Part shown: positions 1-30,982 of the stretch, piece after piece | How positions within the stretch are numbered: position 1 is the first letter of the stretch | Layout: every line of letters starts with the position of its first letter | Source of the DNA: an uncultured bacterium | GTDB lineage: Bacteria > Eisenbacteria > RBG-16-71-46 | DNA: 30,982 bases | Reading direction: 5' to 3' | Assembly: GCA_964608905.1 (NCBI GenBank) | Contig: CAZSQE010000001.1 | Span: forward strand, 1 to 30,982 | Notes under the pieces: model-generated | What the model was told of the DNA's origin: nothing | What the model saw: only the letters and a program-made list of their open reading frames with translations | Databases searched by the model: none | Made by a program: the position numbers and the translations under genes

Positions 1-83
1 GGGGCGGCCAGCGCGGTGGTGAGTCCGGCGAGCCCGACGGTCTTGAGGAACTGCCGGCGGTCCGTCTGCGAGCGGTCGCTCAT
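1..83 (-). CDS. Partial gene (runs off the window) with a twin-arginine (Tat) signal peptide
   Basis: Reverse complement from the ATG at 83 reads MSDRSQTDRRQFLKTVGLAGLTTALAA. RRxFLK followed by a hydrophobic stretch is the Tat consensus. Not listed in the ORF track. Confidence 0.75.
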   Translation of the reverse strand, partial: MSDRSQTDRRQFLKTVGLAGLTTALAA

Positions 84-190
84 GGTTCCCTCCCGGATGG
101 GTGCGGCGCATGCCTGTGCAGGGGGCGCCCCGCCCCCGCGGTCACGAACGGACCATAGCGCCGCGGCTCCGGCGGGTCCATAATCGGAGC

Positions 191-1159
191 ATGCACCGCC
201 GCCCCCCCACCCTGTCGCTCCTCCTCGCGCTGCTCCTGCCGGCGGTCGCGGCCGCCCAGGTCCCCGCCTACCTCACGCAGTGGGGCGGCTACGGCAGCGG
301 CAGCGGGCAGTTCAACCACCCCGAGGGCGTCGCGGTGGACGCCGGCGGCACCGTCTTCGTCGCCGACAACCTGAACAACCGCGTCCAGGTCTTCACCAGC
401 GGCGGCGTCTACATCACCCAGTGGGGCGGCTACGGCAGCGCCGCGGGGCAGCTGAGCGGCCCCTTCGGCGTGGCGGTGGACGGCCAGGGTCACGTCTTCG
501 TGGCGGACACCTACAACCACCGCGTGCAGGTGTTCGGGAGCGGCGGGACCTGGATCGGCCAGTGGGGCGGCTTCGGCAGCGGTCCGGGGCAGTTCAACAA
601 GCCCATGGGCGTGGCGGTGAGCGCCGCGGGCACCGTCTACGTCAGCGATTACCTGAACCACCGCGTGCAGGTCTTCCAGAGCGGCGCCTACATCGGCCAG
701 TGGGGCGGCTACGGCGCGCAGGACGGGCGGTTCAACTGCCCGGCGGGCGTGGCCCTCGGCCCCGGCGGCGAGGTCTACGTCGCGGACCAGTTGAACCACC
801 GCGTGCAGGTCTTCGACGCCGGCGGCGCGCTCCTGCGCACGTGGGGCGCGTACGGCACCGGCGACGGGCAGCTCAGCGGGCCGAGCGGCGTGGCCGTCGA
901 TGGGAACGGCCACGTCTACGTGGCCGACGGCTACAACGACCGCGTCCAGGTCTTCAGCGCCGACGGCACCTACCGCACGCAGTGGGGCGTGAGCGGCACC
1001 GGCAGCGGGCAGTTCGACCGGCCGCTCTTCCTCGCGCTGGACCCCAGCGACAACGTGTTCGTCGTGGACACCCGGAACCACCGCGTGCAGATGTTCGCCG
1101 CGGTCCCGGTGCCGGTGCGGTCCGCGAGCTGGGGCCGCATCAAGACGCTGTACCGGTGA
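191..1159 (+). CDS. Secreted NHL-repeat six-bladed beta-propeller protein with a C-terminal WGRIKTLYR tail
   Basis: Signal peptide MHRRPPTLSLLLALLLPAVAAA, then six repeats of QWGGxGxxxGQFxxPxGVAVD...VYVADxxNHRVQVF. Start placed at ATG 191 rather than 101 because the signal peptide begins there. Confidence 0.9.
   Translation: MHRRPPTLSLLLALLLPAVAAAQVPAYLTQWGGYGSGSGQFNHPEGVAVDAGGTVFVADNLNNRVQVFTSGGVYITQWGGYGSAAGQLSGPFGVAVDGQGHVFVADTYNHRVQVFGSGGTWIGQWGGFGSGPGQFNKPMGVAVSAAGTVYVSDYLNHRVQVFQSGAYIGQWGGYGAQDGRFNCPAGVALGPGGEVYVADQLNHRVQVFDAGGALLRTWGAYGTGDGQLSGPSGVAVDGNGHVYVADGYNDRVQVFSADGTYRTQWGVSGTGSGQFDRPLFLALDPSDNVFVVDTRNHRVQMFAAVPVPVRSASWGRIKTLYR
278..1097 (+). repeat. Six intragenic NHL repeats, about 141 bp period
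   Basis: The (cag/acg)tggggc unit starts at 278, 419, 560, 698, 839 and 980 (spacings 141, 141, 138, 141, 141). Confidence 0.9.
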
Positions 1160-1293
1160 GCCCGGCCCGGCCGTCCGGCCGGGTCGCGCGGGGCGCCGGA
1201 GCCGCCGGGGCGCGGGGATGCGCCGCGGCGCCCGGCCCGGGTACAATCGTGGGACGCCCATCCCGGCCGCCGACATCCTCGAGGAGCCCCCAC

Positions 1294-4200
1294 GTGACCC
1301 GCCCCAGCCCGCTCTCGCTCGCCGCGGCCGCGCTCGCGGTCATCGCCCTGCCCGCCGCGCTCTTCGGCGGCCCCATCACCATCGGCCCCGGTCCCGCGCT
1401 CGGCACCGACCGCGCCGGCGTCACCTGGCACCAGGACTTCCAGGACTGGCTCCCGACCGACTGCCGCGCCCTCGACGAGGCCGGCACGGTGGACACGAAG
1501 TACCTGTACGGCGACGGCTACGACGACTCGCGCGACATCGTGGCGTTCTACCACCGCGAGGAGAGCGGCAACCTCTACTTCCGCGTGGACCTCTACGACC
1601 TCGCGCTGGGCGCCGAGCACGGCTACCTCGACCTCTACGTCGCCATCGACGCGGCGCCGGGCGGGCAGAGCTACCTGCCGGACTTCCTCGACTGCACGAC
1701 CGACCGGCCGTGGGAGCTGTGCGTCAACGTCTACCAGTCGGGCACCACGTACGGCAGCGACTACCGGATCTACGACGCGTCCTGGGGCAACGTCACCGAC
1801 GCCTACCTCGGCTCGTACTTCAACAGCCAGCTCGACGCGGTCGAGTTCGGCATCACCCGGCAGGCCCTGCTGAACGCCGGCTGGAACGGCAGCTCGCCGC
1901 TCACCTTCCAGGTGTTCACGGCGAAGGACGGCGGGACCTCGTCGTGCCCCGGGCACAGCAAGCTCACCGACGCCATCGAGGACCACGACCGAGGCTGCTC
2001 GGACGGCGTGCTGAACGGCGGCACCGCGTCCACCGCGCAGGCCGGCGTCGTCCACTACGCCTCGATCGCGCACGGCAACCAGTCGGTCAACAAGGCCGGG
2101 GACATCGGCGCGCACATCTACGACCCGCCCGCGAACACCGGCATCGGCGGCGGCACCGGGTTCCTGCGCACGCTCGACACGCACGAGATCTTCGGCGTGC
2201 CGCTCAACGTCCACCCCAGCGGCACGCTCACCATCGCCTGCAACTGGGCGCGGCGCCCGGGCGGCGCCGCCGACCCGCAGGACGGGCCGAGCTTCCTGAC
2301 GCGGGTGCGCGACTTCGTGGACGCCGACCAGGCCGTGCGCCCCGGCTCGCTCATCGGCGGCGTGCTGGCCGAGCACATCATGCCGTACTTCGAGGGGCCG
2401 GTGAACGCGGCGTCGCTGGTGGTGACCGACAGCCTGAACCAGGTGGTCTACGGCGTGAGCGCGGCGGACGCGAAGGTCATGCACGTGCCCGAGCGCGTCA
2501 TCCGCTCGCAGAGCACCGGGCTCGCGCCGCTCGACGGGCACACCTTCGAGGACATCGCCGCCAGCCCCTACGCCGCCACCTACCTCGACGAGGTCACCCA
2601 CCTGCACTGGTGGTTCCACCCCGGCGAGAGCTGCACCCCCGACCAGGGCTACCGGCACAAGGTGCACAAGATCAACGGCGTCCACTGCTTCATGATCAAC
2701 GACCGCGAGGACCAGGCCAAGTTCGGCAATCACGACGGCGGCGCGGTGATGGACACGCGCTACAGCCTGCTGCAGAAGGCGCTCTACGGGAACTCGAGCG
2801 AGATCGTGGTCGTGTTCGACGACTGGGAGGCGCTGGCCGGCAAGTCGTTCGACCCGGTGCAGGGCGTGAGCGTGCCGAACAACAACCCGAACCAGTACCA
2901 CAACACCATCCGCTGGCTCGCCAACCACCCCTGGGTGCGCATCGCGAACCTGAAGGACCTGCTGGCGCTGGCGCTGCAGAACCCCTCGGCGTTCGTGATC
3001 GACCACGGCACGCGCCACGACCTGTCCATCCAGACCTACGAGTGGCTCAAGCACGCCAGCGAGGACTCGTACCACTACTGGTACTACAACTCGAACGGCG
3101 GCTTCACCGGCAACGAGCAGAGCTTCTACGACCTCGTGCCGGTCATCACCGGCGAGCAGGGCGACTACCACGCCCGCGGCGAGACCCCGGCGCAGGACGG
3201 CCCGCCGCTGCCGAGCGGCATGAAGCACGGTGACCTGAACACCCCCGGCACCCTCATGTACGAGGCGTGGCAGGCCCTCGCGAACGCGCCGCACGGCCGG
3301 CTGCGCGACCTCGGCGTCGCCTCGTACCTGGCGATGATCTACGAGACCGCCTGGCACGAGGAGGACGAGGCCGACTACACCGACACCGACTGCTACGGCG
3401 CCTGGACGAACCCCGACGACACCTGGGACGGCGTGAACACCTGGGCGCTGCGCCTGCAGAACCACGTGCGCGGCGTCGGCCTCTACGCCGCGGCGGCCGC
3501 CTGGGCCGACAGCGCGCGCCACAGCCTGCTGGGCGACGCCACCCTGACGCGGGCGGTGGACCTCGACTGGGACGGCGAGGCCGAGTACGTCGTCCGCAAC
3601 CAGGCCGGCTTCGCGGTGTTCGAGCGCTACGGCGCCCGCTGCGTGCTGGCCTGCGCCTACGACGTGTCGTCCGACGCGGCCGAGGTCGTCGTCGGCGCCC
3701 CCGTCACGAACCCCTCCGCCCCCGGCGAGGAGGAGTACACCGGCGCCGGCGCCAACCGCTGCTCGGCCTTCAAGGAGATGAACGGCGGCGGCTACGCCGA
3801 CGCGGTCTACACCGCGGTCGCGGTGGCGGACGGCTGGCGCTTCACCAGCCCCGACGGCCTGGTGCAGAAGACCGTGACCATGGCGCCCTACAGCCGCACG
3901 CTGCGGGCCGCCTACGTCGAGGCCGTGAGCGGCGCGCTCTACGTGCGGCTCGGCCTCTCCCCCAACCCGCTCGACCTCATGCTGCACGGGCAGTCGCACC
4001 TCGCCGGCTGGTTCCCCTCGGCGAACGAGTACAAGCTCACCAACACCAGCGGCCGCGGCGCGGCCGTGGTGGCGTGGCCGGCGGGCGTGACCTTCAACCC
4101 CGCCCCGAGCTGGTCCGGCAGCGACCGGCGCAACCTGGCGCTGACCGAGGAGGTCGAGCTGTCGGGCGACGGCTCGTTCGAGATCGAGCTGGTCCTGCTC

Positions 4201-4527
4201 GCCGACACCACCGGCATCGCCGTGGACGTGCCGGGGACGGTGGCGACCGGCACGTTCTCGCTCAGCGGCCCGGTGCCCTCCCCTGCGCGCGGCGCGGCCC
4301 GGCTCGAGCTGACCCTGCCCGAGCGGCAGCGGGTGCGCGTCGCGGTCGTGGACCTGCAGGGCCGCCGCCTCGCCACGCAGGACCTGGGCGAGCGCGAGGC
4401 CGGGCTCGTGCGCGTGGAGTTGGCGCCGCGCGGCGACGACGGCGCCGCCCTCGGCCCCGGACTCTACTTCGTACGGGTCGAAGCGGGCCCGCGCGCGACG
4501 ACGCGACGGTGGGTGGTCGTGCGGTGA
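1294..4527 (+). CDS. Secreted GH57-like glycoside hydrolase with an N-terminal DOMON/glucodextranase-like region and a C-terminal FlgD-Ig/T9SS-type domain
   Basis: GTG at 1294 follows GAGGAG (1281-1286) and opens a signal peptide. GH57-like conserved regions: HGNQ, EHIMPY, MHVPERV (candidate nucleophile Glu), VVFDDWE (candidate acid/base Asp). C-terminus PVPSPARG...VVDLQGRRL...GLYFVRVE matches the FlgD-Ig/CTD pattern. ORF-track sequence upstream of 1294 is a shadow of the NHL gene. Confidence 0.7.
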   Translation: MTRPSPLSLAAAALAVIALPAALFGGPITIGPGPALGTDRAGVTWHQDFQDWLPTDCRALDEAGTVDTKYLYGDGYDDSRDIVAFYHREESGNLYFRVDLYDLALGAEHGYLDLYVAIDAAPGGQSYLPDFLDCTTDRPWELCVNVYQSGTTYGSDYRIYDASWGNVTDAYLGSYFNSQLDAVEFGITRQALLNAGWNGSSPLTFQVFTAKDGGTSSCPGHSKLTDAIEDHDRGCSDGVLNGGTASTAQAGVVHYASIAHGNQSVNKAGDIGAHIYDPPANTGIGGGTGFLRTLDTHEIFGVPLNVHPSGTLTIACNWARRPGGAADPQDGPSFLTRVRDFVDADQAVRPGSLIGGVLAEHIMPYFEGPVNAASLVVTDSLNQVVYGVSAADAKVMHVPERVIRSQSTGLAPLDGHTFEDIAASPYAATYLDEVTHLHWWFHPGESCTPDQGYRHKVHKINGVHCFMINDREDQAKFGNHDGGAVMDTRYSLLQKALYGNSSEIVVVFDDWEALAGKSFDPVQGVSVPNNNPNQYHNTIRWLANHPWVRIANLKDLLALALQNPSAFVIDHGTRHDLSIQTYEWLKHASEDSYHYWYYNSNGGFTGNEQSFYDLVPVITGEQGDYHARGETPAQDGPPLPSGMKHGDLNTPGTLMYEAWQALANAPHGRLRDLGVASYLAMIYETAWHEEDEADYTDTDCYGAWTNPDDTWDGVNTWALRLQNHVRGVGLYAAAAAWADSARHSLLGDATLTRAVDLDWDGEAEYVVRNQAGFAVFERYGARCVLACAYDVSSDAAEVVVGAPVTNPSAPGEEEYTGAGANRCSAFKEMNGGGYADAVYTAVAVADGWRFTSPDGLVQKTVTMAPYSRTLRAAYVEAVSGALYVRLGLSPNPLDLMLHGQSHLAGWFPSANEYKLTNTSGRGAAVVAWPAGVTFNPAPSWSGSDRRNLALTEEVELSGDGSFEIELVLLADTTGIAVDVPGTVATGTFSLSGPVPSPARGAARLELTLPERQRVRVAVVDLQGRRLATQDLGEREAGLVRVELAPRGDDGAALGPGLYFVRVEAGPRATTRRWVVVR

Positions 4528-4570
4528 CGCGCGTGACGTTCGAGCACTACGTGAAGGTCGCGCTGCAGGC

Positions 4571-5440
4571 TCACGGCAGCACGGCGACGCGGTGGACGCG
4601 GGTCGTCCCGGCGGCGGCGAGGCGGACGAAGTAGACGCCGGCCCCGACGCGGTCCCCGCGCTCGTCGCACAGGTCCCAGCGCGCCGAGTGGTCGCCGGCG
4701 GCCACTCGGGCCACCAGGAGCGCGCGCACGAGCCGGCCGCTCACGTCGTGCACGGCCAGCGCGGCCTCGCCCGCGGCCGCGAGGGAGAAGCCGAACTCCA
4801 CCGCGCGGGACGCGGGATTCGGGCGCGGCGGTTGCAGTGCCACCTGCAACGACGCCGGCTCCGGGACGTCCGCCGCGGGCTCCTCGACGAGGTCGAGGAA
4901 GTCCACGCGAGTGAGGCCCGGATCGCCCAGCCGGAGCAGGCGCACCGTGTACTCCCCGGCGGGCAGTTGCAGCGGCGCCCCGGACCGGACGCAGTCATAG
5001 ACGGCGTCCACGCACCAGACGCCCCCCCCGGGCGGCGTCGCGAGGGTGTCGGCCGGCAGCCCCAGCGCGCGGGCGGGGATGAAGAACTGCACGACGAATC
5101 GGCGCACGAGGTTGATGGCGCCAGCCGACCGCAGGGAGTCACGGAAGGTGAAGTCGTCGGGCAGCCAGACCTGCCACTCGATGTAGTCGCCGGCGCAGTC
5201 CAGCCCGTTCATCCCGACGTAGTTGCGGGCGCTCGCGCAGGAGCCGGCCTCGATGGGGTCCCCGCCCTCGTTCCACCACGACCAGGCGTCCTCGGCCTCG
5301 AGCTGGATGACCGTGCGGGCCGAGGTCCCCGGTGCGCACACGAGAGCGGCCAGGAGCGCCAGGCCCATGGCGAGACGGGCGAGCCCCGGCCCGGCGGGGC
5401 GCCGGCGGGGCGGCCGGACAGGAAGCACGGGTTCCCGCAT
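4571..5440 (-). CDS. Secreted protein with a CBM-like domain and a C-terminal FlgD-Ig/T9SS-type domain
   Basis: ATG at 5440 follows AGGAGGAG. Signal peptide, then IQLEAED (carbohydrate-binding-module-like start). C-terminus PRPNPAS...VHDVSGRLVRAL...RWDLCDERGDRVGAGVYFVRL. Confidence 0.75.
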   Translation of the reverse strand: MREPVLPVRPPRRRPAGPGLARLAMGLALLAALVCAPGTSARTVIQLEAEDAWSWWNEGGDPIEAGSCASARNYVGMNGLDCAGDYIEWQVWLPDDFTFRDSLRSAGAINLVRRFVVQFFIPARALGLPADTLATPPGGGVWCVDAVYDCVRSGAPLQLPAGEYTVRLLRLGDPGLTRVDFLDLVEEPAADVPEPASLQVALQPPRPNPASRAVEFGFSLAAAGEAALAVHDVSGRLVRALLVARVAAGDHSARWDLCDERGDRVGAGVYFVRLAAAGTTRVHRVAVLP

Positions 5441-5606
5441 CCGCGGACTCCTCCTTCCGGTCAAGGATAGGCCCCGCCTGTCCGCAGGGACAAGGAGAAC
5501 CGGTCGGGCCGCGTCCCGGCGCGGCGGCCCGGGGCCAGAGGGCGCCGCGTTGCGCCGGCGGGCGAACGGTGCTAGAGACCTCCCGTAGCTGGCCACGGGA
5601 GGAAGG

Positions 5607-7655
5607 ATGCCGTCTCCTCGGTCCATCTGTTCGCGGCGTGGAGCGCTCCGGTCGCTCCTCACCGGCCTCGCCCTGGGAGGCTGGGTGCGCGCGGCCTGCG
5701 CGCTCGGCCCGGGTGACGTCGCTCCCGCGTTCGTGCTGCCCCGGCTGGACGGAGACGGCACGGTGGCCGCGCCCGCGCTCTTCGCCCAGAGCCGCCTGAC
5801 CGTGCTCGTCTTCTGGAACCGCGGCTGCCCCGAGTGCACCGCCGTCGCCTTGGGGATGCAGGAGCTGGTGGACTCGCTCGCCACGGCGGACGCGCGCGTG
5901 GTCGGCGTGCCCTTCGGTCCGGACGACGCGCACTCGATCCGGGAACAGCTGCGGCAGAACCGGGTCGCCGTTGCCCAGCTTTGGGACGAGACGGCGAGCG
6001 TCGCGGCGCGCTATGAGCTGGGACTGCAGCACCTGCGGGTCTTCCTCGTGGATGCCGGGTCGTGCGTGCGAGCGGCCTTCGACGACCAGATCCCGGACCT
6101 CTTCGTGTCCGTCCTGCCCGAGGCGCGGCGCCTGCTCGCGGCACCCACCGCGCCGACGACCGGTCGGGGCGCAGCGGAGCCGGCCCCCGCCGCCGGAGGC
6201 GACGCGGCGCCGGGGGCCGCGCCCGCGGGGGCCCCGCACGCGGAGGCGCTGGTCCCGGCCCCGGCACGCGTCGAGCCGGCCGAGGTGGTCCGCTCGGCGC
6301 TGGGGCCGGTCCGGCTGGACGCGCGGATGAAGCTGCTGTCCACCGAGGGGGCGCGCAGCGGGGACCGCGGCCTCTACAACGAGACGCTGGAGAGCGGCGC
6401 GCTATGGCTCCACCGCTACGAGGTCCGCGTGCCGCTGGAGCTGGTGCCGGAGATCGAGTTCGTGCCGTGGCTGAGGGTGAGCAACGAGGTGGACGAGATC
6501 CTCATGGAGGGGGCCGAGCAGTTCAGCAACCGTTCCGGCACGGCCAGCCTCCAGCTGCGCCATGGGTCCTCGCGGGCGACGCTCGGGGCCTTCCCGCTGC
6601 GCGTGGCCCCGCTGCTGCTGCAGCGCTGGGACGCGGCGGACGCGCCCCCGCTCGGTGGCGTGTCGGGCTGCGGTTGCGGTGGCGGCGGGAGCGGCGTGAG
6701 CCAGGCCAGCCTCGAGGTCCTGGGGCCGGAGTACGTCTTCGAGGGGATCGCCGCCAGCCACGGGCGGCGCTGGGTCTCGGCGCACGGGTGGGTGGCGATC
6801 CCCCGCTGGGAGCGCGAGGTGCTGCGAACCGCCCCGGCGCTCGAGCGGCAGAAGGCGCGCTACCGCCGGTTGCTCGCGGGCGCGTACGGCGACCTCGGGT
6901 CGAGCGGCGCGCGGGACGCCGAGTCCGGCCTGCCCTCGCCGATCGGACTGCGCGTCGGGGTCGTCTCCGTCGAGGACGACGCCCGCACGCTCGGGCCCAC
7001 CTCCTACCGCCCGCTGCAGCGCGACGAGCGGGGCTGGGTCGTGCAGGCCCGCGTCGCGCCGTGGCCGTGGCTGAGCGGCGAGGCGGAGGCCGTGGACTGG
7101 AGGATGGACCAGAGCGGCACCCGCACGGACGCCAGCGCCTACCTGGCCGGCGTGCGGAGCCGCGCGTCGTGGCGGCCCCTCTCGTTCTGGCTCGGCGCCC
7201 ACCGGCTGCGCACGGAGGTGGGGTTCGAGCCGCTCTACCGGGCGCTCACCTACGACCCGAACCAGGACGGCTGGCGCTTCACCGCAGGGGTCGAGGGTGG
7301 AAGATTCCCCGGCACGCGCCGCGAGCGCGTGAGCCTGAGCGGGTTCTACCGCTCCGTGCGCGAGACCGAGGAGCGCGACGCGCCCGGGGTGGGCCGGACC
7401 CGCAACGAGGTCCGCAACGCGGCGGTGGGGGTGCGACCCGTGAGCGACCTCGTGGTCGAGCTGCACGCGACCGAGACCCGCACCGAGCGGCCCCTCACGC
7501 CCATCGAGCGCAGCCGGGGGCTCTCGCTGAACGTGCGCTGGGAACGCTGGTCCTTCCTCGACCCGCAGGTGCGCGCGGACGCCATCCGGCGCGAGGCCTC
7601 GGGCGCCAGCCGGAACATCTGGCAGGCGTCGGCCTGGGTGCGCATGGTGCGCTAG
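5607..7655 (+). CDS. TlpA/redoxin-family thioredoxin domain fused through a Pro/Ala linker to a putative outer-membrane beta-barrel-like region
   Basis: GDVAPAFVLPRLDG...VLVFWNRGCPEC is a TlpA CxxC pattern. The C-terminal ~450 aa has alternating hydrophobic strands rich in Trp, Tyr and Arg. GGAGGAAGG lies directly before the ATG. Confidence 0.7.
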   Translation: MPSPRSICSRRGALRSLLTGLALGGWVRAACALGPGDVAPAFVLPRLDGDGTVAAPALFAQSRLTVLVFWNRGCPECTAVALGMQELVDSLATADARVVGVPFGPDDAHSIREQLRQNRVAVAQLWDETASVAARYELGLQHLRVFLVDAGSCVRAAFDDQIPDLFVSVLPEARRLLAAPTAPTTGRGAAEPAPAAGGDAAPGAAPAGAPHAEALVPAPARVEPAEVVRSALGPVRLDARMKLLSTEGARSGDRGLYNETLESGALWLHRYEVRVPLELVPEIEFVPWLRVSNEVDEILMEGAEQFSNRSGTASLQLRHGSSRATLGAFPLRVAPLLLQRWDAADAPPLGGVSGCGCGGGGSGVSQASLEVLGPEYVFEGIAASHGRRWVSAHGWVAIPRWEREVLRTAPALERQKARYRRLLAGAYGDLGSSGARDAESGLPSPIGLRVGVVSVEDDARTLGPTSYRPLQRDERGWVVQARVAPWPWLSGEAEAVDWRMDQSGTRTDASAYLAGVRSRASWRPLSFWLGAHRLRTEVGFEPLYRALTYDPNQDGWRFTAGVEGGRFPGTRRERVSLSGFYRSVRETEERDAPGVGRTRNEVRNAAVGVRPVSDLVVELHATETRTERPLTPIERSRGLSLNVRWERWSFLDPQVRADAIRREASGASRNIWQASAWVRMVR

Positions 7656-7713
7656 TCCGGTGACGGCGCGGTGGGATGACGCACTCCCCCACACCGCGAG
7701 CCACCACGCGCAG

Positions 7714-7752
7714 CGGAGCCCGGCGGTGGTGCGAACGTGCCGCCGGGCTCCG
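7714..7752. terminator. Hairpin between convergent genes, probably a bidirectional terminator
   Basis: Perfect 13-bp inverted repeat cggagcccggcgg (7714-7726) / ccgccgggctccg (7740-7752). No clear U-tract. Confidence 0.6.
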
Positions 7753-7781
7753 TCCGGTTCGCGCGGTCTGCCGCCCGCGCC

Positions 7782-8471
7782 CTACCGATAGAGCGTCTTC
7801 ACCCGGCCCCAGGTCTCCGACATCGCCGGGACCACGGTGCACTCCGGGTTCGGCGGGCTGGCCGAGTTGCGGATCGGCAGGGTCGCGTCGCAGGCGGTGA
7901 TGGTGAAGTCCGACGCGTTGTCGTCGTTGTCGGTCATCCCGCCGAGCTTTCGGACCGCGGCAGTGGTGTTGCTCATCGCCGCGGTCGGGGCGCTGCCCTC
8001 CCAGCACTGGGTGGAGCCCCCGGTGGCCACGAGATCCACGAAGCTCGTGGTGCAGTCGCCCGACGTCCCGCTGGTGACGAGGCCGATCTTGCACGCCGTC
8101 GCGCTCATCGCGATGGTGCCGACCGCGTCCGGGGTGACCGGCAGCGGCTGCGCCGCCGTGTTGGAGCCCGACGCGCACTGGACGAGATAGTAGCCGCAGG
8201 CCGGGATCGTCGCGCCCGTCGGGAACTGGACGTAGAAGTTGGCCGTCCCGCCAAAGGTGGTGCCGGCGGATGACGCGTACAGGATCGCCCAGCCGCCGAT
8301 GTTGACGGGCGTGCCCGAGCTGTTGAACAGCTCGACGAAGTCGTAGCGGTAGTAGGCGCCGGTGTTGCCGCCTCCGCCGTACACGATGCTGATGCGGACC
8401 GGATTGGCCGCGAACGCCGCCGTGGCGACGAGCAGGCCGAGGACGACGAGGGCGATGGCAGTCTTGCGCAT
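7782..8471 (-). CDS. Secreted lamin-tail-domain (LTD) protein with a C-terminal WGRVKTLYR tail
   Basis: Signal peptide MRKTAIALVVLGLLVATAAFA. VRISIVYGGGGNTGAYYRYDFVELFNSSGTPVNIGGW matches the bacterial LTD pattern. Confidence 0.85.
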   Translation of the reverse strand: MRKTAIALVVLGLLVATAAFAANPVRISIVYGGGGNTGAYYRYDFVELFNSSGTPVNIGGWAILYASSAGTTFGGTANFYVQFPTGATIPACGYYLVQCASGSNTAAQPLPVTPDAVGTIAMSATACKIGLVTSGTSGDCTTSFVDLVATGGSTQCWEGSAPTAAMSNTTAAVRKLGGMTDNDDNASDFTITACDATLPIRNSASPPNPECTVVPAMSETWGRVKTLYR

Positions 8472-8845
8472 GTCGGGGCTCCTTCTGGTTGCTGGCCACT
8501 ACGCAGCGGGAACCCGGGCCCGGTCCGCACCCCGCGGGATGTGGGTCGGGACCGTGGCCCCGCAGTGTTCGCGTCCGGCCGACGCGCCGCCACTGTCGCG
8601 ACGCGCCCCCGGACAGCACCAGGGTCAACGTGCCAGGACCGAGTCTGCGCCCACGGCGCTGAAGCCGCAAGGCGAATCGCCCGCCGATGTCCACAATTGA
8701 CGAGCGTAAGCGGAAGCCCCTGCGCCGGACGCTGGCGTGGGGCCATTGCGGGGCCTGTGCGCGCGGCAACGTCTTGCGGCGGTGCCGGCCCATCACTGGC
8801 GACGGGCGCCGTTCCGGCCCGGGAACGGGCCGTTCCGGGCTCGCC

Positions 8846-9346
8846 CTACTTGCAGGGCGTGATGTCCTGCTCCTCGACGAAGCGGATGGCCGCGCCCTTC
8901 GCCGCCACGCCCACGAACTCCACCGGCTGCGTCAGGGCCGTGGTGACGGCGCAGCCGCTGCCCGGCGCCGTCGAGTGGACGAGCGCCCGCAGGCCGTAGC
9001 CCTCGGAGACGACCTCGGCGACCTGGATCGCGTAGCCGCCGGAACCCTGCTCGCCCAGCGCCACCACCAGCACGACGTGCGTGGCGAAGTCCACCTCGGG
9101 CACCGCGGGGGCCGGGGTGAACGTCCACGCGGCCTTCCAGAGGTTCTCGAACGTGACCGCGTCGCGCACGACCGCGCGTATCGGCTTGAGCATGCCCGAG
9201 TACGTGCCCGCGTTCGCCGGGTTCAGCCGCTCGATGGCCACCGGCGTCGGCTCCACGACGCTCTCGTCGAGGCACCCGGGGACCAACAGCAGGGCCAGCA
9301 GGGCGAAGCCCACTCCGAACACGCGTGTGGCAGCGTTCCGCATCAT
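8846..9346 (-). CDS. PrcB C-terminal-domain family lipoprotein
   Basis: Lipobox-like LLVPGC. PEVDFATHVVLVVALGEQGSGGYAIQV...VTTALTQP is the PrcB_C pattern. GAGGAGG precedes the start. Confidence 0.8.
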   Translation of the reverse strand: MMRNAATRVFGVGFALLALLLVPGCLDESVVEPTPVAIERLNPANAGTYSGMLKPIRAVVRDAVTFENLWKAAWTFTPAPAVPEVDFATHVVLVVALGEQGSGGYAIQVAEVVSEGYGLRALVHSTAPGSGCAVTTALTQPVEFVGVAAKGAAIRFVEEQDITPCK

Positions 9347-9463
9347 GGCGACCTCCTCGCGAGGGCCCGGTCCACCCTCGCACGAACCGTCACCATTGGA
9401 GCACCGAAGGGTGGCGCCGTCCAGTCCCCGATGCGCCGGGCGGGCCCGGCCGCGCCGCGGCCG

Positions 9464-9808
9464 TTACCCGAGGGCCACCCGGACCACGAGCAACCCGAAG
9501 CCCAGCGCGCAGATGATGGCCCAGTTGCGGAACCCGTGGATGGCGTACTGCTTGCCCGCCACCAACTCGAAGAGGGTCTTCTCGTCGCCGTAGCGGGCGT
9601 GCACCACCCCCATCGGGCAGTGCCCGCGGTTGAAGGCCACGATGACCCACTGCACCCCCAGGGCCGCGAGGGAGAGCCCCAGCCAGGCGTCCAGCACGCG
9701 GAAGATGGCCGCGTACCAGAGGTAGGTCGTGGCGGCGGTCATCCCGATGCCGATGACGAAGTGTCCCGTCCGGATGGCGTAGACCATCGGGTGGTAACGG
9801 GGGCTCAA
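9464..9808 (-). CDS. Small membrane protein of unknown function
   Basis: About three hydrophobic helices and a GHCPMG motif. Probable TTG start at 9808 with GGAG 7 nt upstream; alternative ATG at 9788. Confidence 0.65.
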   Translation of the reverse strand: MSPRYHPMVYAIRTGHFVIGIGMTAATTYLWYAAIFRVLDAWLGLSLAALGVQWVIVAFNRGHCPMGVVHARYGDEKTLFELVAGKQYAIHGFRNWAIICALGFGLLVVRVALG

Positions 9809-9996
9809 GCGGCGTCTCCGGATGGCTCCGGCGCGCGCCGGGACACGGCTCGCGCGGCCGCAAGCGGTCGTCTGATCGGTGTGACGTGACAGGGGCACGC
9901 CTCGGTGAACCCGAACGCCCAGGGGCGGACGGCGGAGAGCGGGCAGTACGGGACAGGGCGGTCGAATCGGCCGATCACGGACGATCGTGATGCCAT
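9805..9996 (-). CDS. Candidate 63-aa small protein (MASRSSVIGRFDRPVPYCPL...)
   Basis: GGAGG before the ATG at 9996, an extended -10 about 30 nt upstream, and a TGA stop that overlaps the TTG start of the next gene. No recognised family. Confidence 0.4.
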   Translation of the reverse strand: MASRSSVIGRFDRPVPYCPLSAVRPWAFGFTEACPCHVTPIRRPLAAARAVSRRAPEPSGDAA

Positions 9997-10025
9997 GGCG
10001 GCCTCCGTGGCGTGATGGACGACCG

Positions 10026-10037
10026 AATCTAGCACAG
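10026..10037 (-). promoter_or_regulatory. Extended -10 promoter element (CTGTGCTAGATT)
   Basis: TG-n-TAGATT. The identical 12-mer occurs at 21566-21577 at almost the same distance from the kinase start, and a variant (TGTGCTAGGCT) lies near 15159-15169. Confidence 0.55.
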
Positions 10038-10262
10038 CACCCCCGGGCGAATGGCCGACGGTGGAGGAAATGCCGGGCCGCGGCTGAGTCTGGTCGGGAA
10101 TCGCCGCGGCGCGGGGCGAGCCCACCGACGTCGTGGCCTGCTTCACATTCAGCGCGGCGATGTGCATAATGCGCGCCCCGCAGGCCATCCGCCCCCCCGG
10201 AGCAGCGGCTGCCAACTCGCTGCACGCGCCACGAACCCACGGCGGACGCGCCGGAGAACCCG

Positions 10263-11024
10263 ATGATGCACCCTCGCCATGCACCCGCTCTCCTCCTCCT
10301 GTCCCTCGTGCTCCTGGCTGCGTTGCCGGCCGTCGCGCACGCCCAGTCGGGCTCGAGCAGCGTCACGCTGAACTGGACCGCCCCCGGGGACGACAGCCTC
10401 GCCGGCCGGGCGAGCCAGTACGACCTGCGTTACTCGACGGCGACGATCACCGCCGCGAACTTCGGGAGCGCGACGCGCCTCACCGGCATGGCCGCGCCGG
10501 CCGTCGCCGGCTCGGCCGAGACGGCGACGGTGTCCGGCCTGGCGGCGGCGATCACCTACCACTTCGCCATCAGGGCCGCGGACGAGTCGGGCAACTGGTC
10601 GGTGCTCTCGAACATGGTCACGAAGACCACCGGGGCCGTGCCGGACACGGTGCGCCCGGCGGCGGCGAGCATCGCCGTCATCGCCGTGACCGACACCAGC
10701 GCCACGCTGAGCTGGGCCGCGGTCGGCGACGACAGCCTGAGCGGCACCGCCGCCTCGTACCAGGTCCGCTACTCGACCGCGCCCATCACCCTCGCGAACT
10801 TCGCCGGCGCCACCGCGGTGACGCCGCCGACGCCCGCCACTCCCGGGACGGGGCAGGGCGTGGTGGTGCGCGGCCTGAGCCGCCAGGTCACCTACTACTT
10901 CGTGCTGCGCACCGTGGACGAGGCCGGCAACGTCTCCGCCCTCTCGAACGTGCCGTCCGCCACCACCACCGACACGATGCCGCCCGGCAAGGTCGAGGAC
11001 CTGCGCACGCTGTTCGTGTGGTGA
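10263..11024 (+). CDS. Secreted protein with two tandem fibronectin type III repeats
   Basis: Signal peptide, then two repeats of W(T/A)AxGDDSLxGxAxxYxxRYSTxxITxANFxxAT...YxFxxRxxDExGNxSxLSN. Confidence 0.85.
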   Translation: MMHPRHAPALLLLSLVLLAALPAVAHAQSGSSSVTLNWTAPGDDSLAGRASQYDLRYSTATITAANFGSATRLTGMAAPAVAGSAETATVSGLAAAITYHFAIRAADESGNWSVLSNMVTKTTGAVPDTVRPAAASIAVIAVTDTSATLSWAAVGDDSLSGTAASYQVRYSTAPITLANFAGATAVTPPTPATPGTGQGVVVRGLSRQVTYYFVLRTVDEAGNVSALSNVPSATTTDTMPPGKVEDLRTLFVW

Positions 11025-11082
11025 CGTCCCCCGGCCGGGAGGCGCCCTCGGCACGAGTCGAACGCGCGCCGCGGGAGCGGTC

Positions 11083-13110
11083 TCAGTACGCCCGCAGCTC
11101 CACGCGCATCGTCCGCCCGGGGCGCGGGAGCCCGTAGGCGTCGAACTGGACGGCGTCGGTCAGGTTGTCGAACGCCGCCCGGAGCTGGAGGCCGCGGAAC
11201 CACCCGCCGCCGTGGACCGGCCAGTCCCGCGACAGCTCGACGTCCAGCTGTCCCGCCGGGGCGAGCCTCGACTCGACGTCGTGCTCCGGGTCGATGGCGG
11301 ACTGCTCCCCCGTGAAGCGCGCCTCCACGGCCGCGTGCAGCCCCCGGCCGACCGGCATCCGTACGCGCAGGCCCCCCATCCACTCCGGCGTGTTCTCGGG
11401 CCGCGTGAGCCCGGCGGCCGGGTCGAGCACCCGCACGTCCTGCCCGACGGCGTCGGCGCTCAGCTCCAGGACGCCGACCGCGTGCGACGCGAGGACCTCG
11501 ACGCCGACGCTGCGGACGCCCTCCTGGTTGACGCGTTGGTAACGCTCGCCCGGCGGGCGGATGCGCACCACGGCATCCGAGAGATGGTGGTGGAATCCGA
11601 CCACCTGCAGGCTCCCGCGCGACGTGCGGGACGTCACGCCGGTCTCGAGGGCGACCAGGTGCTCGGGCCGGAGGTCCGGGTTGGGCTCGAACGTCCCGAG
11701 CGCGCCGGAGTAGAGCTCGCGCAGCGACGGGAAGCGCGCCCTCCGGCTCGCGCCGGCGTGGACGGTCGTCGCGCCGCGGCCGACGCGGGCCGCGACGCCG
11801 AGGCGGCCGCCCCACTGGCCGAGGGCCTCGAACGACGGCTTGTTCCCCGTCTCGGGCGTGTCGGCCCCGTCGAGGGTCGCGCCCGCGCTCAGCGCGAACT
11901 CGCGCACGACGCCGGCGCCGGGCACGCGGGCCAGCGCCTCGGCGGCCCCGCTCCAGAGGCGCTGGCGATAGGCAGTCGACACGCCGTCGAGGATCTCGTC
12001 GTGCCGGACGTCGCCGTACGAGAACGCGGCGCGAACCTCGCCCCGGCCGCCCAGGGTCTGCAGCGCCGTGCCCCGCAGCGTGAGCACGCCGTCGTCGGCG
12101 TCCTCCTCGGCGGTCACGGTGGCGTAGTCGCGTGACTCGTAGGCGTCGATCTCCGTCCGCCCGCGGTCGTACCCGCCGCTCACCTGCAGGTCGGCCCGGC
12201 CGCCCCACGGCATCGCGTGGCTGCCGGTGCCGGCGGAGACGATCCCGATGCCGCGGGCGATGTGCGGGTAGCGCCAGAACCGGGCGGAGGCCACGCCGAG
12301 CTGCGCCGCGATGCCGCGCTCGGCGCGATAGCCGAGCCCGAGCACGGAGAGGTGCGCCCCCCGCTCGGCATCCACGCGCAGAGCGACGAACCCGTTCGAC
12401 TCCCGGAAGTCGGTGTTGAGGCGCTCGTCGCGGTCGGCGGGCACCGGCTCCTCGATGCCCCGCGGCAGCGTCTGCCCCGGCGAGCGGCGCTGGCCGGCGC
12501 CCGCGCGGGCCGTGAGCACGCCCCAGCCCAGGTCGCGCGGGACCGTGACGGCTCCCGCCAGTCCGAACCCGCCGAGTCCGTCAACGCCGGCGCGGAGCTG
12601 GGAGGAGGCCCGCCGTCCTTCGACGTCGGACGGGGCCGTGCCGAGTTCCACGACCCCGCCGAGGGTGTTGGGCCCGTGCGTGAGCGACGACAGCCCGCGC
12701 ACGAGCGTCACCCGGTCGATCGCGAGCGCCGGGATCACCGAGACGTCCGCCCGGCCGTCCCAGGCGAAGGTCAGCGGCACTCCGTCCAGCAGGACGGCCA
12801 CCTGCCGGGACTCGGAGCCGCGCACGGTCACCTCGGCTTCGCCGCGCGAGTTCGTCCGGATGTGGGTGCCGGGCAGAGCGCGGAGCACCTGTTCCACCGT
12901 CGGCATGGACTCGAGCGGCAGCGAGTCGAGCCTGGCGGTGACCATCCCGGCCCCCTCCGGGGTGGCCGCGGGCCGCGGGCCGCGCACGAGGACCTCGGGC
13001 AGCTCGACGAGCAACGTGTCGGCGGGAGGCGATGGCCCGTGTGCGGCCGCGTCCGCCGTCCAGAGGCAGAGGGCAAGCACCGTCAACAGCCGTCGCGGCC
13101 GCCGAAGCAC
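11083..13110 (-). CDS. TonB-dependent receptor
   Basis: GTG at 13110 follows AGGAGG. Plug motifs LRALPG, VTVRGSESRQVAVLLDGVP, IDRVTLVRGLSSLTHGPNTLGGVV. Barrel end FDNLTDAVQFDAYGLPRPGRTMRVELRAY. Confidence 0.92.
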   Translation of the reverse strand: MLRRPRRLLTVLALCLWTADAAAHGPSPPADTLLVELPEVLVRGPRPAATPEGAGMVTARLDSLPLESMPTVEQVLRALPGTHIRTNSRGEAEVTVRGSESRQVAVLLDGVPLTFAWDGRADVSVIPALAIDRVTLVRGLSSLTHGPNTLGGVVELGTAPSDVEGRRASSQLRAGVDGLGGFGLAGAVTVPRDLGWGVLTARAGAGQRRSPGQTLPRGIEEPVPADRDERLNTDFRESNGFVALRVDAERGAHLSVLGLGYRAERGIAAQLGVASARFWRYPHIARGIGIVSAGTGSHAMPWGGRADLQVSGGYDRGRTEIDAYESRDYATVTAEEDADDGVLTLRGTALQTLGGRGEVRAAFSYGDVRHDEILDGVSTAYRQRLWSGAAEALARVPGAGVVREFALSAGATLDGADTPETGNKPSFEALGQWGGRLGVAARVGRGATTVHAGASRRARFPSLRELYSGALGTFEPNPDLRPEHLVALETGVTSRTSRGSLQVVGFHHHLSDAVVRIRPPGERYQRVNQEGVRSVGVEVLASHAVGVLELSADAVGQDVRVLDPAAGLTRPENTPEWMGGLRVRMPVGRGLHAAVEARFTGEQSAIDPEHDVESRLAPAGQLDVELSRDWPVHGGGWFRGLQLRAAFDNLTDAVQFDAYGLPRPGRTMRVELRAY

Positions 13111-13226
13111 CTGTCGAGCCTCCTGTGGCGGGGTCTTCCCTGCCGGCGTCCTGGCATGCCCAAGCCGCAGTGGAGCCGAGTCCCCGGCGCTCCCTGCCCT
13201 GCGCGGCGGCGATGCCTCTACGGCGG

Positions 13227-13303
13227 TGGTGGCCCCGGCCGGAGTCGAACCGACGACACGCGGTTTAGGAAACCGCTGCTCTATCCGTCTGAGCTACGGG
13301 GCC
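13227..13303 (-). tRNA. tRNA-Arg(CCT), 77 nt, CCA encoded
   Basis: Acceptor stem GGCCCCG/CGGGGCC followed by ACCA; D-arm GCTC/GAGC; anticodon stem GCGGT-TTCCTAA-ACCGC; T-loop GGTTCGACTCC. Confidence 0.97.
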
Positions 13304-13309
13304 GTACGG

Positions 13310-13331
13310 CAGCAAGATAGCGCACTTTGCT
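13310..13331 (-). promoter_or_regulatory. Probable tRNA promoter region (-10 TATCTT), duplicated at 19136-19157
   Basis: The 22-mer cagcaagatagcgcactttgct is identical in both places and sits at the same offset from tRNA position 1. Confidence 0.65.
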
Positions 13332-13341
13332 GAGCGAGCAA

Positions 13342-13363
13342 ATCAAGCGGGCATCAAGCGGGC
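13342..13363. repeat. Tandem 11-bp direct repeat at a cassette end
   Basis: atcaagcgggc occurs at 13342-13352 and 13353-13363. A related catcaagc occurs at 19168-19175. Confidence 0.7.
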
Positions 13364-13513
13364 ACGCGGTCCATCAGACCGCGTGCCTCGCAGATCGCAT
13401 CCCGCACGCGGCCGGCAAACGGTGACAGCGCGCACCGACATAGTCAGCACCCACCGTGATCGGCGGGACTTCCTTGCCGCCTTTCGACTGATGTACACGG
13501 AGACGGGTCAAGC

Positions 13514-13696
13514 TCACACGACCGGACAACTAGGCTCGCTCGCAAGCGCCCTTTGCGAGTACCGGAGAGCCTCCCTGCCACGACGTTGACATGCTGCTAT
13601 CCAGCTGAGCCGGGTAAGGAACCAGTGGTGACCAGGACTGCGCTGCAGTTCGGCCAGGATGAGCCGCCGCGCTGCGGGCCATTTCCTTCGGTCCAC
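13514..13696 (-). pseudogene. Probable TPR-like gene remnant
   Basis: ARRLILAELQRSPGHHWFLTRLS...EALRYSQRALASEPSCPVV resembles a TPR helix pair, and two in-frame TGA stops follow closely. Confidence 0.35.
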
Positions 13697-13843
13697 CAGC
13701 TCAGCGAATCTGGCTTCCTTGGTCTCCGCAGCTACCGCCCACCTGCAATGGCTAGCCTCTCCGCCTCTCGCCTCACGGCCTCACACGCGGCTCCGTATGC
13801 CGTCCGAGCACCTGTCTCACATGCCCCTCCTCCAACCGCCCGG

Positions 13844-14344
13844 TCACGCGGCAGTGAGGGCGCTGCTCACGCCTCGCGGGGTGAGGACACAACGGCGACC
13901 AATCAAGACATAGATGAGCGGAAGACCCACCACCCTGAGCAGCGGAAGGGACAGCATTAGCCATACGTCGCCGGGATTCTCGTATGTGCGGTTCATGTGC
14001 GTCATGAAGAGCCTCATCAGGCGCGCGAGCTCAGGTACAACGAAGACGAGCACCACGCCGAGAAAGAGGAGGCTCGACACGGCAAGCGACCGCCCACCGA
14101 CGCCATCCGCTGCGACGTACCTGCGAAACACGTGGCTCCCGAGAACCGTCGCGCCTGCGATCAGAGACATCGAAACGACGGTGAGCAGGAGGGCGACCCA
14201 GTAGGGCTCGTCAGCTGACCCGCGCAGCGCAGCGTTCAAGGCATACCAGAGCAAGGTGTTCACCCCCAACGTGAGGACCCACCCAACTCCCAAGGCGGAC
14301 ATAAGCCCGACAACGAGAAAATGCTTCAGCGCCTGCGCGATCAT
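13844..14344 (-). CDS. Membrane protein of unknown function, directly downstream of the HEPN gene
   Basis: Four to five hydrophobic segments. ATG at 14344 follows GGGAGGGAG and lies 14 nt after the HEPN stop. Confidence 0.7.
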   Translation of the reverse strand: MIAQALKHFLVVGLMSALGVGWVLTLGVNTLLWYALNAALRGSADEPYWVALLLTVVSMSLIAGATVLGSHVFRRYVAADGVGGRSLAVSSLLFLGVVLVFVVPELARLMRLFMTHMNRTYENPGDVWLMLSLPLLRVVGLPLIYVLIGRRCVLTPRGVSSALTAA

Positions 14345-14358
14345 GCTCCCTCCCAAGG

Positions 14359-14742
14359 CTAGGAAGCCTGCCCGATGATTCGCGCAGCTTCGAGGACGAA
14401 CTCCCTCGCCTGGGCGATCACCGCCGTCGCCTCGTCGGCCGTGATGAGGGCGTCCACGCCGTAGTCCGCTTGGATCCGGACATCGAACGCGTCGAGCAGC
14501 CAGCGGTGGAAGCGGGCATCCAGCAGTCCCGGGCGCACCAGTTGCTCGCCGAGCGCGCTATGGACTGCGCTGTGCTTGCGGAAGTGAAGCCCCCGCTCGA
14601 ACAGGAGCGCTTCGGCCGCGTAGAGCATGGCGTAGTACGCGCGGCCTGCGGCGAAGTCCGATTCGTCCGCCTGCACGAGGGCCTCGGCGGCGTGAATCGC
14701 CCTCTCAGCCTTGCTGAGGAGACGGCGGCTCTCGCTCTTCAC
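14359..14742 (-). CDS. HEPN-domain protein (UPF0332-like), toxin partner of an MNT-HEPN pair
   Basis: GRAYYAMLYAAEALL...KHSAV...RIQADY (Rx4Y-type motif). The GTG start overlaps the MNT stop (GTGA). Confidence 0.88.
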   Translation of the reverse strand: MKSESRRLLSKAERAIHAAEALVQADESDFAAGRAYYAMLYAAEALLFERGLHFRKHSAVHSALGEQLVRPGLLDARFHRWLLDAFDVRIQADYGVDALITADEATAVIAQAREFVLEAARIIGQAS

Positions 14743-15059
14743 GCGGCGATGGCCTCCATCCGGGCGTTGGCGAGGAAGGGTGAATCACGCTCGATCCAGT
14801 CGCGCTCGGGGACCAGCACCCGACTGATGCTGAGGCCGGACTCCAGGGAGAGAGCCGAGATCAGCACACTCGTGCGGCGGACCTCGCCGAGGTAGCCGTC
14901 CACTCGATCGAGCACGATGATGACGTCCACGTCGGATTCGGCGTCTTCCTCCCCGCGGGCATAGGAGCCATAGAGGTACACCCCGCGCAGGCGCGCGGCG
15001 TACACCTGCTCAAGCTCCGCGCGAAGACGGGCCAGCAAGCCCTTGATCTTCTCGCTCAT
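14739..15059 (-). CDS. Minimal nucleotidyltransferase (MNT), antitoxin of an MNT-HEPN pair
   Basis: LYGSYARGEEDAESDVDV contains the GS...DxD motif. ATG at 15059 follows GGAGG. Confidence 0.9.
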   Translation of the reverse strand: MSEKIKGLLARLRAELEQVYAARLRGVYLYGSYARGEEDAESDVDVIIVLDRVDGYLGEVRRTSVLISALSLESGLSISRVLVPERDWIERDSPFLANARMEAIAA

Positions 15060-15325
15060 GGCGTCCTCCAGCTTGGACCGTGGTCTCGGTCCCCGCCTGC
15101 CCGGCAGTCTCGCTGATCCGAAGCAGGCCAAGCCTGTCCGGAACGTTGCTGCAGTCCAGCCTAGCACAGGACAGTGAGCAGGGCGGAGCCGAGTCGGGGT
15201 GGCCCGCCGGCGCGGCTTGCGCTACGGCCGCGGCGTCGGGGCGCCTCGCCTGAGTGGCTACGACCTTGGCTACGAGAACCGTATCAATCCATGTCCGCTC
15301 GTGTCCTCTCCTGTCCAGTCGAACT

Positions 15326-15362
15326 CGAAGCCCCCGCGCCGGCATCGGACGCGGGGGCTTCG
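15326..15362. terminator. Hairpin about 70 nt downstream of tRNA-half copy 2
   Basis: Perfect 13-bp inverted repeat cgaagcccccgcg / cgcgggggcttcg. Confidence 0.6.
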
Positions 15363-15429
15363 GGATGAGCGCTGTCCACAGCGACTTAGCGTGGTCTGTT
15401 CGAATTGCCCCGAGAATGGACCGGAGCGC

Positions 15430-15468
15430 TTAGGAAACCGCTGCTCTATCCGTCTGAGCTACGGGGCC
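15430..15468 (-). repeat. tRNA-Arg 5' half, copy 2 (first 39 nt, ending at A38), identical to the tRNA
   Basis: ttaggaaaccgctgctctatccgtctgagctacggggcc is identical to 13265-13303. Confidence 0.97.
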
Positions 15469-15519
15469 GTGGGTGTCATGCCGATTCGCTCGCAAGAAAC
15501 TGCACTAGTATCCACCGCT

Positions 15520-15993
15520 TCACTTCAGCTCCTTAGTGATGCCCTTGAGGCTCCACGCGATGACTCGGATCCCGTGCTTCTTGATCGCAGGCGGCAGTTT
15601 CCGTGGAAGGTCTCCCCCATGGACGCCGACCACCTTCTTCCCGAGTTTGACGCTCTCTTCAACCTCCCAATTCACCCACTCGCTGTTCGCTGTCTGGTCA
15701 GACACGTAGACAAGGGTCACGGACGACTGCCGGATGCGCTCGAGGATGCCCTTCCGGATGTAGTCGGCCCGCTCGCTGTCGAATGGCGCCCGCAGCGACC
15801 AATCATTGAAATTCAGTGCGCTACCTTCCTTCTGGGCCTGCCGACGTAACAGTTCGACCTGTGGCTTGTCTTCGTTGGTGAAGCTGATGAAGACGTTTCG
15901 GTTTGCGCCCGCCGGGGTATTCCGCTTCCTCGCCAGTACTCTCCGCCGTTTGAGAGCCGCAGGCGAAGGACGTTTGGCACTGGCACCGCCCAC
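15520..15993 (-). CDS. TIR-domain protein (MTH538/DUF1863, ThsB-like)
   Basis: NVFISF...IRQSSVTLVYVSDQTANSEWVNWEV retains the putative catalytic Glu. The GTG start overlaps the upstream TAG. Confidence 0.85.
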   Translation of the reverse strand: MGGASAKRPSPAALKRRRVLARKRNTPAGANRNVFISFTNEDKPQVELLRRQAQKEGSALNFNDWSLRAPFDSERADYIRKGILERIRQSSVTLVYVSDQTANSEWVNWEVEESVKLGKKVVGVHGGDLPRKLPPAIKKHGIRVIAWSLKGITKELK

Positions 15994-17282
15994 TATGGGC
16001 CTCTGCGCGCGCGGGCTTCGCGAATGAATCCCAGGTTCAGAGCCGTGGTCTCGGGCTCCCAGCTCTCGCGGACCGCTGCCAGCGCCGGCACGAGCGCATC
16101 TGCTGCCGCGGCCTCATCCCCACCCAGCACCGCCAGCTCCATGAGGGTTGCGTGGTCCCAGTAGTTCGGGTTGCCAGAGGTGAGCCGGCGCTTCACCGAG
16201 TACTTGACGACCGGAAGGATCTCTCGGATGCGGTCGTCGGACGGATCGCGCAGCTCCATCAGCGCGAGCGCGTTGATTCCCGGGTAGGCATCGCGCCAGT
16301 CAGCCTGGAACCCCCTCAAGTACGCATCGATCGCTTCGTCTAGAAGCGCTCTCGCCATTGTTGTGTTGCCGGCTTGGACGGCAGCATGCCAGCGGTCTTT
16401 GTACACACGGCCGAGGATGCCGAACGTCTCACTAGAAGGGCCGCGCCGCGAGACGAGCTGAAGCAGCACGAGTTCGGCATCCTCTCCCTGTCCGGAGCGA
16501 TTGAGGGCCAGAGCGAACTGCTCCTGCACCATCACGGATGCCTGCAGGGGCGGGGACATGAGGTCCCGTAGTCGAATCATGTCCTCCCAGGCCCCGATCG
16601 CGCGATAGGAGAGAAAGAGATCGATAACCACACCGACCTCTACGTCGGAGACGTCCCCCAGCTCAGCCTCGAGCGCACGCAGCGCCTCGAGACCGCCCTC
16701 ATTCAGGGTTCTCGCCCGCGCAAGACGCTCCCTCAATTCCTGGCTGTAACCCACTTGCTCGCGGAACAACTCCGCTCTTGAGCGATCCAGGTGTGGTGTC
16801 GGCAGACCTTCGACGAAGTGGAAGACGGGGCCATCGGCGTGAGTCGACCGAGCCGCGCTCAACGCGTCGGCGATCGCAGTTCGAGTGGTGTCGACATCCT
16901 GCGGCTGGCCGTCGGCTCCGAGCTGGTAGCGAATGCAGCGAAGGCCCTGCATTTCAAAGGGTAGGTGCTCACCTGGAGCGACGAGCAGCACGGTGCGTTG
17001 GGGGCGGACGGCATGTCGAGCGCCCAGCGCGTAGAAAGCATTGGTGCTGGCCACTGTCAGGTCCGCAAGCGCGTAGTGAGACAGAACCAGCCGCTCGATC
17101 ATCGGCTTGTGAATGACTCCGCCGAGGTCCTCCTGATCCACGAGGATGGCGTCGAGGCCAGCGTCCTTGATGGCGGGTGCGATCAGGTCGCGGTACACGC
17201 TGTCGAAGTCAATCCAATTGCCCGCCGCGCCTTGCCTGCGGCCGAGCGGCATCAGCACGAAGCACAACTCTTTCGACATCAT
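15993..17282 (-). CDS. DUF4071/MAP3K TRAF-binding-type TPR protein with an N-terminal nucleoside-deoxyribosyltransferase-like domain
   Basis: CFVLMPLG...DFDSVY..LIAPAI...ADLT...NAFYALGARHA, then LFLSYRAIGAWEDMI...QFALALNR...SSETFGILGRVYKDRW...YPGINA...YWDHAT. ATG-ATG start follows AGGAG. Confidence 0.8.
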   Translation of the reverse strand: MMSKELCFVLMPLGRRQGAAGNWIDFDSVYRDLIAPAIKDAGLDAILVDQEDLGGVIHKPMIERLVLSHYALADLTVASTNAFYALGARHAVRPQRTVLLVAPGEHLPFEMQGLRCIRYQLGADGQPQDVDTTRTAIADALSAARSTHADGPVFHFVEGLPTPHLDRSRAELFREQVGYSQELRERLARARTLNEGGLEALRALEAELGDVSDVEVGVVIDLFLSYRAIGAWEDMIRLRDLMSPPLQASVMVQEQFALALNRSGQGEDAELVLLQLVSRRGPSSETFGILGRVYKDRWHAAVQAGNTTMARALLDEAIDAYLRGFQADWRDAYPGINALALMELRDPSDDRIREILPVVKYSVKRRLTSGNPNYWDHATLMELAVLGGDEAAAADALVPALAAVRESWEPETTALNLGFIREARARRGP

Positions 17283-17469
17283 GGCTCCTATAGCCGGGTT
17301 CCTCGCTAGCACGGATTGCCCGTTCGCTCCGAGCGCCTCGAGGAATGCTCCCTGAAGTCAGGAGGGCAACTCGATTCCCTCGCCAGTTCCGCGCGATGGT
17401 GCTCCAGGGAGTGGTCCGAGTCAACAGTGATGAGGCGACGGGCTCTTGCACCCTTGTCTTCCGTGGTAG

Positions 17470-18384
17470 TTACGGCTTCGTGCTTCTCAGAACGACGAGC
17501 CTCGACTGGCGGACCTCGTTGTTGTCGGCCAGGAGATAGAGCCGCCCGAACGTGTCCTCGGCTATTCCTTCCAGAACCCCGAAGAGAGATGGGGACGTAC
17601 CCGAGTCCCGGCCCTCAAGGAGCGAGTCGATGGCCGCGTAGTTGATCCACTCCCGCGGTTTCGACTCCAGTCCCGGACGGTCGAGGAAGGGCTGCACCAT
17701 TCCGATCAGGCGCCGCTGGCGGTCGATCACGCTCACCGTCTTGCCACCGGGTCGGAACGCGGCACCCGATTGCGTCTGAAACGCCGGCGTCGAAAGAAGC
17801 GTACCGGAGGAGTCCGGAACCAGTCGGTATCCGAACGCGTCGGGTTCCAGCACCAAGAGTCGCGCATAGCTTGGCGCCGGCCGTTCCTTGAACAGGTAGA
17901 GTTCGACCCGGTCCCCGGCCGCGCGCCGGAGCGCCACCCCCTCCATGCCGCTATTCTCCACCGATTCCCCCGGAGGTGAAGCGATTCCCGAACGCGACAG
18001 GCGAAGCCCCTGGCCTTCAGGAACGAGCAGGTAGAACCAGGAAACCGGCGCGTCACCGGGACCGCGCTCCCCGGAAGCCGCCAGAGGGCCCGGCGCCGTG
18101 GCCGTAGGCGGCAGCCACAAGGTGACCCTCGAGGAGTCGGCGCCCACCACCGTGATCCCCGAGTAGTCGGCTCGATCCGAACCGACCGGAAGGACGTCGT
18201 ACACGGCCAGCACTTCGTGCCGGGAGAGGATCGGAACGAGCGGAACGCCGGCGCTGTCCCGCGGGACGGCGGAAGGCAGACGCTCCGCGTCCGACCTTTC
18301 GGCTCCAGCCGAACAGGAGCCGTCTCGAGCTGCGCCCTGACAGGCGAGGATGGGGAGACCCAGAACCGCCAGGAGCACCAGCAT
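17470..18384 (-). CDS. Putative lipoprotein of the esterase-like-phytase / beta-propeller type
   Basis: LPILAC lipobox-like motif; DYSGIT, NSGMEGVAL and LEGIAED...LYLLADNN motifs. Start codon uncertain. Confidence 0.6.
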   Translation of the reverse strand: MLVLLAVLGLPILACQGAARDGSCSAGAERSDAERLPSAVPRDSAGVPLVPILSRHEVLAVYDVLPVGSDRADYSGITVVGADSSRVTLWLPPTATAPGPLAASGERGPGDAPVSWFYLLVPEGQGLRLSRSGIASPPGESVENSGMEGVALRRAAGDRVELYLFKERPAPSYARLLVLEPDAFGYRLVPDSSGTLLSTPAFQTQSGAAFRPGGKTVSVIDRQRRLIGMVQPFLDRPGLESKPREWINYAAIDSLLEGRDSGTSPSLFGVLEGIAEDTFGRLYLLADNNEVRQSRLVVLRSTKP

Positions 18385-18999
18385 GGCGAGAAGAGTGCCG
18401 GCGTGGGCGGCAGAGCACGGTAGCGGGCGAGAGCCTGGCGGATCGCGAACAGCTCGGCCTCGGCCACGGTCATGATCTCTCCCCTGAAGCGACCCGGTCT
18501 CGCAGCCGCGGGATAACGACTCGCTCCAACGGGAGACGGTAGTACAGATCCCCGCGGAAGGCCCATCACCCCTTCGCTGGCACCGGGTAGTCGAGGATGA
18601 CGGGTTCAGCCGGACGGCTCAACCCGAGCCTGGTGCGCCAGCGTCCGCACCGCGCTCTTGAAGTTCGCCTGGATCTACCTTTCTTCGTGGAGCCCTTACC
18701 CCTATTGGGAGGGGTTCCACGACGGTCACGCAGACGGGCACGATTGGCCTCGCCCGGTCAAGTTCTGGCTACGGATCGAAGGACTGCTGGGTTCCTCTCC
18801 CGGCGGACGTCTGAAGCGCTGTCGCGTGAGTTTGAGCCCACGGCCCGAGCCGCTCGCCACGTCCACGCCGATCGTGCCAGGCAATCCGGTCGCCGATTGG
18901 TCAGAGACGACTAAGTCCGGATGCGTGGTAGCCGTTTGGTAGCCACGTCCCGGTCCACTTCCCTCCCGTCCTGACCACGCGAGTCCTCCAGAGACCAAG

Positions 19000-19029
19000 C
19001 GCCCCAGGAGGCGCTAACCCCCTGGGGCG
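19000..19029. terminator. Hairpin about 60 nt downstream of tRNA-half copy 3
   Basis: cgccccagg (19000-19008) pairs with cctggggcg (19021-19029). Confidence 0.5.
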
Positions 19030-19090
19030 GCTGGAACTTCTTGGCGGCGATGGTGCTACGGCGTGAGGGCTGTGGAACCTGTGGGGGAGC

Positions 19091-19129
19091 TTAGGAAACC
19101 GCTGCTCTATCCGTCTGAGCTACGGGGCC
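19091..19129 (-). repeat. tRNA-Arg 5' half, copy 3 (39 nt, identical), with the duplicated promoter region
   Basis: Exact 39-nt match to the tRNA, followed by the shared 22-mer at 19136-19157. Confidence 0.97.
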
Positions 19130-19240
19130 ACGCGACAGCAAGATAGCGCACTTTGCTCAGCGGGAACATCAAGCAGAGCAGCGGCCTAGTGCGACCGGGA
19201 TCGTCCGCACTCAAGTCCAGGCAGGATAGACGGCCCCACC

Positions 19241-21535
19241 TCAGAGGTTCATCTTGCGCAGAAGGGCCTGGTAGCGGGCGTCGCTGCGCGCCGGCTCCAA
19301 GAACGGATAGGTCTTGATCGGCATCACTAGCGGGTCACGGGTGTCGATGGCCTTGTCGAGCCACTCAAACGCGGCATTCCAATCACCCAGGCCGATGTGG
19401 CCGAACGCGAACGTCGAGGGGGGGACGTAGGCGGACCTGGCAGCTTCGGCCGCACGCTCCAGCAGCGCGCGCGCGTCGTCGGCACGGCCGGCCCGCCCGT
19501 AGGCAAAGGCCAGGAATCCGAGCGTGAATGGCGAGCCCCTCGACAACTCGTGCGCCCTCTCCAGCGCCGCGACCGCCTCCGTTCGCGCGCCAATCGTGTC
19601 CCGATGCATGCCGAGCGTCCAGTAGCCCAGAAAGTGGTCGGGATCAAGAGCAATCATGTGCTGCGCCTCGTCGTTCACAGAATCCAGGCGGCCGGCCAGC
19701 AGGGCCATTATGGAGAGCCACCAGCGGGTATGGACCGACAGCGGATCGATGCGCACGATGCCCTCGATCTCGGCCATCGCCTCGGCGGCTCGGCCGTGGG
19801 GCAAGAGGCCGCTGATCGCGTGGCGCAACTTCACGAGCGGCGACTCGGGGTTCAGCTCCAGGGCGCGACGGAGCTCGCGGTCGACCTCGGGCCAGTTGTA
19901 GTCAAGCTCCTTGCGAAGCATGCCGAGGAGCGCGTGCGTCTCGGCCAGCGTGTCATCCAGCTCCAGCGCGCGCAGAGCATGCCAGATGCTGGTGGAAAAG
20001 GCGTCGCGCGGGGGCACGTTGCCGAAGAAGCCCAGGAACCAGTACAGCTCTGCCATCGAGTCGTGCGCAACCGCGAAAGATGGATCCCGTTGGAGGGCAC
20101 GCTCGTAGCACGCCATCGCCTTCGCCAGGGCCTCGGGTGTCCCCCTTGCGAAGTGGTGGCGGCCTTCAAGGAATGCAGTGTAGGCCTCGGAATCGACGGC
20201 CGGCCGCCTTCGCGCGCCGCCGTCCCGGGCCAATTCACCCCGGAGCCGCTCGGCGACCGCTGCCGCGACGTCGTCCTCGAGGACTAGCAGGTCGGTCACC
20301 TCGCGATCGTAGCGCTCGCTCCACAGATGAGACCCGTCCCGCGTTGAGACGAGCTGCGCCGTCACGCGCACATGGGAGTGAGCCCGGCGCACGCTTCCCT
20401 CGAGGATGCTCTCGACGCCGAGCCGTGCTCCGGCCTCGCGCACGTCGAGGCCGAGGCGCCCGACCGCGAAGGAGGAGGTACGGGCGATCACGCGCAGCCC
20501 GCGAATCTGCACGAGCGCGTTGATGATCTCCTCGGCCAGACCCTCGCAGAGGTAATCATCTTCACGTGCGCCGCCAATGTTCGCGAAGGGCAGCACCGCA
20601 ATCGTCCTATCCTCTGACCGGGCGACTCCCGAGCGGAGGGCTTCCTGGCTGCGCATGGCCGCGCGTGTTGGAGCGGTCGAGCTGGCTGACGCTGTGTTGC
20701 GCTCGGACGCCCGCAGCCCGTCTGCGAACTGCGCCAACGATGCAGCACGATCCGCCGGGATCTTGGCCAGCGCCTGCTGCAGCGCCTCGGCCACCGTCGC
20801 CGGCACCACCGGCCGCAACTCCGTCACCGGCCGCGGTGTCACGTTCAGATGCTGGTGCAGCAGGCTCGCCGCTGTCGGTCCCGCGAACGGAGGAGCCCCC
20901 GCTAGCATCTCGTAGAGAACGCAGCCCAGGCTGTAGAGGTCCGAGCGGCCGTCGAGATCCTGACTCCCCGCCGCCTGCTCAGGGCTCATGTAGGCCGGTG
21001 TGCCCACCACGATGCCAGCCGCCGTCAGATTCTCCCCTCCCGCGGCGGCCACCACACGCGCGATTCCGAAATCGGCCACCACCGCGTGGCGGCCCTCGAG
21101 CAGGATGTTCTCGGGCTTGATGTCGCGATGGACCACATCATGGCTGTGCGCGTAACTCAGCGCGTCAGCCACCTCGCGGGCGATCTGGAGCGCGTCCTCC
21201 AGCGGGAGCTGCTTCTCCCGGGCCAGCCTGCAGCGCAGCGAGTCGCCTTCCACGTAAGGCATGACGTAGAAGAGCAGCCCGTCGGCAGCCCCGGAGTCGT
21301 GGAGCGGCAGGATGTGTGGGTGGGTGAGCCGCGCGACGGTTTCAATCTCGCGCAGAAAACGCTCGGGGCCGACTGCAGCCGCAACGTCAGGGTCGAGCAC
21401 CTTGATGGCCACGCGGCGGTGGTGCTTGAGGTCCTCGGCGAGGAACACCGTGGCCATGCCACCCTGGCCGAGCGCGCGCTCGATCCGGTAGCGGTCGGAG
21501 AGGGCATCCTGCAGGCGCTGCGACGGGTCGGGCAA
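19241..21535 (-). CDS. Hanks-type Ser/Thr protein kinase with a TolB-like (IAVLPF) domain and TPRs
   Basis: LGQGGMATV, VAIK, HRDIKPEN, DFG and GTPAYMSPEQ, then IAVLPFANIG...YLCEGLAEEIINAL and TPRs. TTG start follows GGAGG. Confidence 0.93.
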   Translation of the reverse strand: MPDPSQRLQDALSDRYRIERALGQGGMATVFLAEDLKHHRRVAIKVLDPDVAAAVGPERFLREIETVARLTHPHILPLHDSGAADGLLFYVMPYVEGDSLRCRLAREKQLPLEDALQIAREVADALSYAHSHDVVHRDIKPENILLEGRHAVVADFGIARVVAAAGGENLTAAGIVVGTPAYMSPEQAAGSQDLDGRSDLYSLGCVLYEMLAGAPPFAGPTAASLLHQHLNVTPRPVTELRPVVPATVAEALQQALAKIPADRAASLAQFADGLRASERNTASASSTAPTRAAMRSQEALRSGVARSEDRTIAVLPFANIGGAREDDYLCEGLAEEIINALVQIRGLRVIARTSSFAVGRLGLDVREAGARLGVESILEGSVRRAHSHVRVTAQLVSTRDGSHLWSERYDREVTDLLVLEDDVAAAVAERLRGELARDGGARRRPAVDSEAYTAFLEGRHHFARGTPEALAKAMACYERALQRDPSFAVAHDSMAELYWFLGFFGNVPPRDAFSTSIWHALRALELDDTLAETHALLGMLRKELDYNWPEVDRELRRALELNPESPLVKLRHAISGLLPHGRAAEAMAEIEGIVRIDPLSVHTRWWLSIMALLAGRLDSVNDEAQHMIALDPDHFLGYWTLGMHRDTIGARTEAVAALERAHELSRGSPFTLGFLAFAYGRAGRADDARALLERAAEAARSAYVPPSTFAFGHIGLGDWNAAFEWLDKAIDTRDPLVMPIKTYPFLEPARSDARYQALLRKMNL

Positions 21536-21565
21536 GGGGCAGCCTCCGGACCACTGTGCCCGGGC

Positions 21566-21577
21566 AATCTAGCACAG
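21566..21577 (-). promoter_or_regulatory. Extended -10 promoter element of the kinase gene
   Basis: CTGTGCTAGATT about 30 nt upstream of the start; identical to 10026-10037. Confidence 0.55.
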
Positions 21578-21597
21578 GTTCTGACCGGCGCCACCGC

Positions 21598-21624
21598 CCC
21601 AGATGGCGTGGCCCAGATGGCGTG
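21598..21624. repeat. 13-bp direct repeat pair at a cassette end
   Basis: cccagatggcgtg occurs at 21598-21610 and 21612-21624, 37 nt from tRNA-half copy 4. Confidence 0.75.
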
Positions 21625-21661
21625 CAGTTGGCCCGCCCAGGGTGCTACCGCCGGCCAGACC

Positions 21662-21698
21662 AGGAAACCGCTGCTCTATCCGTCTGAGCTACGGGGCC
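21662..21698 (-). repeat. tRNA-Arg 5' half, copy 4 (37 nt, ending at T36, identical)
   Basis: aggaaaccgctgctctatccgtctgagctacggggcc. A TG-TAAGAT-like -10 lies upstream on the minus strand near 21717-21724. Confidence 0.96.
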
Positions 21699-22063
21699 AC
21701 TGATTGAGCTGCGGCATCTTACAGCAAACAGGCCGAAGGGCTCACGCGCTCCTGGGTGACGGTTGGGTGATCCGCGGTACCTGCACTCGCCGCCGCAGGA
21801 GCCAGTGCACGGTCACCGGGTCGAAGCCGACGACCCCGTCGCCCGACTGGCCCGTGGCGAGGCTCGATGTCACTTCGCCGGCGGGCCAACCGCCGCCCCC
21901 CCTTGCTCCTTCCCCCCCGGTTGGCGTAAGAACTGCCTCGGGACGGGCAGGATGCTCGGACTCTGCGATCCTTCCGCGGCCCGTGGCCCGCGCAGTACCT
22001 CCGCGCGGACGTTTCACGTCGTTCAGGCACTCGCGTCACCCGGCGCGAGAAGAGGAGGTCCCG

Positions 22064-23158
22064 GTGTTCAAGAAGGCCGTGTTCCCGGGCAAGTACATTC
22101 AGGGCGTCGGCGCCATCGGCGAATTGCCCTCGCTGATCCGGCGGTTCGGTGGGCAAGGGCTGGTCCTGGCCTCGCCGTCCGTGAAGTCCGGGATCCTGCC
22201 CGGATGCGGTCTCGCGCTGGGCGAGGAGACCATCGGGGTCGAGGAATTCAACGGCGAGTGCTGCGAGGAGGAGATGGCGCGGCTGGCGGGCATCATCCGG
22301 CAGAGGAACGTGCGTGTGCTGGTCGGCATGGGCGGCGGCAAGACCATCGACACGGCGAAGATCGCCGCCGACCGGGCCGGCATCACGGTGATCGTCGTTC
22401 CCACCATCGCCTCGACGGATGCGCCGTGCAGCGGGTGCGCCGTGATCTACTCCCGGGAGGGCGTCTTCCAGTCGGTGTGCTACCAGAGGATGAACCCGGC
22501 TGCGGTGCTCGTAGATCTAGAGATCATCGCGGCGGCGCCGACGCGCTTCCTGGTGGCCGGGATGGGCGACGCGCTATCCACCTGGTTCGAGGCCCGCTCC
22601 TGCGACCGCACCCGGTCGCCGAACGAGTGCGGCGGGACCTCGACCGTCGCCGGGCTCCAGATCGCCCGGCTCTGCTACGAGACGCTCCTGGCCGACGGAG
22701 TCGCCGCGAAGGCCGCCAGCGAGGCGCGTGTAGTCACCCCGGCGTTGGACCGCATCGTCGAGGCGAACACGCTCCTGAGCGGCCTGGGGTTCGAGAGCGC
22801 CGGGCTGGCCTCCGCCCACGCCATCCACAACGGGCTCACCGCCCTGCCGGAGACCCACGCCTTCTACCACGGCGAGAAGGTGGCCTTCGGTGTGTTGGCC
22901 GGGCTTCAGCTCACCGACTCGAGCCCGGACGAGTCGGCTGCGGTCTTCTCGTTCTGCGAGGACATCGGCCTCCCGACGAGGCTCATGGACATCGGCCTCG
23001 GCGACGCCAGCCGGGAGCACCTCCTGAAGGCGGCAGAGGCATCCTGTGCCCCCGGTCAACCGATTCATCACGAGCCGGGCGTGATCACTCCCGAAAGGGT
23101 CCTCCACGCCATGCTCGCGGCGGACGCAATGGGCAGGGCCAGACGCACGGGTGCGTGA
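22064..23158 (+). CDS. gldA: Glycerol dehydrogenase
   Basis: GTG at 22064 follows AGGAGG. Motifs PGKYIQG, GGGKTIDTAK, PTIASTDAPCS, GMGDALSTWFE, LSGLGFESAGLASAHAIHNGLT and HGEKVAFG. Confidence 0.92.
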   Translation: MFKKAVFPGKYIQGVGAIGELPSLIRRFGGQGLVLASPSVKSGILPGCGLALGEETIGVEEFNGECCEEEMARLAGIIRQRNVRVLVGMGGGKTIDTAKIAADRAGITVIVVPTIASTDAPCSGCAVIYSREGVFQSVCYQRMNPAAVLVDLEIIAAAPTRFLVAGMGDALSTWFEARSCDRTRSPNECGGTSTVAGLQIARLCYETLLADGVAAKAASEARVVTPALDRIVEANTLLSGLGFESAGLASAHAIHNGLTALPETHAFYHGEKVAFGVLAGLQLTDSSPDESAAVFSFCEDIGLPTRLMDIGLGDASREHLLKAAEASCAPGQPIHHEPGVITPERVLHAMLAADAMGRARRTGA

Positions 23159-23535
23159 TCTGCACGACGCCCACGGGCCATGCGTACCGGGGCGTTGCGC
23201 AGGCTCCCTGCCCGGGGGCTGCCACAGAGCCGAATCCGCGGGCAGCTAGCTAGCCCTGCGGGACGGAAGAACTACCGCGCAACCGCGAGCGCAGACCCAG
23301 GTGGCGGAGGTTCCCCGCACCGCACGTCTCCTCCAACGGAATCGAGGATATCCCGCGAGCCCGTCGACTCCGCTTGGCTTTCCTCGTCGTCGATTGGCCG
23401 CCGAGTCAGGGTCCTCTCCCATCCCTTCCTGTCCATTCCTGACCACAAGACGAAGCCCCACTCGCGGCACCAACCGCAAGCGGGGCATTGCGTGACATGG
23501 ACTTTGGTGGACAGGCTCATCTTGCCCGTGACGTC

Positions 23536-23574
23536 TTAGGAAGCCGCTGCTCCATCCGTCCGAGCTGCGGGGCC
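23536..23574 (-). repeat. tRNA-Arg 5' half, copy 5 (39 nt, four mismatches)
   Basis: ttaggaagccgctgctccatccgtccgagctgcggggcc. In tRNA sense the changes are T8C, A14G, A21G and T31C. Confidence 0.92.
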
Positions 23575-23763
23575 ACGGGCAGGGGACCATGGCCTCTCAT
23601 TTCGACTTCCGCAAGCCACCTCCGCTGTACGTCCGGCGATCACCACCACTGCGTCGCGCGAGCGGAGTCTGCGCACCACGGCGCGGCCGATCCCGTCTGC
23701 GGCACCAATGATGAGGAACGCGCCTGCCGCAGCGAGGCTCAGGGTGTTCGTGTCGGAAGTCAT
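23536..23763 (-). pseudogene. Truncated short-chain dehydrogenase (N-terminal Rossmann segment only)
   Basis: LIIGAADGIGRAVVRRL...VVIAGR. The ATG overlaps the PP2C stop (ATGA). Similarity fades after about 48 codons and the frame ends at the TAA inside tRNA-half copy 5. Confidence 0.65.
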
Positions 23764-24974
23764 GGGATGTTCACGGCTGAAGGGTCAAGGGTCGTACGCT
23801 CGATCGCCAGCAGCGACACATCGTCCTTGGGCGAACCTCGGCACCAGTCCGTCACGGCGGATGCGATGTGGTCAATCCCCGCGCGCAGCGGGAGATCGCG
23901 AACCTGCCCGATCTCGGAGATCAGGCGTTCCAGGCCGAACTCGTTCCCGGCTGCGTCGCGGGCTTCGACGACGCCGTCCGTGTAGAAGTAGAGGCGGTCG
24001 CCAGCTTCCATGGTCAGGCGCTCGGACTCGTACCGGGTGTCTTCGAGCATGCCGACCGGTCGCCCTCCGCCTGCGACCGGTGCCGGCGGACCTCCTCGCG
24101 GCATGAGCACGGGCGGGGGATGACCCGCGACGACGTACTCGATCACGCCGGTTCCGGGGGCGGCGATTCCGTAGATCAGCGTGAAGTACTGCTGGGTGCG
24201 ATCCATCGGAAACTGGCGGTTCAGGCGTTCCGCGATGCGGGTGGGCGGCACGCTGACCGCCGTTTCGCCCAGATTCTCGGTGACGAGCGCCCCTTCTCCG
24301 GGCGTCAGCAGGTGCGCCAGCGTGAAGGACAGCAGGGATGCCGCGACGCCATGGCCGCTGACGTCCAGGATGTAGATCCCGATCCCACCATCCGGCAAAG
24401 GCACGATGCCGACCGCGTCACCGGCGAGGTCATCGCAGGGATGGAAGGCATGAGCGAGAAGGAAGGTGCCGGCACGCACCTCCGGCGGAGGCAGCAACGA
24501 CCTCTGGACGCGGGCAGCCAGCCTCAGATCTTCCTCGAGCGCCTGCTTCGAGCGCCGCAGTGCTTCTTCGGTCTGGCGGCGTGCCGTCACGTCCGACTGA
24601 ACGCCGATGAAGTGCGTCAGGCGGCCGGCCGTGTCGCGTACCGGCGTGATCGACAGCCGGTTCCAGAACGGCACGCCATCCCTGCGGTAGTTCAGGATCT
24701 CGACAACACACTCGCGGCCGGCGTTCAATGCGGCTCGGATCTCGTCCGCCGCGGCGGGATCCGTGTCCTTCCCCTGGAGGAATCGACAGTTGAGGCCGAT
24801 CGCCGCGGAGGCGGTGTAGCCCGTCATCCGCTCGAAGCCGCGATTCACGTAGATCAGGGGCCGACCCGGCTTCTGCGCATCGGCGATGGTGATGCCCTCG
24901 GCCGCGACATCCAGGGCGCGGTCCTTGAGTGTCAGCCAGTCGGAGAGCTTGCCGTCGGGTGGGAGTGCCGTCAC
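23760..24974 (-). CDS. LOV-domain SpoIIE/RsbU-type (PP2C) phosphatase
   Basis: GLNCRFLQG, NYRRDG.PFWN and FIGVQ (LOV). ARVQRSLLP, GDAV, DVSGHGV, FYTDGVVE and DDVSLL (SpoIIE). GTG start follows GAGGA. Confidence 0.92.
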   Translation of the reverse strand: MTALPPDGKLSDWLTLKDRALDVAAEGITIADAQKPGRPLIYVNRGFERMTGYTASAAIGLNCRFLQGKDTDPAAADEIRAALNAGRECVVEILNYRRDGVPFWNRLSITPVRDTAGRLTHFIGVQSDVTARRQTEEALRRSKQALEEDLRLAARVQRSLLPPPEVRAGTFLLAHAFHPCDDLAGDAVGIVPLPDGGIGIYILDVSGHGVAASLLSFTLAHLLTPGEGALVTENLGETAVSVPPTRIAERLNRQFPMDRTQQYFTLIYGIAAPGTGVIEYVVAGHPPPVLMPRGGPPAPVAGGGRPVGMLEDTRYESERLTMEAGDRLYFYTDGVVEARDAAGNEFGLERLISEIGQVRDLPLRAGIDHIASAVTDWCRGSPKDDVSLLAIERTTLDPSAVNIP

Positions 24975-25176
24975 GTGTTCCTCGTCGCTGAGTCAGGGTC
25001 GTGTTCTCCGGGCGGGCGTTCCGTTCGCCGCCGAAGACGGCTCTGGAAGAGGCTGAGCAAAGGTACTCCATTCCTTACGCGGAGGACATGGGTCTCCTCT
25101 CGCGTCGCGCGTACCCCGCCCTTGCCGTACCGGCGACTCGCCGCGGCCGGCCTCTCCCCCGCGGGCCCAGCGCTCC

Positions 25177-25956
25177 TCAGAACCGGCGCTCGATCCCCAC
25201 CACGGCGTAATGGAGCCACGCGAACGTGTAGACCTCGTCCACGTCGGCGCCGCCCTCGACCGTGCGGTAGCCCGCGGTCAGGGTCCACGCGTCGCCGAGA
25301 TCGCGGCCCAGCGTGAGTGCGACGTCCTCGGCGCGGCCCGGTCCGCCCGCCAGCGCGTCGGCGTCGAGGCCCAGCTGCCAGCTCGGCGCGAAGCGCCACT
25401 CGCCCGCGACGTGCAGCAGCGGCACGAAGCCGAGGTCGGTCTTGCGGCTCGTGACGGTGCCCTGGACGAGTTCGATCTTCGCGTCGCGCACCTTGGCGGT
25501 GAATCCCGTCCACCACGTCCAGCGCGCGCCCTCGTGCAGTCGGTAGCGGTAGGAAAGCCGGTACGAGTTGAACTGGTACGTCGCCTCGACGGGCACGCCG
25601 GGCGCATAGGCGGCGCCGGCGAAGTCGATCGTCCGGCCGGGGATGCCGGTCTCAATGATCGAGAACGGCGCCGCCAGCACGCGGAGCGCATGCCGCTCGC
25701 CGGTGCGCCACGTGAGGTAGGCGCGGCCCGCGGGCCACGGTCCGGAACCTGCGAGGTCGCAGAGCGTGAAGCGGGTCCCCGAGGCATCGTTCGGGATCTG
25801 CACGTCGTTGAGGCTCTGCCACGCTGGGCCGCCCTCGATCCGCACGGTGAAGCGGGGCGCCTCCGTGGCGCGGGCCACTGGGGCGGGACAGGCGCCGGCG
25901 AGGCAGGCAACGCTCAGCGCCAGCGCGGGGGCTGCGGGAAGCCGAAAAGCGTTCAT
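25177..25956 (-). CDS. Putative outer-membrane beta-barrel protein
   Basis: ATG at 25956 follows GGAGGG. Signal peptide, amphipathic strands (YRLSYRY, LHVAGEWRF, LTAGYR) and a C-terminal Phe. Confidence 0.7.
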   Translation of the reverse strand: MNAFRLPAAPALALSVACLAGACPAPVARATEAPRFTVRIEGGPAWQSLNDVQIPNDASGTRFTLCDLAGSGPWPAGRAYLTWRTGERHALRVLAAPFSIIETGIPGRTIDFAGAAYAPGVPVEATYQFNSYRLSYRYRLHEGARWTWWTGFTAKVRDAKIELVQGTVTSRKTDLGFVPLLHVAGEWRFAPSWQLGLDADALAGGPGRAEDVALTLGRDLGDAWTLTAGYRTVEGGADVDEVYTFAWLHYAVVGIERRF

Positions 25957-26008
25957 GGGGTCCCTCCGGGTGACGCCTGCCACTCGGCCTCGGTCGGCCG
26001 GCATGGGG

Positions 26009-26407
26009 CTATCTCTTCTTCGGCCCTGCAGGAAGCTCGCAGGCGGCGTCCGCACAGCGGCCGGTGAGTCGGAGCCGGTTCTTCGCGAACCAGCGGTAGC
26101 CGAGGTCGAGCAGTTGCGCGATGCCGGGCAGGCGTGTCGGTGCGACAAGAACCCCGAACCCCGCCGCGGTGTAGAGGCGACGAAACACCTCGACCCCTTC
26201 GACCAGAGTGCCGTCGGGCAGCCGGCCATGGATGCGGTCCATGAGGGCCTCCATCGTCACGCCGACGGAAGCGGCGTCGAACGCCTCCTCCGCGATGTCG
26301 ACGAAACGGATGCGCTGCCGCCTGTCGAGCCGGCGAAGCACCCTGACCTCGTGCCTGCAGAGCGGACAGCGGCCGTCGTAGAACGCCTCGATGTCGAAGG
26401 TGGTCAT
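26009..26407 (-). CDS. DCC1-like thiol-disulfide oxidoreductase (DUF393)
   Basis: FYDGRCPLC (DxxCxxC)...IRFVDI...Y.WFAKNR. Confidence 0.88.
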
Positions 26408-26485
26408 GTCCGATCGTCCATGGCTCTTAGACGACGATCCCATCCGAAAGGATTCGAGAACGCCAGCCGGACACCCGCCTCGCGG

Positions 26486-27211
26486 TCACGCCAGCTCCAG
26501 GTCGAACTCCGGCGGGCCGACCGTGACGATACCCAGGTGCCCATCGATCGTGATCACGTCACCGTCGCGAAGCTGCTCCACCGCGCGGTCGGCCTCCGGG
26601 CTGCGCGGATCGCGGTTGAAGGCCACGCCCGAACACTCCGCCAGCTCCACGGCCTGGACGAGCACCGCCATCCGGCTCCGGTGCGGGTCGAGCGACAGCT
26701 CGCGTCGGTAGAGGAGCGCAGCATCCGACCACAGCGAGGCCCAGACCGCCCGCACCGCATCGAGGACGGCGTGATCCCCCTCCAGCCCGACGAAGGAGTC
26801 GTGGAGCCCGGCAAAGGACGACTGCCGCGAGTCCTCCCCGGGCGCCGACGAGCGAACGGCCACGGCGCCGTCGCCGACGTGGTCCGCCAGGGCCCGGCGG
26901 ATCTGCGCGGCGATCGCTTCCGGGATCCGGGTGCGCAGGAAGGCGGATCGGATCCGCAGCGCGGCGTCCCACAGTTCCTCCCACCGCATGGCGTCCAGGG
27001 GCTTGCGGCCCAGCTCCATCGCGATGTGCCCGCTCAGGCTGGCGTCGGCGACGAACCGTTCGTACGCCCTCGTCGTGATGCAGAATCCCCGGGGAACCCT
27101 GAATCCCGCCTGGATGAGCGAGCCGAGCCTGGCCGCCTTGCCGCCGACCAGCCTGTCTCCCGCAGCGGCGGCCCCGGCCAGGGGGACTATGCACGACGCC
27201 TGGGAACCCAC
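26486..27211 (-). pseudogene. PEP-utilising enzyme (PPDK/PEP synthase N-terminal-domain family) with a large in-frame internal deletion
   Basis: VGGKAARL, VPRGFCITT, VAVRSSAPGED, SFAGLHDS, MAVLVQ and SGVAF...DP are joined directly to the extreme C-terminal segment of the mobile domain (LRDGDVITIDGHLGIV). The phospho-His segment is missing. Confidence 0.75.
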
Positions 27212-27690
27212 TGCCGGACCTCTTGGAAACGGGTGACGTGAAGGTACCGCGCGATGTCGAGGCGAAACAGACCGCTGGAGTCGGCGCGGACGAAGGTGTC
27301 GAGGTAGGGGTGCCGGTCGATGAGCAGGCGGGACCAGCGCTCGAACTCCGGTCCCGTCGCCACTTCGTGCGCGCGGCCGGTCGCCGTCACGGCTTCGACG
27401 TCCATGAGCCGGCCGGGAAGCGCCGAGCGGTTGTCGACGACGAGCGCCACGTGGGCGCACGCGGAGAGCAGCCGGTACTTCCTGGTGGCCTTCTGCGTCG
27501 CGAAGAACGCTGCATCGAGGTCAGGGGTCATGGCGTACGCCACCAGCGAACCGTACGGTTGCCCCTCGCCCTGCGTGCACAATACCCCGTACGGCTGGCC
27601 GTCGAGGAGCCGCCTGATGGTCCTGTCGAGGTCTTCACCCGGACCACGGTCCGGGGCGGCCTCGCCCGCGATTTCGTCGGGTACGCGCAT
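27187..27690 (-). CDS. Pyridoxamine 5'-phosphate oxidase-like FMN-binding split-barrel protein
   Basis: GVLCTQGEGQPYGSLVAY...FATQKATRKYRLL...VALVVDNR. Confidence 0.85.
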   Translation of the reverse strand: MRVPDEIAGEAAPDRGPGEDLDRTIRRLLDGQPYGVLCTQGEGQPYGSLVAYAMTPDLDAAFFATQKATRKYRLLSACAHVALVVDNRSALPGRLMDVEAVTATGRAHEVATGPEFERWSRLLIDRHPYLDTFVRADSSGLFRLDIARYLHVTRFQEVRQWVPRRRA

Positions 27691-27777
27691 GTTTTTCCCC
27701 CGCCCTCTCTGCGGCTCCTGTCGAATCCTGCGACACGCCGAGTGTGGGGCGGCCAGCGGCGGCGCGGCGGCTGCCGC

Positions 27778-28233
27778 TCAGCCGGCCCGGCCCGCGAACA
27801 AGGCATTGCACTCCGGTTCGAGCACGCCGCCGATGATCGTACAGACCCACCCCGGGCTGCGGCGCACCACCTCCTCGGAGAGGATGTCGATCTGCCGCCA
27901 GCCCTGCTGCTGCAGGAAGCGGATCGACGAGCCGAACACCACCGTGCCGATGCCGCTCCAGAGGATGGCCGCCAGGCACATGGGGCACGGCTCCGCGGTC
28001 GTGTAGAGGACGAGGCCGGATTCACCTCCGCCGCGACCGGATTCGGCGAGGCGGTTGATGGCGTCGATCTCCCCGTGCCACGTCGGGTTGATCGCCGACT
28101 TGTTCCACCCCTCCGCCACCACCTCACCCGTATCGGCGCGGACGATCAGGGCGCCGAAGGGCAGACGGGGACAATGGGCGGTCAGCGCGATGGCCCGACG
28201 CATGAAGCGTTCGTGATCGAGGGATGGCATCAC
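27778..28233 (-). CDS. Zinc-dependent nucleoside/nucleobase deaminase (cytidine deaminase fold)
   Basis: HGE...PCPMC zinc motifs; PFGALIV. Confidence 0.9.
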   Translation of the reverse strand: MMPSLDHERFMRRAIALTAHCPRLPFGALIVRADTGEVVAEGWNKSAINPTWHGEIDAINRLAESGRGGGESGLVLYTTAEPCPMCLAAILWSGIGTVVFGSSIRFLQQQGWRQIDILSEEVVRRSPGWVCTIIGGVLEPECNALFAGRAG

Positions 28234-28464
28234 TCGGCGATGGTACCAGATGGCGGCCAGTCGCGCGGTTCAGGCACTCGGTCAGCCGGGTATTCGTGGG
28301 TCTTCCGCCGCGTCTGGTGCCGATGCTCGTGCGGGTCTCATGGATCCAGCAGGCAGTGCATCGTTCACCCCACCCGCGAGTCCGAAGGACCCGGGCAGCG
28401 AGTTGTCCGGAGAAGCCGGGCCGGTTCCGCCCCGCGGTGCTCTGGCGCGCGTTGCGATCCCCGC

Positions 28465-29604
28465 CTACCGGCCGCCGCCCAGCAATCCGCGCTGGCGCGC
28501 GACGAAGGCCGCGAAGTCAGTGCCGGCAGGCGTTGTGTGCCAGAGGGCGACCTCGTCGATGCCCAGGAAGCCGGCCTTCCTGAGCGACTCCATGCTCTTC
28601 GCCTTGAGCGCATGGGCAGCCCGGAGCGTCTGGTTCAGTCGCGCGGTCGCCGACTCCGTCGCAGGAGACGGGGCGCCCGCGTCAAATGCCTCGCTCAGCA
28701 CCCGCCCCATCGACCCCGAGGGTGCCGGGCGCCCCGTCAGGGAGGCGATGGTCGGGGCCACGTCGTAGATCTCGCAATGCGGCGCGGTCCGCCCTTCCAC
28801 CACGCCCGCCCCCACGACCACCAGGGGTGTGACGCTCGACCCCGTGCTGTAGGGCTCGTGCCAGCCTTCGTCGGCCTGGCCATGATCACCGCAGACCAGC
28901 AGAACCGCGTCCTTCCACAGGTCCTGTTCCTTCAACCACTGCACGAACTCGCCCAGATGCCCGTCGGCGCGTTCGCACGCCATGCGGTACGGGGACTCCG
29001 CGTGCCAGATGTCCCGGTACCATGGCTCCTTGGCGTACTGGCTCCTGCTGACCTTGTCGCCCTCGATGCCGGCGCGCTGCAGGTGCACGCGCATGAAGAC
29101 GGGCTTCTTCTCGAGCAGGACCTCCTTCGCCCGCTCGATGACCCAGGCGTCCGGGTTGTGCGGTCCTGCCAGGTAGACACCGAAGCCCCCGCTCACGTCC
29201 TTGTATGAATAGGCGTTCACGACGAATGCGGTCTGCGCTTCCTCGAACTGATGCTGGATCATCGCCGTCCGGATACCGTCGGTACCGATGAACGGCGTGC
29301 CCGCCATGAGCATGGGATTCGGCATGGAGCACGACCACGGATACCGCGGATCGTTCTTCGGATGCCCGGGCAGCGGCAGGTGCATCGCCTCGTACCGGCA
29401 CCCCTCCCCCGCCAGACGCAGAAGGTTCGGCATCGAGAAGCGTTCCGGCGCCCGCGCCGCCAGGCCGTCGATCACGAATAGAATGACGCGCTGCGCCCGC
29501 GGGGTCGTCACCTTCCCTGTCCCGGTCCCCCCGCGCGCCCCGGGCGCGTGAGGTCCTGCGAGCAGACAGCACGCCAGCACCCACGCGATTCGCCATCGCG
29601 TCAT
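28465..29604 (-). CDS. Secreted alkaline-phosphatase-superfamily (phosphodiesterase/sulfatase-like) enzyme
   Basis: ATG at 29604 follows GAGG. Signal peptide, VILFVIDGL, SCSMPN, LVCGDHGQ, and PLVVVG...DVAPTIA. Confidence 0.8.
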   Translation of the reverse strand: MTRWRIAWVLACCLLAGPHAPGARGGTGTGKVTTPRAQRVILFVIDGLAARAPERFSMPNLLRLAGEGCRYEAMHLPLPGHPKNDPRYPWSCSMPNPMLMAGTPFIGTDGIRTAMIQHQFEEAQTAFVVNAYSYKDVSGGFGVYLAGPHNPDAWVIERAKEVLLEKKPVFMRVHLQRAGIEGDKVSRSQYAKEPWYRDIWHAESPYRMACERADGHLGEFVQWLKEQDLWKDAVLLVCGDHGQADEGWHEPYSTGSSVTPLVVVGAGVVEGRTAPHCEIYDVAPTIASLTGRPAPSGSMGRVLSEAFDAGAPSPATESATARLNQTLRAAHALKAKSMESLRKAGFLGIDEVALWHTTPAGTDFAAFVARQRGLLGGGR

Positions 29605-29696
29605 GGTCACCTCCGGCGGTGGAGTCTCATCGAGTCGAGCGACCGCATGCGACACCTGGCTTCCCGGGACTCGGCCGCGTTCCGGGAGAGGCGATG

Positions 29697-30575
29697 CTAT
29701 TCCATGAACGGCGGCTCGCCTTGGATGCTGCGGGTGATCTCCAGCGCCCGCTCCACGTCGACCCTGCGCCCCCGCCAGACCAGCCAGATCGCCCCCTCGG
29801 CCCCGCCGACGCCCCCGGCCGAGCCCTGCCAGGCTTCGACATTCGCCAGGATCCTCAGGGCCTCGATCTCCGTGACGATCTGGCCGCGCAGGATGCGCAT
29901 GAACGGCTGTGCGGTCAGCGCCTCGACGGGCGAATCGAGCTTCTCGGCGACTTCGCTCACCCGGCCGGCGATCTGCTTTTCCAGGCCGATGGGGATGACC
30001 ACGCGGGCCATTCCCGCGGCCATCAACGGCTCGATCTTGCCGGTCGTCCCGCCCTCCCTGGTGCGGGCCCACACGCCCGCGATCCCGCGTTCGTAGTCCA
30101 GGGCGTTGCCACCCTTCATGATCACGTCGTCCGGTCGGACCCGCGAAAGCACCTCGTCCAGCCCGAGCTCGGGGTGATACTGGCCCTTGATGATGACCAC
30201 TTCCTTCATGGGCGTGACGCCGGCCCAGGTCCGGCCGCCCTTCTGCGGCAGGACCTGGCCGCGCACCATCGCGCCCGGCTTGATGTCCTGCCCGAGCAAC
30301 TCCTCCGCGACGTAGGTGTTGGTCGTCCCCTTGCAGATCACGACCATGCCGCCCCGCATGGCCTGTCGCACGGCGGGCATCTCGGCGACCCCCTTGGCGA
30401 TCAGCCGCTTGCCCTCCGCCACGGTCAGGACGGCGTGCGCCTGGACCAGGTCGGCTTCGTCCGCGCCTCCCGCGGGTGACGCCGCCGGAGCGGAACCAGC
30501 GCCCAGGACGCCGGCCAGGATCACGAGGGAACACGAACCAGCGTGAGCGATCGCACGGCAGCGGGCCCGGAACAT
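29697..30575 (-). CDS. Conserved hypothetical protein with a signal peptide
   Basis: LTVAEGKRLIAKGV...GTTN.YV.EEL...KGGNALD...PIGLEK looks like a conserved family, but I cannot assign a function. GGGGGAG precedes the ATG. Confidence 0.7.
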   Translation of the reverse strand: MFRARCRAIAHAGSCSLVILAGVLGAGSAPAASPAGGADEADLVQAHAVLTVAEGKRLIAKGVAEMPAVRQAMRGGMVVICKGTTNTYVAEELLGQDIKPGAMVRGQVLPQKGGRTWAGVTPMKEVVIIKGQYHPELGLDEVLSRVRPDDVIMKGGNALDYERGIAGVWARTREGGTTGKIEPLMAAGMARVVIPIGLEKQIAGRVSEVAEKLDSPVEALTAQPFMRILRGQIVTEIEALRILANVEAWQGSAGGVGGAEGAIWLVWRGRRVDVERALEITRSIQGEPPFME

Positions 30576-30608
30576 GGCTGGCTCCCCTCAAGGTGCGAAA
30601 CCGCGTGA

Positions 30609-30982
30609 CTATCCGCCGAAGTAGTGCGCCTCGGGATGGTGGACGACCACGGCCACCGTGGACTGCCCGGGAACGAGTTGGCCCGCGGACATCAGGCTCA
30701 TCCCCAACTCCCTCCCGGCCGGGAGCAGACGGAACACCCTGCGCTGCTCCTTCACGTCGGGAAGCGCCCAGGAGCCCCACGAACAGCGCCGGCCAAGATC
30801 ACCGGCGAGCCCCAGTTCCTGGCGTACCCGCTCGAACACCAAGTTGGCCGCCGCCTCGGCGGTCTGCGCGGCCAAGGAACTCTCACACGCTGGAGCGTCA
30901 GTCTACACCGGTGGCGGTGCCGCGAGCCATCGAGACGCCGTGACCGCCGGTGGGCTCCGTCCCGGTCCCACCGCCCCGCGCC
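30609..30982 (-). pseudogene. Degenerate C-terminal activation domain of B12-dependent methionine synthase (MetH-like)
   Basis: AEAAA...RVRQELG...RCSWGSWALPD...QLVPGQST.AVVVHHPEAHYF resembles the MetH end (RYSFGYPACPD...PEQST.A...HHP.A.YF). An in-frame TAG sits at 30903-30905. Confidence 0.6.

What the first reader, a model, noticed from the sequence alone, without database searches (positions are those of the whole stretch)
1100..7830. Shared C-terminal tail VP-x(4-6)-[ST]WGR[IV]KTLYR on two unrelated secreted proteins: candidate sorting signal
Seen: the NHL propeller ends VPVPVRSASWGRIKTLYR (stop 1159) and the lamin-tail protein ends VVPAMSETWGRVKTLYR (stop 7782). Both have N-terminal signal peptides and unrelated bodies. 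Established: short conserved C-terminal tails on diverse exported proteins define sorting systems (PEP-CTERM, T9SS CTD, LPxTG). Inference: this ~17-aa tail has no transmembrane helix and may be a distinct export or anchoring signal for this lineage; I know of no characterised machinery for it. The two neighbouring FlgD/CTD proteins also enter their CTD through a VP linker (AVDVP, AADVP), which hints at a shared processing site.
Basis: partly seen in the sequence, partly recalled or inferred. Interest (0 to 1): 0.68.

Follow-up and report, generated by a model that had tools for sequence, protein, structure and literature searches.

The report
Undescribed short C-terminal protein address tag
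Two unrelated exported proteins in this window end in a 16-residue tail that proves to be a sharply defined, uncatalogued C-terminal tag. About 34 exported proteins of this uncultured Eisenbacteria-type genome carry it, as do hundreds in allied phyla, so it is probably a new kind of sorting or docking signal whose reader is still unknown.

Summary
The motif W-G-x-[ILVM]-K-x-x-[YFW] occurs 34 times in the six-frame translation of the 2.9-Mb genome. Every occurrence lies within 6 residues of a stop codon; the reversed motif occurs twice.

The logo is [VT]-P-[AVT]-x3-[ST]-W-G-[RQ]-[VIL]-K-[TS]-L-Y-R-stop. Carriers are small proteins with signal peptides, from about 20 unrelated body families. None also has the FlgD_ig/T9SS C-terminal domain (CTD), which about 104 other, larger proteins carry. 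One body family occurs with either ending.

AlphaFold2 places the tail outside the folded LTD domain, as a low-confidence linker plus a short helix. Pfam, NCBIfam and the literature searches gave nothing.

The tail is present in 41 of 41 relatives and, with relaxed patterns, nearly throughout the phylum. It also occurs in Fibrobacteraceae, Latescibacterota and Krumholzibacteriia MAGs. All seven genomes tested with at least 12 tails have SprA.

My best reading is a portable C-terminal signal read by a protein receptor of the envelope, plausibly linked to type IX secretion. No reader was identified. Adjacency to C25 (PorU-like) peptidase genes is only suggestive.

This scan has already reported the same tail on other genomes at least eight times.

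The parts
191..1159 (+). Gene for a 322-aa exported six-bladed NHL-repeat propeller that ends in the tail
   Evidence: Translation; frame-aware gene call; Pfam NHL x6 at 3.7e-54; signal peptide MHRRPPTLSLLLALLLPAVAAAQ.
1109..1156 (+). Tail copy 1: VPVRSASWGRIKTLYR, the last 16 codons before the stop at 1157-1159
7782..8471 (-). Gene for a 229-aa exported lamin-tail-domain (LTD) protein that ends in the tail. It belongs to the most widely conserved tailed family.
   Evidence: Translation; Pfam LTD at 4.1e-11. Of its 120 best homologues, 117 keep the tail. An LTD protein of this kind is also the conserved tailed protein in the tail-poor family f18.
7785..7832 (-). Tail copy 2: VPAMSETWGRVKTLYR, the last 16 codons before the stop at 7782-7784
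   Evidence: In the AF2 model residues 211-229 have low pLDDT (67 and 53), with a helix at 221-228.
1294..4527 (+). Neighbouring 1077-aa exported protein with a FlgD_ig / T9SS type A-like CTD (about 4270-4524) instead of the tail. This is the alternative, long C-terminal signal of the same genome.
4571..5368 (-). Neighbouring 265-aa exported protein with a FlgD_ig / Por_Secre_tail CTD (about 4574-4828)
   Evidence: match at C1:4610-4825.

Best explanation
The 16-residue ending [VT]-P-[AVT]-x3-[ST]-W-G-x-[VIL]-K-x-L-Y-R-COOH is a portable C-terminal signal. After Sec export (N-terminal signal peptide), a flexible Pro-containing linker presents a short basic, aromatic segment, predicted helical, at the free C-terminus. 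A dedicated envelope protein is proposed to bind that end and so sort, dock or retain the protein at the cell envelope or surface. In this lineage it marks small single-domain binding-type proteins (NHL propellers, LTD and Cys-rich modules, median 262 aa). Large enzymes use the 80-aa T9SS-type CTD instead. The two endings are mutually exclusive and interchangeable on one body family. Shown: the tag exists and is strictly terminal, portable, under strong purifying selection, mutually exclusive with the CTD, distributed across phyla, and co-occurs with SprA.
For: Terminal position: 34 of 34 in this genome. In 41 relatives 679 tails end exactly at R and 54 run on. Of 35 extended tails inspected, 27 have one extra residue and none is followed by a domain.
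Abundance and portability: 32 called carriers fall in 20 unrelated body families.
Export: signal peptides are enriched.
Selection: the tail is kept in 117 of 120 LTD homologues while the bodies fall to 41-50% identity, and W221, G222 and K225 are invariant in the 76-sequence alignment.
Not part of a fold: AF2 models the tail as a low-confidence linker plus helix.
Anchor swap: tailed C279 and C303 share 48-51% identity with C55, which has a linker and a FlgD_ig CTD at the same point. There is no overlap between 32 tailed and 104 CTD proteins.
Protein reader rather than lipid or chemistry: Lys(+4) is replaced by Arg as a block in family f2. Leu(+6) drifts to R, N or H in family f18, where only 1-6 substrates remain. 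The hydrophobic moment is no higher than in shuffles and mean hydrophobicity is negative.
T9SS context: SprA, PorU, a PorV-like gene next to PorU and four more PorV-like genes are in the genome. SprA is present in all 7 genomes tested with at least 12 tails, including Fibrobacteraceae, Latescibacterota and Krumholzibacteriia MAGs. It is absent from 4 bins with 1-2 stray tails.
C25 adjacency: C25 peptidase genes sit next to tail genes in 6 of 111 loci, co-directionally downstream in 5, beside 5 unrelated tailed families.
Against: No partner, cleavage, modification or location is shown. Clustering the neighbours of 111 tail loci and 20 f18 loci found no conserved machinery.
The C25 adjacency is weak. 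About 1-2 loci are expected against 6 seen, and two of the six come from one bin with about 20 C25 genes. In 13 relatives I counted 3 immediate adjacencies among 46 C25 genes, against about 0.5 expected. At least two C25 subfamilies are involved.
Co-occurrence with T9SS is confounded by phylogeny, since all carriers are related FCB-type lineages. No Bacteroidota-labelled record appeared among the 80 listed hits of the collection scan, so the tail is not a general T9SS feature.
The tail profile has no similarity to the CTD profile (hhalign probability 0.14%).
The helix prediction has low confidence.
Confidence: 0.55

Rival explanations
1. Peripheral membrane or LPS anchor. The basic, Trp/Tyr-containing terminal segment binds anionic lipid or lipopolysaccharide directly, as C-terminal amphipathic helices do in PBP5 or MinD, and so holds small exported proteins on a membrane face without any receptor.
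For: Net charge is +2.5, with interfacial residues W and Y. AF2 predicts a short helix after a flexible linker. No receptor gene was found near the tail genes.
Against: The hydrophobic moment at 100 degrees is 0.51, and 31% of shuffles reach it. Mean hydrophobicity is -0.18, so by my recollection of the Eisenberg plot it falls outside the surface-seeking region. Invariant W-G and a fixed [VT]P at -7/-6 and [ST] at -1 are more specific than lipid binding needs. In f18 the hydrophobic Leu(+6) becomes R, N or H. The stop codon position is conserved to within one residue.
Confidence: 0.13
2. Docking peptide for assembly onto another secreted protein, in the manner of dockerin-cohesin or strand/helix insertion. 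The tail plugs small binding modules onto a scaffold or onto CTD-bearing enzymes, including C25 peptidases, which could also let them ride through the T9SS pore as a complex.
For: The carriers are small binding-type modules, often in tandem paralogue arrays (C57 x5, C393, C180). Tail genes often lie beside CTD cargo genes (41 CTD ORFs near 111 loci) and sometimes directly upstream of C25 peptidases. In the window the NHL-tail gene lies 135 bp upstream of the 1077-aa CTD protein.
Against: The density of CTD neighbours is about what chance gives: CTD proteins are about 4% of genes. No repeated receptor module was found. This is a sub-case of the main explanation rather than a contradiction of it.
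Confidence: 0.12
3. Minimal type IX secretion signal. The tail is an extreme reduction of the CTD itself and is recognised directly by PorV/SprA and cleaved by PorU at the VP linker. This would continue the trend of the 40-55-aa 'short CTDs' of Prevotella intermedia and the 22-residue requirement reported for Hbp35.
For: Functional T9SS signals can be much shorter than 80 aa (PMC11969387). The tail and the CTD are mutually exclusive and swap on one body. A V..P-rich junction precedes both endings. All multi-tail genomes tested have SprA.
Against: There is no profile similarity to this genome's CTDs (hhalign probability 0.14%). The tail lacks CTD motifs B, D (GxY) and E as described in PMC11969387. 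Sixteen residues cannot form the two- to three-strand sheet that binds PorV, and AF2 predicts a helix, not strands. No Bacteroidota-labelled record was among the listed hits of the collection scan.
Confidence: 0.12
4. Periplasmic degradation or quality-control tag, or a protease-regulating peptide. The exposed C-terminal peptide is recognised by a protease (for example a C25 or tail-specific protease) to control the turnover of these proteins or to regulate the protease.
For: The location is strictly C-terminal, as for C-terminal degrons. C25 peptidase genes are occasionally adjacent. The tail is rich in Arg and Lys, and as I recall (not tested here) some C25 peptidases, the gingipains, cleave after those residues.
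Against: A constitutive degron encoded on 20-60 unrelated, highly conserved exported proteins per genome has no obvious rationale. The adjacency is weak and involves several C25 subfamilies.
Confidence: 0.05

Closest known systems
Small tripartite C-terminal sorting domains (LPXTG/sortase, PEP-CTERM/exosortase, GlyGly-CTERM/rhombosortase, MYXO-CTERM/myxosortase; Haft et al., 10.1101/2023.06.07.544157)
   Same: It sits at the extreme C-terminus and occurs many times per genome. It has at least three near-invariant signature residues. Carriers have N-terminal signal peptides and unrelated bodies. Homologues carry a different C-terminal signal. The NHL body's best NCBIfam match is the PEP-CTERM protein ScyF (324 bits, below its 350-bit cut-off).
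   Different: It has no hydrophobic transmembrane segment and no Arg cluster. It is only 16 residues long and is predicted to be a soluble linker plus a short helix. No cognate intramembrane protease or sortase was identified.
T9SS type A C-terminal domain (TIGR04183 / PF18962, here FlgD_ig-like PF13860) with PorV shuttle and PorU sortase, including the short CTDs of Prevotella intermedia (PMC11969387)
   Same: It is a C-terminal signal without a transmembrane helix, on Sec-exported proteins of a genome with SprA, PorU and PorV-like genes. It is mutually exclusive with the CTD and interchangeable with it on one paralogous body. A V/P-rich linker precedes both endings.
   Different: The tail is 16 residues, against 40-90 for a CTD. 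It is not a beta-sandwich or sheet and has no motif B, D or E. hhalign probability is 0.14%. No Bacteroidota-labelled record was among the hits listed.
Receptor-read extreme C-terminal peptides such as peroxisomal PTS1 (-SKL, PEX5 TPR domain) (from general knowledge)
   Same: It is a short, uncleavable-looking linear motif whose distance to the free carboxyl end is fixed. It is portable between unrelated cargo and has no membrane segment.
   Different: The cell compartment and domain of life differ. The motif is longer (10-16 residues) and ends in Arg. No TPR or PDZ-type reader was identified here.

Membership tests
Tripartite small C-terminal sorting domains (Haft criteria, 10.1101/2023.06.07.544157) | [quoted passage not shown] | tested here: met
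   34 of 34 lie within 6 aa of the stop. 679 of about 733 tails in 41 genomes end exactly at R.
Tripartite small C-terminal sorting domains (Haft criteria) | [quoted passage not shown] | tested here: met
   34 in this genome, and 4-37 per related genome.
Tripartite small C-terminal sorting domains (Haft criteria) | [quoted passage not shown] | tested here: met
   P(-6) 33 of 34; Y 33 of 34. W, G and K are 34 of 34, but the search pattern fixes those three. Independently of the pattern, W221, G222 and K225 are invariant in the 76-sequence LTD alignment.
Tripartite small C-terminal sorting domains (Haft criteria) | Hydrophobic transmembrane segment after the motif | tested here: not met
   The protein ends 8 residues after W-G. 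Mean hydrophobicity of the segment is -0.18.
Tripartite small C-terminal sorting domains (Haft criteria) | Cluster of 2-5 basic residues at the end | tested here: not met
   There is a single terminal Arg. The basic residues are spread through the motif (R+2, K+4, R+8).
Tripartite small C-terminal sorting domains (Haft criteria) | N-terminal signal peptide on most members | tested here: met
   31 of 34 with a start chosen for a signal peptide. By a crude unbiased rule, 21 of 32 against 22% of all genes, p = 1e-7. No trained predictor was available.
Tripartite small C-terminal sorting domains (Haft criteria) | Members include many pairs with no other sequence similarity | tested here: met
   There are 20 BLAST-unrelated body families among 32 carriers.
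Tripartite small C-terminal sorting domains (Haft criteria) | Homologues elsewhere lack the signal or carry a different one | tested here: met
   C279 and C303 (tail) against C55 (same body, FlgD_ig CTD). The NHL body resembles the PEP-CTERM protein ScyF.
Tripartite small C-terminal sorting domains (Haft criteria) | Cognate processing enzyme that co-occurs with the signal | tested here: inconclusive
   No conserved neighbour was found. C25 peptidase adjacency is suggestive only. A phylogenetic profile was not possible because the tag is near-universal in the phylum.
T9SS type A CTD (TIGR04183 / PF18962 / FlgD_ig-type) | Match to the CTD profile (a 70-90 aa Ig-like beta-sandwich with motifs B, D and E) | tested here: not met
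   No Pfam or NCBIfam hit for the 30-aa ends at E up to 10. hhalign against the profile of this genome's 104 CTDs gives probability 0.14%. AF2 models a linker plus helix.
T9SS type A CTD | Occurs in genomes that encode the T9SS translocon and sortase | tested here: met
   SprA at 497 bits, PorU at 470 bits (above cut-off) and PorV-like x5 in this genome. SprA is present in 7 of 7 multi-tail genomes.
T9SS type A CTD | Secretion through SprA, and cleavage and attachment by PorU | not testable with these tools
   This needs proteomics or genetics in an organism that carries the tag.

The most novel reading that the evidence does not exclude
The tail is the address label of a second, undescribed cargo class of the type IX secretion and attachment apparatus in Eisenbacteria, Krumholzibacteriota, Latescibacterota and some Fibrobacterota. 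On this reading a 16-residue, non-domain signal is read by a lineage-specific adaptor (a PorV-like barrel or a second PorU-like C25 enzyme). That adaptor would carry small folded binding modules to the cell surface, or fix them there, without the 80-aa CTD.
Probability: 0.27. Interest if true: 0.78.

Novelty: new variant of a known kind. Interest (0 to 1): 0.64.

Why it matters
C-terminal sorting tags are the main way to predict which proteins a bacterium displays on its surface. Each new tag class found so far has led to a new sorting enzyme. This tag marks roughly 1% of the genes of whole uncultured phyla that are common in soils, sediments and wastewater. No annotation pipeline detects it, and it breaks the usual design rule of motif, membrane helix and basic cluster. 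An HMM for it would at once re-annotate thousands of 'hypothetical' proteins as envelope or surface proteins. Finding its reader would show either a new branch of type IX secretion or a new non-covalent anchoring mechanism. A 16-residue portable tag would also be useful for surface display.

Tried and rejected
1. 'Mini-CTD by homology': hhalign of the tail profile against the CTD profile gave probability 0.14%. Rejected as homology; kept only as a functional rival.
2. Covalent cross-link through the invariant Lys (Lpp-like or isopeptide): Lys(+4) is replaced by Arg in 24 of 28 non-A codons, mostly in family f2, where Arg outnumbers Lys. Rejected.
3. Last strand of the NHL or LTD fold: rejected on the AF2 model and the 20 unrelated bodies.
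4. Generic amphipathic membrane helix: the hydrophobic moment is no higher than in shuffles. Downgraded.
5. Conserved neighbour as machinery: clustering of 4,977 ORFs from 111 tail loci gave only CTD cargo, sigma-54-type regulators and ABC ATPases. In the tail-poor family f18 the conserved synteny is an ABC transporter with a P-type ATPase, and a sugar-nucleotide cluster. No reader found.
6. A tail-less clade for phylogenetic profiling: f18 looked tail-poor, but a relaxed pattern found 1-6 tails in 36 of 41 genomes. There is no usable contrast inside the phylum.
7. The C25 'second sortase' lead from earlier notes: reproduced as a modest enrichment only.
8. Tail in non-FCB bins (Polyangiaceae, Anaerolineaceae, Woesearchaeota, Kerfeldbacteria): 1-2 copies, some on contigs of about 2 kb, and no SprA. 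I treat these as probable stray contigs.
9. Literature searches for the peptide strings and for Eisenbacteria with T9SS returned nothing relevant.

Full report
**What is in the window**

The window has 73% G+C. A frame-aware gene call gives five genes in the region:
- 191-1159(+): a 322-aa protein with a signal peptide and six NHL repeats.
- 1294-4527(+): a 1077-aa protein whose only recognisable domain is a C-terminal FlgD_ig / Por_Secre_tail domain.
- 4571-5368(-): a 265-aa protein with the same kind of C-terminal domain (CTD).
- 5685-7655(+): an AhpC/TSA-type redoxin with a long C-terminal extension that has no family match.
- 7782-8471(-): a 229-aa signal-peptide protein with a lamin-tail domain (LTD).

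**Is it more than chance?**

In the six-frame translation of the whole 2.9-Mb assembly, W-G-x-[ILVM]-K-x-x-[YFW] occurs 34 times. All 34 lie within 1-6 residues of a stop codon, and 30 end exactly ...Y-R-stop. The reversed motif occurs twice.

An HMM of the 17 tail columns, run against the last 24 residues of all 20,605 ORFs of 60 aa or more, separates 33 hits at 29 bits or more from noise at 13 bits or less.

The logo is tight:
- V/T at -7 and P at -6 (33 of 34).
- A/V/T at -5, and S/T at -1 (34 of 34).
- W and G (34 of 34), R/Q at +2, V/I/L at +3, K (34 of 34), T/S at +5, L at +6, Y (33 of 34), R (30 of 34). The search pattern itself fixes W, G and K. The LTD alignment, which was found through body homology, confirms them as invariant.
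- A Cys often sits at -10, closing the body domain.

**Who carries it**

Thirty-one of the 34 ORFs have a start codon followed by a classical signal peptide. By a cruder rule applied without choosing starts, 21 of 32 carriers score positive against 22% of all genes (Fisher p = 1e-7).

Carriers are small (median 262 aa) and fall into 20 body families unrelated by BLAST. These include six NHL propellers, three LTD proteins, several Cys-rich families and many singletons, and some form tandem arrays.

The genome also encodes about 104 proteins with the FlgD_ig-type CTD, 99 of them at the C-terminus. These are larger (median 623 aa), and none has the tail.

One family shows a direct swap. C279 and C303 (279 aa, tailed) are 48-51% identical over their whole body to C55 (414 aa). 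After the same last body strand, C55 continues into a linker and a CTD.

**Is it part of a known domain or family?**

No. Thirty-residue ends from five carriers gave no Pfam or NCBIfam hit at E up to 10. The full proteins match only their body domains.

A profile-profile comparison of the tail with this genome's CTDs gave probability 0.14%.

I folded the LTD protein with AlphaFold2 and a 76-sequence alignment. The beta-sandwich body has pLDDT above 93. The last 20 residues fall to 67 and 53, and are modelled as an extended VVPAMSET linker followed by a helix at W221-Y228. The tail is therefore an appended linear motif, not a strand of the domain.

**Conservation and distribution**

Of the 120 best homologues of the LTD protein in the 5.8-billion-protein collection, 117 keep the tail while body identity falls to 41-50%. 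W, G and K are invariant columns.

The DNA pattern for W-G-x-[ILVM]-K-x-[ILVM]-Y-R-stop hits all 41 nearest genomes, 679 times in total, with 0 hits for the reversed control. A slightly relaxed pattern hits 183 of the 206 genomes held for the phylum.

The apparent exception, family f18, still has 1-6 tails in 36 of 41 genomes when position +6 is freed. Its variants include WGKIKMRYR and WGWIKANYR. The tailed protein that persists there is an LTD protein of the kind found in this window.

The listed records were mostly labelled Candidatus Eisenbacteria. Others were Fibrobacteraceae, Latescibacterota and Krumholzibacteriia MAGs, and none was labelled Bacteroidota. Those loci hold 142 tailed ORFs.

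Five such genomes hold 12-58 tails each. Four oddly labelled bins (Polyangiaceae, Anaerolineaceae, Woesearchaeota, Kerfeldbacteria) hold only 1-2. I take them to be stray contigs, since two of the four (the Polyangiaceae and Woesearchaeota loci) sit on contigs of about 2 kb.

**How terminal is it?**

In the 41 relatives, 679 tails stop right after the Arg and 54 continue. Of 35 continuing tails inspected, 27 have one extra residue, three have two or three, and five have 10-63. The five long ones look like lost stops, and none is followed by a domain. The distance to the free carboxyl end is therefore under selection.

**Tests that bear on mechanism**

1. The invariant Lys is not chemically essential. 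In family f2, Arg replaces it in most tails. This argues against a Lys-based cross-link and for recognition by charge and shape.
2. The segment is not a convincing lipid-seeking helix. The mean hydrophobic moment at 100 degrees is 0.51, and 31% of shuffles reach it. Mean hydrophobicity is -0.18 and net charge is +2.5.
3. In lineages with few substrates the motif drifts (f18). Where there are dozens of substrates it is frozen. This is what one expects of a signal co-evolving with one protein reader (inference).
4. The type IX apparatus is present. SprA scores 497 bits summed and PorU 470 bits (above its cut-off), with a PorV-like gene next to PorU. There are four more PorV-like genes, and three further C25 peptidase genes at C130, C140 and C79. 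SprA is found in all seven genomes tested that have 12 or more tails, and in none of the four bins with stray tails. This co-occurrence is confounded by shared ancestry.
5. Neighbourhoods show no conserved machinery. Clustering ORFs around 111 tail loci gave only CTD cargo (at about chance density), regulators and ABC ATPases. The conserved f18 synteny is unrelated transport and sugar-nucleotide genes.
   - In my independent sample, 6 of 111 loci have a genuine Peptidase_C25 gene beside the tail gene. Five are co-directionally downstream, and they lie beside five unrelated tailed families.
   - With about one C25 gene per Mb in these genomes, I expect 1-2 such loci.
   - Two of the six loci come from one bin with about 20 C25 genes.
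   - In 13 relatives with full tail lists, I counted 3 immediate adjacencies among 46 C25 genes, against about 0.5 expected.
   - At least two C25 subfamilies are involved.
   - This is suggestive, not established.
7. Thirteen to 17 residues before the PNP motif of the CTDs, V (up to 24 of 85) and P (up to 26 of 85) are enriched, but in a loose register. In the tail the [VT]P is fixed.

**Comparison with what is known**

Measured against Haft's attributes of small C-terminal sorting domains, the tail meets six. These are terminal position, many copies per genome, an invariant signature, signal peptides on carriers, unrelated bodies, and homologues with other signals. It lacks the two structural ones, the transmembrane helix and the Arg cluster.

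Against the T9SS CTD it shares genomic context and interchangeability, but not sequence, size or predicted structure. Published T9SS signals can be as short as 40-55 residues. A 22-residue requirement has been reported for Hbp35 (PMC11969387). A functional link is therefore conceivable, but homology is not supported.

Searches for the peptide strings and for Eisenbacteria with type IX secretion found nothing relevant.

**Verdict**

This is a real, sharply defined, widespread and uncatalogued C-terminal tag. It most likely acts as a receptor-read sorting or docking signal for small exported proteins, possibly as an accessory of type IX secretion.

The same tag has already been reported by this scan on other genomes (for example e1-5109266, e1-5228770, e1-1252211/2, e1-5213794, e1-5043658, e1-3372402, e1-5106619). 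Those notes were used only as leads.

Noticed in passing
window 5607-7655 (+): This is an AhpC/TSA-redoxin domain (residues 35-155) fused to a C-terminal region of about 450 aa. The region has no Pfam or NCBIfam match and ends ...WVRMVR. It may be an outer-membrane barrel or another envelope module. The gene lies between the CTD genes and the tailed LTD gene.
   Followed up: no
window 1294-4527 (+): This 1077-aa exported protein is conserved-looking, with a Trp/Tyr/Asp-rich, enzyme-like body. It has no family match except its C-terminal FlgD_ig CTD.
   Followed up: no
G000 contigs C95, C60, C17, C21, C32; C130, C140, C79: The genome holds five PorV-like barrels, one of them next to PorU. It also holds four Peptidase_C25 genes: PorU plus three paralogues. 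The PorV-like gene on C32 lies between a CTD cargo gene and an atypical tailed lipoprotein (...TWGRLKDIYAAR).
   Followed up: partly
related genomes G025, G027, G029 (family f2): There is a lineage-wide switch of the tail from W-G-x-I-K-x-L-Y-R to W-G-x-I-R-R-L-Y-R. This could be used to find the co-varying reader.
   Followed up: partly
G209 (bin of locus L033, 2.6 Mb): This bin shows an extreme expansion, with 58 tailed genes and about 20 Peptidase_C25 genes. Tandem arrays of tailed paralogues lie directly upstream of C25 genes.
   Followed up: partly
G000:C79 (- strand ORF ending ...TPTRSSTWGATTSRSRR...) and C57 (- strand, ...ISVGQLKARYATPAPTK): These are two possible decayed or frameshifted tail copies, scoring just below the family (13 and 7 bits).
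   Followed up: no
L141 (G204:C1:816126-832155): In the tail-poor family f18, one conserved tailed protein has a weak Reeler-like match. It sits between a UDP-GlcNAc 2-epimerase and a DegT-type aminotransferase, which is a surface-polysaccharide context.
   Followed up: no
I saw the lower G+C (64%) at 14-18 kb in the composition profile, but did not examine it.
   Followed up: no

Follow-up and report, generated by a model that had tools for sequence, protein, structure and literature searches.

Integrase-less tandem units bounded by 5′ halves of tRNA-Arg(CCT) in an uncultured Eisenbacteria genome: probable accretion on the 5′ side of a tRNA gene

The window, i.e. the whole 30,982-nucleotide stretch of DNA analyzed here, contains an intact tRNA-Arg(CCT) gene and four co-oriented copies of its 5′ half (tRNA positions 1–38/39). 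These bound units of 2126, 3622, 2532 and 1837 bp, termed A to D (Table 1). ARAGORN, Rfam, an exact 37-mer search and shuffled controls all bear out the initial annotation of one intact tRNA with four half copies, and the segment lengths given there are correct. The 37-mer, tRNA positions 1–37, is present exactly at 13267–13303, 15432–15468, 19093–19129 and 21662–21698, all on the minus strand, and 100 dinucleotide shuffles gave no match to it. In three of the aligned copies, identity runs from tRNA position 1 through the 3′ end of the anticodon loop (TTCCTAA); in the copy at 21662 it stops two bases short of the other three. The boundary of the half copies at the anticodon loop is sharp and none of the copies is expected by chance. 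Relatives and metagenomes supply approximately 140 half-sites, of which about 77% read on with TAA and then diverge. The 3′-most position, occupied by the intact tRNA, would be the newest end of the array.

Table 1. Positions of the tRNA gene, half-sites (H), units, cargo genes and junction arms in the window
Feature	Position	Strand	Evidence and remarks
Intact tRNA-Arg(CCT)	13227..13303	−	ARAGORN (sole tRNA called); Rfam RF00005, 63.4 bits
Unit A (2126 bp)	13304..15429	−	4-TM membrane protein, HEPN, MNT
Right arm of unit A, module P1	13304..13389	−	palindrome GCGGTC-N5-GACCGC; duplicated 11-nt TGCCCGCTTGA; −10-like TATCTT
4-TM membrane protein, unit A	13844–14356	−	translation
HEPN, unit A	14359–14742	−	Pfam HEPN 2e-14
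MNT, unit A	14739–15167	−	Pfam NTP_transf_2 2e-08
Left arm X_A of unit A	15253..15429	−	hairpin 15326–15362; tandem TCGTAGCCA(AGG)TCGTAGCCA at 15254–15275
Half-site H1	15430..15468	−	tRNA positions 1–39, exact
Unit B (3622 bp)	15469..19090	−	TIR, MAP3K_TRAF_bd/TPR-S protein, lipoprotein
ThsB-like TIR, unit B	15520–15993	−	Pfam ThsB_TIR 5e-21; PADLOC ThsB 2e-21
MAP3K_TRAF_bd/TPR-S protein, unit B	15993–17312	−	Pfam MAP3K_TRAF_bd 7e-38, TPR-S 5e-25
Lipoprotein, unit B	17470–18384	−	lipobox ILAC
Left arm X_B of unit B	18843..19090	−	hairpin 19000–19029; GGTCAGGA-type repeats; tandem GGCTACCA(AAC)GGCTACCA at 18925–18944
Half-site H2	19091..19129	−	exact
Right arm of unit C, module P1	19130..19187	−	90% identity to unit A P1
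Ser/Thr kinase, unit C	19241..21535	−	764 aa, C-terminal TPR repeats; Pkinase 1e-47
Left end X_C of unit C	21536..21661	−	atypical, without hairpin; 14-nt tandem repeat CACGCCATCTGGGC at 21597–21624
Half-site H3	21662..21698	−	positions 1–37 exact; identity stops within anticodon loop
Unit D (1837 bp)	21699..23535	.	holds gldA on + strand
Right end of unit D			tandem TCACCCA repeats 21753–21770; −10-like TAAGAT
Glycerol dehydrogenase gldA, full length, unit D	about 22060–23158	+	NCBIfam NF006941 2e-134, ORF residues 125–481; start region inspected
Left arm X_D of unit D	23380..23535	−	terminator-like 14-bp hairpin 23455–23486, then T-rich tail; GGNCAGGA repeats ~23420–23446
Half-site H4	23536..23574	−	most distal copy; decayed, 4 mismatches (4 transitions); 23538–23574 in 37-mer comparison
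P2-like upstream module	23575..23625	−	TTGCGG, ~17 nt, −10-like box; likeness by eye

The cargo is as first described, an MNT-HEPN pair with a membrane protein, a TPR protein with a TIR protein and a lipoprotein, a kinase, and gldA, and is supported by Pfam, PADLOC and NCBIfam. Unit A matches PADLOC PDC-S09 (3e-26) and the unit C kinase domain matches the PADLOC defence kinase PD-T4-6 (4e-92). The gldA gene is on the strand opposite to the other cargo of the array. GC3 is 0.75–0.87 in the unit genes (0.78–0.86 in unit A) vs 0.95–0.97 in core genes; the composition of the unit genes is foreign. All cargo ORFs in the window are intact and there are no pseudogenes. Recombinase families gave zero matches among the window ORFs and tblastn showed no integrase remnant there, in agreement with the original observation that the window holds no recombinase ORF.

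Every junction displays an attP-like layout, with a right arm that carries a promoter-like −10 box followed by the tRNA 5′ half. At three of the four window junctions a left arm comes next, with tandem 10–12-nt repeats besides a strong hairpin. The right arms of units A and C are of the P1 type (13304–13348 and 19130–19174 are 90% identical), a family of 13 members that spans genera. The TATCTT of the unit A arm lies approximately 11 nt ahead of tRNA position 1, and this module is presumed to serve as the present tRNA promoter. The linkage STK-P1-H is repeated in G019, G009, G047, G051, L171, L186 and L207. The junctions carry swapped promoter modules. A strict sigma-70 scan of 13000–24000 yielded zero promoters. 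The P2-like module beyond the most distal half-site resembles, by eye, the upstream flank of many intact tRNA-Arg(CCT) genes in relatives and may be the promoter that the tRNA originally had on the chromosome; it falls outside the blastn P2 cluster.

The left-arm hairpins show a delta G of −41.6 kcal/mol (z −5.4) in X_A, −36.1 kcal/mol (z −3.6) in X_B and −35.3 kcal/mol (z −5.3) in X_D, the last also found by a terminator scan. X_C has no hairpin (fold z +0.6). By clustering and alignment X_A belongs to a cluster of 12 X modules, and X_B has counterparts in G003, L171 and L186 with 82–87% identity. X_D, which also carries degenerate GGCGRCCA repeats at 23382–23402, has counterparts with 76–88% identity in G019, G049, G039, G035 and G017, and homologous arms are found on many metagenome contigs. 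This left arm of approximately 155 nt is conserved in at least six genera, and the G039 copy forms the left end of an integrase-bearing 12.7-kb island. Integrase-adjacent right arms have similar short tandem repeats.

The same polarity, with halves upstream and the intact tRNA last, is found in at least 14 related Candidatus Eisenbacteria genomes and at approximately 100 metagenome sites. In every relative with the tRNA on the retrieved stretch (nine arrays, 2–4 copies each) the intact tRNA is 3′-most. Unit number and content vary among relatives and strains, as the initial annotation expected of a cassette array, but the flanks, also expected to be conserved, are only partly so. The TIR pair is found at 93% identity beside a half-site in L203 and at 81% without a half-site in G116.

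Near strains from other metagenomes differ by whole units. The closest, X5 (about 98.5–99.5% identical), has units C and D and lacks A and B, the two tRNA-proximal ones. X7 has only unit C, 98.7% identical vs 94–96% for the flanks; unit A is undetected in both strains and unit D is undetected in X7. There are also small differences, in that the 42-nt stretch 19130–19171 of the unit C P1 is missing from X7 and an extra 18-nt copy is inserted at 21607 (X_C) in X5. In L189 the MNT-HEPN unit (92%) is situated behind another upstream unit, and in L203 the TIR unit, half-site and X_A (93%) are followed by different cargo. Units reassort at the half-site. The X5 form is exactly the product of deletion between two 84-nt P1+H repeats, and strain-level differences could also come from homologous recombination.

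A lambda-Int-like tyrosine integrase is found 10–1300 nt upstream of tRNA-Arg(CCT), co-oriented with it, in at least 16 relatives. All catalytic residues are invariant in the family; the model shows three domains, with full-length lambda Int as the best PDB match (1z1b, E = 2.5e-11). Among 20 further members of the family, 12 are co-oriented with a Ser, Lys or Cys tRNA that follows directly downstream. In the single-contig genome G004 the integrase is directly upstream of tRNA-Ser(CGA), with two exact 5′-half copies 45 and 48 kb upstream, and an IMG/VR contig with an HK97 capsid gene terminates in an integrase of this clade plus a half-site. Thus integrative elements that replace the 5′ half of a tRNA exist, and one of them is a prophage. 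Where an intact integrase is present in an array, it is always within the tRNA-proximal unit. Neither an integrase of this family nor a remnant was found in the window or in the 86%-complete source MAG, the outcome of the genome-wide recombinase search that the initial annotation proposed; integration by this integrase is therefore deduced from relatives.

The array is probably the result of tandem accretion on the 5′ side of tRNA-Arg(CCT) by serial site-specific integration, with units that are now integrase-less and CIME-like. In the attP of the element family, tRNA positions 1–38 would be flanked by a promoter-bearing right arm and by a left arm that has tandem 10–12-nt repeats and folds into a strong hairpin. 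Crossover between this attP and the tRNA gene, catalysed by the lambda-Int-like integrase, would fall within the anticodon loop or beside it, so that the incoming promoter and 5′ half become joined to the resident 3′ half. The earlier promoter and 5′ half would be displaced upstream, where the hairpin of the element probably terminates their transcript. Four or more rounds would give units D, C, B and A, with the newest adjoining the tRNA. With no integrase and with att arms kept on both sides, the window units would be CIME-like islets with defence-type, toxin-antitoxin and metabolic cargo, and their movement would depend on an integrase provided by a related island or prophage; none was found in the source genome. 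Repeated 5′-side insertion, each event supplying a new 5′ half, had been proposed at the outset; the co-oriented upstream integrase in relatives, the tRNA in last position, the swapped promoters and the X5 form support it and add the promoter to what is supplied. The atypical left end of unit C, the sigma-70 null and the separation of P1 from integrases count against accretion.

Several other explanations bear on the same data. Alternative single units of different strains could have been chained via the shared 39-nt repeat: the source MAG is in 615 contigs, each half-site interrupts the k=31 Logan contigs of the source run, and the unit order rests on the original assembler. However, an artefact is unlikely because source-run depth is similar in all four units (17–22) and not below that of the left flank (9–13), where alternative alleles are expected at a fraction of flank depth, because independent assemblies (L203, L171, L186, G003) contain the B-to-A and C-to-B junctions as well, and because the single-contig genome G004 has an array; others are on 1.4-Mb contigs. 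Such chaining is given a very low probability. A somewhat doubtful explanation is that the units are dead remnants only, each the immobile leftover of a larger integrase-bearing island after deletions, with strain differences due to homologous recombination between conserved 40–300-nt junction modules or to whole-locus replacement. This is the eroded-island alternative raised initially, and it is borne out in part for relatives, where several integrase-less units contain integrase remnants of 20–130 aa and fragments precede half-sites in G047, G059 and approximately seven metagenome contigs; these show decay. The tRNA-proximal position of intact integrases and the X5 deletion form fit as well, and the MNT-HEPN unit is about as diverged from its G007 copy (82%) as are core genes (84%). 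Against it, the cargo of the window is intact and no remnant is detectable there. In addition, the arms are conserved where a dead site would lead one to expect no selection, and frequent exchange at 39 nt of identity is easier by site-specific than by homologous recombination.

The P1-type right arm is near an integrase or remnant at none of 24 metagenome sites and none of 13 genome sites; simple deletion from the observed integrase-bearing islands may therefore not account for P1 units. This also favors a true cassette system, in which elements would normally move without an integrase of their own, above all the P1-type single-gene kinase units: they would be small circles with a complete attP, captured at the tRNA by an integrase acting in trans from a phage or island, as a tRNA-anchored functional analogue of integrons. 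In 14 arrays, 21 of 25 H-bounded units show no integrase trace, and many consist of one intact gene with short spacers. Both arms, distal junctions included, are conserved across genera, reassortment in independent metagenomes is exact at the 39-nt half-site, unit C of X7 has diverged less than its flanks, and half-sites remain identical to the tRNA beside units approximately 18% diverged between the window and G007. Against this, the source genome yielded neither circles nor excision junctions nor a helper integrase, and none of 83 metagenome or viral half-site loci has terminal repeats that mark a circle. G004 retains two integrase-less units at a tRNA-Arg(CCT) locus from which integrase is absent, the remnants show that decay does yield integrase-less units, the near-empty 662–700 bp units of G007 look like debris, and the P1 arm is without the repeat motif of integrase-adjacent arms. 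A cassette system is considered unlikely, and the integron-like, trans-mobilised array of the initial annotation is unproven.

The 5′ polarity, contrasted at first with the usual duplication of the 3′ part of the tRNA, is rare but already catalogued: Islander (Hudson, Lau and Williams 2015) has a 5′ tDNA fragment in 159 of 3919 islands (PMC4383910), so that polarity alone requires no new mechanism. Islander accepts an array only when each member has an integrase, sets a minimum size of 2 kb, and has only four arrays of three or more among its 3919 islands (PMC4383910). As in that class, the window array combines an intact tRNA with an end fragment that has the same orientation and lies on the expected side; the identity block is centred on the anticodon, related islands encode a tyrosine integrase, and arrays stand in tandem at one tDNA. 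It differs in its four consecutive units without integrase, one under 2 kb. For the Islander class we know of no description of a promoter-carrying right arm with a hairpin-carrying left arm.

Accretion with decay to CIMEs has been described (PMC5704250). As in tandem ICE/IME accretion (the Streptococcus ICESt1/ICESt3 model, PMC5704250), integration/transfer genes are lost, attL and attR are kept, and newcomers stack by site-specific integration into the att site with the target-gene end. Known cases however stem from conjugative elements and occupy the 3′ end of a tRNA or protein gene, whereas those of the window, in an uncultured phylum, occupy the 5′ side and show no conjugation genes, and P1 units give no sign of a parental element. 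Tycheposons of Prochlorococcus (Hackl et al., bioRxiv 10.1101/2020.12.28.424599) also build islands through serial tRNA-site integration. There too, growth is at particular tRNA genes, older elements are pushed inward, partial tRNAs and degenerate elements are left, and cargo is adaptive or defensive, but the definition of a tycheposon includes integrase and replication modules of its own, and the window has none of these. In the sections drawn on here of the report on dusA-specific integrase islands (Farrugia et al. 2015, PMC4482086), a tyrosine integrase clade likewise inserts in the 5′ end of its target, but this is a protein gene and not a tRNA, and long integrase-less arrays are not reported.

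As in integrons and CALINs, small units, most of them in one orientation and often of a single gene, follow one another in order between repeated recombination sites, with the newest unit at one fixed end, and CALINs (integrase-less attC arrays) show that such arrays occur without a nearby integrase. Unlike integrons, the window array has no IntI, attI or Pc, its units carry their own regulatory arms, and what is repeated, in place of a folded single-stranded attC, is half of a tRNA flanked by lambda-type arms. The array is not yet a proven integron-like machine but a rare-polarity version of known genomic-island building.

That the window holds a real tandem array, formed by site-specific integration which replaces the 5′ half of tRNA-Arg(CCT) and consisting of units that are now integrase-less, is well supported. 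The only tRNA gene in the window is tRNA-Arg(CCT), located by ARAGORN with agreement from Rfam, and Rfam gives no other RNA family between 12500 and 24500. Four copies of the 5′ half of this tRNA (half-sites H1 to H4, H1 being nearest to the tRNA) are found upstream of the intact gene and on the same strand (Table). Alignment shows identity to the tRNA from position 1 to the 3′ edge of the anticodon loop, and in the copy at 21662 this identity ends two bases short of the other copies. The 5′-half match was obtained in none of 100 shuffles. The initial annotation had described four unrelated segments of 2126, 3622, 2532 and 1837 bp between these sites, and its lengths and gene contents are correct for all four: MNT-HEPN with a four-TM protein (unit A, next to the tRNA), TIR and TPR-S with a lipoprotein (unit B), a Ser/Thr kinase-TPR gene (unit C) and gldA (unit D). 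The gldA gene is full length, with a start near 22060 rather than at the start of the open reading frame.

Family searches show no recombinase match among the window open reading frames, PF00589 is absent from the window contig, and a permissive tblastn search with four members of the integrase family found in relatives gave no remnant in the window (best E-value 0.04, on the wrong strand). The source MAG (2.9 Mb, 615 contigs, 86% complete), of which the window is all of contig C1, did not yield a cognate integrase elsewhere. Its tyrosine recombinases are generic, at most 30% identical to the integrase family, and situated on four contigs without a tRNA. In the same genome, contig C49 carries a tRNA-Leu(TAA) with a 3′-half copy 1.5 kb away (positions 3552 and 5071), which looks like a small classical 3′-side islet.

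Relatives of the source MAG carry the label Candidatus Eisenbacteria, and the 37-mer of the tRNA 5′ half is present in 53 of the 100 relatives searched, often more than once per contig. The intact tRNA is the 3′-most member, with the halves upstream, in every array whose intact tRNA was on the fetched stretch, e.g. in the relatives G007, G009, G019, G039, G008, G035, G059 and G093, as well as in the single-contig genome G004. A census of 14 arrays gave 26 units in all: 25 bounded by half-sites, of 662 to 13,514 bp, and one of 12.7 kb in G039. An intact integrase is found in three of the 26, each time in the tRNA-proximal unit (G008, G039 and G093); two further units have short integrase remnants and 21 display no integrase trace. 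Genes in the census units are co-oriented with the tRNA in 44 of 66 cases. The commonest cargo consists of kinase-TPR genes resembling unit C of the window, and sensor kinases, toxin-antitoxin pairs, TIR proteins and metabolic genes are found as well. The G007 array (locus L039) also contains two near-empty, non-adjacent units of 700 and 662 bp (3835–4535 and 6794–7456), which have a left arm in common but differ in their right arms, one P1-like and the other P2 (Table).

In at least 16 relatives, PF00589 and protein searches reveal a member of one tyrosine integrase family directly on the upstream side of the intact tRNA-Arg(CCT) and in the same orientation, with the distance from integrase stop codon to tRNA position 1 down to 10–45 nt. 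Among 20 further family members, six lack a neighbouring tRNA and two face one in convergent orientation; the remaining 12 precede a Ser, Lys or Cys tRNA of the same orientation at a distance of 50–100 nt. In G004, the 5′ half of a tRNA-Ser(CGA) with a family integrase recurs exactly at 45 and 48 kb upstream of that tRNA, so the 5′ polarity belongs to the clade and not to a single locus. G004 carries family members at tRNA-Ser and at one other site and none at its tRNA-Arg(CCT), though two integrase-less units are present there. Catalytic residues of the family (R-K-H-R-H-Y) are invariant in 18 sequences. The AlphaFold model of a relatives' integrase (mean pLDDT 86.5) comprises a catalytic domain, a helical core-binding domain and, at the N terminus, a three-strand sheet with a helix. 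Among PDB structures, full-length lambda Int matches it best (357 columns). The enzyme is thus predicted to have the lambda-type (heterobivalent) architecture of arm-binding, core-binding and catalytic domains. NCBIfam gives only Xer-like matches below threshold.

A 34-kb IMG/VR contig with an HK97-type capsid gene terminates in a family integrase followed by a half-site, and thus at least one temperate phage uses the tRNA-Arg(CCT) site. Of the two IMG/VR contigs searched, one has a capsid match and neither has a match to a phage portal. A second branch of the integrase family is found on the classical side, 0.7–7 kb downstream of tRNA-Arg(CCT) and on the opposite strand, at five loci, L083 (G020), L093 (G046), L047 (G008), L094 (G044) and L080 (G012), so both sides of this tRNA may serve as integration sites. 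Locus L075 (G021:C2, 8539–10852) displays a rearranged junction: about 1 kb beyond an intact integrase come a P2 module and a half-site, and a 63-aa piece of a second integrase lies immediately past the half-site.

The junctions between units are conserved beyond the surrounding cargo. Downstream of the half-site, three of the four window junctions (X_A, X_B and X_D, named after their units) carry a left arm of about 155–250 nt, in which a strong hairpin is followed by three GGNCAGGA-type repeats and these by two tandem 11–12-nt repeats of GGCGACCA or CGTAGCCA type; the left end of unit C is atypical. Because the two subtypes of the arm differ in alignment register, the hairpins were folded one by one. 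An arm of this type also makes up the left end of the G039 island that has an integrase, and the type is present in at least six genera. Of 85 half-sites sampled from metagenomes, 48 are accompanied by the hairpin and 27 by all three left-arm features.

Table. Features of the tRNA-Arg(CCT) array and its junctions.
Feature	Positions	Strand	Remarks
Intact tRNA-Arg(CCT)	13227–13303	minus	
5′-half copy H1	15432–15468	minus	exact copy of tRNA positions 1–37
5′-half copy H2	19093–19129	minus	exact copy of tRNA positions 1–37
5′-half copy H3	21662–21698	minus	exact copy of tRNA positions 1–37
5′-half copy H4	23538–23574	minus	four mismatches
Hairpin of left arm X_A	15326–15362		z −5.4
Hairpin of left arm X_B	19000–19029		z −3.6
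Hairpin of left arm X_D	23455–23486		z −5.3; also found by terminator scan
Right arm, class P1			about 85 nt; palindrome, GTGCCNGCTTGAT sometimes duplicated, GCGCTATCTT
Right arm, class P2			TTGCGN, 17 nt, GATAGT
Right arm, class P3			integrase 3′ end with two GGTAGCCA-type repeats

The right arm, upstream of the half-site, falls into several classes (P1, P2 and P3), and every class has a −10-like box 10–17 nt ahead of tRNA position 1. A strict sigma-70 promoter scan gave no match; the promoter calls therefore rest on these conserved boxes at fixed distance from the tRNA. In the window, P1 adjoins H2 as well as the intact tRNA; the module next to the decayed distal copy is P2-like. Tandem 10–12-nt repeats are found in the left arms and in the integrase-adjacent right arms, and the P1 repeats differ from these. 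A separate 14-nt tandem repeat, CACGCCATCTGGGC, occurs in two copies in the leader of the kinase gene (21597–21624); the sediment strain X5 has an additional 18-nt copy inserted at 21607.

The layout of the junctions suggests a lambda-type attP in which all three part functions are read from sequence features. The right arm would have a second role as the replacement promoter of the tRNA, the left-arm hairpin would terminate the transcript coming from the displaced promoter and half-tRNA, and the tandem repeats are candidate arm-type integrase sites.

Contigs from public sequencing runs were placed on positions 11000–26000, and the k=31 contigs of the source run break at each half-site. All four units have equal depth in the source run (17–22), no lower than the left flank (9–13), which argues against a chimera of alternative alleles. 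Contigs of strain X5 (98.5–99.5% identical) contain both flanks and units C and D, and units A and B were not detected among those placed on this stretch. In the groundwater strain X7 (depth about 60), identity is 94–96% in the flanks and 98.7% in unit C; the strain is without units A, B and D, and is also without the 42-nt P1 stretch at 19130–19171 between the kinase gene and H2. In metagenomes, contig L189 has a half-site, X_A and MNT-HEPN at 92% identity with a different unit upstream, L203 matches the TIR pair, a half-site and X_A (93% identity) and then continues into different cargo, and L171, L186 and L207 show kinase-P1-half-site units in other orders. Between the window and the congener G007, the MNT-HEPN unit shows 82% identity, near the core-gene value of 84%; in G007 it has other neighbours and corresponds to the window unit in its left part only. 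Thus units vary among close strains and reassort at half-site and arm boundaries. Several apparent joints in the public-run contigs, e.g. 13303 to 19172, are placement ambiguities of the shared repeat.

The 3′ side of the tRNA (9467–13226) is variable too. In G007 the tRNA is immediately followed by the homologue of 9467–9832; the TonB receptor and fn3 genes (10263–13110) are therefore additional DNA in the window. Between 13032 and 13225, strain X7 contains 2058 bases of other sequence. A TIR pair that always travels as a half-site-bounded unit was considered and rejected: the TIR and TPR-S pair of the window (15520–17427) is found in another genus at 81% nucleotide identity (G116:C414:2181–4052), on an 8-kb contig without a half-site, and therefore also moves independently of the array. 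An RNA-library contig (X15) spans half-site H2 and the kinase 3′ end; this hints at co-transcription, and DNA carry-over could also account for it.

In Islander, the tDNA fragment is from the 5′ end in 159 islands and from the 3′ end in 3760, and there are only four arrays of three or more, with an integrase demanded in each member (PMC4383910). The window resembles its 5′-fragment islands in having an intact tDNA and co-oriented upstream fragments that begin at tRNA position 1. It differs in having no integrase in its members, whereas the proximal units of G008, G039 and G093 each have one. Units A to C (2.1–3.6 kb) are within the Islander range of 2–200 kb and unit D (1.84 kb) is under the cut-off. 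Islands of Prochlorococcus arise by serial integration of tycheposons at tRNAs, with partial tRNAs and degenerate elements as residues (bioRxiv 10.1101/2020.12.28.424599), but the tycheposon type of integrase and replication hallmark genes are absent from the window. All defining features of an integron are lacking as well: there is no intI, attI or Pc and no tyrosine recombinase in the window, and the relatives' enzyme scores 63.5 bits against an integron-integrase cut-off of 265. Whereas attC consists of imperfect inverted repeats that fold single-stranded, the repeat here is a tRNA 5′ half with lambda-type arms.

The origin and mobility of the integrase-less units can be read in more than one way. 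In streptococci it is established that newcomers accrete beside decayed elements which keep their att sites (CIMEs) (PMC5704250). The window units are similar in that a half-site and arm modules are retained on both sides and no recombinase is present. Decay does yield integrase-less units, because integrase remnants of 20–130 aa are found upstream of half-sites in G047, G059 and about seven metagenome contigs. The window units may derive from an ICE or IME by decay; remnants are found in relatives' units and not in the window, and P1-type right arms are never found with an integrase or remnant (0 of 24 and 0 of 13 sites). Simple decay of the observed islands therefore does not fit the P1 units, which may then be a separate, helper-dependent class. 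On a rather unlikely reading, the integrase-less units, foremost the P1 kinase units, are distinct minimal mobile cassettes with a complete lambda-type attP (promoter and tRNA 5′ half), captured and released at the tRNA by phage or island integrases; Eisenbacteria would then have a tRNA-anchored cassette system invisible to standard island finders. None of 83 loci with a half-site is a circular contig, and homologous deletion between the two 84-nt repeats of P1 plus half-site could account for the X5 form equally well. The array does not yet demonstrate a new mobility mechanism; serial 5′-half-replacing integration, with the units now integrase-less, is the reading retained.

To our knowledge, islands that replace the tRNA 5′ half are present in databases but hardly studied, because such an element must supply a promoter too. 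This locus and its relatives appear to answer the promoter problem with a promoter-bearing right arm, and the left-arm hairpin probably insulates the element from the displaced promoter. This putative promoter swap and insulating hairpin, a lambda-like integrase clade that appears to apply 5′ polarity at several tRNAs, and the predominance of units without an integrase in such arrays are the points of interest. Finders that demand one integrase per island miss such units, so accessory and defence DNA organised in this way in uncultured phyla is underestimated. If the units can be mobilised in trans, they would represent a second, tRNA-based route to integron-like gene collection.

Follow-up and report, generated by a model that had tools for sequence, protein, structure and literature searches.

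The partial tRNA copies in this stretch of DNA are very probably the junctions of repeated insertions of small elements into the anticodon loop of a tRNA-Arg(CCT) gene by a lambda-like tyrosine integrase, the cassettes present here being enzyme-less and presumably derived from such elements. A breakpoint at the anticodon loop is in itself textbook. What appears to be new is a class of cassette ends (class B) that has neither an integrase nor arm-type repeats and mostly carries a second dyad resembling the anticodon stem, which may be an accessory integrase site.

The window, that is, the whole stretch analyzed, comprises 30,982 nt of contig CAZSQE010000001.1 (GCA_964608905.1) from an uncultured Candidatus Eisenbacteria bacterium with an 86%-complete genome. 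Four small gene cassettes are stacked in front of tRNA-Arg(CCT), which is 77 nt long with the anticodon at nt 35, so that the standard position A38 is nt 39. The gene and its copies are:

13227..13303, minus strand: intact tRNA-Arg(CCT), the putative current attR and target of the next insertion
13265..13271, minus strand: 7-nt anticodon loop with the anticodon stem dyad on either side, the presumed strand-exchange overlap as judged from the intersection of 5' and 3' fragments
15430..15468, minus strand: copy 2, tRNA 5' half to A38 (attL-type junction)
19091..19129, minus strand: copy 3, tRNA 5' half to A38
21662..21698, minus strand: copy 4, tRNA 5' half to T36 (37 nt matched)
23536..23574, minus strand: copy 5, tRNA 5' half to A38, with four transitions

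The breakpoints given in a preliminary description of this DNA are exact: copies 2, 3 and 5 match the tRNA through nt 39 (A38), and copy 4 to T36. The fragments lie in direct orientation on the correct side and end at the loop; with 50 possible positions assumed, three of four breaks would coincide by chance with a probability of ∼0.002. In the Logan contigs of the source study, every cassette is covered at even depth and contigs break at the repeats. As the repeat exceeds the assembly word in length, the order of the cassettes is that given by the assembly. The Logan contigs, which by their nature cannot resolve excision, showed neither circles nor empty sites, no joint indicative of excision and no differences in depth. 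The unpublished genome G038 is the basis of no claim.

Tabulation of the 5' fragments of relatives revealed breaks between tRNA nt 36 and 44 in all 65 cases, 30 of them exactly at nt 39, with identity to the tRNA dropping from 0.88 at nt 39 to 0.15 at nt 40. Fragments of the 3' half, seen in five loci of which one bears a loop substitution, begin with the first base of the loop, and the 5' and 3' sets therefore overlap only in these 7 nt. The first mismatch is at nt 38 in 20 of 70 fragments (window copies counted in); five of these are IS110-family insertions, and the others may be tolerated overlap mismatches, drift or deletions. This clustering, as opposed to a scatter along the tRNA, supports the earlier proposal that the breakpoints arise from site-specific recombination across the 7-nt anticodon loop, a proposal also backed by 3' fragments that start at the opposite edge of the loop and by the existence of arm-type sites and a cognate tyrosine integrase. 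A random segmental duplication involving the 5' part of the tRNA, for which nothing speaks beyond the presence of direct repeats, is refuted by the distribution of the breaks and is at odds with the linkage of integrase and arm sites to the locus; we consider it exceedingly improbable.

The preliminary description had also recorded that copies 2, 3 and 5 continue with G where the tRNA has A, and had taken this base as the mark of a common attP core. The base is confirmed, but its interpretation is not supported: 44 copies of relatives ending at A38 continue with T (15), G (12), A (10) or C (7). G accounts for 12 of the 34 non-A bases in relatives (p=0.73 versus composition), and in the window the probability of three identical bases, given not A, is 0.14 and that of GGG 0.06, which is not beyond chance. 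A metagenome set rich in a few arm families gave G in 13 of 20 cases. The initial sequences of the three window arms all differ, each being also present in other genomes, and the arms belong to two arm clusters. The shared architecture expected of a common attP is real; it lies 55-175 bp into the arm and not in the base after the core, and G at this position is not diagnostic.

Arm-type repeat pairs flank the core, at +130 to +156 in P' arms and at about -100 at class A ends, the type found at the ends of integrase-bearing elements. Arm clustering showed the P' arm layout to be common across elements, and inside 13 of 33 P' arms the pair is followed by a half-site like a dyad half. The cassettes of the window have the following features:

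13304..13362, minus strand: class B replacement tRNA promoter module of cassette 1, a promoter by consensus; -10 box 13314-13323, 11-bp duplication 13343-13364
13363..13385, minus strand: second core-like dyad of cassette 1, a 9-bp inverted repeat copying the anticodon stem arms with a different 7-nt spacer
13735..13866, minus strand: decayed 3' end of a cognate integrase gene, ∼15-30 codons; C-terminal HMM E=0.0013, DNA alignment score 56 versus median 28
13844..15167, minus strand: cassette 1 cargo; nucleotidyltransferase 14739-15167 and HEPN 14359-14742 (MNT-HEPN type pair), and a membrane protein
15255..15429, minus strand: P' arm of cassette 1; hairpin 15327-15361, GGAC repeats of 10-bp period 15292-15316, arm-type repeat pair 15255-15275
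15520..18384, minus strand: cassette 2 cargo; ThsB-like TIR 15520-15993, MAP3K_TRAF_bd/TPR-S protein 15993-17312, unknown ORF
18843..19090, minus strand: P' arm of cassette 2; hairpin 19001-19028, repeat pair 18926-18944, 82% identical to the G003 arm over 251 bp
19130..19199, minus strand: class B promoter module of cassette 3; degenerate dyad 19176-19199, which fails the 2-mismatch test
19241..21535, minus strand: cassette 3 cargo; Ser/Thr kinase with TPRs, 70% identical to a G019 cassette cargo
21540..21661, minus strand: left end of cassette 3; P' arm not recognisable, singleton in arm clustering
21704..23158, plus strand: cassette 4 cargo; iron-containing alcohol (glycerol) dehydrogenase, true start probably near 22065
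23383..23535, minus strand: P' arm of cassette 4; hairpin 23455-23486, decayed repeat pair 23384-23402, 86% identical to the G019 arm over 153 bp
23586..23614, minus strand: class A promoter beyond copy 5; arm pair lost

The first 1071 bp of the cassette 1 cargo are 81% identical to a cassette at another array position in a relative (G007). The G019 homologue of the cassette 3 cargo carries a full arm; in cassette 3 the arm was probably removed by a deletion starting after T36. An IS110 insertion as the cause of copy 4 was rejected, no IS being present in cassette 3. Copy 5 is not the outer edge of the island, as the DNA beyond it matches cassette cargo elsewhere and the island continues. Nor did we find an age gradient across arrays: mismatches show no trend by rank in relatives (rho -0.22, p 0.34, n=20), so that the decay of copy 5 alone is no proof of order.

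In relatives, the cognate integrase gene ends 10-1300 bp upstream of the tRNA or a 5' half and points toward it. The protein belongs to PF00589 (phrog_1), its best fold match is full-length lambda Int, and its predicted fold has an N-terminus of three strands and a helix, consistent with an arm-binding N-terminal domain. Upstream lie genes for Rep (PF23343, phrog_3419) and a phrog_66 HTH protein; the combination of integrase, excisionase-like gene and rolling-circle Rep occurs in relatives and not in the window. Likewise, an integrase gene resides inside the class A/C elements of relatives and is absent from the window units, which hold only the 3' remnant, the sole match to the C-terminal integrase HMM in the window. 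Searches of this genome, which is 86% complete, found no cognate integrase; the contig has no tyrosine recombinase, and no IntI-type integrase lies next to the array. Integrases without the N-terminal domain form a sister clade (support 100/99), mostly without a distal att fragment. An N-terminally truncated integrase lies downstream of this tRNA in many relatives; as a helper for the present genome it was rejected, since the query used did not find it there. Many truncated integrases also lie upstream of class A ends. Different genera have cargo in common at 91-94% identity, versus 86% for rpoB, on MAG contigs that are possibly mis-binned.

Class B and class A ends differ in the dyad (30/38 versus 3/46), the arm-type pair (0/38 versus 22/46) and the integrase (0/36 versus 21/37); these counts are of related sequences, and Fisher p-values overstate the differences. 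An integrase remnant, looked for as a sign of decay from an autonomous element, was found at one of 38 class B ends (cassette 1). The second dyad lies ∼95 bp from the core at a fixed position, -68 or -67 in 24 of 33 cases. Its flanks are conserved at 0.82-1.0, the mid-spacer at 0.36-0.45, and either half is similar to one of the two natural half-sites of attB. Spacer sequences differ among the dyads and, within a cassette, from that of the inner dyad, for which reason the two dyads were rejected as a matched crossover pair. All 17 metagenome loci chosen by the dyad have a class B promoter and no integrase; a phylum-wide search with the strict pattern returned only five loci, all known already. 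A general host operator was dismissed, there being no other strong site in the genome besides the tRNA itself. Class B as the native promoter was rejected as the only explanation because ends of both classes are found at every rank; a search for the native promoter did not reveal it. We found no description in the literature of a second dyad on enzyme-less cassettes, and no paper linking Eisenbacteria, integrase and tRNA.

Tentatively, and with a little less than an even chance, the dyad serves as an accessory integrase-binding site in place of the missing arm repeats. In integrons, the direct repeats of attI are accessory recombinase sites. DR1/DR2 of Tn4430 TnpI have the same function (PMC2847244). 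Both resemble the putative site described here in being extra recombinase motifs near the core that shape the synapse, but here two inverted motifs around a 7-nt spacer make up the site, which lies ∼95 bp away from the core. Alternatively, the dyad could be a regulatory or decoy site: integrase bound next to the -35 box could repress or sense the replacement promoter, or the dyad could draw integrase away from the true att site and so stabilise the cassette. The dyad does abut the promoter at a fixed distance, and its conserved flanks and variable mid-spacer are what would be expected of a site that is bound but takes no part in strand exchange, its halves moreover being attB-like; this reading, which leaves unexplained why only ends without arm repeats carry the dyad and why a similar half-site follows the arm pair in P' arms, away from any tRNA promoter, appears quite unlikely.

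According to the mechanism we favor, a lambda-like tyrosine integrase would bind the anticodon stem dyad and exchange strands over the 7-nt loop, with cut positions suggested by the fragment ends. The attP of the element would carry a promoter and the tRNA 5' half, such that each insertion restores the tRNA behind a new promoter and shifts the old promoter and 5' half upstream, where they are joined to the P' arm of the element. Autonomous members with Rep, excisionase-like HTH, integrase and cargo occur in relatives. The four window cassettes would be deletion or module-swap derivatives with att arms kept (CIME-like), probably moved only when an autonomous relative supplies the integrase, and copy 4 would reflect a secondary arm deletion. 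The array is called CIME-like because the genome has a remnant only and no cognate integrase; its units have no integration or transfer genes, keep attL and attR, and stand in tandem with related elements, the arm of cassette 3 being lost.

Two other accounts of the enzyme-less cassettes were weighed. Class B could be a dedicated, active non-autonomous family of purpose-kept cassettes. Their arm sites would be replaced by a second attB dyad, whose spacer does not match, as a required accessory or crossover site, and the cassettes would be shuffled in trans by the lambda-like integrase of an autonomous element or by the N-terminally truncated, sedentary integrase downstream of the tRNA; the result would be an integron-like platform on a tRNA gene, with the cassette supplying the tRNA promoter. 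The strict exclusivity of dyad and arm pair, the fixed dyad position, the intact P' arms of integrase-less cassettes and the sister clade are in line with this idea, as is the reassortment of cargo and promoter modules at the dyad (in L040/L109, for example, the promoter side is 98% shared and the cargo unrelated). We nevertheless judge it possible but unlikely: the unmatched spacers within a cassette make homology-dependent crossover there improbable, the distribution of the truncated integrase does not follow that of class B ends and the query used did not detect it in this genome, cassette 1 has the remnant expected of a decayed element, and no minimal empty cassette was seen. Equally possible but unlikely is that none of the cassettes is mobile any longer: autonomous islands, each inserted once, would have lost their integrase by deletion, and any later spread of these relics would be due to homologous recombination between the 40-110 bp repeats alone. 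The truncated integrases upstream of class A ends, the decayed arm pair of cassette 4 and the lost arm of cassette 3 would fit such relics, and conversion could exchange promoter modules; yet arm pairs, hairpins and dyad stay conserved in integrase-less cassettes across genera, and the array rank of one and the same cargo differs between genera.

The insertion mechanism favored here has several known counterparts. Islander type A islands use an anticodon-loop tRNA site, with the 7-nt loop as overlap and the stem as core dyad, and a 5' fragment is present in 159 of 3919 Islander islands (PMC4383910, PMC8371274). As here, the tRNA is restored, the displaced fragment lies at the far end and the integrase is lambda-like with paired arm-type repeats; unlike there, the 5' half and promoter are replaced. 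The Islander filter would reject the window units because they have no integrase. With pTN3-like archaeal integrases (PMC8371274) the system shares an attB in the tRNA 5' half and a restored tRNA expressed from an element-borne promoter, whereas here the enzyme is bacterial and lambda-like, the promoter mostly a dedicated, seemingly sigma-70-like one, and the units are enzyme-less and arrayed. Tandem accretion and CIMEs are known from ICESt1/ICESt3 (IME review PMC5704250) and the Dehalococcoides ssrA islands (PMC3146451), where units likewise lie in tandem at a single gene of tRNA type and many lack integration genes while retaining att ends; here, in contrast, growth is on the 5' side, units measure 0.7-13 kb and a distinct right-end module has a second core-like dyad. 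The likeness to integrons lies in the polarity of the arrays, in small cassettes that lack an enzyme, often hold a single gene and carry defence and toxin-antitoxin cargo, and in junctions targeted by IS1111-type elements, but here IntI and attI are absent, as apparently is attC, a tRNA half joined to a lambda-type att arm forms each junction at the tRNA gene, and each unit has a promoter.

Taken together, these data provide a full and testable parts list, with the enzyme, the overlap, the arm repeats and the two att types, of an integrase system from an uncultured phylum that belongs to the rare 5'-replacing kind and in which expression of the host tRNA would depend on the promoter of the newest cassette, as judged from the promoter consensus. 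If the dyad lets arm-deficient cassettes use a lambda-like integrase, dead island remnants could become reusable cassettes, and the same role, if true, would explain arrays that island finders discard.

A single tRNA-Arg(CCT) is encoded in the window, on its minus strand. Its 5′ half recurs upstream as four direct copies, which delimit units of 1.9–3.7 kb (cassettes 1–4, counted from the tRNA):

13227–13303 (−), intact tRNA-Arg(CCT), copy 1
13363–13385, anticodon-stem-like inverted repeat (second dyad), unique in the genome
13735–13866, decayed integrase 3′ end, in cassette 1
15430–15468, tRNA 5′ half, copy 2
19091–19129, tRNA 5′ half, copy 3
21662–21698, tRNA 5′ half, copy 4
23536–23574, tRNA 5′ half, copy 5
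Cassette cargo: MNT-HEPN pair; TIR plus MAP3K_TRAF_bd/TPR pair; kinase; alcohol dehydrogenase

As first described, copies 2, 3 and 5 match the tRNA up to and including nt 39 (standard A38), after which each reads G, and the match of copy 4 ends at nt 37 (T36). Three of four breaks at one position have a chance probability of ∼0.002; three Gs after the core, the anticodon-loop site, are not improbable (0.06–0.14). The GC content of the array is 63–69% versus about 75% before the drop, and contigs of the source study cover all units evenly, the unit order coming from the assembly alone. Past copy 5 (23575–30982) the DNA is still lower in GC, and 25167–26004 shares 88% identity with class B cassette cargo (classes defined below) in a relative, L113; older cassettes with lost junctions therefore probably lie there. 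The ThsB-like TIR protein coupled to a MAP3K_TRAF_bd/TPR-S protein (15520–17312) is a candidate anti-phage pair. Elsewhere in this genome, 3′ fragments of tRNA-Leu(TAA) (C49:3519–3579) and tRNA-Cys (C134:5689–5715) mark ordinary 3′-type islands. Six 141-nt repeats inside an ORF (265–1107), the period being NHL-repeat-like (beta-propeller), are unrelated to the array.

Searches in sets of 61 and 89 related genomes (Candidatus Eisenbacteria by record title) revealed widespread 5′ fragments. In all 65 distinct fragments the change point lay at nt 36–44, exactly at 39 in 30, and identity across fragments fell from 0.88 at nt 39 to 0.15 at nt 40. An independent set, 3′-half fragments downstream of the tRNA, begins with the first loop base, and the two sets overlap only in the 7-nt anticodon loop, the classic overlap for this tyrosine integrase class (PMC8371274). 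The breaks are thus not scattered along the tRNA, and the proposal that they arose by site-specific recombination is borne out from both loop edges, with a candidate enzyme now at hand. The accompanying suggestion that the shared G marks a common attP-type core fails, because the next base in relatives is mixed (T15, G12, A10, C7). Position 38 (A37) is G in 12/65 junctions, and the arm frequently keeps its register there; the change is possibly an overlap mismatch that is tolerated and locks cassettes in.

Insertion of IS110-family elements at the loop CT accounts for five early breaks; in L035 and L045 the arm is back in register beyond the IS. The element (L035:12244–13700; also L045, L085, L113, L072) has subterminal, IS1111-like inverted repeats. 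It occupies the CT of att junctions in five or six genomes, with CT duplicated, which parallels the targeting of integron attC sites by IS1111 elements. At copy 4 no IS was found, and cassette 3, which it bounds, lacks the P′ arm (element DNA after the 5′ half) present in the homologous kinase cassette of the related genome G019; we infer that copy 4 is a deletion product.

In many relatives, the 3′ end of a gene from one tyrosine integrase family (matches to PF00589 and phrog_1) lies just upstream of the tRNA or 5′ half, the gene being directed toward it. The predicted structure, of tentative overall confidence (pTM) and uncertain domain packing, has an N-terminal three-strand-plus-helix domain and matches full-length lambda integrase most closely. 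Upstream of the integrase are genes for excisionase-like HTH proteins, joined in some elements by a rolling-circle Rep gene. No cognate integrase gene was found in the window's own genome (86% complete). Family members also adjoin tRNA-Ser, -Lys, -Trp and -Pro in both orientations, and the integrase tree requires three layout switches; at L133, L134, L135, L128 and L137 the layout is 5′-replacing beside tRNA-Ser(TGA) and -Lys(TTT) and opposite beside tRNA-Trp and -Pro. A monophyletic clade without the N-terminal domain (L055, L057, L061, L069, L077, L079, L082, L087, L098, L183–L185) lies downstream of tRNA-Arg(CCT) at 0.1–8 kb, in convergent orientation and in most cases with no distal tRNA fragment within 6–40 kb; it is possibly a sedentary helper. 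L077 has two complete tRNA-Arg(CCT) 3.5 kb apart, each followed by a truncated integrase, with an arsenic-resistance-like operon in between.

Most fragments share a P′ layout after the core: a GC hairpin, GGAC-type repeats with a 10-bp period, and a 7–8 bp direct-repeat pair at +130 to +156, which, at ends that bear an integrase, recurs ∼100 bp before the start of the tRNA. By analogy with lambda-type systems, these would be a terminator, excisionase sites and arm-type sites, respectively. Cassettes 1, 2 and 4 have this arm; cassette 3 does not.

Right ends, the promoter-side ends of elements, were sorted into classes by promoter sequence. Class A ends have an upstream integrase in 21/37, the arm pair in 22/46 and the dyad in 3/46 (background 10%); class B ends, which include copies 1 and 3, have no integrase (0/36) or arm pair (0/38) and carry a copy of the anticodon-stem dyad in 30/38. 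At class C ends (L055, L067, L069, L070) the integrase stops ∼11–17 bp before the tRNA and the arm pair lies within the coding sequence; like pTN3, they have no separate promoter.

The class B dyad has a different, variable 7-nt spacer and lies mostly at −68, ∼95 bp from the real core. All 17 metagenome loci chosen by dyad plus tRNA start had a class B promoter and, on short contigs, no integrase. In 13/33 P′ arms the arm pair is followed by a dyad-like half-site, and new combinations of cargo and promoter module are joined at roughly the dyad position. In one 3′-type integrase-less cassette (L185:13100–13180) a second dyad lies ∼75–80 bp from the core. Our best guess is an accessory binding site, for which TnpI DR1/DR2 offer a precedent (PMC2847244); alternatively, the dyad may be a decoy or an operator. 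We found no paper describing it.

Class B cassettes may instead be relics; some of their cargo is common to different genera at 91–94% identity, versus 86% for rpoB, which, with MAG binning as a caveat, suggests recent movement. With attP ordered as P arm, promoter, tRNA 5′ half, loop and P′ arm, insertion would place the restored tRNA behind the element's promoter. The previous promoter and 5′ half would be displaced and come to abut the P′ arm, so that successive insertions would extend the array at its 5′ side. Such an orientation has been described, but seldom (159/3919 Islander islands; PMC4383910), and is shared by pTN3-like elements (PMC8371274); the definition of a CIME covers enzyme-less units that retain both ends (PMC5704250; PMC3146451). 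The array is a variant of known tRNA-targeted tandem islands.

What the first reader, a model, noticed from the sequence alone, without database searches (positions are those of the whole stretch)
13304..19175. Two cassettes with unrelated cargo share the same left end, including a replacement tRNA promoter
Seen: 13310-13331 and 19136-19157 are an identical 22-mer (cagcaagatagcgcactttgct, with a -10-like TATCTT on the minus strand) at the same offset from tRNA position 1. Both are followed by agcg and then atcaagc. In the copy next to the intact tRNA, cagcaa/ttgctg forms an inverted repeat with an 11-nt spacer. Inference: an element inserting on the 5' side must supply a promoter for the rebuilt tRNA, so this is a conserved element arm, and cassettes A and C belong to one family that swaps cargo.
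Basis: partly seen in the sequence, partly recalled or inferred. Interest (0 to 1): 0.68.

Follow-up and report, generated by a model that had tools for sequence, protein, structure and literature searches.

The report
Replacement promoter carried by tRNA-inserting gene cassettes
The shared 22-base block is the conserved core of a promoter-like module that small, integrase-less gene cassettes carry with a spare front half of the arginine tRNA gene, so each insertion rebuilds the gene it splits; this is a rarer, front-side form of a known way that mobile DNA uses tRNA genes.

Summary
The 22-mer is exact at 13310-13331 and 19136-19157, each 6 nt upstream of tRNA-Arg(CCT) position 1. No other copy exists in the 2.9-Mb genome, a Candidatus Eisenbacteria MAG.

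The 22-mer is the invariant core (GCGCTATCTT and neighbouring bases) of an 85-95-nt "type 1 arm". In relatives and metagenomes this arm always sits at the same distance in front of this tRNA or of its displaced 5' halves. I found 58 metagenomic copies, 45 before fragments and 13 before intact genes. The genes upstream of it are very diverse.

The window holds a tandem array of four integrase-less cassettes (A-D). It was most likely built by insertion into the anticodon loop from the 5' side. Relatives carry a dedicated tyrosine integrase, with Xis-like genes, directly upstream of the same tRNA.

Cassette A belongs to a definable family. Seven members share a ~180-nt distal arm and the type 1 arm, and their cargo is unrelated. 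Cassette C shares only the type 1 arm.

A cassette-borne replacement promoter is likely, but transcription was not tested. "One family" holds only for the tRNA-proximal end, and the inverted repeat is incidental.

5'-fragment tRNA islands are known (159 of 3919 in Islander). Earlier scan notes describe similar arrays in other phyla.

The parts
13227..13303 (-). Intact tRNA-Arg(CCT). Its first 39 nt, through the anticodon loop, form the repeated unit.
   Evidence: ARAGORN; Rfam RF00005, 63 bits
13310..13331 (-). 22-mer copy 1, the core of the type 1 arm (GCGCTATCTT block). A 6-nt variable linker (13304-13309) separates it from tRNA +1.
13304..13391 (-). Complete type 1 arm of cassette A: linker, 22-mer, GCTTGAT box (a perfect 11-nt tandem duplication at 13342-13363) and an upstream hairpin (13358-13391, -29.8 kcal/mol, z -6.2).
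13304..15429 (-). Cassette A. It carries a MNT nucleotidyltransferase (14739-15167) and a HEPN protein (14359-14742), plus about 1 kb of unannotated DNA. No integrase.
   Evidence: The left part is 82% identical in nucleotides to the G007 cassette.
15250..15429 (-). Distal (P') arm of cassette A, family 2. It is shared with six other cassettes that carry different cargo.
15430..15468 (-). Displaced tRNA 5' half, copy 2 (39/39 identical).
15469..19090 (-). Cassette B. It carries a ThsB-like TIR protein (15520-15993), a MAP3K_TRAF_bd/TPR-S protein (15993-17312) and an unknown 304-aa ORF. Only a short 51-nt arm lies before the tRNA half.
18843..19090 (-). Distal (P') arm of cassette B, family 3. 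It contains GGTAGCC twice (18927-18933 and 18938-18944), resembling the repeats beside integrase genes in relatives.
19091..19129 (-). Displaced tRNA 5' half, copy 3 (39/39 identical).
19130..19174 (-). Type 1 arm core of cassette C, holding 22-mer copy 2 (19136-19157). The part of the module further upstream is diverged.
19130..21661 (-). Cassette C, carrying a Ser/Thr kinase-TPR protein (19241-21535). Its distal arm (21576-21661) is a singleton in the sample.
21662..21698 (-). Displaced tRNA 5' half, copy 4 (identity through position 37).
21699..23535 (.). Cassette D, carrying an Fe-ADH-like protein (21704-23158, + strand). It has its own, different arm before copy 4.
23383..23535 (-). Distal (P') arm of cassette D, family 1. 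It is non-coding, has a terminator-like hairpin and is 74-88% identical across genera.
23536..23574 (-). Displaced tRNA 5' half, copy 5, the outermost. It has 4 substitutions, including U8 and A14.
23575..23731 (-). Type 2 arm in front of the outermost copy (TTGCGG ... CATGGT ... cccgt). The related population X7 does not have this stretch at this junction.

Best explanation
The 22-mer is the most constrained part of a promoter-like module, the type 1 arm. The module reads, from upstream to downstream: hairpin, GCTTGAT box, GTGCGCTATCTT, a 10-nt stretch ending in a variable linker, then tRNA +1. It forms the tRNA-proximal end of small mobile cassettes that insert into the anticodon loop of tRNA-Arg(CCT) from the 5' side.

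Each cassette carries, at one end, this arm plus a copy of tRNA positions 1-39, and at the other end a distal arm. Recombination in the anticodon loop fuses the cassette's arm and 5' half to the resident 3' half. The working tRNA is then chimeric and is most likely transcribed from the cassette's arm. The previous promoter and 5' half are pushed upstream as a dead stub. The recombinase would be a dedicated tyrosine integrase, which relatives encode directly upstream of this tRNA and which this assembly lacks.

Four rounds of insertion gave the array D-C-B-A. Cassettes A and C each end in a type 1 arm. The exact 22-nt identity reflects selection on that core, not a recent duplication.

Shown: the anatomy of the array; conservation and constant spacing of the module; conserved ends with swapped cargo for cassette A's family; the link between the integrase and this tRNA in relatives; differences in cassette content between populations.

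Inferred: promoter activity and a start a few nt before tRNA +1; integrase-mediated movement in trans; the order of insertion.
For: Array anatomy
- One intact tRNA and four co-oriented 5' halves that end in the anticodon loop, separating unrelated segments of 2.1, 3.6, 2.5 and 1.8 kb.
- No integrase domain or remnant in the array.

Conservation of the module
- In 17 arms from 13 genomes or contigs, GCGCTA.C.T...G is invariant. There are no indels between it and tRNA +1, while the linker and the rest vary.
- The window's two copies differ at 5 of 6 linker positions and at 4 of 17 positions beyond the 22-mer.
- All five matches at up to 1 mismatch to the 17-nt core in 61 genomes lie beside tRNA-Arg 5' ends.

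Metagenomic copies
- 56 metagenome contigs carry 58 copies, 45 before displaced halves and 13 before intact genes. Seven arrays hold two or more copies.
- The 42 ORFs just upstream match 50 different Pfam families.
- Only one 39-aa integrase remnant was found in 307 kb of these contigs.

Cassette A's family
- Seven family 2 cassettes share about 215 nt at the left end and 57-125 nt at the right end. Their middles are unrelated.

Integrase in relatives
- A clade of integrases 50-69% identical to one another, with HTH_17 Xis-like genes, lies co-oriented 30-1300 nt upstream of the intact tRNA or of fragments in at least 10 relatives.
- Those elements carry other promoter-like arms, with GTAGCC or GTAGCA repeats.

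Population differences
- Run X5 holds C and D at over 99% identity but lacks B and most of A.
- Run X7 holds C at 98.7% identity while the flanks are about 94.5% identical, and its junctions differ.

Precedent
- Islander lists 159 of 3919 islands with a 5' tDNA fragment (PMC4383910).
Against: - No transcription data exist for this region. The one RNA run has essentially no coverage at 13302-13702.
- The generic sigma-70 scan finds no promoter at either copy.
- The -35 is weak: TTGCTC at a 16-nt spacing matches 3 of 6 positions, and the conserved GCTTGAT box lies 21 nt from TATCTT. Other tRNA genes of this genome have canonical TTGACA-17-TAnnnT promoters.
- A 12-14-nt invariant block is more than a -10 element needs, so it could be, or could also be, a protein-binding site.
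- Genome G025 has the module before an intact tRNA with no array and no cognate integrase. The module may therefore also be a resident promoter.
- No cognate integrase was found in this 86%-complete assembly, and no excision product has been seen.
- In X7 and X14, cassette C abuts the tRNA half without the 42 nt that hold the 22-mer. This is most simply a deletion, but it shows the arm is dispensable at a displaced copy.
Confidence: 0.62

Rival explanations
1. The 22-mer would be the signature arm of one element family, so cassettes A and C would be two members of that family, differing only in cargo.
For: - The 22 nt are identical at the same offset in both cassettes.
- Many arrays hold several type 1 arms.
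- Cassette A's family does have conserved ends and swapped cargo.
Against: - A and C have unrelated distal arms. A's is family 2, and C's is a singleton among 122 sites.
- Type 1 arms combine with at least six distal-arm clusters.
- The integrase-bearing elements carry other arms.
- The module also occurs before an intact tRNA in a genome with no array.
Confidence: 0.12
2. The module is simply the resident promoter of this tRNA. The second copy would have arisen by local duplication or by gene conversion between tRNA copies.
For: - G025 has the module before its intact tRNA with no fragments and no cognate integrase.
- Within G008, the arms before the fragment and before the intact gene are almost identical over 46 nt. 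This would fit homogenisation of copies within a genome.
Against: - The linker differs at 5 of 6 positions, lying between two perfectly identical blocks of 22 nt and 39 nt. A further 4 of 17 positions differ beyond the 22-mer. A recent duplication or conversion tract would not leave that pattern.
- The cargo of A and C is unrelated.
- 45 of 58 metagenomic copies stand before displaced halves, with highly diverse upstream genes.
Confidence: 0.12
3. The invariant block is mainly a protein-binding site rather than a promoter. Candidates are an integrase or accessory-factor site of the attachment region, or an operator.
For: - The invariant stretch (12-14 nt) is longer than a -10 hexamer, and its spacing to the tRNA is fixed.
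- It fits the sigma-70 consensus poorly.
Against: - The arms next to integrase genes use different repeats (GTAGCC or GTAGCA, GACCGGGAC) and lack this block.
- A rebuilt tRNA needs some promoter, and TATCTT sits where a -10 should be.
- The two roles are not mutually exclusive.
Confidence: 0.12

Closest known systems
tDNA-targeting genomic islands with a displaced 5' tDNA fragment, including tandem arrays (Islander; PMC4383910)
   Same: - There is an intact tRNA gene plus co-oriented cognate fragments.
- Identity between copies ends in the anticodon loop.
- The inserted DNA restores the split gene.
- A tyrosine integrase is associated with the site in relatives.
- The newest unit lies next to the intact gene.
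   Different: - None of the four units in the window, and almost none of about 60 related loci, carries an integrase. Islander requires one per island.
- The units are only 0.6-7 kb long.
- The restored part includes the promoter.
- Arrays of three or more are rare in Islander (4 cases).
Tycheposons and their degenerate remnants in Prochlorococcus islands (bioRxiv 10.1101/2020.12.28.424599)
   Same: - Repeated integration at a tRNA pushes older elements inward.
- Partial tRNAs are scattered through a variable island.
- The cargo is defence or accessory genes.
   Different: - The phylum and the recombinase clade are different. Relatedness between the recombinases was not tested.
- Here the repeated piece is the 5' half together with a promoter-like arm.
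- Here integrase-less units with conserved bipartite ends dominate.
Integrons and integrase-less attC clusters (CALINs)
   Same: - Small cassettes without a recombinase are stacked in tandem.
- Cassette ends are conserved and cargo varies.
- Insertion is polar, next to a fixed site.
- The recombinase may act in trans.
   Different: - There is no IntI, attI or Pc.
- The repeats are tRNA halves plus arms, not attC hairpins.
- The recombination partner is a functional tRNA gene.
- Each cassette brings its own promoter-like arm.
Lambda-type attP organisation (core flanked by P and P' arms with arm-type sites, Xis-dependent excision)
   Same: - Both sides of the core carry conserved arms.
- Short direct repeats (GTAGCC, GTAGCA) lie next to the integrase gene in relatives and occur in cassette B's distal arm.
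- HTH_17 Xis-like genes are present in the G008 element.
   Different: - Binding to the arms was not tested.
- The P arm here also has to drive a tRNA gene.
- Type 1 arms lack the GTAGCC repeats.

Membership tests
tDNA islands with displaced 5' fragment (Islander class) | An intact tRNA gene plus co-oriented fragments of the same gene bounding the inserted DNA | tested here: met
   One intact gene and four 5' halves, all on the minus strand
tDNA islands with displaced 5' fragment (Islander class) | Identity between the gene and its fragment ends at a defined sublocation (anticodon loop or T loop) | tested here: met
   Identity runs through position 39 in three copies and position 37 in one. 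These positions mark the end of the anticodon loop.
tDNA islands with displaced 5' fragment (Islander class) | A tyrosine integrase gene inside each island | tested here: not met
   No PF00589 hit and no tblastn remnant in 13304-23574. No cognate integrase in the assembly at E<=1e-20. The feature is met in relatives G008, G012, G024, G021, G005, G006, G033, G001 and G054.
tDNA islands with displaced 5' fragment (Islander class) | Demonstrated excision or integration | not testable with these tools
   Only indirect evidence: cassette content and junctions differ between closely related populations.
Integron | An intI integrase with an adjacent attI site and Pc promoter | tested here: not met
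   No integrase in the 31-kb contig. The four PF00589 hits in the genome lie on other contigs.
Integron | Cassettes bounded by attC sites (imperfect palindromes) | tested here: not met
   The boundaries are direct copies of the tRNA 5' half plus arms. The 22-mer region has no significant fold.
Sigma-70-type promoter | -35 and -10 hexamers at 16-18 nt spacing, upstream of the transcript start | tested here: inconclusive
   TATCTT lies at -16 to -11 and is invariant. The -35 is weak, and the scan threshold is not reached. Other tRNA genes of this genome have canonical promoters. No 5'-end data are available.
Family 2 / type 1 cassette family (defined here) | A ~180-nt distal arm of cluster 2 at one end and a type 1 arm at the other | tested here: met
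   Cassette A meets both features, together with G007, L066, L097, L111 and L142 (L131 has the distal arm only). Cassette C does not meet it, because its distal arm is a singleton.
Tycheposons | The hallmark deep-branching tyrosine recombinase and replication module | not tested
   No such genes are in the window. The Eisenbacteria integrase was not compared with tycheposon recombinases.

The most novel reading that the evidence does not exclude
The locus is a working gene-capture platform built on a tRNA gene. Integrase-less mini-cassettes have bipartite conserved ends: a distal arm, and a promoter plus tRNA 5' half. A dedicated integrase encoded elsewhere, or in other cells, moves them in trans. 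Every capture replaces the promoter and front half of an essential tRNA gene. This would amount to an integron-like system that evolved independently. Earlier scan notes suggest it may recur in several phyla.
Probability: 0.3. Interest if true: 0.72.

Novelty: new variant of a known kind. Interest (0 to 1): 0.5.

Why it matters
Mobile elements that use tRNA genes nearly always replace the 3' end, which needs no promoter. This lineage routinely replaces the 5' half. The inserted DNA must therefore also supply transcription signals for an essential gene. The comparative data show a small set of interchangeable promoter-like modules doing this.

Three things follow if the reading is right:
- It gives a natural, testable set of portable tRNA promoters in an uncultured phylum.
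- It explains how a defence and accessory-gene island is built without resident recombinases.
- It adds a case in which conserved cassette ends and a trans-acting integrase give integron-like behaviour by a different route.

Tried and rejected
1. Integrase remnants in the window. tblastn with five cognate integrases found nothing.
2. Known RNA families. Rfam matches only the tRNA.
3. An 82-aa ORF at the start of the family 1 distal arm (23272-23520). One G019 copy has an in-frame stop, and conservation follows a hairpin, so I read the stretch as non-coding.
4. Ser/Thr kinase followed by the type 1 arm and the tRNA as ancestral native synteny. Kinase genes precede type 1 arms in six loci. However, they are only 34-54% identical paralogues of a family with dozens of copies per genome, and they are missing at this locus in same-genus genomes.
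5. L072 as an "empty site". I dropped this after its genome turned out to hold a four-fragment array on another contig.
6. The X7 junction that lacks the 22-mer, as proof that the arm is not part of cassette C. The diverged upstream part of the module is kept there, so a 42-nt deletion is simpler.
7. The inverted repeat as a functional hairpin. It is not conserved and not stable.
8. Transcription evidence. The RNA run X14 has no useful coverage of the arm.
9. Williams 2002 (integrase sublocation preference) could not be retrieved. What I recall of it is not used as evidence.
Full report
**Observation.** The window is the longest contig of a 2.9-Mb, 86%-complete MAG. Its relatives are labelled Candidatus Eisenbacteria. 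tRNA-Arg(CCT) lies on the minus strand at 13227-13303. Its first 37-39 nt, up to the end of the anticodon loop, recur four more times in the same orientation. These copies have tRNA position 1 at 15468, 19129, 21698 and 23574, and the outermost has 4 substitutions.

The 22-mer is exact at 13310-13331 and 19136-19157, each 6 nt from tRNA position 1. No match is expected by chance. The genome holds no third copy, even with 3 mismatches allowed. Similarity runs on for 17 more nt (13 of 17 match), giving an 84-nt repeat (D8). The 6-nt linker differs at 5 of 6 positions. It is not conserved and does not fold significantly (z -0.05).

**Surroundings.** The four segments between the tRNA halves are unrelated:
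- A: MNT/HEPN pair plus about 1 kb of unknown DNA.
- B: ThsB-like TIR protein, a MAP3K_TRAF_bd/TPR-S protein and one unknown ORF.
- C: Ser/Thr kinase-TPR protein.
- D: Fe-ADH-like protein.

None has an integrase domain, and there is no remnant of one.

**Relatives.** At least 19 of 36 genomes of the same family, and several outside it, carry displaced 5' halves of this tRNA, often as arrays. One clade of tyrosine integrases (50-69% identical to the 339-aa G008 protein) lies co-oriented just upstream of the intact tRNA or of a fragment. This is seen in G008, G012, G024, G021, G005, G006, G033, G001, G009 and G054. It has the Phage_integrase and Phage_int_M domains. The G008 element also has two HTH_17 Xis-like genes. 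The window's own assembly has no member of the clade.

Insertion from the 5' side, with a displaced 5' fragment, is a documented minority class: 159 of 3919 Islander islands (PMC4383910). Stacking of elements at a tRNA, with degenerate remnants, has been described for tycheposons.

**The arms.** The sequences in front of tRNA position 1 fall into at least three families:
- Type 1 holds the 22-mer. It consists of an upstream hairpin (in the window 13358-13391, -29.8 kcal/mol, z -6.2), a GCTTGAT box, the block GTGCGCTATCTT, and 10 nt up to the tRNA.
- Type 2 has TTGCGN and GATAGT boxes, and GTAGCC/GTAGCA or GACCGGGAC repeats further upstream.
- Type 3 has two GTAGCC-like repeats and TAACTY, with the integrase gene directly upstream.

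In an alignment of 17 type 1 arms from 13 genomes or contigs, GCGCTA.C.T...G is invariant. No indel separates it from the tRNA, while the linker and most other columns vary. The exact identity of the window's two 22-mers is therefore the signature of constraint, not of recent copying.

- In 61 related genomes, all five matches at up to 1 mismatch to the 17-nt core lie beside tRNA-Arg 5' ends. Matches with 2 mismatches are at the level of the reversed-pattern control.
- A genome-collection scan found 7 contigs with the core at the fixed offset, and a metagenome scan found 56.
- Of the 58 metagenomic copies, 45 precede displaced halves and 13 precede intact genes. Seven arrays hold two or more copies.
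- The 42 ORFs just upstream match 50 different Pfam families. Kinases account for 7 of the 42. The rest include beta-lactamase-fold proteins, histidine kinases, a chromate transporter and reductases.
- In 307 kb of these contigs there is a single 39-aa integrase remnant.

**Are A and C one family?** I clustered the first 160 nt after each displaced half, which is the distal arm of the next cassette. Cassette A's arm belongs to cluster 2. Cassettes that start with that arm end in a type 1 arm in 6 of 7 cases. The seven members are window A, G007, L066, L097, L111, L142 and L131. They share about 215 nt at one end and 57-125 nt at the other, and their middles are unrelated. The exceptions are the MNT/HEPN pair shared by the window and G007, and a partial kinase match. 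That is a real family with conserved ends and swapped cargo.

Cassette C's distal arm is a singleton. Type 1 arms also combine with at least five other distal-arm clusters. A and C therefore share the tRNA-proximal module, not a whole element backbone.

**Population evidence** (Logan contigs, so presence is informative but linkage is limited).
- A sediment run (X5) holds C and D at over 99% identity and the tRNA flank at about 98%. It has almost no coverage of B or of 13302-14103. This fits A and B being the latest additions next to the tRNA, or their loss.
- A groundwater population (X7, also seen in RNA run X14) holds C at 98.7% identity while both flanks are about 94.5% identical. It joins 15350 to 23732, and there the tRNA half abuts 19172, so the 42 nt with the 22-mer are missing. 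The diverged upstream part of the module is retained, so I read this as a deletion in a displaced copy.

Cassette content and order thus differ between close relatives.

**Is it a promoter?** This is inferred.

For:
- Its position and fixed spacing.
- An invariant TATCTT at -16 to -11.
- The logical need for a promoter in front of a rebuilt gene.
- Other tRNA genes of this genome have promoters in the same place.

Against:
- Those other promoters are canonical TTGACA-17-TAnnnT, whereas type 1 has only a weak -35 at the right spacing.
- The generic scan calls nothing.
- No 5'-end data exist.
- The length of the invariant block leaves room for a protein-binding role.

**The refuting condition.** G025 has a type 1 arm before its intact tRNA and shows no fragment within 12 mismatches on the contig. 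It has none elsewhere at E<=0.001 and no cognate integrase. The module can therefore also be the resident promoter, or the last trace of an old insertion. A second apparent empty site (L072) was withdrawn, because its genome has an array on another contig. A single local tandem duplication is excluded by the unrelated cargo and the differing linkers.

**Verdict.** The best reading is a cassette-borne replacement promoter module for a tRNA gene that is repeatedly split from its 5' side (confidence about 0.6). The "one family" claim holds only for that end. The kind is known: 5'-fragment tDNA islands and tandem arrays. The variant is less so: integrase-less mini-cassettes with conserved bipartite ends, one of them promoter-like. 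Earlier notes of this scan describe similar arrays in Chloroflexota and Planctomycetota. They are leads, not evidence.

Noticed in passing
window 23383-23535 (minus strand): A ~190-nt non-coding block follows the outermost tRNA half (family 1 distal arm). It is 74-88% identical in G019, G035 and G017, and has a strong hairpin followed by a U-rich stretch (z -2.9). It could act as a terminator that stops read-through from the displaced promoter.
   Followed up: partly
window 18927-18944: GGTAGCC occurs twice, 4 nt apart, in cassette B's distal arm. The same heptamer repeats lie between the integrase gene and the tRNA in G012, G021, G008 and G024. These are candidate integrase arm-type sites.
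   Followed up: partly
window 13342-13363: A perfect 11-nt tandem duplication (atcaagcgggc twice) sits at the upstream edge of the A/C homology. G019's intact-tRNA arm has a similar duplication at the same place in the alignment.
   Followed up: no
relatives: G009:C25, G020:C1:3433263, G008:C9:147252, G012:C158:33544-37106: Paralogues about 50% identical to the 5'-side integrase lie downstream of the same tRNA in the opposite orientation. Several genomes also have displaced 3' halves (tRNA positions 33-77). The same anticodon loop therefore seems to be used from both sides by sister integrases.
   Followed up: partly
window 13032-13225: The related population in run X7 has 2058 other bases in place of these 192 nt, just downstream of the tRNA. 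This is a variable insertion on the 3' side.
   Followed up: no
window 21576-21661: Cassette C's distal arm contains a short direct repeat (GCCACGCCATCTGG-like). Runs X5 and X7 carry 18-nt and 4-nt insertions at 21607, so the repeat number varies.
   Followed up: no
window 19241-21535 and relatives: Ser/Thr kinase-TPR or kinase-PD40 genes are greatly expanded in these genomes, with dozens of hits per genome. They stand immediately upstream of type 1 arms in at least six loci (window C, G019, L066, G009, G033, L072).
   Followed up: partly
window 15520-17312: A ThsB-like TIR protein lies next to a 439-aa MAP3K_TRAF_bd/TPR-S protein in cassette B. With the MNT/HEPN pair in A, this makes the array look like a defence island.
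   Followed up: no
L042 (G004:C1) 12534-13613: An IS110-family transposase sits just after a displaced tRNA half in the G004 array.
   Followed up: no
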